Below are positions 1-64,000 of a stretch of DNA of 64,000 nucleotides, piece after piece. A model generated the notes under the pieces. The model had not been told where the DNA came from. It saw only the letters and a program-made list of their open reading frames with translations, and searched no databases. The first letter of the stretch is position 1, and the number at the start of each line of letters is the position of its first letter. The position numbers and the translations under genes are program-made. The DNA is from Phyllobates terribilis (lineage: Eukaryota): positions 303,118,001 through 303,182,000 of the forward strand of contig NW_027362761.1 of NCBI RefSeq assembly GCF_046119375.1, read 5' to 3'.

Positions 1-8
1 CTGTACTG
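1..8. mobile_element. Possible last 8 bp of a DD38E Tc1-like element lying left of the window
   Basis: The window starts CTGTACTG-TA, identical to the right terminus plus TA of the elements ending at 20009 and 38573. Only 8 bp are visible. Confidence 0.3.
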
Positions 9-120
9 TATATGGATCTAGATGCTTGCCCCTATAAGCAACATTTGTCACTTATAACTTGTGGTTTTCTATTTATTCTCACATCCCTTAGATATTTACT
101 TTCCAGCTCAAACCCTTTGC

Positions 121-3100
121 CTAAGTAGAGACTGTAAGACACGAAGAATTCCAATAGTCCCATATTTTGGAAAATTTTAATGGACAACCTCTGTTTTGGT
201 ATACTATCTTTTCAAATGGAATGATTGAGTTAACCAGTGCGATCCAGGATCGCAATGTTGGCTGTGTATTGCCCATCCATCTTAGTGCCAACAATTTTCT
301 GGCCAAAAATAAGGTTTCTCTCAAAAAAATCTTAATATAGTGATCCCAGGCATCATCCTCCATTACCCCAAAAAGGCAAATCAGTGGATCTCATGGAATC
401 AGGATGGATACTAAAGAGGATAGTAAAGAGGTAACTTCCTGCCAGAAGGACCTAATAATGGAGCAGTCCCAGATTAAATGAACAAAGTCGGCATCTATGG
501 TATGACATCGTAAACATTCTGAATTAGAGCAGCGCCCCATTTGATATAGTCTGAGGGGTGTGAGATATGACTGATGAATAATATATAGCTGAATCAGCTT
601 ATTATTAACGGAGGGAGAGACAAAGGATGGGGACTCCAAAATTTCATCCCACTCCTCCTCCCCCATATTCCGAATTAGAAGTCTCCACTTATTTTTTGCT
701 GGTAAAGGGTTATGATCTAAGCCTGTTGATAGCAAGTATGTATACAAGCTAGATAAAAGACCTTGTGGACCTTGAGATTTAAGTATTCCTATTAAGGGAA
801 ATGAGGAAATAGTTTGATTTATTTCAAAGTTTTGTAAGTGAGATCTGAGCCCATTTCTAAGTTGGAGGTACCTTAAGAATTGAGATCTTGGAACCTTGAA
901 TTTATTTTGCACCTGTTCAAATGACATCAGAATAGATCTTTCATAAATATCTCTTAACAAATAGATCCCACTAGCTATCCAAAAGGGGGCAGATGGATGT
1001 TGCAAAATACAAATTCCCCCATATAGGCATTTCAGCTATAACATGTGTAAAGTCAATTCTTTTCTTTGCCTGTTTCCATACCGTTCTCGTCAATCTATGT
1101 AGGGGTAACAACTTAATAGGAGTCGATTTATTCAATTCTAGAAAACCCAATAAACAACCTGTGCCTAAAACGTGTGCCAAGTGGTTCTCAGAATTCGGTA
1201 ACTGGGAGTCAGGCATCCAACTACGGATCGCTTTTAGCTGACCTGCTAAATAGTATAGATGGAAGTCAGGCAGAGCTGCTCCTCCCATATCTTTAGGCCT
1301 TTGAAGGGTAAATAACCTGAGTTTAGGTCTGGAGTTCCCGCAAATAAATGTGGACATCAAAGAGTTAAGAGATGTGAAGAATTTTTTAGGTACCCGTACT
1401 GCACTATGTTGTAATATATAATTAAATTTAGGGAGTAAGATCATCTTAATTAAGTTAATCCTTCATGACACTGATAGCGGCAATCTCCCCCACAAGGAAA
1501 ATTTACATTTAGCATATTCTAATAAAGGAAGAGTATTACTCGAGAGGTCCTCTCTATCATTTCTAACAATCATAATTCCCAAGTATTTGAAACATGACAC
1601 TACAGGTAAAGGAGATAACGTTTCCAAATCAGTATTCGGAGTGGGTGACAAAGACATAAGAGAAGATTTATCCCAATTTATAAAGAGGCCCGAATATTCA
1701 CTAAATTTATCAATAGTAGATATAACAGATGGGAGAGTATCTTTAACCTTGTCCATAAAAATTATCATGTCATCTGCATATAAACCAATTTTATCAGTTC
1801 TGTCTGCAATTGTAATTCCACTGATATCCTCAGATGATCGTACTTTTATAGCAAATGCTTAAATTGCCAGAGCGAATAGAGCCAGAGACAAAGGGCATCC
1901 CTGGTGGGTTCCCCTTTCCAGTGAAAAAGATGTGGAGGATAAATTATTTATCACTATTTTAGCTTTGGGTGCCGCGTACAATATTTGAATCCAGGCCCGA
2001 AATTTAGGGCCAATACCAAATTTCTCTAGACAAGCAAATAAAAACGGCCACTCCAGTGAGTCAAAAGCCTTGGCCGCATCCAATGAAGCCGAGACCCAAT
2101 CATTTCCCGGTATCAGAGAGCTATATTGAGTTATTGATTGTACCCTTCTAATGTTAATAGAAGTATTTTTTCCTGGCATAAAGCCTGTTTGGTCCGGGTG
2201 GACAACTGATAGTATCACCTTGTTAAGTCTCAAAGCTAGAATTTTTGTAAGAATTTTGTAATCCACATTTAATAGTGAAATAGGGCGATATGATCCACAC
2301 TCCAGAGCATCCTTCCCTTCCTTTTTAAGAACAATAATATTGGCATCATATAAGGATTCAGGCAAGGAACCACTTTGCATTGCCTCTGAGAAAGTCTCTA
2401 AAAGGTGCTGCATCAAGCCCTTTTGGTATCTGAGGTAGAGTTCTAGTGGTAGGCCATCAGGGCCCGAAGCTTTGCCCAAAGCCATATCTGCGAGGGCTGC
2501 ATCTATTTCCTCTAAAGTGATATCTGCATCCAAAAGGGATTGTTGTGTGACACTCAATTTGGGAAAATCAAGATATGCCAAATAAGAGAGACATTCTAAT
2601 TTATTATGGGCACTTTGGGATTCATATAACGATTTATAAAAATTATGAAAGCCACTTAGAATATCTTCTGCCGCAGTGACTATCTGGCCCCCTAATGTTC
2701 GAATCCTGAGAATAGCACTAGAGTCATTATGTTTGCGGACCATAAAGGCCAACAACTTACTTGATTTGTTCCCAAATTCAAAATATGATTGTCTAGTGAA
2801 AAATAGTTTACGCTTAGATTTAGTGTCAATGTTTTGTGTATACAATCTATATGAGTGTAACCAGTTTACGCTATTCTCATCAGACGGGTCTAAAACATAA
2901 GACTGTTCAGCTTCTTTTAACCTATGTTCAAACTCGGTATCGACCTGTGCAGTCGTTCTCTTGATGTAACAAATAGTGGAGGAGAGCATCCTCTAAGGTA
3001 TGCCTTCAATGTATCCCAAAAAATCTTAATGTTCCTTGGCAACGGATGTACTTCCACGAAACAGTCTATTTGATCCGGTATTCTATCATCAGGACCAATT

Positions 3101-3155
3101 AATTTTAACCAAAAGTGATTGTTTCCATGTGGGTCTGTCTCTTACCTGGTCAAAT
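121..3155 (-). pseudogene. L1-clade LINE ORF2, RT and C-terminal part, frameshifted
   Basis: Consecutive fragments 1859-2989, 1463-1768, 971-1444, 391-1005 and 121-363 carry GPDG, YRPISLLNVDYK, DAAKAFD, GTHQGCPLS, LYADD (about 1770-1790) and a C-terminal CLRC..H..WDC knuckle. Confidence 0.93.
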
Positions 3156-3422
3156 TTAATCACTTCGCACCAGAGCCTGTTTTTGCCTTCGTGACCGGGC
3201 CAATTTTTTCAATTCTGACCACTGTCAATTTATGAAGTAATTACTCTGGAACGCTTCAACGTATTCCCCTGATTCTGAGAATGTTTTTTCGTGACATATT
3301 GTACTTCATGATACTGGTAAAATTTCTTCGATATAACTTGTAACGGGTCTGGGAGGTGGAACCTCTGAGCTACGATACAAAGGGGCAGTCCTTGTAAGGA
3401 AGCGGGTGGCTCCCAGGGTAGG

Positions 3423-4035
3423 CGGGCAGGTAGTCACGGCAAGTGACGGGGACAGTCTCTGGGTAGAAGGGCAGGAGGTCACGGCAAGTGACGGGGACAG
3501 TCTCTGGGTAGGGGGGCAGGAGGTCACGGCAAGTGACGGGAACAGTCTCTTGACAGGCGGGTGGTCAAGGCAAGTGACAGCGAAGCCTACAGATAGGCTA
3601 GCAGGCGGGTAGCAGGTGGACGCTCCCAGGTGAGCGGGCAAGAGTCTCTGGACAGGCAGGTGGTCACAGCAGGTGACGGCAGAGCCTCCAGGTAGGCTAG
3701 CAGGCAGGTAGCAGGCGGATGCTCCCAGGTGAGCGGGTAAGAGTCTCTGGACAGGCAGGTGGTCACAGCACGTGACGGCAGAGCCTCCAGGTAGGCTAGC
3801 AGGCAGGTAGCAGGCGGAAGCTCCCAGGTGAGCGGGTAAGAGTCTCTGGGCAGGCAGGTGGTCACAGCACGTGACGGCAGAGCCTCCAGGTAGGCGAGCA
3901 GGCAGGTAGCAGGCGGACGCTCCCAGGTGAGCGGGTAAGAGTCTCTGGGCAGGCAGGTGGTCACAGCACGTGATGGCAGAGCCTCCAGGTAGGCTAGCAG
4001 GCAGGTAGCAGATGAGCACTCCCAGGTGAGCGGGA
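3423..4035. repeat. LTR-internal tandem arrays: about 3 x 45 bp and 4-5 x 99 bp
   Basis: 15-aa (GQEVTASDGDSLWVE) and 33-aa periodicity in overlapping frames. The same arrays occur at about 13630-14240. Confidence 0.9.
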
Positions 4036-4252
4036 AATCAGATCCATAGACAGACTGGCAGGGCTGGTAGGCAGACTGTCGGACCGCAGGAATGCAAGTA
4101 GATAGACAAGTATCAGGCAGGTATCAAGCAGGAATCTGGCAGGTAACTGGCAGGTAACTGGCAGGTAACTGGTAACGGGACCTGAGGGCTGAAGCAGAGT
4201 GATAGACTATGCAACAACTTTGCTCGGGCACCTCCATTTTGGAGGAGGTGCC

Positions 4253-4259
4253 TTATATA
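4253..4259 (-). promoter_or_regulatory. TATA box of the chromovirus LTR (copy at 14462-14468 in the 5' LTR)
   Basis: TATATAA on the minus strand, starting 30 nt upstream of the 11-mer complementary to the PBS; CCAAT just upstream in this copy. Confidence 0.7.
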
Positions 4260-4293
4260 TGGTGAGGTCCTCCGGCCATTGGCCGGGGACTCC

Positions 4294-6867
4294 TTAGGAC
4301 GGCGCGCAGGAGCGGGAGGAGGACGCCGGGCACGGAGCGGAGAGGTGAGGGGAACAGTGTCCCTGCCTAGCAGGAGGCAGGGACGCCGACGCTACAGTAC
4401 CCCCCCCTTTAGGCCCCCCCTTTTTTAGGCCAGACAGAAATTTATCAAGGATGAGAGGGGCATGGATGTTCTCCCGGGGCTCCCAAGTTCTCTCCTCAGG
4501 ACCAAACCCCTTCCAATCCACTAGAAAAAAGGTCTTTCCTCTTACCCTTTTGGTGGCCAGAATGTTCTCTACCTCAAACTCGTTTTCAGCGGAAACCGGA
4601 GCAGGAGGCGTACCTGTAGACTTGGAAAAAGAGTTAAGTACCACGGGTTTGAGGAGAGATACATGGAAGGAGTTAGGGATCCGCAAGTTGGCCGGGAGTT
4701 TCAATTTATAGGCCACTGGGTTGATTTGTTTGATAACTTCCAGTGGGCCGATGAACCGAGGCCCTAACTTGTAGGAAGGAATCTTGAGCCGGACATACTT
4801 GAACGAGAGCCAGACTTTATCTCCAGGACGGAATTGTGGAGAGTCCAGGCGTTTTTTGTCAGCGTGTCTTTTCTTCTGCTCGGACGACTGAAGGAGTGCG
4901 GATCGGGTACTCTCCCAAATGGAGGAGAATTCGCTAACGAGAGATTCCGCAGCCGGATTGTCCACCGAGGTGGAGACGGGAAAAGGGATCCGAGGATGCT
5001 GACCGAAGACTACAAAAAACGGGGATTTGGAGGAAGATTCGCTCTCGTGATTATTGTAAGAGAACTCGGCCCATGGTAGGAGATCCACCCAGTCCGAATG
5101 GTGGGCATTAACAAAGTGCCGGAGGTAACTGGTCAGGATCTGATTGATCCGCTCCACTTGACCATTGGACTGTGGGTGGTAAGCGGAGGAGAAGTCCAGG
5201 GTGACGTCCAGCAGCTTACATGTGGCTCTCCAGAAGCGTGAGGTGAACTGAACCCCACGATCCGACACGATGTGGAGGGGCAGGCCATGGAGACGGAAGA
5301 TGTGGCGGATAAAGTCTTTAGCCAGCTCGGGTGCAGACTGGAGGCCCGGCAGGGGAATGAAGTGAGCCATCTTGGAAAAGCGGTCAGCGACCACCCAAAT
5401 GACCGTACACCCAGCAGAGACAGGGAGATCCGTTATAAAGTCCATAGCTATATGCTGCCATGGGGCAGCAGGTACTGGAAGAGGAAGGAGGCGACCGGCT
5501 GGCAGATGTCTCGGAACCTTGTTGCGGGCGCAGGACACACAGGCTGAAACAAAGTCTATTACGTCCTTGTGCAGGGTAGGCCACCAGTAATGCCGGGTAA
5601 TAAGCTGGAGGGTCTTTTTCTGACCGGCGTGGCCAGCTAGCTTAGACGAGTGACCCCAGTGTAGGATCTTCTTCCGATCAGGTACTGTTACGAACGTCTT
5701 ACCGGGAGGGAGACGATTTAGATTCACGGGGGCCACCTGCATTACTCTGGCGGGATCAATGATGTGCTTAGGCTCCTCCTCTAGATCAGACACCAGGAAG
5801 GATCGGGACAAGGCGTCAGCTTTGATGTTTTTGTCTGCCGGGCGAAAATAAAGAACGAAATCAAAGCGGGCAAAAAACAAGGACCACCGGGCTTGGCGCG
5901 GGTTAAGTCTCTGGGCGCTCTGGAGGTAAGCCAAGTTCTTGTGGTCCGTGTAAATAATTACCAGGTGAAGAGCCCCCTCGAGCAGGTAACGCCACTCCTC
6001 CAGTGCCAGCTTAATGGCCAATAACTCTCGGTCTCCTATAGAATAATTGCGCTCAGAAGGGGAGAAGAGTTTGGAGAAGAAGCCGCAAGTTACCATTCTT
6101 CCGGAAGACGACTTTTGGGTAAGTACCGCTCCGGCTCCAAAGGAGGAGGAGTCCACTTCCAGGAAGAATTGTTTGTTGCCGTCCGGACGATGCAGCACCG
6201 GGACGGAAGAGAAAGCCTGTTTTAAGGAAAGAAAGGCTTCCTCTGCTTCAGGCGGCCATTCTCTGGGATTAGTGCCCTTACGGGTGAGCGCAGAGATTGG
6301 GGCAGTCCAGGAAGAGAAGTGCGGTATGAAGAGGCGGTAGTAGTTGGCGAAGCCCAGGAACTGCTGAATAGCCTTCAACCCCTCTGGTTGGGGCCACTTC
6401 TGGATGGCAGACAGTTTCTCAGAATCCATTCGTAGGCCGGTCTGAGAGATTATGTAGCCCAAGAACGGAAGCGAGGTCTGCTCAAAGAGGCACTTCTCAT
6501 ATTTAGCGTAGAGGTGGTTCTGCCTGAGCCTGAGCAGGACCTCACGAACATCCCTCCGGTGAGTGAGAAGATCCAGAGAGAAGACCAAGAGGTCGTCCAG
6601 GTACACCACTACGCAGGAGTAGAGAAGGTCCCGGAAGATGTCATTGACCAACTCTTGAAAGACGGCGGGAGCGTTACAGAGACCGAAGGGCATTACCAGA
6701 TATTCATAGTGGCCGTCCCGGGTGTTGAATGCCATCTTCCATTCATCCCCCTGATGGATACGGACCAGGTTATACGCCCCACGGAGGTCCAGCTTGGTGA
6801 AGATTCTAGCCCCCCTCAGACGGTCAAATAATTCCGGAATGAGCGGAAGGGGGTATTTATTCTTCAC
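4294..6867 (-). pseudogene. pol: Pol: RT, RNase H, integrase (HHCC, DDE, GPY/F) and chromodomain; open here but cut off from protease by a frameshift
   Basis: YLDD, LEVDSS, H..H/CVSC, MDF, D-RGVQF, GQVER, GPRFIGP and chromodomain FEVENIL...VDWKGFGPEERTWEP. FFFVKRRT at about 6925 restores to VKKKDGSLRPCIDY by adding one A. Confidence 0.95.
4397..4430 (-). other. Polypurine tract of the chromovirus
   Basis: Minus strand AAAAAAGGGGGGGCCTAAAGGGGGGGGTAC immediately precedes the 3' LTR. Confidence 0.85.
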
Positions 6868-6893
6868 CGTGATCTGGTTAAGGCCTCTATAGT

Positions 6894-7660
6894 CTATACA
6901 GGGACGGAGTGAGCCGTCCTTCTTTTGACGAAGAAGAAGCCTGCTCCCGCCGGGGAGGTCGATTTCCGGATAAATCCCCGGGACAGATTCTCCTCAATAT
7001 ATTCAGACATGGACCGGGTCTCAGCAGCGGACAAAGGGTAAATACGCCCACGGGGAGGAGTAGCGCCGGGCATCAGGTCGATTGGGCAGTCATATGGTCT
7101 ATGAGGGGGTAATGTCTCTGCCTCCTTTTTATTAAAGACGTCCGCATAAGACCAATAGGGAACCGGAAGACCAGGTAGATTGGCTGGGGTAGGAGAAGGA
7201 CGGACAGGATGGACGGGAACTAAACAAGTCTTATGGCAGTCCTGTCCCCAGCGAAGGACTTCTCCGGTCTGCCAATCAAGCACGGGTGCATGTTTCTGAA
7301 GCCAAGGTAGGCCTAGCAAGAGGGCGTGAGAGAGTCCAGGCAGAACATGAAAGAAGATGCTCTCAGAGTGCAGCATTCCCACCTGCAGGGTTATGGATTC
7401 GGTGATGAGTTGGATGGGATGTGGTAAGAGGCCCCCATCTACGGCAGCGACAGACAAGGGTACAGCTAGAGGTTTGGTGGGAATGCGGTATTTCTCTACC
7501 AGGGACTGAGAAATGAGATTTCCGGCAGCTCCAGAGTCAAGTTGGGCTAGTTCAAAATAACGGTTCTCCCCGCAGATGATAAAGACCGACAGCAGCAGAG
7601 ATGGAGACGGTTTACTCTTGTCTAGGACGACCTCTCTGAGCGATCCTAGACACAGGCGTT
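6894..7660 (-). pseudogene. pol: Aspartic protease and RT N-terminus in the -1 frame relative to gag
   Basis: The -1 frame is open from the slippery site and reads ...LAQLDSGAAGNLIS..., then LLLGLPWLQKHAPVLDW and PYDCPIDL. Confidence 0.88.
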
Positions 7661-7664
7661 TCCC
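7619..7664 (-). promoter_or_regulatory. -1 ribosomal frameshift signal: GGGAAAC heptamer plus downstream stem
   Basis: GGGAAAC at 7658-7664 (minus), a 5-nt spacer, then TGTCTAGGA pairing perfectly with TCCTAGACA (7644-7652 with 7619-7627). Confidence 0.8.
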
Positions 7665-8597
7665 GACCTCTCCGGGCAGGAACGGATCCGGTGCTCCTTA
7701 CTGCCACAGTAGAAGCAGCTCCCCTCGGCTCGGCGTAACTCTTGACGGGTCTTGACCATCTTGGTCTGGTAGACCTGCATAGGCTCGGGTGAGTGCGCCT
7801 GTTGGAGTAGCGGGAGAAGTGACAGGTTTCTGAAAGGTAGGGGCTAGACGTGGAAACCTCCTCTCACGGGTGACTTCTTTGGCGCGTTCCTGGAACCGGA
7901 TGTCAATCTGGGTGGCAAGAGTTATTAAGTTGTCGAGAGTGGTAGGTATGTCCCGACCGGCGAGTTCATCTTTAATACGGCCGGACAGACCCTCCCAAAA
8001 GACAGACACCAGAGCGTCGTTATCCCAGGCAAGCTCCGAAGCAAGGGTACGGAACCGTATGGCATATTGGCCCACGGTGAGATTTCCTTGATGGAGGCGT
8101 AGCAGAGATGATGCGGATGAGGTCTTCCGTCCGGGTTCGTCGAAGACTTCAGGGAAAGCCGTGAGAAAGGCTGGCCGGTTGGACACCAGGGGGTCTCCTC
8201 TCTCCCATAGAGGATTTAGCCAAGCCAGTGCCTCCCCCGTGAGATGGGACATGATGAAGGCTACTTTGGCCCGGTCGGAGATAAACTGGTGGGACAGGAG
8301 TTCAAAGTGCAGGGTGCACTGGTTTATGAAGCCCCGAGCTTGAGCGGGATCGCCTCCGAAGTGAGGAGGTGCAGAAAGCCGGGGTCCGGGGCAGGATGCC
8401 ATGGTATTGGTGGGCAGCGGCGCTGCCGGGCTGTGAGTCATGACACTAGCGGTGGTTGCTGGTGGAGCAGTCAGAGTATCCAGGCGAGAGTTGACATTCC
8501 GCAGATGACTCAGGATGGACTCCTGTTGGGACCTCTGACGGGACAGTTCATGACATAGGTCCGAGAGCGAGGGAGCTTGGGTGCCACCGGGTTCCAT
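7646..8597 (-). pseudogene. gag: Gag (PEG10/RTL-like capsid plus CCHC knuckle) with one net frameshift near 7790-7810
   Basis: ATG at 8597 (MEPGGTQ), RGFINQC..F, KVAFIMSHLTGEALAW, LHQGNLTVGQYAIRFRTLA; after a frame change, PEPMQV...CFYCGSKEHRIRSC then GNACV-stop. Confidence 0.92.
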
Positions 8598-8598
8598 G

Positions 8599-8609
8599 GC
8601 CCGAGCAAA
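8599..8609 (-). other. Self-priming primer-binding site (not tRNA-type)
   Basis: Minus strand TTTGCTCGGGC, 1 nt from the 5' LTR. It is complementary to GCCCGAGCAAA found 30 nt downstream of the LTR TATA box (4219-4229). Confidence 0.8.
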
Positions 8610-8674
8610 CTGTAACGGGTCAGGGAGGTGGAACCTCTGAGCTACGATACAAAGGGGCAGTCCTTGTAAGGAAG

Positions 8675-9922
8675 TGTAGCACCCTGAGGATTCGGCTGCT
8701 ACAGGAGTATTGCACCTCAACCCAGAGGTGTGATATTCCACTCCCGGGTAAGGATGGAGTGTGGAGCTGAGCTCAGAAGGCTGCATGCACTACACACATC
8801 CCATTTCCGGAGGGCAGACCAACGGTACTCCCACTTAGAAATGTGCAGGTACGACCGAGTCTGTCCTTGGCTGGAGTGGGAGGGGGGTGGACCATCCCAG
8901 TAGTGTAGGGGCAGATAGGGGGAGCAGTCTGGGTAGTGCTAGGAGCTCATTGGGTGCTGGTCACCTGAGCTCACACATAGAGGGAGTATAAAAGGTGGGA
9001 ACCATCTAAGATCAGGGTCAGTCAGTGAGACGTCAGACAGGCAGACAGCAGTCAGTCAGCCTGTTGTAGTGAAGACTTTGCAGAGCAGTGGAAGAAAGCA
9101 GAGGAGCAGAGCAGCCCCAGGCCCAGAGTGAGAGAGGAGAGAACGAAAGACCCAGAGGGGGAGAAAGAAGGAACTCTGAGAGCCCAAACTAAATCTAAGG
9201 GTGAAGAGTTGGCAACAGGGTACCGGATCCCAAACTGGTGGGGGCTACAGCATACCTCAGCCAGAGACCGGAGGCCGTGGGCAGCATCTGCCACGGCCAC
9301 CCACCAAATCCACCCGGAAGGCAGACCACGCATAGGGTCAGGGAACCCAGAGGCAAGGGTTCGCCAACAAGAGGCCCGAGGGAGCCGGACATAGGTGGAT
9401 CCCTGGTGGGGAAGGCCAGAGACGAGGACAGGACAGAAAGGGAGCTCAGAACCACGCTCCAGAACTACTTGGGGGTTGGCCGAGTCCAGGACCTGGTGGA
9501 CGCAGCACGGCTCGGGTGGTCACTCAAGGCCGGAGTGACCGGTACAAGAACAGCAGTAAGTAAAGAACCCTGAACTGCACAACCCGACTCTGACTCTCAT
9601 TACCATCTTCCCTGCACTTCCACAACCACCATCCTCTGCACCTGACCCCCTGAGGCTATACCCCTCCCGTTGGGGGTTATACTACCCTAAGCTGCACAAA
9701 CACCATCAACCTCAGCGGACCCTCCTGCAGCGGCGGCCGTAGTGACCGCAATTCAACGGGTGGTGTAGTCGACATAAAGAACTTTAGTAACATCAGTAAG
9801 GACTGCCACACACTGAGCTTGACACCCTGGGCACGGACCGGGTCACAGCCACTCGGAGACTACAACCCCCATCTGATCCGGCTCCGGGTATCCCCAACAA
9901 CACTGGCCCAGGGGGCGCGTCA
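8675..9922 (+). repeat. 5' LTR of the cold-shock-domain element
   Basis: Direct repeat of 12361-13607 with about six differences counted by eye; TATAAAA at 8987-8993 and candidate poly(A) signal AGTAAA at 9559-9564. Confidence 0.95.
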
Positions 9923-9926
9923 ACTT

Positions 9927-9945
9927 TGGCGTAGTCGGCAGGATT
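9927..9945 (+). other. Primer-binding site complementary to the tRNA-Ser 3' end
   Basis: TGGCGTAGTCGGCAGGATT is the reverse complement of AATCCTGCCGACTACG-CCA, the 3' end of vertebrate tRNA-Ser(AGA-type) as recalled; it lies 4 nt after the LTR. Confidence 0.88.
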
Positions 9946-10140
9946 ACGTGCCCGCAACAACCGGGTACTGCGTGCCTGAAGAAAAGTACATCGTTACCTT
10001 AAAAAAGAAGTCTCCTGCCGGTTCCGGAGGGTCCCCGCCATCGGGCCCCATCACAGGTCGTTTCCCGCCGGTTGTCCGCCATTTGCAACTTTTTCCCGCC
10101 ATTTCCAAAGATTTCCCGCCTTGGAAGAGCGGACGCCATT

Positions 10141-11901
10141 ATGGGCGTGCCAGAGGGTGGCAAGAGGCCACCTCCCATCGTGGGCCAGGTCGAAGAATGG
10201 CGCCAAAAGCGGAAACCGCGCCCACCAACAGAGACTGTGATGCTGGAAGTGTCCATCAGCGTAAGAGAACTGCCCCTGGAACTGAAGTTGCCCCGGGACC
10301 ACCCTCGATGTGGGCGGAGACAGAAGAAGAGAGCAAAGATGGGTGTCGCCTGGAGCAGTCTGGAGAGAGCGCACCCGGAGACAAGACGTCTGGAAGAGAG
10401 TCCAGAGAGAGCCTACCCGGAGATGGAGGGAGAGCCAGGCAGCACCGACCCAGCGGTCAGGAGCCTGATGCGGGCCGCCACTCCAGGCAGCACCGACCCA
10501 GTGGTCAGGAGCCTGTTGCAGGTCGCCACTCCAGAAGGCCTGCTGGAGGTCCTAACACAGCTCCCCCGAGACCGGGAGTGTGTACAGACCGCGTTGGAGG
10601 GCCTCGCACAGAGGTTGGCCTGGGTGCAGCGAGAGACGTTGGCGGAGTGGAGCCGAGAGATGGCCCAGCAGACAAGAACCCGTCAGCGGAGCACGCCACC
10701 CGAGACGAGGAGACAGACCGCCTCTGAGGATGGCGCAGGAGGACTGAAGGCCGGAGACGGCGCCGAGAAGGGAGCCGAACGAAAGGAGGCAGGTAAAGGG
10801 GACGTCTCTACCCCAAACCGGGAAACCGCGTACCTGCCCCAGCTCCCCGTCGCAGAGCCCGAAGTATCCCCTGCCGTGCCCGTCGCTGCAACGTCACCGC
10901 CGCAGACTAGGCCTCAAACGGGAGCCGCGACCCCTGTGACGTCACACGCCTCGACCCCGAGCGTGACCAAGCAGGAAGTACCATCGGCCTGGTCGCAAGG
11001 CCTAGTACCCCTGGGCGACGCAATACCAACAGCGCCCCCTACCTCCGCGGAGCCCCCGGCCTGGTCGCAGGGCCAAGTAACACAGGGCGCCGCCGTCCTT
11101 ACGGTGCCCTTTACTTTCAAAGTGCCCCAAGCCTGGTCGCAAGGCTTGGGCAACCCGGGCGCCGCTACCACCACAGCGCCCGTAACATCAAGAGTGCCGC
11201 ACCTGGGTGAAGACCTGTTCGCCCAACATACGTGCCCGGATGAGCAGCCCTTCATGTGGCCACCGGAGTTTCACCATCCCCGACTCCGGAAAGAGAGACC
11301 CCTAGACGAACCCCTGATCCCGGCTCCAAAGCCCATAAAGAGGATCTCGCCCCCGCTAGAAGAGACCCAGTTTGAGTGGGACCCCACCGGAGAAGACCTC
11401 ATGGGGTTCACTCAGGAGACTCGGGCAGCCGCAGCGGAGCGTGCAGAGTGCTGCCGCCAGCAGCTCGAGGTCTTTGAGAGGGAGCGGAGAGAGAGGCGGG
11501 TCCGGGAACAACAAGCCCAAATAAGGAGCGCGGAGCAGAAGAGCCGGACCAGGAGAGACCCCCGTGCAGCGCATGGTCCCCGTACCATCGGGACTGTGAT
11601 AAAATTTAATCTGCAGCATGGGTGGGGTTTCATCAGGGATCACCGCACCCCAGGCGACGTCTTCGTGACCAGGAGAGACGTTGAGTCCCACCTACCGGAG
11701 GGACACAGAGGTCGTGACCTGTATTTAGGGGACGAGGTCACCTTCACCCGGCACAAGTGTGCCAAAGGACCCTACGCCCTCCATGTGCATCGCCTGACGG
11801 AGGAGGAGCTGCGGTGTGAGGAGGAGCAAGAGGACCCGGACGGGTCTGAACCAGAACCTGGAACCAATCACAAAGAAAGAGCAGGAGGACGCCGTCGTTG
11901 A
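10141..11901 (+). CDS. 586-aa protein: helical N-terminus, Pro/Thr/Ala-rich repeats, coiled coil, C-terminal cold-shock domain (about 11581-11796), acidic/basic tail
   Basis: Uninterrupted ORF (first ATG 10141; the track's 10072 start is TTG). GTVIKFN...GWGFI...DVFVT...LYLGDEVTF...KGPYALHV follows the CSD pattern GxVKWFN/RNP1 GYGFI/RNP2 DVFVH/L..G..V.F/KG..A..V. Confidence 0.85.
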   Translation: MGVPEGGKRPPPIVGQVEEWRQKRKPRPPTETVMLEVSISVRELPLELKLPRDHPRCGRRQKKRAKMGVAWSSLERAHPETRRLEESPERAYPEMEGEPGSTDPAVRSLMRAATPGSTDPVVRSLLQVATPEGLLEVLTQLPRDRECVQTALEGLAQRLAWVQRETLAEWSREMAQQTRTRQRSTPPETRRQTASEDGAGGLKAGDGAEKGAERKEAGKGDVSTPNRETAYLPQLPVAEPEVSPAVPVAATSPPQTRPQTGAATPVTSHASTPSVTKQEVPSAWSQGLVPLGDAIPTAPPTSAEPPAWSQGQVTQGAAVLTVPFTFKVPQAWSQGLGNPGAATTTAPVTSRVPHLGEDLFAQHTCPDEQPFMWPPEFHHPRLRKERPLDEPLIPAPKPIKRISPPLEETQFEWDPTGEDLMGFTQETRAAAAERAECCRQQLEVFERERRERRVREQQAQIRSAEQKSRTRRDPRAAHGPRTIGTVIKFNLQHGWGFIRDHRTPGDVFVTRRDVESHLPEGHRGRDLYLGDEVTFTRHKCAKGPYALHVHRLTEEELRCEEEQEDPDGSEPEPGTNHKERAGGRRR

Positions 11902-12351
11902 GTACGGTAGTATAGAGACTGTATATAGTTGCCCGTCGGGGCACAGTGAACCGTTGCTGCTAATATAGTCCCCGTTGGGACCAGAGAACTGAACTGTTAA
12001 CCCGTGTGTCCCTATTCCCACTGACCGAGGACTGAGAACGGTCAATCCTCCCTAATACCTGGCCGAGGACTGAGAGCGGCCATATCCCCTTGTATATAGT
12101 TGCGCTTCCTAAAGCGCCCCCTACCGGTTTTATGGGAAACTGTTTGATTCCAGGAGAGACTGTCGCACTTTACCCGGTCACAAGTTGCACCGTGACCGGA
12201 GGAGCTAGGAGCAAGAAACGACTACGAGAAAGTTTATATGAAAAGTTTATGCTGATATGTATGATGTTTTATATGTTTATGTTTATGAAAAAAATTGTAT
12301 GTTTTGGTGTTTTTTTATATCTTACAGCCCGAGGACGTGCTGTGATTTACC

Positions 12352-12360
12352 AGGGGGGAA
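12352..12360 (+). other. Polypurine tract of the cold-shock-domain element
   Basis: AGGGGGGAA directly abuts the 3' LTR TG at 12361. Confidence 0.8.
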
Positions 12361-13607
12361 TGTAGCACCCTGAGGATTCGGCTGCTACAGGGGTATTGCA
12401 CCTCAACCCAGAGGTGTGATATTCCACTCCCGGGTAAGGATGGAGTGTGGAGCTGAGCTCAGAAGGCTGCATGCACTACACACATCCCATTTCCGGAGGG
12501 CAGACCAACGGTACTCCCACTTAGAAATGTGCAGGTACGACCGAGTCTGTCCTTGGCTGGAGTGGGAGGGGGGTGGACCATCCCAGTAGTGTAGGGGCAG
12601 ATAGGGGGAGCAGTCTGGGTAGTGCTAGGAGCTCATTGGGTGCTGGTCACCTGAGCTCACACATAGAGGGAGTATAAAAGGTGGGAACCATCTAAGATCA
12701 GGGTCAGTCAGTGAGACGTCAGACAGGCAGACAGCAGTCAGTCAGCCTGTTGTAGTGAAGACTTTGCAGAGCAGTGGAAGAAAGCAGAGGAGCAGAGCAG
12801 CCCCAGGCCCAGAGTGAGAGAGGAGAGAACGAAAGACCCAGAGGGGGAGAAAGAAGGAACTCTGAGAGCCCAAACTAAATCTAAGGGTGAAGAGTTGGCA
12901 ACAGGGTACCGGATCCCAAACTGGTCGGGGCTACAGCATACCTCAGCCAGAGACCGGAGGCCGTGGGCAGCATCTGCCACGGCCACCCACCAAATCCACC
13001 CGGAAGGCAGACCACGCATAGGGTCAGGGAACCCAGAGGCAAGGGTTCGCCAACAAGAGGCCCGAGGGAGCCGGACATAGGTGGATCCCTGGTGGGGAAG
13101 GCCAGAGACGAGGACAGGACAGAAAGGGAGCTCAGAACCACGCTCCAGAACTACTTGGGGGTTGGCCGAGTCCAGGACCTGGTGGACGCAGCACGGCTCG
13201 GGTGGTCACTCAAGGCCGGAGTGACCGGTACAAGAACAGCAGTAAGTAAAGAACCCTGAACTGCACAACCCGACTCTGACTCTCATTACCATCTTCCCTG
13301 CACTTCCACAACCACCATCCTCTGCACCTGACCCCCTGAGGCTATACCCCTCCCGTTGGGGGTTATACTACCTAAGCTGCACAAACACCATCAGCCTCAG
13401 CGGACCCTGCTGCAGCGGCGGCCGTAGTGACCGCAATTCAACGGGTGGCGTAGTCGACATAAAGAACTTTAGTAACATCAGTAAGGACTGCCACACACTG
13501 AGCTTGACACCCTGGGCACGGACCGGGTCACAGCCACTCGGAGACTACAACCCCCATCTGATCCGGCTCCGGGTATCCCCAACAACACTGGCCCAGGGGG
13601 CGCGTCA
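12361..13607 (+). repeat. 3' LTR of the cold-shock-domain element
   Basis: Direct repeat of 8675-9922. Confidence 0.95.
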
Positions 13608-16096
13608 GAAGCGGGTGGCTCCCAGGGTAGGCGGGCAGGTAGTCACGGCAAGTGACGGGGACAGTCTCTGGGTAGAAGGGCAGGAGGTCACGGCAAGTGA
13701 CGAGGACAGTCTCTGGGTAGGGGGGCAGGAGGTCAAGGCAAGTGACGGGAACAGTCTCTTGACAGGCGGGTGGTCACGGCAAGTGACGGCGAAGCCTCCA
13801 GATAGGCCAGCAGGCGGGTAGCAGGTGGACGCTCCCAGGTGAGCGGGCAAGAGTCTCTGGACAGGCAGGTGGTCACAGCAGGTGACGGCAGAGCCTCCAG
13901 GTAGGCTAGCAGGCAGGTAGCAGGCGGACGCTCCCAGGTGAGCGGGTAAGAGTCTCTGGACAGGCAGGTGGTCACAGCACGTGACGGCAGAGCCTCCAGG
14001 TAGGCTAGCAGGCAGGTAGCAGGCGGACACTCCCAGGTGAGCGGGTAAGAGTCTCTGGGCAGGCAGGTGGTCACAGCACGTGACGGCAGAGCCTCCAGGT
14101 AGGCTAGCAGGCAGGTAGCAGGCGGACGCTCCCAGGTGAGCGAGTAAGAGTCTCTGGGCAGGCAGGTGGTCACAGCACGTGACGGCAGAGCCTCCAGGTA
14201 TTCTAGCAGGCAGGTAGCAGATGAGCGCTCCCAGGTGAGAGGGGAACCAGATCCATAGACAGACTGTCTGGGCTGGTAGGCAGACTGTCGGACCGCAGGA
14301 ATTCAAGTAGATAGACAAGTATCAGGCAGGTATCAAGCAGGAATCTGGCAGGTAACTGGCAGGTAACTGGCAGGTAACTGGTAACGGGACCTGAGGGCTG
14401 AAGCAGAGTGATAGACTATGCAACAACATTGCTCGGGCACCTCCATTTTGGAGGAGGTGCCTTATATATGGTGAGGCCGGGGACTCCTTAGGACGGCGCG
14501 CTCGGCCCCTTTAAGAGAGGGGGAGCGCGCGCCCTAAGCACAGTGGCCGGGAAGCAGCGCGCGCTGCCAGCAGAGCGGGAGGAGGACGCCGGGCACGGAG
14601 CGGAGAGGTTAGGGGAACAGCGTCCTTGCCTAGCAGGAGGCAGGGACGCCGACGCTACATAACTTACGTTTATTTATGAAAAAATCGGAAATTTGGCGAA
14701 AATTTTGAAAATGTTGCAATTTTCTAACTTTGAATTTTCATACCCTTAAATCAGAGAGATGTGTCACAGAAAATAGTTAATAAATAACATTTCCCACATG
14801 TCTACTTTACATCAGCACAATTTTGGAACCAAAATTTTTTTTTGTTAGGGAGCTATAAGGGTTAAAAGTTGACCAGCGATTTCTCATTTTTCCAACAAAA
14901 TTTACAAAAACATTTTTTTAGGGACCACATCATATTTGAAGTCACTTTGAGGGGTCTTTATGACAGAAAATACCAAAAAGTGACACCATTCTAAAAACTG
15001 CACCCCTCAAGGTGCTCAAAACCACATTCAAGAACTTTATTAACCCTTCAGGTGCTTCACAGGAATTTTTGGAATGTGGAAGAAAAAAATTAACATTTAA
15101 CTTTTTTCACAAAAATGTTACTTTAGACCCAATTTTTTCTATTTTCACAGGGGTAACAGGAAAAAATGGACCCCAATTTTTTTTGTGCAATTTCTCTTGA
15201 GCGTGCTGATACCCCATATGTGAGGGAAATCCACTGTTTGGGCGCACTGCAGGGTTCGGAAGGTAAGGAGCGCCATTAGACTTTTTGAATATAAAATTTG
15301 TCTGAATAATTAGCAGACGCCATGTTGCGTTTGGAGAGCTCCTGATGTGCCTAAACAGTGGAAACCCCCCACAAGTGACACCATTTTGGAAACTAGACCC
15401 CTTAGGGAACTTATCTAGATGTGTGGTGAGCGCCTTGAACCCCAAGGTGCTTCACAGAAGTTTATAATATTGAGCTGTAAAAATAGAATTTTCACATTTT
15501 TCCCACAAAAACGTTTTTCATCCCTTAATTTTGCATTATCATAAAGGTAATAGGATAAATTGCACCATGAAATTTGTTGTGCAATTTCTCCTGAGTACGC
15601 TGATACCCCATATGTGGGGGAAAACCACTGCTTTGGTGTACGGCAGGGTTCGGAAGAGAAAGGAGCGCTATGTTGGCTGGGATAGGTGGCAGACACCATG
15701 TCACATTTGAAGAGTCGCTGACATGGCAGAGCTGGAGGCGGTCATGTGACCTCCAGCTGCTATAGCAACCCCAGGTCCTGGAAGGAATCTGAGGTCTTCG
15801 GAGTTAAGTAAGACGACCCCCTCTCCTCCTGCTGTCTGCTATATGCCGTGATCACTATAGATCGCAGCATATAGAAGACAGCAAAGGGTTAACATCACTG
15901 GGACCTGATCCAATCAGGTCCCGATGATGTTCCCTGTCAGAGCTAATGCTCTGCACCGGAATCGCAGCGCTTGCAGGACCCTGGGGGTCCTGAGCGCTGC
16001 AAGACCACCCACCGTTTTTAAACGTCCGCGCTGCACAGAGCCCAGGCAGCGCGGACGTTTATGTACAGTGGGCGGTCGGGAACCGGTTAAGCATTA

Positions 16097-17002
16097 GGCT
16101 GTGTGTCCACGATGCGTTCTTCAAGCGTTTATGCTGCGGAATTTCTGCAGCGTAAACGCTTGGGAAACGCTTGGTAAACCTTCCCCTATGGTCTCCAATG
16201 CAAAGCCGCACTTTCAATGCCCATGCTGCGTATTTTTCCGCAGCGTTTATGCTACGCTCAAAAATACGCAGCATGTCCATTAATTTTGCGGACACGAAGC
16301 GTAATCGCCGCCATTGACTTGCATTAGAATGCGCCAATTCTGCAAGACTGCATCTGTACTTGCGTAATTGGCGCGTTCTAATGTGCGGATGGTACCCAAG
16401 TCTGGAGGACAGAAGACTCTCCTCCAGACTCGGGTACCATAGAATCTGTAAAAAAAAGAATTTAAAATAAAAAATAAAATTTATACTTACTTTCCGATGT
16501 CCTCCCGGTGTTTTGTCCACGCCATCCGGTCTCTTGCAATGCTCGCGCTGTTGTGAAGGACCTGCAATAACGTCACTGAGTCATGTGACCCATCACATGA
16601 CTCAATGACGTCACCGCAGGTACTTCACAACAGCGTGAGCATTGCAAGAGACCGGACGCAGCAGAGATGACACCGGGAAGACATCGGAAGGTGAGTATAA
16701 TCTTTTTTTTTTATTTTTTACCATTCTTATTCTTTTTTTTAACTATTACTTGGTCACACTATATAAATCCATGCCGGTTGCATGGATTTATATTGTGTGA
16801 CCAACATGTCAAGTGCTTTTCCAAGTGATGCTCAAAATCACTTGGAAAACTGCTTGAAAAAACGCATGCGAAAACGCGTGTAAAAACGCAGAAAAAACGC
16901 TTCTCTCTGGCAGAAACAACGCATATAAATCTGCATGTGTTTTTTTCTGCCAGAGAGAGGCAAAAACACTCTGCATCAAATCTGCTACGTGGGCACATAG
17001 CC
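16097..17002. mobile_element. PIF/Harbinger-type (Tourist-like) MITE, 906 bp
   Basis: TTA duplications at 16094-16096 and 17003-17005; TIRs GGCTGTGTGTCCACG / CGTGGGCACATAGCC; internal inverted repeat of about 215 bp at 16483-16698. Confidence 0.85.
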
Positions 17003-17005
17003 TTA

Positions 17006-17724
17006 GTATCACCGGACTATGGTCTGAAATCCCTCTTACCCCATGTTCAATACTATGTACCCACATTGCAGTATTACTAGAACTGAAACTATAACCTAAC
17101 CGTGATAACGTAGATTTGGTTGAGGAGTGACATGTGTATTCTTTAGTTCCGGGGTGATGTAATCTCCACAAATCTATCCAACCAATACTCTCCATATAAG
17201 TTGAAAACAAATTAGAAGATGGTATTATTGTCGTTCGTCGTTCTGGTGTTGTCACCAATTCTCAATCTATCTAAATTTTCGTCCATAATCAAGTTGAAAT
17301 CCCGCATACACAAGATCTGAGCATCCGGGTAGTTTAGTGCAAAGCATACTGCCTTTTGGACAATAATTAGATTAGCAGGAGGTGGGTTATATAGACATAG
17401 TATTACGTACTCTCTGGAGTCAATTATAGCATTTATAAAAGCAAAACTTCCATCTGAATCTCTTCGGGCCTCCCTAACCTCCCAGCTAATGGCCTTTTGG
17501 ATTAAAAGCGAAACTCCTCTTGAATAGCTTGAATGGTAAGAGTGTATCGACCATTGCACCCAGGGTTTATTTAGCCACCTAGCTGAATCTCTAGTGAGGT
17601 GTGTTTCGACTAAAGCCAGGATATGTGGCTGGTAATTTTTGATTTGCGAGAATACTTTAACCCTCTTCTTAGGGGATTTAAGACCTCTTATATTCCATGT
17701 CATACATTTCAGTTGTGATGCCAT
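17006..17724 (-). pseudogene. L1 ORF2 N-terminal APE endonuclease, 5' part of the element at 121-3155
   Basis: MASQLKCMTWNIRGL, LALVETH, DFN, DLWR..HP, SRLGY, GISDHSPV. Removing the insertions joins it to 3155 as SDHSPVILMLKFDQVRDRPTWK. Confidence 0.92.
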
Positions 17725-18053
17725 TTATCTAATATAAGAAAGATGAAAATAGATATATGGGGTAGAAGCAAAAGGCCATTGCACTATTACTGCTCTTAAT
17801 CATTATTTCCCTTTTGACGTATCTAATAATTTCCACCCAGTTTATATATTTATGGGGCTCACCAGGTTACTTTGGTGCAGATTTTCATCAGAGAAGTTGT
17901 AAAATTACATGGGATGACTAGCAATATTGTTTCTGATCAGGGGGTACTATTTATTTCCAAATTCATTACAATGAAAAATGTGGACTTGGTCAAGCTATTT
18001 GACCAGGTCAGATTTAGGAAAACCTGACATAGGCTTTTATTTTTGGAGAGATC

Positions 18054-18381
18054 TGTAGGATGGTAGGGAGACAGACTTCTCCCTCTACTCCAGGTTTTGG
18101 GAGTGGCTCATGTCCACGATTCCCATTTAAACTTTCAGTAAAGGTTTGGGTGTGTCAGTATAGTTTTTGCAAGCAAGAAAGCAGGAGCTCTGTGTAAGCC
18201 AGGTCTGTGTGAGGCTGAACACAGGTCAGTGGGAACAAAGCCATTGGCGCAGCCATGAGTGATAAGGTGGTACGGTCGCCCACAGCAAATTTTTGTAAGT
18301 TGCCAAAATAAAGACGTTTAAGTTGAAATATCCTTGGTCACTGCCTCATTACCACACTGTCATTAAAGCCGCTGCCTTACA
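18054..18381 (+). mobile_element. Possible solo LTR (328 bp)
   Basis: TGTAGG...CCTTACA ends and AATAAA at 18307-18312, but no matching TSD was found. Confidence 0.3.
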
Positions 18382-18390
18382 ATACATATA

Positions 18391-20009
18391 CAGTACAGAC
18401 CAAAAGTTTGGACACACCTTCTCATTTAAAGATTTTTCTGTATTTTCATGACTATGAAAATTGTACATTCACACTGAAGGCATCAAAACTATGAATTAAC
18501 ACATGTGTTATTATATACTTAAAATTGTGAAACAACTGAAAATATGTCTTATATTCTAGGTTCTTCAAAGTAGTCACGTTTTGCTTTGATGACTGCTTTG
18601 CAAACTCTTGGCATTCTCTTGATGAGCTTCAAGAGGTAGTCACCTGAAATGGTCTTCCAACAATCTTGAATGAGTTCCCAGAGATGCTTAGCACTTGTTG
18701 GCCCTTTTGCCTTCACTCTGCGGCCCACCTCACCCCAAACCATCTCGATTGGGTTCAGGTCTGGTGACTGAGGAGGCCAGGTCATCTGGCGTAGCACCCC
18801 ATCACTCTCCTTCTTGGTCAAATAGCCCTTACACAGCCTGGAGGTGTGTTTGGGGTCATTGTCCTGTTGAAAAATAAATGATGGTCCAACTAAACGCAAA
18901 CCGGATGGAATAGTATGCCGCTGCAAGATGCTGTGGTAGCCATGCTGGTTCAGTATGCCTTCAATTTTGAATAAATTTCCAACAGTGTCACCAGCAAAGC
19001 ACTCCCACACTATCACACCTCCTCCATGCTTCACGGTGGGAACCAGGCATGTAGAGTCCATCCGTTCACCTTTTCTGCGTCGCACAAAGACACGGTGGTT
19101 GGAACCAAAGATCTCAAATTTGGACCCATCAGACCAAAGCACAGATTTCCACTGGTCTAATGTCCATTCCTTGTGTTCTTTAGCCCAAACAAGTCTCTTC
19201 TGCTTGTTGCCTGTCCTTAGCAGTGGTTTCCTAGCAGCTGTTTTACCATGAAGGCCTGCTGCACAAAGTCTCCTCTTAACAGTTGTTGAAGAGATGTGTC
19301 TGCTGCTAGAACTCTGTGTGGCATTGACCTGGTCTCTAATCTGAGCTGCTGTTAACCTGCGATTTCTGAGGCTGGTGACTCGAATAAACTTATCCTCAGA
19401 AGCAGAGGTGACTCTTGGTCTTCCTTTCCTGGGGCGGTCCTCTTGTGAGCCAGTTTCTTTGTAGCGCTTGATGGTTTTTGCAACTGCACTTGGGGACACT
19501 TTCAAAGTTTGCCCAATTTTTCGGACTGACTGACCTTCATTTCTTAAAGTAATGATGGCCACTCGTTTTTCTTTATTTAGCTGCTTTTTTCTTGCCATAA
19601 TACAAATTCTAACAGTCTATTCACTAGGACTATCAGCTGTGTATCCACCTGACTTCTGCACAACAAAACTGATGGTCCCAATCCCACTTATAAGGCAAGA
19701 AATCCCACTTATGAAACCTAACAGGGCACACCTGTGAAGTGAAAACCATTTCCAGTGACTACCTCTTGAAGTTCATCAAGAGAATGCCAAGAGTGTGCAA
19801 AGCAGTCATCAAAGCAAAAGGTGGCTACTTTGAAGAACCTAGAATATAAGACATATTTTCAGTTGTTTCACACTTTTTTGTTAAGTATATAATTCCACAT
19901 GTGTTAATTCATAGTTTTGATGCCTTCAGTGTGAATGTACAATTTTCATAGTCATGAAAATACAGAAAAATCTTTAGATGAGGTGTGTCCAAACTTTTGG
20001 TCTGTACTG
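18391..20009 (-). mobile_element. Tc1/mariner DD38E (Intruder-type) transposon with about 264-bp TIRs
   Basis: TA-flanked CAGTACAGACCAAAAGTTTGGACACAC termini; TIRs 18391-18653 and 19745-20009. Confidence 0.95.
18549..19598 (-). CDS. DD38E transposase, 349 aa, full length but with substitutions at conserved sites
   Basis: 38 residues counted between QQD and PIE; GRPR present. WSDGSK, HGGG-V and VWECF differ from WSDESK, HGGGGV and WGC in the copy at 36949. Confidence 0.85.
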   Translation of the reverse strand: MARKKQLNKEKRVAIITLRNEGQSVRKIGQTLKVSPSAVAKTIKRYKETGSQEDRPRKGRPRVTSASEDKFIRVTSLRNRRLTAAQIRDQVNATQSSSSRHISSTTVKRRLCAAGLHGKTAARKPLLRTGNKQKRLVWAKEHKEWTLDQWKSVLWSDGSKFEIFGSNHRVFVRRRKGERMDSTCLVPTVKHGGGVIVWECFAGDTVGNLFKIEGILNQHGYHSILQRHTIPSGLRLVGPSFIFQQDNDPKHTSRLCKGYLTKKESDGVLRQMTWPPQSPDLNPIEMVWGEVGRRVKAKGPTSAKHLWELIQDCWKTISGDYLLKLIKRMPRVCKAVIKAKRDYFEEPRI

Positions 20010-23000
20010 TATGTGTGTTTGTATGTGTGTGTGTGTATGAGTGTGAAAGCTATTTCTTTTTTCATTTATATATTTTCATTTTTTTCATTAAAAAAGAAAT
20101 GTGCTTGATTTCCATTCATTATTATATAATACCGATATTCATATTGATTTCCTAAATCCTAAGCATCATTTCTGAGAAGCACAAGTAGAGTAAGTTGCCA
20201 GGCTGAATGATTCAGTTGAAGAAAAGGCGTGTTTTCATTTTTATTTTATTTTGTCTTCGTTTGACATCTGTAGTCAATGTAATCAGTAGTTTGGCTAAGT
20301 TTATGAAGCCATTACACATATTGACTTCAAACAGTCTGGCATTGAGGTCTGCATCTGCCACTTTGATCCAATTGCTGCCTTTTTGCATCCATTTATGTTT
20401 TTCCCTTAAGATAATTTGGATGGGAGCTGCATATGCATGCCAACTTTTGTACATTAGGAGCTTTTAGAGAGAAGAGTAAATTATAACAAACACATTGGGG
20501 GTGTGTAGCCATCAATTCATGCCTTCCATTTAAATGAAACACTGGGCTTGAAAAAATTGAGTATTTTTTCTTTCTTTTCTTTAAAATATCACAATTAATT
20601 TTCCTGAAAAGAAAGAATCATAGATAGCGTAAACCTTTTATTAGAATAAAACTTAAATCTAAAAGTAAATATAGTCATATATTTTCTTCTCATACATAAT
20701 TAGATGCCAGCCTTTCCCCATAATTTAAAAAGTTTACAAAGGATTTAATGATAATTGAATTAGTCTTTCTTAACCACAGAGCACCATAGCAGGCAACACT
20801 ACGCTCAGTTAAAGTAACTCTACCCACATGCTGTTTCTCAGAGAAAAGATTTATCATCAATCTTATGGCTTAAAGGAGATAAAAAATACTTTAAATTCAC
20901 AGCTGCTTCACTAAAATCATTTTCCTAAAATCCCCAACATTTCAGATTACAAGATGTTCTTTATATATATATCCTATGTTTTGACAATGGAATGTATGGC
21001 TCCATGACAATAGATTTATTCAAAGATAGTTTTGCCATAGAGCATCATTTTTTACAGAATAGAGATGTCAGAACCAGGGAGGTTCTTCTATGTGCCATAT
21101 GGTTTACCATGTATTTAAAACGTGTGGCTGGCTATAAGGTGCATTTACTCTGCAAGATTACTGTGTGCGAGCATTCATAAGAACGCTTGTTTCACAATAA
21201 CCAATCTTGCATTCAAAACAGGCTGCCGACCACAAGCAAAACACGCATTCATCGAGTGAAACGATCTTTTGGTTTTCATAAAAGATCATTGTTCTTGGTG
21301 GTGGCATTTGCATATAGCATTGATTGTATGTTTAATGACATGCACAATATTGATAGTCTACAAGATTGTCTACAATATATTGGGGTGCCCAACCTACATC
21401 CCACAAAACTTTTAAGTGCTGCCCTCTACCATAAAGTAATTGGGACACTGTGTGGCTGACACTATTATGAAGGTTGATGTGTGGTTGGCATTATTATGAG
21501 GCATGCTATGTGTGTGAATGGATTGTATTTTAGAGGGAATCTGTCAGCATAATTTCAAAATCCAAACTATTTATAAGGGCATATGGCTCTTACATATAGA
21601 AGTCCAGCAAAACATTTATATGGCCAGCCCGTTCCTACGTTACTGAGAAATCAGCATTTGAATTGATATCCAATGAGGCTGTAGATCTGAAATTTCTGTC
21701 ACTCCAGCTCTATTCTCTGCCCAGCATTGCCTCTTCCTGCTTGACTGACAGCTACTTTGCTTGAAGTCTCATAGCACTGAGATGATCACTCAAGAAGAAT
21801 AAGGTAGTGCTGGGTGGAGAATAGAGCTGGTGTGACAGATTTTTCAGATCTCCAGCCTCATTTGCATATCAATCCAAATTCTGATTTATCAGTTACAAAG
21901 GAACAAACTGTCTGGGTTAAGGTATTGCTGAACTTGCTGGTCTTTAACCTCTTTGTAGCCCAAGGCATACTAATACATATCTGCGCCCTGGGACTTAAGA
22001 CCCTGATAAGTATTAATATGCCCTAGCTTTAATGTGGTTCCACGACCAAAGTCGCTGTGATTGCATTAAATTTCCAGTGCCATTTTACCTCAGGGTAGAT
22101 GGCGCTGTCATCTCAGGGGGTGTTGCCGCCCCCCCCCCCCCCCCCGCACACACGATCACTGTGATTGGCTGTTCAATTCTGAACAGCCAATCACACCATT
22201 TCTCACTGTTTCCGGCCATCAGATTGACAGAAACAGTGATGTGCAGCCTAGGATCGGTGCTCCTAAGAGCACCGATCCTAGGCTGCTGCCTAGAGACTCC
22301 AGCTCTCTCCCCAACCTGCTATGGTCGGTGCGATCGCCGATCACACTGATCATAGTGCGACCGCGCGGTGACAGGGCGGTCACGGGGCGGTGACAGGCTT
22401 GTGACCTGCCTGTCACCGCCCCATGACCCCTTGTGATGTCAGCTGAGGCCCCAGACAGCTCTGATTGAAGCGATTAATGATGACATCGATCACTCCAATC
22501 AGAGTACCTGAACACAGGTCACAAGGCGGTGTCACCTCCTTGTGACCCCCTGTGATGCTGCCCAGGCCCGAGCCATCTCTGATTGGTGCGATCAATGTCA
22601 TCATCGATCGCATCAATCAGAGTGCCTGACCGGGAGGTGACCGGGTGGTGACTGACATTTGACCTGGCTGTCACCACCCTATCTCCCCCCTGTGACCGCC
22701 CTACAAATCCTCACACTTGGTGAGGATTTCTACAGAGCGGTCACATTTAATCATCTCTGTGCTGGGCCTTGTGGTGCCACAGAAGCACCTGTGACACCAC
22801 AAGACTTTCTTCTCACCTGCTCCAGTCGCTGCTGCTGCTCAAGCGTCCTACTGCGGTCTCCTGGGTCCTGGGTCTCCTGCTGTGTCCTGCTGCTGCGGAT
22901 CCTGCTCCAGAGCCTCCTCCAGAACCTGTTGGTGATCCTGCTGCTGAAAGAAGAACAGAGAAGACTTTGGTAAGTCCATCTCTGTTCTCCCCTTATCCAT

Positions 23001-23868
23001 CCCAATCCCCCTCACGCCCCACCTTGTTTTACCCCCCTTCCTCCCAGTTGTTGTTTTTTTGTGCGTCCTGCAGAGGCCAAGCGCTGACCAGTGACTACGT
23101 CACTGATCAACGTCCGTGCTCGCTGCTTTTCAGGACTTTTTTTTGTCCCCGTCAACTCTTCCACCCCCTCACTTTGCACCACCTCCATGCGTGCATCCAG
23201 CAGCCGCCGAGAGTTGATCGGTGACGCAAATCACCGATCAGCACTCGCGCTCGCTACTTTACCCTTTTTTCAACTAACCTTTTTTCTTTTCTAGAGGGCA
23301 GTCGTGCTGTCCGATTGTGCGCTGTGCTGGGCCTTGCAGTGCCACAGAAGCCTGTGACACCACAATCGCCGCTCCTGCTCCAGAAGACATCTTACAGAAG
23401 ACATCTGAAAGACGATATCTGAAAGATGACAACTGTAAGTAGGTTTTTTGATCCCTCCTCATCCACCCCAATCCCCCTCTCCCCCTCTCCATCCCTCTTT
23501 CTGCCACCAAGTGCTGATCATTACTTTATCTGTACTTGATTGCTCGACTGTTGTCCGTTTTTTTTTTAGGACTTCCTGCAGCGGCCGGACGCTGATCAGT
23601 GACCACAGATCACTGATCCGCACTCGTGCTCACTGTTTTACACAGCCTCGTCCTTTGCACCACATCCGCACGCACATCCAGCAGCCGCCGAGCGTTGATC
23701 GGTGACATAGTTCACCGATCCACACTCATGCTTGCTGTTTGCACCGCCTACTGTAGTTCCTTTTTTTCTCTTTTTTTTCAGAAAAAAAAGTTCACACCAA
23801 GCACAATGACACATACACACTCTAAATAAAGTACTGACACACACGCACCACATAAATAACAAATAAAA

Positions 23869-25591
23869 ATGTCACACTCATCCCAAACTCGCTATTCAGC
23901 GGAGGAGGCATACGCTTTTCTTGCCTCCAACACTGACAGCGAGGATCCCACCTTTCTTTATTTTTCTGATTCTTTGTCGTCCTCCTCTTCATCCTCTTCT
24001 TCCCCCTCCTCTTCCTCCTCTTCCTCCTCAGGTGCTGCTGAACCGCCACACAGATGCCCCGGGAGATAAGATGAACCAGCGCCCCCCACTACTGACCCAG
24101 TATGGACCTCGCCCCCTGAAAATTATGAGCCACTTTCGTGGCGGAATCAGGAATCAAGTTTGACACCACCGGTCTCACAGAAATAAACTTTTTCAAAATC
24201 TTTTTCTCTGAGGATTTCGTAAACCTCATGGTGGGCCAAATTAATTTATACACTCATCAATTTTTTGAACAAAACCCCTCTTCATAATTTTCTAACTGGT
24301 CTCCTGTAGACACAGTAGAAATAATGAAGTTTTGAGGCCTGGTCCTTCATATGGGGATCCTGAAGAAGCCAGAACTTCAGCAATACTGGAGTGTTGACTT
24401 TTTGTATAACACTCCAGTGTTCCGAATGGTCATGACCCGGAAATGTTTTGAGGCCATCCAGAAGTTCTTGCATTACAATGATAATGCAAGGTGTCCTGCA
24501 CGCGATGACCCGAACTTTGATCGTCTTTTCAAAGGTCGGCTGGTCATCGACCACTTCAACAATAAGTTTGCTGAAGTGCCCCAAAGGGACATCTGTGTGG
24601 ATGAGTCCTTAATCCATTTTAAGGGGCGGCTTGGATTCCGACAGTACCTGCCCAGTAAGAGGGCCAGATACGGAATCAAGCTGTATAAACTTTGTGAAAG
24701 TACCTCAGGGTATACTCACAAGTTTAGAGTTTATGAAGGGAAGGACTCCCGGATTGAACCCCCTGAATGCCCCCCTGTTCTGGGAGTGAGTTGGAAAATT
24801 GTGTGGGACTTGGTGCACCCACTGCTGGATAAAGGTTATCACCTGTACGTGGATAACTTTTATTCCAGTGTCCCTCTCTTCAAGTCCCTCTCTGCGTGAT
24901 GTACCACAGCCTGCGGTACTGTCTGCAAAAATCAGAGAGGCCCCCTAAGATGATACTTGGGCAGCTGCTCAGAAGGGGTGAAAGCAGAGCCCAATGTAGC
25001 GACCACCTTCTGGTGGTCAAGCACAAGGACAAGAGGGATGTCTTTTTCTTGACCACCATACATGGTGATGGCAGCACCCTCAGCACTGTACGAGGTTCCA
25101 CTACACAGGTCATCAAACCAGACTGTGTAGTGGGGTACAACAAGTACGTTGGGGTAGCTGATCACTCTGATCAACTCCTCCAGCCATACAGTGCTTTGAG
25201 AAAGGCCAAGGTGTGGTGCAAGAAGTTGGCCATGCACATTGTACAGATGGCAATGCACAATGCTTTCCTTTTGTCACAATGTGCAGGCCAGACTTCTACG
25301 TCGTACCTTCACTTCCAGGAGGTAGTTATCAAGGCCCTGATATTTGGCAGTGGTGACGGAGCAGGCCCGAGTACTTCCGGAACTGAAGGACCTTGAATTG
25401 TACCAGGCCAGCATTTCCTGGGGCAGATCCCTCACAGCGGAAAAAAAGGTAAGTCACAAAAGAAGTGTCGAGTATGTTATAAAAGGGGAATATGCAAGGA
25501 CACCATTTATCAATATGACACTTGCCCCAACAAACCTGGCCAGTGCATGAAAGAATGCTTCAAAAGGTACCATACTTCTTTGGACTACTAA
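23869..25591 (+). pseudogene. piggyBac transposase, multiple frameshifts and stops
   Basis: MSHSSQTRYSAEEA, DICVDESLIHFKGR, YGIKLYKLCES, YVDNFY, DHSDQ, VWCKKL and a C-terminal Cys-rich domain ending CFKRYHTSLDY-stop. Confidence 0.92.
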
Positions 25592-25739
25592 ATTAATTTC
25601 TGACGCATGACAACCTGACGAACACTACACAACTGACGTAGTGTTCGTCAGGTTGTCCTACATCAGTTGTATAGTGTTTGTCAGGTTGTCCTGCACAACT
25701 GACGTATGACACTACATTATAAGATTCACAAATCGGGTA

Positions 25740-27400
25740 TCAGTTCCAAAAAGGGGGCACCTCTTGGGCATTTCCACTGTTTAGGCATATCAGGGGCTGT
25801 GAGAACGTGAAATGACGCCCGCAGACCATTCCATCAAAATCTGCATTCCAAAGTGTCACTCCTTCCCTTCTGAGCCCTGAAGTGCGCCCAAACATTAGTT
25901 TTCTCCAACACATTGGGTATCAGTGCACTCAGGAGAAATTGCACAACAACTTTTGGGGTACAATTTCTCCTGTTATCCTCGTGAAAATAAAAAAATTGCG
26001 GCTGAAAGATCATTATTGTGGAAAAAAATTGGGACAACAGATTTAGAGGTCCACTTTCTCCTGTTACCCTTGTGAAAATATTTTTTTTTTACATTTTTGT
26101 GGAAAAAATATAGTTTTTTTATTTTCACAAGTCAACATTATAATTTTCTGTGAAGCACCTGAGGGTTCAATGTGCTCACCACACATCTAGATAAATTCAT
26201 TGGGGGTCTAGTTTCCAAAAAGGGGGCACTTGTTGGGCATTTCCATTGTTTAAGCACATCAGGGGCTCTGAGAACGTGACATGACGCCCGCAAACCATGC
26301 CATCAAAATCTGCATTTCAAAACGTCTCTTCCCTTCCGAGCCCTGCCGTGTGCCCAAACAATGGCTTTCCTCCACATATGCGGTATCAGCGCACTCAGGA
26401 GAAATTGCACAACAACTTTTGGGGTACAATTTCTCCTGTTACCCTCGTGAAAATAAAAAAATTGCGGCTAAAGGATAGTTTTTGTGGAAAAAAATGTTTT
26501 TTATTTTTTTCACGGCTTTACGTCATAAACGTTTGCGAAACACTTTGGGGTTCAAAGTGCTCACCACACATCTAAATAAGTTACTTAAGAGGTCTAGTTT
26601 CCAAAATGGGGTCACTTGTGGGGGTTTTTCACTGTTTAGGCAAATCAGGGGCTCTACAAACGCGACATAGGGTCCGCTGTCAATTCCAGCGAGTTTTGCA
26701 TTGAAAATGTCAAATGGCACTCTGTCCCTTCCGACCCCTACCGTGCGCCCAAATAATGGCTTTCCCCCCACATATGCAGTATCAGCGTACTCAGGAGAAA
26801 TTGCACAACAACTTTTGGGGTTCAATTTCTCCTGGTACCCTCGTGAAAATAAAAAAATTTCAGCTAAAAGATCGTTTTTGTGGGAAAAAAAATATTATTT
26901 TTTTCACGGCTCTGCGTCATAAACTTTTGCGAAACACTTGGGGGTTGAAAGTGCTCACCACACATCTAAATAAGTTCCTTAAGGGGTCTAGTTTCCAAAA
27001 TGGGGTTAATTGTTGGGGGTTTCCACTGTTTAGGCACATCAGGGGCTCTCCAAACGCGACTTGGGGTCCGCTGTCAATTCCAATGAGTTTTACAGTGAAA
27101 ACGTCAAACGGCGCTCCTTCCCTTCCGAGCCCTGCCTTGTGCCCAAACAATGGCTTTCCCCCACATATGGGGTATCAGCGTACTCAGGAGAAATTGCACA
27201 ACAACTTTGGTTTCCAATTTCTCCTGGTACCCTTGTGAAAATAAAAAAATTGGGGTCTAAAGTAAAATTTTAGTGAAAAAAAGTTAAATGTTCATTTTTT
27301 CCTTTCACATTCAATTAATTGCTGTGAAGCACATGAAGGGTTAATAAACTTCTTGAATGTGGTTTTGAGGGGTGCAGTTTTTAGAATGGTGTCACTTTTG
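25740..27400. repeat. Tandem array of about 390-bp units inside piggyBac copy 1
   Basis: The TTCCAAAA..GGGG.CAC anchor recurs at about 25744, 26213, 26599 and 26993, with a degenerate copy near 27380. Confidence 0.8.
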
Positions 27401-28628
27401 GGTATTTTCTGTCATAAAGACCCGTCAAAGTGACTTCAAATGTGACGTGGAACCTAATTAAAATTGTTTTATAAATTTTGGTGTAAAAATGAGAAATCGC
27501 TGGTCAACTTTTAACCCTTATAGCTCCCTAAAAAAAAAATTTTGATTCCAAAATTGTGCTGATGTAAAGTAGACATGTGGGAAATGTTATTTATTAACTA
27601 CTTTGCGTGATATATCTCTTTGATTTAAGGGCATGAAAATTCAAAGTTTTGAAAATTGTGAAATTTTCCAAATTTTCACTAAATTTCCATTTTTTTCACA
27701 AATAAACACAAGTGATATCAAATAAATTTTACCACTATCACGAAGTACAATATGCCACAAAAAAAAACAGACTCAAAATTAGGAGGGTCCGTTGAAGTGT
27801 TCCAGAGTTCTTACCACATGAAGTGACAGTGGTCAGAATTTTAAAAATTGGCCTGGTCATTAACGTGCAAACCACCCTGGGGGGTGAAGGGGTTAAAAGA
27901 GTTATGTGCACATAAAAATAGTTTGAGCACCTCAAACTTCCCTTAAAGGAATGAAAAGGGGCATTCAGATCTCTCAATTCTTATTTCACCTGGATGTAGC
28001 TAGCCTCATCCTCCTCATCCTCCTCAAGAGGGAGCTCAAAATGTAGGGGGCCCTGTTTTAAAAATAGTGTAACCACCTCCCCCAGGACGTGCAATGGACA
28101 TATCATACTGTATAAGTTTTTCCCATACAGCTTATTCAAAGAGTCAAGGGCAAATTTATCATATGTGCAACTGTGCAGCTGTACATAGGCCCGGTAGATA
28201 AGGGAAACCACTCCCTCTCTAAGGCAGTAAGAAGCTTTATAATGTCTAAGTTAATGTGTGCCGTGAAACTGATTAACAATGGGAGAGTAGAGATGGGAGA
28301 ATCGATTTGCAGGATTCTAGTCCATCGGCTAGGTCAGTAATTTGAGACCACTGGACAGGAGACCTGCGAATCTCCTTACTTACTGACATTCCCAGTACTT
28401 CTTTTAATTAGCTGGGCTAGAGTAACGTTATGATTATGTCTTGCCAACCTGGATAATCAAAGAAGAGATTTGCAAGCCTCCCTTCCAACTGTCACAGATT
28501 ATTATTGCATATTGGCATGTCAGCTATTTACACAGCATGAAAAATACATTCTATAGGCTGAGTGAATCAAAATGTGCATATTGTCGATCATAATGTACTT
28601 ACATATTCCTTCACCAATCACACCTTAA

Positions 28629-29486
28629 AGGGGTTGTCCGGTCTTAAACAACAAGTCTGCAGTCACTCTATATGACTGCAGACTTTTGAATCTTCACATC
28701 GTGCGCATTGCACGCTGTGAGAATTCTCCGGTCCGAGGTCGATAGCGGACAGTTGTGTGACTGCAAGTATGTGATATCCGTACTCCCGGCCACATTCCGA
28801 CTAGATGGACACAGCCTCAATCAATGCAAATGTATTGAGGGAGGCAGTAAATAGTCTAGTCAGAATATGGCCAGGAGTATGCATATTGCCTGACCGCCAT
28901 TCCCAGCGCCAGAACTGGAAAATCCTCACAGCATGCAGAGTGCGCAATGTGAGGATTCACAAGTCTGCAGACTGGTAGCTTAAACGGAGCCTGTCACCAG
29001 AAAAAATGCTATTAACTTGCAGATATGTTGTTAATCTACAGGTTAATAGCATTCCTAACCTGCCCGGCGCCTGCACTTAGCCGAATGCTGCGGGAAAAAA
29101 TTTACTTTATCCTCCCCGGCAGCGATCAGTTTCAGTCACGGGGTGGCGCCATTGCTCTGAGAATACAGAGGGGCTGTAATAGCACCCCCGGGCCCTGAGT
29201 ATCACTGGATCTGCATTGGGGCCGGCTATCATTCAGGGCCAGGGGAGCAGTTACATCTGCTGCTCTGTATACTCAGAGTGATGACTGATCTTGTGCCGGC
29301 GCCGCCCCCGTGGTTGAAACCCGAAAGCTGCGTGAGGAATAAACTGCATTTTCTCCCCATAGCGTTTGGCTAAGTGCAGGCACTGAGCAGGTTAGTAACG
29401 CTATTAACCTGAAGATTAACCCCATATCTGCAAGTTAATAATGTTTTTTTCTGGTGACAGGTTCCCTTTCAGACTGGACAACCCCT
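28629..29486. mobile_element. T2/Kolobok-type MITE (about 370 bp net) containing a second MITE
   Basis: TTAA-AGGGGTTGTCC...GGACAACCCCT-TTAA with palindromic arms. Confidence 0.85.
28984..29467. mobile_element. Nested T2/Kolobok-type MITE, 484 bp
   Basis: TTAA / TTCA flanks; long TIRs CCTGTCACCAGAAAAAATGCTATTAACTTGCAGATATG and complement. Confidence 0.8.
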
Positions 29487-30548
29487 TTAAGTAAACAAGG
29501 AATGAATGCCACTTTGGTGCCCAACCTTTTCCTAGTCATATACCTATCCAATTCTTTATTCATTCACACTTTGTGCACTCATGTATGTCTTCCAGCTAAA
29601 CTGCGCAGTGCTCCCTAAGACCATTACATAATTCATGCACATCAGAGTTCAGTAGGGGAAATATAATTGGCAGCCATCCGTTGTTAGCACTTTAGTTGTA
29701 TGGGAAGATGTCCCAAGTGATCGTGTAATAGATAAGTGGAAATGCCCAAAATTGGCTTTATCAGGCTTTAAACTTAAACTTTATACTTTTTCTGCAAAAG
29801 TTATGAAATCACTCATTTGTGGACCTTGATAAAGCAAGGCTATTGTAGAGTTTCTATTTGTCTACAGTGAGTGTAGAACATCAGGAAAAAAAAAAAAAGT
29901 TTCTCGTCATAAATCACAAAGCACTTGACTGAGAGGCTGTCTACCTTTCTAAAGACTGTGATTTCCTATACAGAAAGCTGCTTTGTTTTAATTGCTTATT
30001 AAAGGATATGCTTCAGAGAACATTTTTTGTTATGCCCTGGCTCTATTTTTCTCATCTTTAAAGGGCATGTTTCCATTTCCTCAGAGCTCAAATGGCAAGC
30101 TAATAGAATGCCGCATTATTTTTTTTAGAGTATAAAGTAACTACCATGTTGTGCTCGTTCTATTGAAAAATTCTATTGATCTGCTATGTGAACTCTAAAG
30201 AGCTTGAAACATACAGTTCAGATGTAGCCAGTATCATTGTGATAGCTTATCCTGTCTGAGTTTAAAATAAAAATGTAACACGTTCTCCAAAGAATTGCAT
30301 GGCAGGGATGGTGCCGAATTTTACAGAGCAATCCAACTTTCCTTTAAGCATAAGAATATATCTATTTCTCTCTGCACTGGGGTGGTTGGGATTTTTTTAT
30401 TTTGGCTTTAGCTGCGTATTTGGAGAGATTTTTATAATGATCATTATACAGCAGTTTCAAAATCACAGTATTGTTTCAAAGCCAGAAATTGCTGTTTTCA
30501 CTTAAAAGGAGAATGCATAAGTCAATCGCTAAGAAGGTTATAGGGCTA

Positions 30549-31621
30549 CATAATATACATACATAGTTTTAAGGGTGAAGGAAGACTAAGTCCATCTAGT
30601 CCAACCCATAGCCTAACTTGTTGATCCAGAGGAAGGCAAAAAAAAAACATGTGGCAAACACTAAGCTCCACATTGGGGAAAAAAATTCCTTCCCGACTCC
30701 ATACGACAATCAGACTAGTTCCCTGGATCAACGCCCTATCAAGGAATCTAGTATTTATAGCCTGTAATATTATACTTTTCAAGAAAGGCATCCAGGCCCT
30801 TCTTAAATTTTAATAGTGAATCACTCATTACAACATCATGCGGCAGAGAGTTCCATAGTCTCACTGCTCTTACAGTAAAGAATCCCCGTCTGTGATTTTG
30901 TTTAAACCTTCATTCCTCCAGACGTAGAAGATGCCCCCTTGTCCCAGTCTCAGGCCTCAGAGTAAAAAGATCAGTAGAAAGGTCTTTGTACTGTCCCCTC
31001 ATATACTTGTACATAGTAATAAGATCACCCCTAAGCCTTCTTTTTTCCACAGTAAATAACCCCAAGTGTAATAACCTGCCTTGGTATTGCAGACCCCCCA
31101 GTCCTCTAATAACCTTGGTCGCTCTTCTCTGCACCCGCTCTAGTTCAGCTATGTCTTTCTTATACACCGGAGACCAGAACTGTACACAGTATTCTAAGTG
31201 TGGTCGCACTAGTGACTTGTATAGAGGTAAAATTATGTTCTCCTCATGAGCATCTATGCCTCTTTTAATGCATACCATTATTTTATTTGCCTTTGCAGCA
31301 GCTGCCTGACACTGGCCACCAAACGTGAGCTTGTCGTCCTCCAATACACCCAGGTCTTTTTCAGTTACAGTTTTGCCCAGTGTTTTACAATTAAGCATAT
31401 AATTATACATTTTATTTCCTCTGCCCAAGTGCATTACCTTACATTTATCCCCATTAAAGCTCATTTGCCATTTATCAGCCCAAGCTTCTAGTTTACATAG
31501 ATCCTCCTGTAATATAAAATTGTCCTCCTCTGTATTGATTACCCTGCAGAGTTTAGTGTCATCTGCAAATATTGAAATATTACTCTGTATGCCCCCTACA
31601 AGGTCATTAATAAATATGTTA
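30549..31621 (-). mobile_element. 5'-truncated CR1 LINE (RT C-terminus, 3' UTR, TATG tail)
   Basis: NIFINDL...SIFADDTKL, FNGDKCKVMHLG, EKDLGV, LYKSLVRPHLEYCVQFWSP, RRLRGDLI; 3' end GGTTGGACTAGATGGAC...AACTATGTATG. Confidence 0.93.
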
Positions 31622-31715
31622 AAAAAAAAATTTGTTTTAACTTACAAAAAGAAAGTATATAAAGCAAAAGTAGGAAAAATGTATGTAGGATCTATCAATA
31701 ATAACTCACTCGTAA

Positions 31716-32189
31716 AGGGAATCTTTCAAAATTACTTCAGACCCCAAACTCATTTTATGTGCATGTAGCTGTTTCAAAGACAAGTCCAGCAATACTTGTA
31801 TATGGCCAGTCCGATCCTCAGTTATTGAAAAATTAGCGTTTTAATTTATATGCAAATGGACTCAAAGAGCTATTTGTAGATTTGAAGCCTACGTCACTCC
31901 AGATCTCTTCCCTGCCCAGTGTCGCTGCCTCCTGTTTGACAGATGGCTCCTTTGCTTGAAGTCATACAGCAAAGAGACTGATAGTCAAGCAGGAGGTGAC
32001 CGGGTGAAGAATAGAGCTGGAGTGGCAGAGGCTTCAGATCTCCAGTCTCATTTGCATATCAATTAAAACACTGATTTATCAATAATAGGAACAAACTGGC
32101 TTTGTAATGGTACTGGGGGGCTTGTATTTGAAAGAGCTACATGCATATATATATAGTTTGGGGGGTGAAATCCTGCTGACAGAATTTCA
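31716..32189. mobile_element. Degenerate TTAA-type MITE with palindromic arms
   Basis: AGGGAATC...TGCTGACAGAAT-TTAA; mirrored octamers ATGCAAAT (31850) and ATTTGCAT (32050). Confidence 0.7.
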
Positions 32190-32406
32190 TTAAGGAATCA
32201 ACTATTGGCAAATATGACAACACTTTTTTCTAGCCCTAGCTCTTTTCACTGACTGAATTTGGCAAAAATTTTGGAAACAAATTAAATTCATGTACACTGG
32301 GTAATATTCTTAGAGTCACAAAACAAGTGAAATGATAGTGGAAATGCAGTTGTTCTATTATGCTAGGGAAAGGAAAGCATAATGATTAAATGTATGAATG
32401 TATGTA

Positions 32407-33959
<1,553 letters not shown>

Positions 33960-34383
33960 TATGTTAATAGTTTGTTACACATTGAAAAATGTATTATTTG
34001 GGGAAGGACAAAAAGGATACATTAAAAAAATGTAGGGGAAGATGGCTAGGGTTATTTAGTACAGGAGCACTATGCTAGTCACTTTTTATTTTCTCTTTGA
34101 ATGCAGAATACAGAGGGGAATTGGGAGGTTAATGGTCAATAAGTTGTCTATGTTTCTTATTATATTAAATGCACTAAAAAAATGTCTAAAGAGTATGTGT
34201 ATAATGTATGAATATTTGAGTAGTAGCAAAGATAAAACTTTTGCATAAAGAAAAAAAGGGACAATTTCCCATACTTTCTAGGAGAAACAATCTTGTGATA
34301 CTAGGTCTCGTTTTCCCATGTGAATTTATATGGCCATACTGCCTACAACCAAAACCATACCAACTTTAGTTTCTACTTGACTA

Positions 34384-35870
34384 GTTTTTAAATGAAGGTC
34401 TTTATTATTAAGGGAAAAAGAAATCCAAACCTACAGGGCCCTGTGTGAAAGAGTGATTGTCCCCCCCTTAAAACATAAATTAACTGTGGTTTATCTCATC
34501 TTTGGGAAGGTGAGTTAAATTTCCCTAGCCACGCATACAGGTCTGATTACTGCCACACCTGTTCTCAATCAAAAAAAATCACTTAAATAGGACCAGCCTG
34601 ACAAAGTGAAGTAGACCAAAAGATCCTCAAAAGCTAGACATCATGCTGCAATCCAAAGAAATGCAGGAACAAATGAGAAACAAAGTAATTGAGATCTATC
34701 AGTCTGGAAAAGGTTATAAAGCCATTTCTCAAGCTTTGGCACTCCAGCGACCCACAGTGAGAGCCATTATCCACAAATGGACACATGAAACAGTGTTGAA
34801 CCTTCCCAGTAGTGTCCGGCTGACCAAAATTAACTCACGAGCACATCGACGACTCATCCAAGAGGTCACAAAAGATCCCACAACACATCCAAAGAACTTC
34901 AGGCCTCACTTGCCTCAGTTAAGGTCAGTGTTCATGATTCCACCATAGGAAAGAGATTGGGCAAAAATGGCATGCATGGCAGAGTTCGAAGACAAAAACC
35001 ACTGCTGAGCACAATAAACATAAAGGCTCATCTCAGTTTTACCAGAAAACGTCTTGATGATCACCAAGACTTTTGGGAGAATACTCTGTGGATTGACAAG
35101 ACAAAAGTTGAAGTATTTGGAAGGTGTATGTCCCATTACATCTGGTGTAGACGTAACACAGCATTTCAGAAAAGGAACATCATACCAACAGTAAAATATG
35201 GTAATGGTAGTGTGATGGTCTAGGGCTGTTTTGCTGCTTCAGGACCTGGAAGACTTGCTGTGGTAAATGGTACCATGAATTCGGCTGTCTACCAAAAAAT
35301 CCTGAAGGAGAATGTTGGGCCATATGTTCGCGACCACAAGCTGAAGCGCACTTGGGTTATGCAGCTGTACAATGATCCAAAACACTCCAGCAGGTTCACC
35401 TCTGAATGACTTAATAAAAACAAAATTAAGACTTGGCCCTGTCAAAGTCTTGACCTTAATCCAATTGAGATGCTGTGGCATGACCTTAAAAAGGCGGTTC
35501 ATGCTCGAAAACCCTCCAATGTGGCTCGATTACAACAATTTTGCAAAGATGAGTGGGCTAAAATTCCTCCAGAGTGTAAAAGACTCATTGCCAGTTATCG
35601 CAAATGCTTGATTGCAGCTGTTGCTGCTAAGGGTGGCCCAACCAGTTATTAGGTTTAGGAAGCAATCACTTTTTCACACAGGGTCCTGTAGGTTTGGATT
35701 TCTTTTTCCCTTAATAATAAAGACCTTCATTTAAAAACTGCATTTTGTGCTTACTTGTGTTATCTTTGTCTAATGTTTAAATTTGTTTTGTGATCTGAAA
35801 CATTTAAGTGTGACAAATATGCTAATGAATAAGAAATCAGAAAGGGGGCAAACCCTTTTTCATACCACTG
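34384..35870 (+). mobile_element. Frog Prince-like Tc1 element, decayed, left TIR truncated
   Basis: Fragments 34643-35652 match the Frog Prince transposase as recalled (KVIEIYQSGKGYKAIS, TVRAIIHKW, IIPTVKYG.GSVMV, LW.DLKKAVHARKPSNV, AAKGGPTSY). The right end is CACTG-TA at 35870; only the inner part of the left IR remains. Confidence 0.88.
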
Positions 35871-36121
35871 TAGTCATATATATTTATAATTATTGAAGCC
35901 TGCTAGAATACAAATATAGATATTTATTGTTTGGTGCTTCAAGTGAAGAAATAGGCCACTTTGAGTTGTTTATGGTTTGCAATCATATCAGATCATTTAT
36001 TTTCAAAACTAATTTGGTAAAAAGAAAGTCATCATCTGATTAGTATAGGAACATTTACTGTTGTTTCTGGCATAAATACAATGGCAAAGCTTTTCCCTGA
36101 GTTCCAAATTCTATGGGATGG

Positions 36122-36420
36122 GGGGGGGCAATTTATCAAAGCTTTTTCGCTCCAAATGTTTTTTGCTCAAGACTTTTCCCACCATTCTTGCCCCAGCTCC
36201 AACAAAGTGGGCGAAGCTGGGGCACAATGGAAACGCTATGCCACAGGGACTGGAGTAAGATTGATGGCGAGGCACACAAAGAGGCGCATGCCACTACGCG
36301 TCTCGCCTGATTCATGAAGTGGCATATGAATGAATCCTTTTAATGAATCAGGAGAGTCCAATATGCCCCTTTCATCAAAAAGAATCCAGCAAGAGAATCG
36401 CCAATCTTGATGAATCGGGA
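36122..36420. mobile_element. Old MITE-like element
   Basis: GGGGCAATTTATCAA start, TTGATGAATC end and partly palindromic interior; TSD not resolved. Confidence 0.35.
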
Positions 36421-36948
36421 TCTATGATTTTCTTCACTTTGAAAATGCTAAAGCTATGGCTACTTGTAGCCACCACTAAAGAGGCCCAATTGGTTATGAG
36501 AAAACCATAACATGTGAAAGTAGATGAAATTATGAGCATTTTTTTTCAAACATGATGGATATGTATCGGCCTGTATTTCTCAGCATTAATTACACCAAGA
36601 AATGTCAACATTGAGGACTGTAAATGCAGTGGTCAACCAAAGGAAGAGTGCAGTGGAGTGGAGTAACTAGCTCCAAAAATGTACTCTAGCCCCAAATGTG
36701 AATCAGGTAAATGTCCACCTGCAAGTGCTTTATTAGGACTGTTGGGCACCTTTATGCTTACTTCTCTTCAGAATTGGAAGATATTTAGCAGTGCCATAAC
36801 TCAGAACTGGCAGCAGCCAGTGAGACTTAGCTAGGGGGGCAGCCTCAGGCTTTAGGCTTCAAAGGATCATATTGCAACTTAGAAGTAAGATATAAAACAT
36901 TTTCACATTTTTTTTATGTATATATATATATATGTTTGCATATATATA

Positions 36949-38570
36949 CAGTACAGACCAAAAGTTTGGACACACCTTGTCATTTAAAGATTTTTCTGTA
37001 TTTTCATGACTATGAAAATTGTACATTCACAATGAAGGCATCAAAACTATGAATTAACACATGTGGAATTATATACTTAACAAAAAAGTGTGAAACAACT
37101 GAAAATATGTCTTATATTCTAGGTTCTTCAAAGTAGCCACCTTTTGCTTTGATGACTGCTTTGCACACTCTTGGTATTCTCTTGATGAGCTTCAAGAGGT
37201 AGTCACCGGAAATGGTCTTCCAACAATCTTGAAGGAGTTCCCAGAGATGCTTAGCACTTGTTGGCCCTTTTGCTTCACTCTGCGGTCCAGCTCACCCCAA
37301 ACAATCTTGATTGGATTCAGATCTGGTGACTGCGGAGGCCAGGTCATCTGGCGTAGCACCCCATCACTCTCCTTCTTGGTCAAATAGCCCTTACACAGCC
37401 TGGAGGTGTGTTTGGGGTCATTGTCCTGTTGAAAAATAAATGATGGTCAAACTAAACGCAAACCGGATGGAATAGCATGCCGCTGCAAGATGCTGTGGTA
37501 GCCATGCTGGTTCAGTATGCCTTCAATTTTGAATAAATCCCCAACAGTGTCACAGTAAAGCACCCCCACTCCATCACACCTCCTCCTCCATGCTTCACGG
37601 TGGGAACCAGGCATGTAGAGTCCATCCGTTCACCTTTTCTGCGTCGCACAGACACGGTGGTTGGAAACAAAGATCTCAAATTTGGACTCATCAGACCAAA
37701 GCACAGATTTCCACTGGTCTAATGTCCAATCCTTGTGTTCTTTAGCCCAAACAAGTCTCTTCTGCTTGTTGCCTGTCCTTAGCAGTGGTTTCCTAGCAGC
37801 TATTTTACCATGAAGGCCTGCTGCACAAAGACTCCTCTTAACAGTTGTTGTAGAGCTGTGTCTGCTGCTAGAACTCTGTGTGGCATTGACCTGGTCTCTA
37901 ATCTGTGCTGCTGTTAACCTGCGATTTCTGAGGCTGGTGACTCGGATAAACTTATCCTCAGAAGCAGAGGTGACTCTTGGTCTTCCTTTCCTGGGGCGGT
38001 TCTCATCTGAGCCAGTTTCTTTGTAGCGCTTGATGGTTTTTGCAACTGCACTTGGGGACACTTTCAAAGTTTGCCCAATTTTTCGGACTGACTGACCTTC
38101 ATTTCTTAAAGTAATGATGGCCACTCGTTTTTCTTTACTTAGCTGCTTTTTTCTTGCCATAATATAAATTCTAACAGTCTATTCAGTAGGACTATCAGCT
38201 GTGTATCCACCTGACTTCTGCACAACACAACTGATGGTCCCAACCCATTTATAAGGCAAGAAATCCCACTTATTAAACCTGACAGGGCACACCTGTGAAG
38301 TGAAAACCATTTCTGGTGACTACCTCTTGAAGCTCATCAAGAGAATGACAAGAGTGTGCAAAGCAGTCATCAAAGCAAAATGTGGCTACTTTGAAGAACC
38401 TAGAATATAAGACATATTTTCAGTTGTTTCACACTTTTTTGTTAAGTATATAATTCCACATGTGTTAATTCATAGTTTTGATGCCTTCAGTGTGAATGTA
38501 CAATTTTCAAAGTCATGAAAATACAGAAAAATCTTTAAATGAGAAGGTGTGTCCAAACTTTTGGTCTGTA

Positions 38571-38573
<3 letters not shown>
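36949..38573 (-). mobile_element. Second DD38E (Intruder-type) copy, transposase frameshifted
   Basis: Same termini and TIRs as 18391-20009, TA flanks, ORF broken near 37650. Confidence 0.95.

Positions 38574-38611
<38 letters not shown>
38574..38611. repeat. (TA)n microsatellite
   Basis: About 19 TA units directly after the transposon end; TA runs also precede the left end. Confidence 0.95.
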
Positions 38612-38617
<6 letters not shown>

Positions 38618-41600
38618 CACATCATTTATTTATTTATTTTATTTCTGGTGGGTCGCCCTAAAGTTATTTTGAAGGTAATTAATTGCTTTACAGTGCTGTA
38701 CAGCTATGGGAAGACACGAGTTGCTATATAATTACACAATTACTCAGATATGGCAACTAACAACATTAGACTTTTAAGAGCTTAGTGTCATAATAAAATG
38801 TAAATGTTTATTTAGTCAAAAATAAGGTGTCAAAAAATCCATGATGTATCATGTCCTAAATTGAAATGTACATCTCAGGTATGCATCAGCTTGCCCAAAT
38901 TTTGATATGTGCATGTAGAGTTAGAGACCCTGAAGATGAGATGATGCCCATTAAAAATTAGTCTGCACCTAAAGTACTATTATTGTTTGTCTTAATCAAT
39001 GGAGTCTCTGAAATAGAGACTTCTTGTAAGACTTCATCTTAAAATACAATTCCACCTTGAATAAATGATATCAGATACCAAGATGAATCAAATTAACTGT
39101 ATTTAAGAAATTTGATGCACATCTCTAAAGAAATGTGAGACATGCAACGGTATGAAATGTAAGTATGTCTCAAACATTGAAAGTGGGACGTTTGTGAGAC
39201 ATCAGATGGAGATTATGATAGTGAAAGATTATATCCATACAATATATGTCATTGGCACAAAAGAGAACAGGGATCAGATTTTAAATTGGAAAAGAATAAG
39301 ATAAAGTCAGAAAAAAACAATGTAGGGAAATCTTTGTAAATGAGAATCAGAAGTATGAATTTTATCCAGACAGAAAGAAGCAAAATGATTAAAAAAAACA
39401 TGAATTGTAGCTCTGGCAATAATCTTATTATTACCTGGCTAATTTTGTGTATGAATATGAATCTGAAATCTTCATTTCCTTCGGGATGCTTTTTCTCTCT
39501 TTTTTCTTTATTTTTTTTTTAATTGAAGTATATTTCATTTACCATCCCATGATATAGATTAGAGTGTACTAGAATGTGTATATCTTAATGGTGGTAGCAA
39601 ATATTCAAATGAGAACTGTGACTGTTTTAGTATATTTGACCCCTTCGTTACACCCCAATAGCATGCACGTACAAGCAGATACTATTATAAGTCTTAAAGG
39701 GTTGTCCACTACGCTGGCTCGGCTATACTATGTAATCTAACTAGTGTAACTATACAGTGTAGCTTGGAACTTCCCCTCTGAAAATGCCAGTGCAGAGTCT
39801 GATGACACAGCATCCTAGCTAAGAAAGGGAAGATAAATTGCTCATTTCTCCTTGGATCTCCCTTTTTCTAGGAGAATTGGTAAACAGGACTTACATGCAT
39901 ATGGGCTTTTTTCGGGTAGAAGTGGAGGCTGTATTAAGTTAAAAATATACTTTTGCTCTGCTGATTTAACAATTTTTGTTCACGTTAATTGGGCTTATAT
40001 GCTAAATAATGCAGCCAACTACCACAGCTAATTATGAAGGTATGAGATAGATTGCAGCTATGTAATCTATAGCATTTGTACATAATCTCAAAATGAAATA
40101 TTACAGTACTTTGGCATGCTACATTTAAAAGCAAGCTACTACAAGCACAATATACCATTTTATTGATAGAATTGGATATCTTCATCTGGGTATGTTTGGA
40201 GACAATCTATCAGCTATCCTGCCATGTTTGTTTTATATAATTCTTGCATTCTCCAAGAAATAACATTTCTGGAGCATCGTTTCTTGCAGCTTTGCGTTTT
40301 GTCGTTCCGCCAATAAATGTATCAATAAATTCTCTCCTAGAATTTTACTGGGTGTCATCAGTTCTCTTGTCAAAGAGGTGTGTCCACAGTCCACATGGTC
40401 TTAAACTAGCAACTATGACAAGGCACCACCAACTTCTAACATCCATGTGGCCTGTATATGATTGAGTGTCAAAAAGAATGAGTTTCTGTTAAATATATAT
40501 TGAAAGGATTAAAAGCAGCTGTTATTGGCAATAACAGAATTTCACATTCTGTAATGTTGAGGATTTGTTGTATCATGAAACGAAAAAAAATCTCCAAACA
40601 CTTTACATAATGATGGTATAACTATACATGAATGTACATAATGTATTGACATCAGTTCATATGTATTCAGTTTTTTATGAGTTTTCCTTATGTCCAATAT
40701 TGGTAACACAAAATATAATAAATTCACTGGAAGTGTAACGTGTGGGCATGCATCTACTGTACGCAATGAAATGTGTAGTAGTATGCTGCAATATAAATAT
40801 GTATTTTTCTTTGCTTTCTATTGATAAGGATAACATTTTGCTTTAAGCTTACAGTATATCAAAAATAATTAAATTTGGAGCACATATTCTTATTTTGTGA
40901 CATGGAAGATGTATATACATGTCAGAAGACTGATGGCTCAGGCGTCGAAATACAGAGTTTCAGTGGTTTTCAATGGCTTCACACAGGAGAGTTAAAGTTG
41001 CGCCATTACAGTCGTTTAGAGTTAAATGGGTTTATAAGCTGTCAATTTGGATTATTTTGAGCTATACCAGGCAGACTGTAGTCTGTGTCGAAAGGCAAAT
41101 GAAAAACACTGCTGTAAAAAGTGGTTTATAGTTGGCTGTAAAGACAAGAACAGGGCATTTAAAGCAATGTACAAGGAATTTACGCAATTAAGAAACATAG
41201 CTACTTCCTTTTAACGTGGTCAATAGAGATGAGCGGATTGATTCACGAAACCCCTGTCCATGATCTAGGCTAGTGCTCTCTGGCCATGAATTAAAGCTGT
41301 GTGAATTTCTTGAATTTCCAGTAATGGACTCAAAACTACAGTACACTGCTCAGTACTGCTGTGTCATCTCCTCCATGATGCTGTTGCTTCTAAGGTTGTG
41401 CTACAGATACAAAAGAGAGCAAGAATCCCTCACGTCTTTGTCTATATTGTATGGTAGACACACATAACAACTGCTCTCCACACAGCAGCTCAGAGACAAC
41501 TAAAAATTAGAGATAAAGCCTGCAGAGGGAAAAATGGTCAAAATGCAAGATGCAAGTCAGATAAAGACCCAGTATAGTGTTAATCCTTATGTACACACAT

Positions 41601-43779
41601 GACATTGTATTGAGAATAGTAACCTGAAACAGCAAGCATGATTTATAGAGGATCTCAGACTAGAGATCTACTTATGATTCAGAACATATTGCTGCTCAAA
41701 CAATGGTGGAAAACAGGGCAATATTTTGTCCTAAGCACTTGAAGACCCAAAGCCTAAGATGACACCATGTGAGGGGCTGCATAAACACCATAAATATATA
41801 TACATATACTGTATATCTATATATATTGGGGCTGCTCGCCTTCTCCACATGGCAGACTTCACATCGCTCGGCTAGGGAAAGATAAATAGGCTCATTCACC
41901 AGGAAAACAATGCATCCACCAGTAAGATTATTCTTGTTTCCACGGATCACATTGTGTCCCTATGTCCTCCAGGGTCTGGATGTAGTGTGTGGCAAGTGGC
42001 ATCTGGAGTCTTTTTATCTTTTAATCTTTAATTTTATCCCCCAGAAATCACCCATAACGACAGTGAATAGTAGTAGTAGTCGATCCTTATGCATATTTTG
42101 CTGGTTTATTTCAAGAGTTAAATTAACAGAGCACTAGACTTGCTTACACAGGGGATAGGGGTTTTCTCATCAATGAGGACAGATATGTTTATACTGTAAA
42201 TCCATATGGACATAGTTCATGACTGTGAGCAAGATAAATAAGCTTGATTTCCTGAAGCTGTAGACCTGGAAAATTATCACTTAAGAACAAAATGTAAACA
42301 GTATGTATAATGCACACAAAATCTATCATCTGAATATTCGGCACTGTTTTAGTTTAGCATTTAACCAAACATGTAAGTGACAGTCATGGATCTTCTGGAT
42401 TTGCCTATTACGTACCAAACATCAGAGTCTTATATTTTAATCCAGCAGACCTAATAGTCAAGTCATTATGAAGACATGCAGAATTCTGAAATGGAGTTAT
42501 TAAAGAATAAGAATAAAAAAACTGTCAAAAGGTAAGGAAAGCACTAAAATAACACAAAACGCTCTACACACCTGTTCAACCCCCCTACTGCTCACGCAAC
42601 GTTACTCTGGTGCTCTACAACAGTCTTTTTTTACTTTGCTGCAGTGAAGCCAATTTTTGGCCTTACTGATGCAGGCACAAGACAGTTTAGACTGGTGGTT
42701 TAATGGACTGGTGCAGGGACAGGCAGAGATGTGCAGAAAATTATAAAGAGGTGTTCCCCTCCTAATAAATTAACTAATGACCCCCAGCTAAATTCATATT
42801 AATTCTGGTGTATGAAACACTTAATAAATTCTCCCAGTGTCTATACAGAAAATAATTCTTGCAGGGTATAATCATTGTGAATCTTGAGCAGCATCTTCTG
42901 TTATTAGTTTTTTGGATATTACAGCAGCGATATGAACACAGAGAAAATAAAGGTTATTGTTTCTATTTTCTACATACTTCGATGGGTGCTGTTTTTGTTG
43001 AGTAGAGATAATGCCAGTAGAGCTAAGGCCAGAGATTTTTCTATTATGGACACAGCAAGGAATCTGCTTTCACCTCTAAAGGATATTTTAAAGATGTGAT
43101 CACTCAGCATGAGACAATTATTGCTCAGCCACCCTTAGAGGAGTTCTGTGCTGGAGAATATGATGATTCTAAACAAGTAAATAATCAATGGAAGTCCTAC
43201 TTTACAAGCCGGCAGTATCTAGAGATGCTTGTAAATACAACCCCAATCATCCAATTAGCAGAAAATCCTGCAATGGAATCAATCAACCCCTTTACCCCCG
43301 AGGGTGGTTTGCACGTTAATGACCAGGCCAGTTTCTACAATTCTGACCACTGTCACTTTATGAGATAATTACTCTGGAACGCTTCAACGGATCCCCCTGA
43401 TTCTGAGACTGTATTTTCATGACATATTGTACTTCATGATAGTGGTAACATTTTTTCGATATCACTTGCGTTGATTTGTGAAAAAAATGGAAATTTGGCA
43501 AAAATTTTGAAAATTTCACAATTTTCAAACTTTGAATTTTCATCCCCTTAAATCAGAGAGATATGTCACACAAAAGAGTTAATAAACAACATTTCCCACA
43601 TGTCTACTTTACATCAGCACAATTTTGGAAACAAAATTTTTTTGTTAGGGAGCTATAAGGGTTAAAAGTTGACCAGCGATTTCTCATTTTTGCAACAAAA
43701 TTTACAAAACCATTTTTTTTAGGGTCCATGTCATATTTAAAGTCACTTTCAGGGGTCTTTATGACAGAAAATACCCAAA

Positions 43780-45340
43780 AGTGACACCATTCTAAAAACT
43801 GCACCCCTCAAGGTGCTCAAAACCACATTCAAGAAGTTTATTAACCCTTCAGGTGCTTCACAGCAATTAATTGAACATGAAAGGAAAAAATGAACATTTA
43901 ACTTTTTTTCACTAAAAATTTACTTTAGACCCCAATATTTTTATTTTCACGAGGGAAACAGGAGAAATTGGAAAACAAAAGTTGTTGTGCAATTTCTCCT
44001 GAGTATGATGATACCCCATATGTGGGGGAAAGCCATTGTTTGGGTGCACGGCAGGGCTCGGAAGGGAAAGAGAGCCATTTGACAATTTCAATGCAAAACT
44101 CGCTGGAGTTGACAGCGGACCCCATGTCGCATTTGGACAGCCCCTGATGAGCCTAAACAGTGGAAACCCCCCACAAGTGACCCCATTTTGGAAACTAGAC
44201 CCCTTAAGGAACTTATTTAGATGTGTGGTGAGCACTTTGAACCCCCAAGTTTATCGCAAAAGTTTATGACGCAGAGTTGTGAAAAAAAAAATCATTTTTT
44301 TTTCACAAAAATGACCTTTTAGCCACAATTTTTTTATTTTCACAAGGGTACACCAGGAGAAATTGGAAAACAAAAGTTGTTGTGCAATTTCTCCTGAGAA
44401 CGCTGATGCCCCATATGTGGGGGAAAGCCATTGCTTGGGCGCACGGCAGAGCTCAGAAGGGAAGGAGTGCCATTTCACATTTTCAATGCAAAACTCGCTG
44501 GAGTTGACAGCAGACCCCATGTCGCGTTTGGAGAGCCCCTAATGTGCCTAAACAGTGGAAACCCCCCACAAGTGACCCAATTTTGGAAACTAGACCCCTT
44601 AAGGAACTTATTTAGATGTGTGGTGAGCACTTTGAACCCCCAAGTTTATCAAAAAAGTTTATGACGTAGAGTTGTGAAAAAAAAAATCATTTTTTTTCCA
44701 CAAAAATGATCTTTTAGCCACAATTTTTTTATTTTCACAAGGGTACACCAGGAGAAATTGGAAAACAAAAGTTGTTGTGCAATTTCTCCTGAGTACGCTG
44801 ATACCTCATATATGGGGGAAAACCATTGTTTGAGTGCAAGTCAGGGCTCGGAAGGGAAGGAGTGATGCTTTGGAATGCAGACTTTGATGGAATGCTCTGC
44901 GGGCGTCATGTCACGTTCTCAGAGCCCCTAATGTGCCTAAACACTAGAAACCACCCACAACTAGACCCCACATTGAATTTATCTAGATATGTTGTGAGCA
45001 CCTTGAACCCCCAGGTGCTTCACAGAAAATTATAACGTTGACTTGTGAAAATAAAAAAAACACATTTTTTCCACAAAAATGTAAAAAAAAAATATTTTCA
45101 CAAGGGTAACAGGAGAAAGTAGACCTCAAAATCTGTTGTCCAATTCCTCCTGAGTACGCTGATACCCCATGTGTTGGAGAAAACTACTGTGTGGGCGTAC
45201 GTCAGGGCTCGGAAGGGAAGGAGTGACGCTTTGGAATGCCGACTTTGATGAAATGGTCTGCGGGCGTCATGTCACGTTCTCAGAGCTCCTGATGTGCCTA
45301 AACAATGGAAATGCCCAATAAGTGCCCCCTTTTTGGAACT
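43780..45340. repeat. Tandem array of about 390-bp units inside piggyBac copy 2
   Basis: TTTTGGAAACTAGACCCC recurs at about 44187 and 44581 (394 bp apart), with degenerate flanking units. Confidence 0.8.
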
Positions 45341-45490
45341 GATACCCAATTTGTGAATTTTATAATGTAGTGTCATATGTCAGTTGTGTAGGACACCCTG
45401 ATGAACACTACAGAACTGACATATGACAACCTGACGAACACTAAGTCAGTTGTGCAGTGTTAGTCAGGTTGTCATACGTTAGAAATTAAT

Positions 45491-47222
45491 TTAGTAGTGC
45501 AAGGAAGTATGGTGCCTTCTGAAGCATTCTTTCATGCACAGTTCAGGTTTGTCGGGGCAGGTGTCGCATTGGTAAGTGATGTCCTTGCGTATTCCCCTTT
45601 TGGAACACACTCGGCACCTCTTTTGTGACTTACCTTTTTTTTCTGTTTGAGGGACCTCTCCTGGGAAATGCTGGCCTGGTACAAGTCGAGGTCCTTCAGT
45701 TCCGGAAGTATTCGGGCCCCCTCCGTCACCGCTGCCATATATCAGGGCCTTGACGACTACCTCCTGGAAGTGAAGATACGACGTAGAAGTTTGGCCTGCA
45801 CATTGTGACAGAAGGAAAGCGTTGTGCATTGCCATCTGAACGATGTGCATGGCCAGCTTCTTATACCATACCTTGGCCTTTCTCACAGCACTGAAAGGAT
45901 GGAGGACTTGATCAGAGAGATCAACTCCCCCCATGTACTTGTTGTACCCCACTACACAGTCTGGTTTGACGACCTGTGTAGTGGAACCTCGTACAGTGCT
46001 GAGGGTGCTGCCATCACCATGGGTGGTGGTCAAGAGAAGAACATCCCTCTTGTCATTGTACTTGACCACCAACAGGTGGTCGCTACATTGGGCTCTGCTC
46101 TCACCCCTTGTGAGCAGCTGCCCAATTAGCGTCTTTGGGAGGCCTCTCTGATTTTTGCGGACAGTACCGCAGGCTGCGGTACATCACGCAGAGAGGGACT
46201 TGAAGACCGGGACGCTTGTATAAAAGTTATCCACGTAGAGGTGATAACCTTTATCCAGCAGTGGGAGCACCAAATCCCACACAATTTTCCCACTCACTCC
46301 CAGGACAAGGGGGGGGGCATTAAGGAGGTTGAATCCGGGAGTCCTTCCCTTCATAAACTCTAAACTTGTGAGTGTACTCTGAGGTATTCTCACACAGTTT
46401 ATACAGCTTGATTCCATACCTGGCCCTCTTACTGGGCAGGTACTGCCGGAATCTAAGCCGCCCCTTAAAATGGATTAAGGACTCATCCACGCAGATGTCC
46501 CTTTGGGGCACGTACACTTCAGCAAACTTGTTGAAGTGCTCGATGACCAGCCAAACTTTGAAAAGACAATCAAAGTTCGAGTCATCGCGTGCAGGACACC
46601 TTGCATTATCGTTGTAATGCAAGAACTTGTGGATGGCCTCAAAACGTTTCCGGGTCATGACCATTCGGAACACTGGAGTGTTATACAAAACATCAACACT
46701 CCAGTATTGCCGAAGTTCTGGCTTCTTCAGGATCCTCATATGAAGGACCAGGCCCCAAAACTTCATAATTTCTTCTGCGTCTACAGGAGACCAGTTAGAA
46801 AATGAGGAAGAGGGGTTTTGTTCCAAAAATTGATGAGTATACAAATTAATTTGGCCCACCATGAGGTTTACAAAATCCTCAGAGAAAAAGACTTTGAAAA
46901 AGTCTGTTTCTGTGAGGCCGGTGGTGTCAAACTTGATTTCTGATTCCGGCAAGAAAAGAGGAATCAGTGGCTCATAATTTTTGGGGGGTGAGGTCCATAC
47001 TGGATCATTAGTGGGGGGCGCTGGTTCATCTTCTCTCCTGGGGCGACTGTGTGGTGGTCCAGCAGCACCTGCGGAGGAAGAGGAGGAGGAAGAAGAAAAG
47101 GAGGAAGACAAGGAATCAGAAAAATAAAGAAAGGTGGGATCCTCGCCCTCGCTGTCAGTGTCGGAGGCAAGGAAAGCATATGCTTCCTCCGCTGAATAGC
47201 GAGTTTGGGATGAACGGGACAT
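45491..47222 (-). pseudogene. piggyBac transposase with premature stops and at least one frameshift
   Basis: ATG 47222; DICVDES, YVDNFYTS, GGVDLSDQ and C-terminal CRVC...CDTC...LC...CF..HH; stops at 46320-46322 and 46184-46186. Confidence 0.93.
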
Positions 47223-50001
47223 TTTTTATATGTGGTGCGTGTGTGTCAGTACTTTATTTAGAGTGTGTGTGTGTGTGTGTCAGTGTGCTTGGTGTGAACT
47301 TTTTTTTTTTCTGGAAAAAAAAAGAACAACGGTATGTGGTGCAAACAGCGAGCATGAGTGCGAATCGGTGAACTATGTCACCAATCAACTCTCGGCAGCG
47401 GCTGGGTGTGCGCGCGGATGTGGTGCAAATGAGGGGGAGTGTAAAACTGCGAGCACGAGTGCGGATCAGTGTTCGGTGGTCACTAATTAGCGCTCAGCCG
47501 CTGCAGAAAGCGCGAAAAAAAAAATGGACAACAGTCGAGCAATTAAGTGCTGATCAAATAATGATCAGCACTTGGTGGCAGAAAGGCAGATGGGAATTGG
47601 GGAAGGAGGAGAGGGGAGAGAGGGGGATTGGGGGTGGATGATGATGGATCAAAAAATCCTACTTACAGTTGTCTTCTGTCAGATGTCTTCTGTCAGATGT
47701 CTTCTGTAGCAGGAGCTGCAATTGTGGTGTCACAGGCTTCTGTGGAGCACAATAGGACAGTATGACCACCCTCTACAAAAAAAAAGGTTAGTGGAAAAAA
47801 AGTGTAAAGTAGCAAGCGCAAGTGCTGATCGGTGATTTGCGTCACTGATCAACGTTCAGCGGCTGCTGGATGCACGCACGGAGGTGGAGCAAAGTGGGAA
47901 GGGGGGAGAAAAAATGGACAGTGACAAAAAAAGTCCTGGAAAACAGCGAGCACAGACGTTGATCAGTGAAGTAGTCACTGGTCAGCACTCGGCTGCTGCA
48001 GGAAGCACGAAAAAAAATGCTCGGTGGCAGAAAAAGGGAATGGGGAGGGCGGTAAAAGAGAGGTGGGAGGGGGGATAAAATGAAGGAGGGGAGGGGGGTT
48101 GGGGTGGATGAGGGGAGATCAGAGATGGACTTACCAAAGTCTTCTCTGTTCTTTTTTCAGCAGGATCAAGAGCAGGCTCAGGAGCAGGAACAGGGTCAGT
48201 AGCAGGATCAGCAGCAGGAGCCCAGCAGCAAAAGGAGACCGAAGACCGGAGTAGGAGATCCAGGACACCGCAGCAGGACTGGAGCAGGACACCGGAGCAG
48301 CAGCAGGACAACGAAGCAGGAGATCCAGAAGACCGGAGCAGGTAGGAGAAAGGTCTTGTAGTGTCACAGAAAATTCTGTGGCACTACAAGGCCCAGCACA
48401 GTGCAGATCAGATGTGACCACTCTGTAGAAATCCTCACTAAGCGTGAGGATATGCAGGGCGGTCACAGGGGGGGTGATAGGGTGGTGACAGCCAGGTCAC
48501 AGGCCGGTCACCACCCGGTCACCTCCTGGTCAGGTACTCTGATTGGTGCGATCGATGATGACATCGATCGCACCAATCAGAGATGGCTGGGGCCTGGGCA
48601 GCATTACTTTGGGTCATGGAGAGGTGACCGGCAGGTCACCTGTGGTCAGGAACTCTGATTGGAGAGATCAGTGTCATCATCGATCGCTCCAATCAGAGGT
48701 GGCTGGGGCCTGGATATACACCACAGGGGGTCATGGGGCGGTGAAAGGCAGGTCACAAGCCGGTCACCACCCCGTGACCGCCCTGTCACCGCTCAGTCGC
48801 ACTATGAGCGGTGCGATCGATGTGATCGGCGCGATTGATGTGATCGGCGATCGCACTTATCATAGCGGGTTGGGGAGAGGGCTGGGGTCTCTAGGTAGCA
48901 GCCTAGGATCGGTGCTCTTAGGAGCACCGATCCTAGGCTGCACATCACTGTTTCCGGCAATCTGACTGCCGGAAACAGTGAGAAATGCTGTGATTGGCTG
49001 TTCAGAATTGAACAGCTAATCACAGCGATCGTGGTAGCAGGGGGGGGGCGGTGACACCCCCCGGGATGACAGCGCCATCTACCGGAAGTTGGCACTGGAA
49101 ATTTAATGCAATCACTGCAACTTTGGTCGTGGGACCGCATTAAAGATCGTGCGTAATAGTACGTAGCTGGCCCTATAGGCCCAGTGCGCAGCTACGTACT
49201 ATTATTGAACAAGGTCGGAAAGGGGTTAAATTTATACTTTAAATTTGGAAGGATGCAGATACTCTACTTTGGTAACATCTGTATTTTTGCCTAATTTACC
49301 TAGTTAACATTTAAGATAATGTCTATTACAATGCCCTCAGGACTCAATAATTCTAACACATACTTTTTCAGGGGTATTACAAATTCAAAACACAATCCCA
49401 CAGTCACCATTCATCTGGGACGAATATAATTGACTGGAAGATCCAGACAATCAATTGGTAATGGTATTTCACTGGTATAACACTTGTTATACTGAACTAC
49501 ATGCAGTGTCAGGCTCATAGTGTCTCTGGTACGTTACATTAAACTGTGTACCGGACCCTAAAACTCAACATAAAAAGTAATCTACAGCTTCCAGCTTCTC
49601 CTTATGGCTTATACAAGCACTTGCTATTTTTCATGTCTGCTTCTTTAGTAATCTTTTGACATTTTGGGGGAACATTAGAAACATTTACTGGGTTAGGGGA
49701 CCGTCCCAGTTGGGTGCAAGTGAGATCGCTGTAACGCTTTTTTTTATCAAAATGGTGTTGACTAAGTACCCTATGTTACATTTACTGTTTACTTACTGCA
49801 GGGTATTTGCTCCTTTTGTTTTTATCTTAGGTTTTGTCTGTTAAATGGACACAGTGTGAATGTGCACCTACATTGCACTTATGCCAACATATATTTCAGC
49901 TCATTTCTTTGGTTTTGCTTTAGGCTGCCATACAGTTATGGGCTCAACTTACAATAGTTTTAAAATGGAAGCAATTTATTTTATAACTTGTGGGACCTCT
50001 A

Positions 50002-51570
50002 CAGTCATGGCCAAAAGTATTGAGAATGAGACAAATAGTAATTTTTCCAAAGTTTACTGCTTCATTTTTTGTAATGGCAATTTGCATATACTCCTGAATG
50101 TCAAAGAGTGATCAGCTTAACAGCAATTACTGTACTTGCAAAGTCAATATTTGCCCAGAAAATAAAATTTAACCCCCAAAACACATTTCAACATCATTGC
50201 AGTCCTGCCTTAAAAGGTGCAGCTAACATCGTTTTAGTGATTGATCCATTAACACAGGTGTGGTGTTGATGAGGACAGGGCTGGCGATCAATCAGTCATG
50301 ATTAAGTAAGAATAACATCACTGGACACTTTAAAAGGAGGCTGGTTCTTGGTATCATTGTTTCTCTTCAGTTAACCATGGTTATCTCTAAAGAAACACGT
50401 GCAGCCATCATTGCACTGCACAAAAATGGCCTAACAGGGAAGAGTATCGCAGCTACAAAGATTGCACCTCAGTCAACAATCTATCGCATCATCAAGAACT
50501 TCAAGGAGAGAGCTTCCATTGTTGTCAAAAAGGCTCCAGGGCGCCCAAGAAAGACCAGCAAGCGCCAGGACCGTATCTTAAAACTGTTTCAGCTGCGGGA
50601 TCGGACTACCAGCAGTGCCGAGCTTGCTCAGGAATGGCAGCAGGCTGGTGTGAGTGCTTCTGCACGCACTGTGAGGCGGAGACTCTTTGAGCAAGGGCTG
50701 GTTTCAAGGAGGGCAGCAAAGAAGCCACTTCTCTCCAGAAAAAACATCAGAGACCGACGGATATTCTGCAAAAGGTACAGGGAGTGGACTGCTGAGGACT
50801 GGGGCAAAGTCATTTTCTCTGATGAATCCCCTTTTCGATTGTTTGGGACATCTGGAAAACAGCTTATTCGGAGAAGAAGAGGTGAGCGCTACCACCAGTC
50901 TTGTCTCATGCCAACTGTAAAGCATCCTGAAACCATTCATGTGTGGGGTTGCTTCTCAGCCAAGGGAATCGGCTCACTCACAGTCTTGCCTAAAAACACA
51001 GCCATGAATAAAGAATGGTACCAGAATGTCTTCCAAGAGCAACTTCTCCCAACCGTCCAAGAGCAGTTTGGCGCCTAACAATGCCTTTTCCAGCATGATG
51101 GAGCACCTTGCCATAAAGCAAAGGTGATAACTAAATGGCTCATGGAACAAAACATAGAGATTTTGGGTCCATGGCCTGGAAACTCCCCAGATCTTAATCC
51201 CATTGAGAACTTGTGGTCAATCATCAAGAGACGGGTGGACAAACAAAAACCAACAAATTCTGGCAAAATGCAAGCATTGATTATGCAAGAATGGACTGCT
51301 ATCAGTCAGGATTTGGTCCAAAAGTTGATTGAGAGCATGCCAGGGAGAATTACAGAGGTCTTGAAGAAGAAGGGGCAACACTGCAAATATTGACTTGCTG
51401 CATTAACTCATTCTAACTGTCAATATAACCTATTGGTACTCATAATATGATTGCAATTATATTTCTGTATGTGATATAAACATCAGACAAACACTAATAA
51501 AAACCAGAGGCCAGCAGATCATGTGAAAATATAATTTTGGTGTCATTCTCAAAACTTATGGCCATGACTG
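50002..51570 (+). mobile_element. Tc1/mariner DD35E (Traveler-type) transposon, 1569 bp
   Basis: TA-CAGTCATGGCCA...TGGCCATGACTG-TA with TIRs of about 28 bp. Confidence 0.92.
50377..51393 (+). pseudogene. DD35E transposase interrupted by a single in-frame TAA (51076-51078)
   Basis: 50377-51078 and 51124-51393 are in one frame; FSDES, QHDGAPCH and [12 protein letters not shown], with 35 residues between D and E. Confidence 0.9.
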
Positions 51571-52341
51571 TATAGTCTATAATGTGTTTATTCTACGACA
51601 TCCAACCAAAAGGGTCAGCAGCAATGTGCAATGTCAGTCCCAAATCTAATTGTTTCTGCTGCTCATATACAGTAGAAGCTAATATTTGCTCTTTGTGGTT
51701 TAATAAGACTAATGCAACTTACCTATAAATCATAGGTTAAATCAAGCACTAAATTAATATTTCTGGTATATGATCATTGACTTATCTTGTTTATCGTTTG
51801 AGTTCAGGGTCAACTTTTTTTTACTTTTATTCCTGATGTTTTCTGATATTTATTCAACATTAAAAATAAATATATAAAGATTGACCCAAGTATTAGTTAC
51901 AATACTGATCAAAATGTGTATTTGATCTTTATGCGATAATTATAAACTATTTTGCTCAACCGATTAAAATCAAAGTGTGGTTAAACCCTTTGCAAATTAC
52001 CTTTGAAATACAGCTTGTTTTTGAGTCATGGACTTCTGCTATTCAGAAATGAGGATGCGCAGAATGAGCCATATTCCCAGTGTCTATGTGATTGGTCCTA
52101 TTGAAGTGCTGGGAGATATGCTAACTTAATTATTTATTCAGACTGTGTTGTGTCTCTTTATATAAATGTTAGTGTGAGCAATAGGATGGCTACAAAGACA
52201 TTTCTTATAGTTTTACAATTTTGCAGTGTATATGGAAAAAATTCTCTCATCAGTACTCATCGATAAATTAATTATTCTGTTCAAGATATCCTATTCAATA
52301 GGGAATGATTAAATATATTATACACATTGCCCCAACATTAA

Positions 52342-52645
52342 TGGGATTTTCTGGGCCGAGAAGAAGAGTCCGCAGTCACTCTATGTGACTGCAGACTGCT
52401 GAATCATGGCAGTGTGTGAAGTGCAAGTGACTGCAAGAATGTGATTTGTATAGTCACTGTCGCATGCCGACAAGACTGTTCTCCACGAGGAGCAAGGAGG
52501 GTCTAGTCGACGCATGACTGCTTGTATGCAAATCCTATACATGAGGTCACATGACCACCCACTCACAGGGGAAATACAGGTGAATCATGACAGTGTACAC
52601 GTCGCACACTACCATCACATAGGGTGACTGCAGACTCTTTTCAAT
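52342..52645. mobile_element. Decayed MITE related to 28629-29486
   Basis: Shares GCAGTCACTCTATGTGACTGCAGAC arms and GTGACTGCAAG core motifs; ends approximate. Confidence 0.5.
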
Positions 52646-54899
52646 TAAAATAGTATAAAACTGGATTGCTATAGAGGATTTATACTGTGTTACTCCAAAT
52701 ATAGATATATTATTACATAATAATATAATAATTTATTAGCATTATTATTATTTTAATTATATCATAGTTGTTTGGTTGGTATTAAGTCACAGAATTACAA
52801 ATAAGAAAGCACAGAAAGTCAGCAGAGTCAATTTTATGATTTTAAAAGTACAAGGATGCTTATGGTTTATATAAGCACTCATGTAACAATGTTAAAAAAA
52901 ATCATCTTAAGATTGACGCAGCAGCAAGTAAAGAGAAAAATAGCTTCAGGCTCTAGAAAATACCCCTGCAAGCTTTGTCCATTATCAGGCTTGTCCGCTG
53001 ATACTGACTTTTCTTTCTGTTCTGCTTTCTTTATCATTTCTAATAGTCTTTGAAGACTACAGTGATCTCCTTCATGAGTTCTAAAGTATATCTAATACCT
53101 AGAAGTTCTAATCTCCAGTGTACCAGTGTTATAGTATTATGGCTTAAAGAGTCTATCATACAGACATATAACAGAAAAATAGACAAGGAGCTTTCAATAA
53201 TTTTGCTGCAAGAAATGGATTTAATATGTGGGAAAAACATAAATACAAAAGGAAGACAAATGTAACTTTCAGTATATATGAAAATGATAAATAAAAGTAG
53301 ACATTAAATAGAAATCAATAAGGAATATTTTTAAGTTATACAATAATATTAAAACGTCAAAATGCTTTGCATTGCACTATTGAAAAAAAAAGGAAATATT
53401 TGCACCGCACACATTAGTTTAAAAGCCACTAAATAGACTTATGGAAATTTTAAATGCCATTTTACAGTGCCAATTATATTGAGACAAACTATCATTAATG
53501 GATTCATTTGGTCACCACACAATTTTCATATTGATGGCAGCACATTTTCTGATTTGAGATATGTTAACAGGAACAATGATGTGTCCCCAATTTCTGTCCC
53601 ATGAAAAAGATGCCCACATGGGAGTGGTGGCTCCATTTTGAATTTCTTATAAAACATTCTCTCCTAAGTAAACTAATCCAAAGATAAAGTAACAAGTGAA
53701 TAAATAAATGTGCATATTCAGTGGAGTTACATTTAAAACTGATCAATGAACAATGTTTCATATTAAGAATTATCATAGGGCCATGGCCAGCGCGCAATGT
53801 GAGCAGATGTGCTACCAGCAAGCTTGGTACACACATCCTAATTTAATCCCTTATGTGCCCTCAATCTGTTGATAACTAAGAGTCAAAACTTACTGCCTCT
53901 AGCTTTTTTATTCTTTTCTCATGGTTGCCAGCCTTTAATATGCAAGCGGAAAGATGAGCAAAGGAATGGAGTAAGACATCCAAGATGGTGTTGGACAGAC
54001 AGAACCGATAAAGTCAAAGAAGGTGGTAGAGCGGCAAAAAGTGGCTGCCATCAGTCTGTACAGATTTTCCAGATCCCTGTTAGTCGTGGCAGAAGAGGAC
54101 CTTGAGACCTATTATATCCCGGGTGATCTGGATATACATCATCCTTCAACTGCTATTACCTCTTGTGGATCAGGACCTACAGGGTGAGCCTCCAGTTTGT
54201 GCTCCGATCAATGTAGCCCCTGTGAATGAGCAGGATAATGACAAACCCACTATTATGGACATTATGGTTGCTGTTGGTCATTGCAATAATGCGCTATCAT
54301 CTCTGGCGTTGAAAGTGGGCGATATTAAAGAGGACATTTCTAAGATGCGACATTATATCCATAAAGTCCCAGAAAGAATGACAAGTCTTTAAGAGTGGGT
54401 CAGTGATATAGAGGATGCTCTTCTCCCCAGTAGGCAGGACGTACAGCAATGTACTAAAATGCTGGATGAAATTTGCATGAAACAATAGGATTTGGAAAAT
54501 CATCTATGTAGGAACAATAGGTTGGTCGGGATTCTGTAGAAAACAGAAAGCTCGAATTCTTCAAATCCTGGATAATAGATTCCTTTGAAAAAGTGGTCTT
54601 AACTAGAGATGAGCGGTGTTCGACTAGAACTGTTCGCCAATCTCAAATTCGAGCTGTTTTGGGCGGTGTTCGAGTTGTTCGACGAGCCCGAACGATTTGC
54701 AAAAAATTCGGCTGTTCGAGGTTATGTTCGATAACTGTTCGTGCACCAAAAGCGTGTCCTGCATGTCTGGCGCTATTTAGAGCACCAATCATGCAGGGAT
54801 TGTCTGCCACTCATTGTAATGCCACAGCCATGGTAGTTGTGGCATTAGAGTGATTGCCCAAATCGATGGGAACAGTGCTCACAGTGAAACATGAAAAGC

Positions 54900-55470
54900 C
54901 GGCAATTCATCAGCGGCATACACCGGTACCCGACAATTTAGAACAGAAAGAATAGAGAATCACACATAGATTAGATAGATAGAAACATGTCAGTCACATA
55001 TATAAGAAGTACAGTGACAGTGTTGATTACTGTACTTGTCATTTAGTGTAAAGGATTTATTAAAAAAAATATTAGTGTTTTCATGCACCGTCTCTTTAAA
55101 AAAGCCGGCCAGCAATTCAGCAGCGGTACCCGACAATTTAGAATAGAAGGAATAGAGAATCACACATAGATTAGATAGATAGAAACATGTCAGTCACATA
55201 TATAAGAAGTACAGTGACAGTGTTGATTACTGTACTTGCCATTTAGTGTAAAGGATTTATTAAAAAAAATATTAGTGTTTTCATGCACCGTCTCTTTAAA
55301 AAAGCCGGCCGGCAATTCAGCAGCGGTACCCGACAATTTAGAATGGAAGGAATAGAGAATCACACATAGATTAGATAGATAGAAACATGTCAGTCACATA
55401 TATATGAAGTACAGAGACAGTGTTGATTACTGTACTTGTCATTTAGTGTTAAAATAAAGGATTTATTTAA
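54900..55470. repeat. About three tandem 200-bp units inside the hAT element
   Basis: GCAATTCA anchor at 54902, 55112 and 55312. Confidence 0.9.
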
Positions 55471-56803
55471 AAAAAATTGGCGTGGGGTTCCCCATAATTT
55501 TAGGCTCTAGCGGAGGTTAAGCAGACAGCTGGGGCAGATGTTTGAAGCCTGGGAAGGGGTAATACCCACGGAGCTTCCCAGGCTACTAATTTCAGCCCCC
55601 AGCTGAATGCCTAGCCTTTACTAGCTATTAAAATGGGGGACCCCCCAAAAAATTGACGTGGGGTCAATCCCCTATTTTAATAGCTAACAAAGGCTAGGCA
55701 GACAGCTGGGGGCTGATATTAATAGCCCAGGAAGGGTGCCATGAATATTGGCCCCCTCCCAGGCTAGAAACACCAGCCGTCAGCCGCCCCAGAAATGGCA
55801 CATCCATAGGATGCGCCAATTCTGGCACTTAGCCTCGCTCTTCCCACTGCCCTGTAGCGGTGGCAGTGGGGTAATAGGGCTGGGGTTGATGTCAGCTTAT
55901 AATGCCAGCTGACATCAAGCCCAGGTTACTAATGGAGAGGCGTCTATAAGACACCCCCATTACTAACCCCATAGTCAAAGTTAAAAAAAAACACAAACAC
56001 CCAGAATAAAGTCCTTTAATTGAAATAAAGACACAATTCTTTATTGTTCTAAATTAAACCATACTTACAATCACGCCCATTCCAGCCGAAGCCAACGATC
56101 CCCTGCAATAAAAGAAAAATAATAAAGCAACATAATCCTTACCTTTCCATGGTTCCCACGACAGCTTCAGCTCTGCTACATCGAGATGACAGGCTGGACC
56201 GCAGCAGAAAGCTGCCATCCAGCCTGTCATCCCGCAGACACTGAGAAGCGTAGGCTTGCTTGCGCTCCTCAGCGTCTCTCTGTGACGGCATCCAGATGAG
56301 CCGAGTTCATGTCCAATGAACTCGGCTCACCTCATGCACATCACTGACAGCGTGGGAAAATTCTCACGCTGAAGCGCTGAGTGCAGGAGAATTCTCCCAC
56401 GCTGTCAGTGACGTGCATGAGGTGAGCTCATGTCCAATTTTTTTGAAATAATTTAAAAAAAAATACGTGGGGCTTCGCCCTATTTTTGTGTCCAGCCAGG
56501 TACAACTAGGCAGCTGGGGGCTGGAATCTGCAGCGTAGGGAGGCCCAAGCTTTCTGGGCCCCCCCAGCTGCAAATTGCAGTCCGCAGCCACCCCGGAAAA
56601 TGGCGCGTTCATAGAAGAGCCATCTTCTGGCGCTGTACCCAACTCATCCAGGGCCCTGGTGCGGTGGCAAACTGGGTAATAAAGGGGTTAGGGCCAGCTT
56701 GGTATTATCAGCTAGCCCTAAGCCCAAAATTCATGGGGTCACGCCAGTATTAGACATGACCGCCATGAATTTCTAGTAAAGTATTTAAAAAAAACACAAC
56801 ACC

Positions 56804-57706
56804 CAGAATAAAGTCCTTTAATTGAAATAAACACACAATTCTTTATTGTTCTAAATTAAACCATACTTACCATCACGCCCATTCCAGCTGAAGCCAACGA
56901 TCTCCTGCAATAAAAGAAAAATAATAAACCAACATCATCCTTACCTTTCCATGGTTCCCACGACAGCTTCAGCTCTGCTACATCGAGATGACAGGCTGGA
57001 CCGCAGCAGAACGCTGCCATCCAGCCTGTCATCCCGCAGACACTGAGAAGAGCAGGCTTGCTTGCGCTCCTCAGTGTCTCGCTGTGACGGCATCCAGATG
57101 AGCCGAGGTCATGACTAATGAACTCGGCTCACCTCATGCACGTCACTGACAGCGTGGGAAAATTCTCACGCTGAAGCGCTGAGAGCAGGAGAATTCTCCC
57201 ACGCTGTCAGTGACGTGCATGAGGTGAGCTCATGTCCAATGAACTCAGCTCACCTCATGCACGTCACTGACAGCGTGGGAAAATTCTCCTGCACTCAGCG
57301 CTTCAGCGTGAGAATTCTCCCACGCTGAAGCGCTGAGTGCAGGAGAATTTTCCCACGCTGTCAGTGACGTGCATGAGGTGAGCCGAGTTCATTGGACATG
57401 ACCTCGGCTCATCTGGATGCCGTCACAACGAGACACTGAGGAGCGCAAGCAAGCCTGCTCTTCTCAGTGTCTGCGGGTTGACAGGCTGGATGGCAGCGTT
57501 CTGCTGCGGTCCAGCCTGTCATCTCGATGTAGCAGAGCTGGAGCTGTCCTGGGAACCATGGAAAGGTAAGGATGATGTTGGTTTATTATTTTATTTTTAT
57601 TGCAGGAGATCATTGGCTTCAGCTGGAATGGGCGTGACGGTAAGTATGGTTTAATTTAGAACAATAAAGAATTGTGTGTTTATTTCAATTAAAGGATTTT
57701 ATTCTG
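56804..57706. repeat. About 0.9-kb near-perfect inverted repeat (foldback) inside the hAT element
   Basis: CAGAATAAAGTCCTTTAATTGAAATAAACACACAATTC at 56804 is mirrored at the 57706 end; the centre consists of nested palindromes. Confidence 0.9.
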
Positions 57707-59413
57707 CGTGTTCGACTGTTCGACGAACAGTTCCTCGAACATCCCGGTGTTCGACGAACCGAACCGAACCCGAACACTACGGGGTGGCTCAACACTAGTC
57801 TTAACCTCGCCGTTCACAGTAGAGAGAGCACACCATGTTACAACTAGACCATTGCCTCATGGTGGCCCTCCTTGCTCAGTTCTATTTAAGTTGCTTCACT
57901 TCAGAGACTGTGACATCATATTGAAAAAAACGAGAGACAACCCTGAGCTCAGCATTGATGGCCCCAGGTTTTTTCTGTTTCCAGATTACTCTGCAAAGGT
58001 GCAGAAAAGGAGAGTACTGTTCATTGATATCAAAAAGCAACTGAGAGCATTAAAAGTTCCCTACTCCATGCTTTATCCAGCCCGGCTGCTTATGGCACCA
58101 TTGAATTCTACAGTATGTACATCTTTGACTCCTCTAAGGATGCACTATTCTGGCTGGATCATAATGAGAAAAAAAATCAGTGTACAGGACAATAATGGCT
58201 GATAGTACTTGCAAAACTGTTTGTAAATAGATCACATTACGGTTTCCTCCTAGCTAAGCTCCTCAGGGGTTTTGTAAGTTGTTTTGTTGCTTTATGTTAG
58301 GTAACTCTGCAATATTCTCTTGAGAAAGGGATTGTTTTTAAAGGATTGCTGGCCATGGGTTGCTGCTGAAATTTAATGTTTTTCTACTTTTCACTATCTG
58401 CCAGCCTCTTCCTATTGTGGCCATATACATTTCACAATACCTACCTTTTGAGGTGGTTACTCGGCCCTCTAGGTGACCTATTGCATCATTAGTTTTTATC
58501 CCTAGTCTTTCTGGGAGTCTTTCCTGAGGCAAGGTCTTATAGGTTATATCTTGGGTTATTATTTTTTACTTTATTGTTTTGAAAATGAGAAATTTGAAAT
58601 GCTGGATCTTTGTGCTTATGTCTAATAACTACAGTACAGTGGTGTCCTTGGTATGCTTGTATTTTATACCTACTGCACTACTTCAGTTGTTCTTTAGTAT
58701 TAACAAATGGCTAACATAGTCACTCTAATACCCTGGAATATTTTTGGGTTGGAGACCCCAATAAGAAACAAACCATGTTTGACTACTGTATATAAGGGCA
58801 TTTCAATGAATTATTATTCTTTTCGTGCAGGAAACCCACTCCACCGGAGATAAAACACATCAGATTAGTCCTGAATGAGTAAGACAGGAATATCACTTTA
58901 CTTATTCATCATATTCCAGGGGAGCTTGCATACGCTCATACATTATAATATCACATTTGTATTTCTTGCTAAGTAAATTGATGGGAAGGGCAAATATGTA
59001 TGTCTTTTGGGGAAACTGTATAATGCCCTAAGTATTATTTCTGCTGTTTATCTACTCCCTCCGTATTCTCGAGAGGTGCTATAGAAGATTCTCCTATTTT
59101 ACACCAAAGCCCTCAACTGCCCTCTTCTTCTTCTTCAAGAATATAATAAGATGATTAATAACTCCCTACATAGATCTTCCAGAAACTTGGCTGCACTAAT
59201 ATTTTTAACCCCCTTTGGGAGGTTCTTGAAAGAAATAGAGCTCCAAGATTTGAGTCATATTCATCGGGATCGGCTGCTGTATTCTTGATACTCCCTAGTA
59301 CACTGTTCACACTCCCACATCGCTCTCATAGTAGGTAACTATCTGTATGACTAAAGAGAGTAGATTATATGGTCCATTGTTTTTCAGATCACTCAAAGGT
59401 GAGGGCAGTACTA

Positions 59414-60611
59414 CAGGGTGAGCCATTTATATGGATACACCTGAATTAAATGGGAATGGTTGGTGATATCAACTTTTTGTTTGTGGCACATTAGTATATG
59501 GGAGGGGGAAAACTTTTCCAGATGAGTGGTGACCATGGCGGCCATTTTGAATCCAACTTTATTTTTTTCAATGGGAAGAGGGTCATGTGACACATCAAAC
59601 TTATTGAGAATTTCATAAGAAAAACAATGGTGTACTTGGTTTTAACATAACTTTATTCTTTCATGAGTTTTTTACAAGTTTATGACCACTTATAAAATGT
59701 GTTCAAAGTGCTGCCCATTGTGTTGGATTGTCAATGCAACCCTCTTCTCCCACTCTTGACACACTGATAGCAATACCGCAGAAGAAATGCTAGAACAGGC
59801 TTCCAGTATCCGGTGTTTCAGATGCTGCACATCTCGTATCTTCACAGCATAGACAATTGCCTTCAGATGACCCCAAAGATAAAAGTCTAAGGGGGTCAGA
59901 TCGGGAGACCTTGGTGGCCATTCAACTGGCCCACGATGACCAATCCACTGTCCAGGAAACTGTTCATGTAGGAATGCTTGGGCCTGACAGCCATAATGTG
60001 GTGGTGCACCATCTTGTTGGAAAAACTCAGGGAACGTGCTATCTTCAGTGCATAAAGAGGGCATCACATCATCATGTAGCAATTTCAGATATCCAGTGGC
60101 ATTGAGGTTTCCATTGATGAAGAATGGCCCCACTATCTTTGTACCCCATATACCACACCATACCAACTATATACGAGATGTGCAGCATCTGAAACAATGG
60201 ATACTGGAAGCCTGCGCTAGCATTTCTTTTGCAGTATTGTTATCAGTGTGTCAAGAGTGGGAGAAGAGGGTTGCATTGACAATCCAACACAATGGGCAGC
60301 ACTTTGAACACATTTTATAAGTGGTCATAAACTTGTAAAAAACTCATGAAAGAATAAAGTTACGCTAAAACCAAGCACACCATTGTTTTTCTTATGAAAT
60401 TCTCAATAAGTTTGATGTGTCACATGACCCTCTTCCCCTTGAAAAAAATAAAGTTGGATCCAAAATGGCCAACTTCAAAACGGCCACCATGGTCACCACC
60501 CATCTGGAAAAGTTTTCCCCCTCCCATATACTAATGTGCCATAAACAAAAAGTTGATATCACCAACCATTCCCATTTAATTTAGATGTATCCATATAAAT
60601 GGCCCACCCTG
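59414..60611 (-). mobile_element. DD41D (rosa/Visitor-type) deletion derivative, 1198 bp, with about 430-bp inverted ends
   Basis: TA-CAGGGTG...CACCCTG-TA; fragment 59690-60166 has QQDGAPPHY...SPDLTPLDFYLWG with 41 residues between the two D. Confidence 0.92.
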
Positions 60612-62933
60612 TATTCTTATCTGATCACTTGAAAACTATACAAATGATATGGGAAATGTAACCCTTACTGGTTAAATATTTTTCCTCAAGGAAATAATAT
60701 TCTTGAACTCTTATTTTTATCTTTTATCAACACCAATAAAGGGTTTGCTTCCCCCTTATTGTATGGGATGCAATGAAGGCCTTTCTTAGAGGTATTATAA
60801 TTAAGGAGGCAAATGCAGTTAAAGCTTTTTCTACAAATTTTCACAGACTCCCAGTGAGTGAAGTCCAAGTGCTAAGTTCCAATTTACTAAGGATCGTTCA
60901 GAAAGGTCCATCATCCTGAAAATTGCAGGATTCCCAGAATCAGATGAAACAACACTTATTCTCCACAGCCAATAGTAAAAGATTCTTCTAAAAACAAAGA
61001 CAGTATAAAGAGGAAGAGAGGGTGGCCGTCTTCTAGCTACTGTCACTAAGGCACAATAGGATTCTTCCTTTTTTGCAGAAATTAAGACCTCTAATGGTAT
61101 ACTTGTTCATCCATCATCTGAAATACTGAAGGGCTTTAGATATTTCTATGATTCTTTTCATATTTCACAAGCACATTGCACATCAGAATAACTAGATAAC
61201 TTTTTGGGGCCTCTTGCTCTGCCTTAACTGTCACATGAGGACTTTAAATTCCTTGATAGTCCTATTACACTGGTGGAGCTGGAGAACACACTGGGCTCAA
61301 TAGTGAACAGCAAATCACAAAGTGGAGATGGCTTACTTGGGGAGCTCTTTAAAATGTGTACCGAGACCCTTCTTTCTCAATTATTGGAAATCTATAACAA
61401 AGCCTTAAATATCGGCAACCTTCCGTCATCTATTCTATGAAAAACACTGTTATTGTAGTTATACCCAAACCTAGGAAATAATTCCAACTCCCTGAATCAT
61501 ACCATGCTATTTCACTTTTGATGGTAGATATCAAAATCCCACGTTGCTGGCCAATAGGCTTCATAAAGCAATCACCTCTATTATTCACCAAGTCTAGGCA
61601 GGTCTTATGCCAAATATGTCTATGGCCGTAAATGTATACCAGTTGTATTAAATTATGCAATTACCCAGTACAAATAGTCAATATACAGTCGGGTCTTTAG
61701 ACTTGGCTAAAACTTATGACATCATCAAATAGAATTTTCTCTAAGATACATTACTTCAGATAGAATTTGAAGATGCTTTTATGTCCAGTTTAAGCTTCTT
61801 TATTAGTACCAGGATCAAGGCGGATAGGCTAGTGTCTGATTGTTTTTCTAACTCCAAAGTGTTACCTGCTGTAAGTGCCCCTTATCCCACTTGTATTTGC
61901 TATAGAAATGGAACCACTGGGTGAAGCAATTAGGATCTCGCCAGTGGTCCAGATATTATCTTCTGGTAGTCACCATGAAAAAAACTGACTTACTTGTTAA
62001 TTATATGCTAATTCTTCTTAGTGATTGGCCTACTTCCCTAAATACAGCCATAGATATAATTAATAATTTTGGAAGCCTGGCAGATCTATCTATTAATTGG
62101 GATAAATCATTTCTAATGACAGTAAATTCCCCAATGAATTGTTGGCCGCAGGATGATTTAAAGTAGTCCCTTCATTTAAATATTTGGGTATAGAGATTAG
62201 TGAAAATATAATGGAGTTAGAATCTTTAAATGTTACCCCACTTTTAGCCTGTTTCCACTGAAAAACTGTAGCTTGGAATAAACTCCCTTTGTCAGTGATT
62301 GGGAGAGCTAATCTTTTCAAAATGATATCTATGCCACAATTACAGTAGTCTATATGTTGCACAATTCCCCATTATGGCTCTCCTTGCACCATTGCATTTG
62401 TAGAGATTTTATTTGGAGAAAATGTATCCCAAGAAATCAATTAGTAACTTTGCAGCTGCCAAAAGAGGATGGAGGTTTAGCAATATGTAACCCCTTATAA
62501 TACTTTCTTCTCAATTGTAACATCTCAGAGAGTGGGGTAATCAAGAGCTACCCAGCTCCTCTGCCAGGATGTTTGGCACACTCCAAATCAGATAGCTTAA
62601 TAGAAACATTGGAGGGAGGTAGATTTACAAACTGTACTTCTGTATGCCTGTCGTATAAATGTGTTCACAAGCTTTGGTTTTAAAATCAAAAAAGTTGGAA
62701 TCACAGGATACACAGATTTTTCCCCTATCTGGCATAAATCTTTTTAGCCAGAGTTTTATAAACTAATGGAATTTGATTCATGAAAATATAGAGGATTGGA
62801 TTGACCAGAATCTCTCAACTTTTTAAAGATGGGCAATTTAAATAATTTCTTAAATTCTGATAAGAATTTGGGCTTCTGCATCGTATCTCTGCATCTAAGA
62901 CATTAAAGTTTACAAAAGAAAAATACTCTTTAA

Positions 62934-63285
62934 ACACGTATGTGAAAAAGCGATTCTGGTGCCATCAGTGTTTTACATCAGTGTGTCATCAGTGTGTCCG
63001 GTTTTACCATCAGTGTGTCATCAGTGTGTCCGGTTTTACCATCAGTGTGTCAACAGTGTTTTCCAGTATGGTTAAAGAAAGAACTAAATTACAAAGCTTC
63101 TCCTATACTTTGCAATGATAAACACATACAACACACGTACAGCACACAGATGGCACATGGGTGCCATCTGTGTGCTGTACATGTTTTTCACGGACCCATA
63201 GACTTGTATTGGCCCTTGTCGTCCGTGCTGCCGGAAAAAAAACGGATGCAACACATTCCGGCAATACAGACATGTGAAGGAGGCC
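62934..63285. mobile_element. Partial Harbinger-type MITE with short CATCAGTGTGT repeats
   Basis: Right end GTGAAGGAGGCC-TTA; the left end is not intact. Confidence 0.4.
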
Positions 63286-63616
63286 TTACAGTGATCAGAG
63301 CGGTGAAGGGGTTGTTACAGTCACCACTCACTTTACAGTGAACGTACTATTATCACTCCCCCTATACCTCGATTGACTACCAGCTCTGCTCATAAGCTAA
63401 AAAAAATTATGTCAGGCAAGGTGCAGAGTAGTGAGCGCTTACTTTACCAATTCCCTTCATCACCCTGATGACTGGAAGTGAGCGGCTGCAGGGAGAATAT
63501 AACTTAATTTCTCTCTGTAGCTGTGCTTCATAGTGTGATTTTAATCCTATTTTCATGCATATTACCAATATATCTGCAGGTAAAAAGCACTTTTGCAGGT
63601 GATAAGTTTCCTTTAA

Positions 63617-64000
63617 CCGGTTCAGGACCGCCCACTGTACATAAACGTCGGCACTGCCTGGGCTCTGTGCAGTGCCGACGTTTAAAAACGGTGGGTGGTC
63701 CTGCAAGCGCTGTGGTTCTGGTGCAGAGCAATAGCTCTGACAGGGGACATCATCGGGACCTGATTGGATCAGGTCCCAATGATGTTAACCATTTGCTATC
63801 ATCTATATGCCGCGATCTATAGTGATCGCGGCATATAGAAGATAGTGAGAGGAGAGGGGGTCGTCAACTTACCTCTCCGACGGCCCCCTGATATCTTCCA
63901 GGACCTGCCGTTGTTATGGCAGCTGGAGGTCACATGACCGTCTGCAGATCTGCCATATATGGTGTCCTGCTAGGCTCAGCCTGCAGCTGAAGCCTGGCAG
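63617..64000. mobile_element. Left terminus of a piggyBac-type element, same family as the 16086 end; runs off the window
   Basis: TTAA at 63613-63616 then CCGGTTC; reverse complement of about 15720-16086, with the same series of hairpins. Confidence 0.85.

Follow-up and report, generated by a model that had tools for sequence, protein, structure and literature searches.

How a retroelement whose only gene encodes a cold-shock-domain (CSD) protein is moved, and what that protein does for it, is the question raised by a 4,933-nt element in the genome of the frog Phyllobates terribilis. The analysed stretch, referred to as the window, comprises 64,000 nt (GCF_046119375.1, NW_027362761.1:303,118,001-303,182,000, forward strand); the features of the element are given in Table 1. 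Between the two LTRs there are 5 substitutions and 1 indel, as expected from the roughly 6 differing sites reported in an initial annotation of this DNA. The 19-nt tRNA-Ser primer-binding site (PBS), polypurine tract (PPT) and 4-bp target-site duplication (TSD) described there are borne out by a genomic tRNA-Ser(TGA) (ARAGORN, tRNA-Ser(tga) genes at 2 of the 6 loci supplied; a Ser gene at 0 of 6 in the other set), by the GAAG duplication and by an empty site, which is visible as one GAAG (3399-3402) in the other LTR of the surrounding Ty3/Gypsy element. This surrounding Gypsy was ruled out as a helper, since its LTR and PBS both differ from those of the inserted element. Likewise as annotated before, RT, RNase H, IN, PR and CCHC gave no Pfam match in the element.

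Table 1 Features of the element and its insertion site (positions in the window). aa, residues of the 586-aa ORF.
Feature	Position	Strand	Basis
Unrelated Ty3/Gypsy element, context only; its 5' LTR is the insertion target	3339..14659	-	
Left TSD GAAG	8671..8674	+	Matched by single GAAG of empty site
5' LTR, 1248 nt	8675..9922	+	TG...CA ends
TATA-like box, 5' LTR	8987-8993	+	Putative role
AGTAAA, 5' LTR	9559-9564	+	Putative role
U5-PBS-leader module, common to and exchanged with autonomous helper	9560..10100	+	Sequence comparison
Second PBS-like word in U5	9759..9770; 3' LTR copy 13444-13455	+	
PBS, tRNA-Ser(TGA)	9927..9945	+	19-nt complement of tRNA 3' end plus CCA
Sole ORF, 586 aa, purifying selection	10141..11901	+	ORF call, dN/dS
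Helical region and first coiled coil, aa 104-182	10450..10686	+	dN/dS ~0.36, AlphaFold2
Pro/Ala/Thr-rich linker, predicted disordered, aa 186-390	10696..11310	+	AlphaFold2
Second coiled coil, aa 425-472	11413..11556	+	AlphaFold2
Cold-shock domain, aa 481-551, YBX-like	11581..11793	+	Pfam, AlphaFold2, Foldseek, dN/dS 0.13
Conserved motif with polypurine tract at its end	12346..12360	+	
3' LTR, 1247 nt	12361..13607	+	TG...CA ends
Right TSD GAAG	13608..13611	+	

The only Pfam match of the ORF is the CSD (PF00313, aa 484-550, E 1.6e-7; 31.5 bits against a curated cut-off of 27). In the AlphaFold2 model, aa 481-551 form a barrel of five strands, aa 145-182 and 425-472 are long helices, and the remainder is of low confidence. 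All 12 Foldseek matches of this model at E<=0.001 are cold-shock domains; the predicted CSD reaches a TM of 0.78 (by target length) with CspA, and YBX1 was also matched. Of the coiled coil and CSD that had been proposed for the end of the ORF, the CSD is in this way recovered by profile, above the cut-off, and both are recovered by predicted structure. For a capsid, the ORF gave no Pfam gag match, no BLASTP match to Gag, and a probability of 0.3% when aligned with Gag by hhalign. A second AlphaFold model, of the N-terminal part, is of low confidence and matches coiled coils alone (best VIA-align Z 4.9, a plain coiled coil). A BFVD structure search at E<=0.001 returned CSD proteins and nothing else, the ESM Atlas gave leads solely under 0.8, and the 'shorter' protein search gave no match.

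The CSD profile aligns gap-free, Y-box-length loop included, to YBX1/YBX2 (57-59 bits) and scores lower against bacterial Csp (<=45 bits) and Lin28 (<=23 bits), YBX1/2 being nearest in this ranking of profile scores only. The protein tree of CSDs contains no host YBX row and has good support at 1 of its 22 branches, and so gives no placement of the origin. Identity to Y-box CSDs is about 30%; shared with YBX1, YBX2 and FRGY2 are the gap-free alignment and the Phe of RNP1 and of RNP2. Unlike in these proteins, the CSD of the element has new Arg-Arg and Trp-Tyr pairs and lies C-terminally, behind coiled coils, without the long Y-box tail. In Y-box proteins the CSD is followed by a long C-terminal domain in which the charge alternates; only 33 residues separate the CSD from the end of the ORF, which makes the protein probably YBX-derived and not a Y-box protein. 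The RNP1 motif [YF]-G-F-I reads W-G-F-I in the window, and among 18 aligned CSDs its Phe is kept in 17 and an aromatic first position in 16. RNP2, described as ending in His (PMC7825780), is aromatic in 18/18 and has the His in 0/18; Trp65, described as the stacking residue of the Y-box CSD (PMC7226217), is Trp in 1/18. With both residues lost, RNA binding may be weak or altered. A host Y-box protein seems to have been the source of the element's protein.

The element belongs to a large family. Exact PPT-LTR junctions number 26,615 in the 10.6-Gb genome (~1.2% of the genome), and the 20 junction sites sampled and the 30 best copies are, without exception, pol-less family members with internal regions of 1.5-2.6 kb. 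Exact 4-bp TSDs flank 20 of the 30 copies; 3 have one mismatch, 1 has no TSD, and the other 6 are arranged as 3 tandem pairs whose outer TSDs are exact. The LTRs of these copies differ by 2-9 substitutions per ~1,220 nt. Deletion junctions of forms without the CSD were located at 31 and 62 sites, so the domain is not strictly required in cis. Seven of 20 random copies sampled are broken or deleted, having no open frame through the CSD end.

A second LTR family, with LTRs unrelated to those of the first, carries a related CSD (dN/dS 0.24); no helper was found for it, none of its 12 sampled sites having a gag-pol of its own and one of them containing an antisense nested pol. Related proteins are found in dendrobatids, aromobatids and Bufo, that is, in three frog families, and include proteins of Ranitomeya and Anomaloglossus. 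At least one relative, in Bufo bufo, bears the host-gene name 'Y-box-binding protein 2-A-like', so such elements may disturb gene annotation as well. The scale of more than 26,000 copies and the further CSD families had not been seen in the initial annotation.

Among 16 open copies dN/dS is 0.35 for the whole ORF, 0.23 for aa 371-480 (the region of the second coiled coil) and 0.13 for the CSD (bootstrap 0.07-0.16, dS 1.1), against 1.2-2.2 in the other frames; among 28 close copies it is 0.31 for the ORF and 0.10 for the CSD, the use of open copies alone favouring low values. The ORF is under purifying selection, and the neutrality that the initial annotation had named as a refutation is not seen in these copies. 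A captured host fragment carried as a passenger, kept open by the youth of the copies or by avoidance of nonsense-mediated decay, is a very improbable account of the ORF: the low LTR divergence and the 7 broken or deleted copies agree with it, but the amino-acid constraint is specific to domain and frame at dS >1, which largely refutes it, recurs in the second family, and goes with related proteins in three frog families.

A likely helper was found in a gag-pol Gypsy that has the 3' end of the satellite's LTR, its PBS and its leader. RT, RNase H and IN were present at the 14/14 sites sampled by the sister LTR start and in 3 fetched copies; gag gave PNMA/CCHC matches below Pfam cut-offs. This helper is abundant and young in the genome. 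In a count by eye of the first 100 sites of the listing, 45 have the helper-type start. The helper is itself without the CSD (0/17 copies). No autonomous CSD-bearing element was seen among these 17 copies, nor among the 7 matches of the 'longer' protein search, which are weak evidence. From U5 through the leader, satellite and helper are 68% identical over 572 columns, and 90-92% in the first 60 nt from the PBS. When 23 satellites and 11 helpers are placed in a U5-PBS-leader tree, the two are interleaved (4 label changes; helper monophyly rejected, AU p 4.6e-5), whereas the PPT-U3 control tree of the same 34 rows separates them with 1 change and support 100/100. The conflict between the trees suggests that the two have recombined repeatedly inside particles that they share.

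The element is almost certainly an LTR retroelement living as a satellite on a Ty3/Gypsy helper, and the proposal that it is mobilised in trans while keeping its own CSD protein is supported by the helper, the dN/dS values and the recombination. The satellite RNA would very probably be packaged in helper particles and primed by tRNA-Ser, then copied and integrated by the helper's RT and IN with a 4-bp TSD; co-packaging would lead to swaps of the U5-PBS-leader, by which the satellite stays matched to its helper. The protein itself would be a captured, re-specialised single-stranded RNA binder of Y-box type, whose two coiled coils and long disordered linker may allow it to oligomerise and to coat, with cis preference, the RNA that encodes it. 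Coating would allow the RNA to be stored in the germ cell, protect it there and make it a better competitor for helper Gag. Frog oocyte mRNA is described as masked by FRGY2 (PMC7825780) and oocyte mRNA as packed and stabilised by MSY2 (PMC7226217), and Gypsy transcripts as plentiful in poison-frog ova (PMC6278860). That the protein acts as a coat with a preference for its own RNA is, taken by itself, given even chances; a helper-dependent satellite with a captured RNA-coating protein of Y-box type is, somewhat better than that, our best explanation overall. The protein would raise copy success and not be essential, because derivatives that have lost the CSD remain mobile, probably using protein made by other copies in trans; together with the 7/20 copies lacking an open frame, their junctions argue that action in cis is not strict.

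The spread of CSD-less derivatives would also fit a trans-acting suppressor of silencing, binding small RNAs or shielding all element RNAs, the helper's included, from piRNA or decay, so that the satellite would be the helper's partner and not a parasite. Satellite and helper numbers are similar, as the 45 helper-type sites among the first 100 listed suggest, and the domain is kept by two unrelated LTR families. Such a role is nonetheless unlikely, as a pure public good should decay in each lineage, yet dN/dS is 0.13 over a dS of 1.1, and the helper has done without the domain in 17/17 copies. Interference is known from viral satellites, and here the protein could bind helper RNA, for instance the shared U5-leader, and block its translation or packaging, thereby freeing particles. 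The common U5-leader offers a target, Y-box proteins are described as repressing translation (PMC7825780), and the satellite equals or tops the helper in copy number. A protein aimed at a module that is the same in the satellite, and swapped with the helper, cannot discriminate between the two, however, and the helper is still abundant and young; this reading is slightly less credible still.

The initial annotation had suggested a replacement of nucleocapsid. This is weakened, and is unlikely, because the helper's Gag has its own CCHC knuckle and CSD-less forms occur. A wider role as chaperone of reverse transcription or cDNA in the particle, adding to or replacing nucleocapsid by annealing tRNA-Ser, aiding strand transfer or binding single-stranded DNA, would draw on the melting and annealing of nucleic acids described for YB-1 (PMC7226217) and on the second PBS-like word in U5, retained in 19/19 satellites and 11/11 helpers, which may form part of a structural switch on which a chaperone could act to resolve it. 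The same word in the CSD-less helper, the CCHC knuckle and the transposition of CSD-less forms speak against it, and we consider it improbable.

Compared with the private RNA coat of one family, a broader proposal is more tentative, its chances falling a little short of even: a coding class of Gypsy satellites spanning dendrobatids, aromobatids and bufonids, in which the mRNA-masking Y-box CSD of the oocyte became a private RNA coat in several LTR families, each matched to its helper by U5-PBS swaps and together occupying >1% of the genome. If true, these elements would be to retrotransposons what satellite viruses that encode an accessory protein of their own are to viruses.

The element has TG...CA LTRs, PBS, PPT and TSD, no RT or IN, and an autonomous partner of the window's family, as non-autonomous LTR elements do; having no pol, it is not classed as autonomous Ty3/Gypsy, and its probable mobilisation in trans is read from the TSDs, the youth of the copies and the recombination. 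The usual view of non-autonomous LTR elements is that they are non-coding or gag-only leftovers. Among the large pol-less elements of plants, TR-GAG retains gag and LARDs are not known to have a conserved ORF; unlike in TR-GAG, no gag homology was found in the satellite. MaLRs have a single, gag-related ORF and depend on ERVL. Like the satellite they are high-copy, pol-less, helper-dependent and active in the germ line (oocyte expression, PMC3983883), and unlike it they are ERV and not Gypsy, with no known host-derived RNA-binding domain. TRIMs (Cassandra, Helenus, Ajax) are described as sharing two LTRs, PBS, PPT, TSD, the lack of RT and movement in trans, and as non-coding and <1 kb (PMC10886601); the frog satellite, 4,933 nt long and with a 586-aa ORF under selection, is not a TRIM.

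The initial annotation's doubt about CSDs as a domain of LTR elements is corrected by 46 bird ERVs with captured PF00313, described as several captures and proposed to be adaptive (PMC12287698). Both are LTR retroelements carrying this domain, but the bird elements are RT-classed retroviruses in which the CSD is an additional domain, varies in position and is near the Pfam model (E ~1e-24 in two rows, against 1.6e-7 here), whereas in the frog the CSD protein is the sole gene, under selection, in >26,000 Gypsy-dependent copies. Capture of non-env genes across unrelated lineages is shared with extra-ORF LTR retrotransposons of bdelloid rotifers, whose ORF3s differ in lying on gag-pol elements and being GDSL, DEDDy or env-like (PMC5408684); the word 'cold' occurs 0 times in that text. 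PMC13583293, considered as a precedent for a CSD-only element, concerns a host gene only. CSD capture is already published for bird ERVs, and a CSD-only LTR satellite was not found described in our literature search.

A selected, host-derived RNA-binding domain as sole gene means that a helper-dependent element can profit from a protein other than a capsid or an enzyme, and opens the survival of retroelement RNA (storage, silencing) and competition for particles to testing in the amphibian germ line. Ty3 surveys built on pol ORFs only, such as that described in PMC12822217, would miss such elements; in a poison-frog study, unclassified repeats are reported as 62.6% of reads (PMC12208295).

The near-identical LTRs, PBS, TSD and single open 586-aa ORF described in the initial annotation of the pol-less satellite element were borne out. 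Its LTRs are separated by five substitutions and one indel, which would make this copy one to two million years old if 1-2e-9 substitutions accrue per site per year. An unrelated Gypsy (target Gypsy) received the insertion in its 5' LTR; the other LTR of that Gypsy represents the empty site with a single GAAG, and the TSD is therefore real. The cold-shock domain (CSD) is supported by Pfam, AlphaFold2 and Foldseek alike: AlphaFold2 (six sequences) gave a five-strand barrel at aa 481-551 and long helices at aa 145-182 and 425-472, with the remainder of the ORF at low confidence (mean pLDDT 44.7), and all 12 Foldseek matches of the model at E<=0.001 were CSDs. No capsid similarity was found in the ORF by Pfam, profile or structure comparison. 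Its nearest named protein, from Phyllobates terribilis, is 72% identical. The CSD frame is open from within U5 across the PBS, up to ~790 codons, in many of copies L003-L030; some subfamilies have an ATG immediately upstream of the LTR end.

Table. Features of the window (window coordinates).
Feature	Position	Strand	Remarks
Satellite LTR retroelement	8675-13607	+	LTRs of 1248 and 1247 nt; GAAG at each flank
PBS	9927-9945	+	Complement of tRNA-Ser(TGA) gene 3' ends of the same genome
Single ORF, 586 aa	10141-11901	+	One Pfam match over cut-off, a CSD
Second PBS-like word	9759-9770; 13444-13455		~165 nt 5' of PBS
Pyrimidine tract and CAG	12305-12334		~30 nt upstream of 3' LTR; conserved across subfamilies; looks like a splice acceptor (candidate)
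Target Gypsy	3339-14659	-	LTRs ~96% alike, with 99-nt tandem repeats; gag-pol frameshifted; C-terminus presumably chromodomain-like
Tc1-like transposase ORFs (presumed)	18549-19616; 32590-33630; 37630-38178; 50302-51078		Two nearly full length
piggyBac-like remnants (presumed)	24336-25396; 45491-47225		Two, in inverted orientation
L1-like fragments (presumed)	391-2992

Genome-wide, the exact 21-nt PPT-LTR junction occurs at 26,615 sites (control, 0), corresponding to ~129 Mb or 1.2% of the 10.57-Gb genome at ~4.85 kb per copy, solo LTRs excluded. In a junction sample (every fifth of the first 100 sites listed, all from one contig end; n = 20), all 20 sites belonged to the satellite family, with internal regions of 1.5-2.6 kb, paired LTRs 95-100% alike and no pol inside any of the 20; the frame was open through the CSD in 13, and ORF identity to the window ORF ranged from 38 to 88%. 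The window's CSD-coding 23-mer has only 1,304 genome sites at <=1 mismatch, so that the window copy represents one subfamily among many. Among its 30 closest copies, picked by similarity and including two pairs of segmental duplicates, 27 have a frame open from the conserved start codon to its end, two stop within the CSD and one is disrupted close to the start. Tandem LTR-internal-LTR-internal-LTR arrays with a common middle LTR were seen at L002/L003, L012/L013, L016/L017, L055 and L102; the three pairs each have one TSD, at the outer flanks.

The pol-bearing relative sought for the satellite was met as a pol ORF adjoining one sampled satellite, its LTR ending like the satellite's. This helper has many near-identical copies: of 32 candidates scored, 31 match it over the full length at 99-100%. 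It encodes a Gag of 330-364 aa with weak PNMA and CCHC matches and a Pol of 1,402 aa with PR, RT, RNase H and IN; both frames are open in 4 of 17 copies examined, and none of the 17 has a CSD match. LTR 3' end, junction, PBS and leader are common to helper and satellite, the U5-PBS-leader stretch being 68% identical over 572 columns and 90-92% over its initial 60 nt counted from the PBS. A degenerate junction pattern spanning both has 55,229 sites; among the first 100 on the list, 45 begin like the helper (manual count), and pol was present in 14 of 14 such sites fetched. In the U5-PBS-leader tree, 23 satellites and 11 helpers are intermixed, with four changes forced by well-supported branches and helper monophyly rejected (AU p 4.6e-5), whereas the PPT-U3 control tree of the same 34 rows splits cleanly into satellites and helpers (one change, 100/100); rows with an unrecognisable PBS were excluded (1/20 random satellites, 6/17 helpers, 1/4 older copies). 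The simplest reading of these discordant sequence trees is repeated template switching between co-packaged satellite and helper RNAs. Together with the common cis signals they make the proposed mobilisation in trans highly probable; the helper would almost certainly package and copy the satellite RNA.

The second PBS-like word is kept in 19/19 satellites and 11/11 helpers, and a short word complementary to it lies further downstream in 19/19 and 10/11, respectively; it is possibly a second tRNA contact or structural switch. In elements L031, L034-L036, L108, L109, L112 and L113 the PBS is lengthened by 25-45 further nt copied from tRNA-Ser, a trace of reverse transcription continuing into the primer.

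A profile of 18 element CSDs scored 57-59 bits, gap-free, against YBX1 and YBX2, <=45 bits against bacterial Csp and <=23 bits against Lin28, so that a Y-box gene is, as a best guess, the source from which the domain was captured. The RNP1 aromatic is retained in 17/18 CSDs and the RNP2 aromatic in 18/18, Trp65 in 1/18 and the RNP2 His in none of 18; conserved novelties are an Arg-Arg following RNP2 and a pair of aromatics in the final strand. The binding surface looks re-specialised.

The ORF is not neutral. Pairwise Nei-Gojobori dN/dS among 16 open copies (window, 13 from the junction sample, two older), a set biased toward low values by exclusion of broken copies, was 0.35 for the ORF. By segment, from the N-terminus, it was 0.78 (aa 1-60), 0.36 (aa 121-185), 0.23 (aa 371-480) and 0.13 (CSD, dS 1.10); the two alternative frames gave 1.2 overall and 1.8-2.2 across the CSD. 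Among 28 close copies, values were 0.31 (ORF) and 0.10 (CSD). Exclusion alone cannot yield this domain-specific pattern. Since the constrained ORF belongs to a helper-dependent element, we infer that the protein mainly benefits the lineage encoding it.

Three sampled satellites lost the CSD by different deletions and are of the same age as the others; two of these junctions recur at 31 and 62 sites on many contigs, which argues that the CSD is dispensable on the same RNA. The recurrences may be independent repeats of deletion at a microhomology. Replacement of nucleocapsid by the CSD, initially proposed, is thus unlikely, given these copies and the nucleocapsid in helper Gag. The CSD is retained in every diverged satellite subfamily seen, consistent with a lasting quantitative advantage. 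There is perhaps an even chance that the protein forms, in the germ line, an oligomeric RNA coat with a preference for its own transcript, by analogy with FRGY2 masking (PMC7825780) and MSY2 storage (PMC7226217); ova in the host's group are rich in Gypsy RNA (PMC6278860). Set against the RNA coat, the protein might act in trans as a silencing suppressor, interfere with the helper or serve as a chaperone inside the particle.

TR-GAG and MaLR are long-known non-autonomous LTR elements. Others (PMC10886601), extra ORFs in LTR elements (PMC5408684) and CSD capture by 46 bird ERVs (PMC12287698) have been described. No report of an element that lacks gag and pol and codes solely for a CSD protein was found in literature outside Repbase, Dfam and most subscription journals; 'cold shock' or 'cold' does not occur in the accessible text of three frog genome papers (PMC12822217, PMC6278860, PMC12208295).

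Searching the genome with a Bufo relative protein revealed a second CSD family: LTRs of ~1,020 nt without BLAST similarity to the window LTRs, an identical tRNA-Ser PBS, 4-bp TSDs, an internal region of ~2.6 kb and one ORF resembling the window ORF in the CSD only (41%). Its LTR-PBS junction has 859 sites; 12 of 12 sampled carry the CSD (dN/dS 0.24, eight copies) and none its own gag-pol. Its reading frame begins within the LTR. Locus L092 holds a third CSD type with a different PBS upstream; L090 and L092 are further subtypes closer to Bufo and Ranitomeya imitator proteins. None of 20 proteins looked up (19 of 64 matches plus one cluster member; weak evidence) came from Xenopus, salamander or fish. 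Named relatives are from Phyllobates, two Ranitomeya species, Anomaloglossus and Bufo bufo, and three further relatives are Logan records; all of these proteins probably reside in LTR elements. One Logan record, P0046, is a 225-aa CSD protein intermediate in appearance between Y-box and element types.
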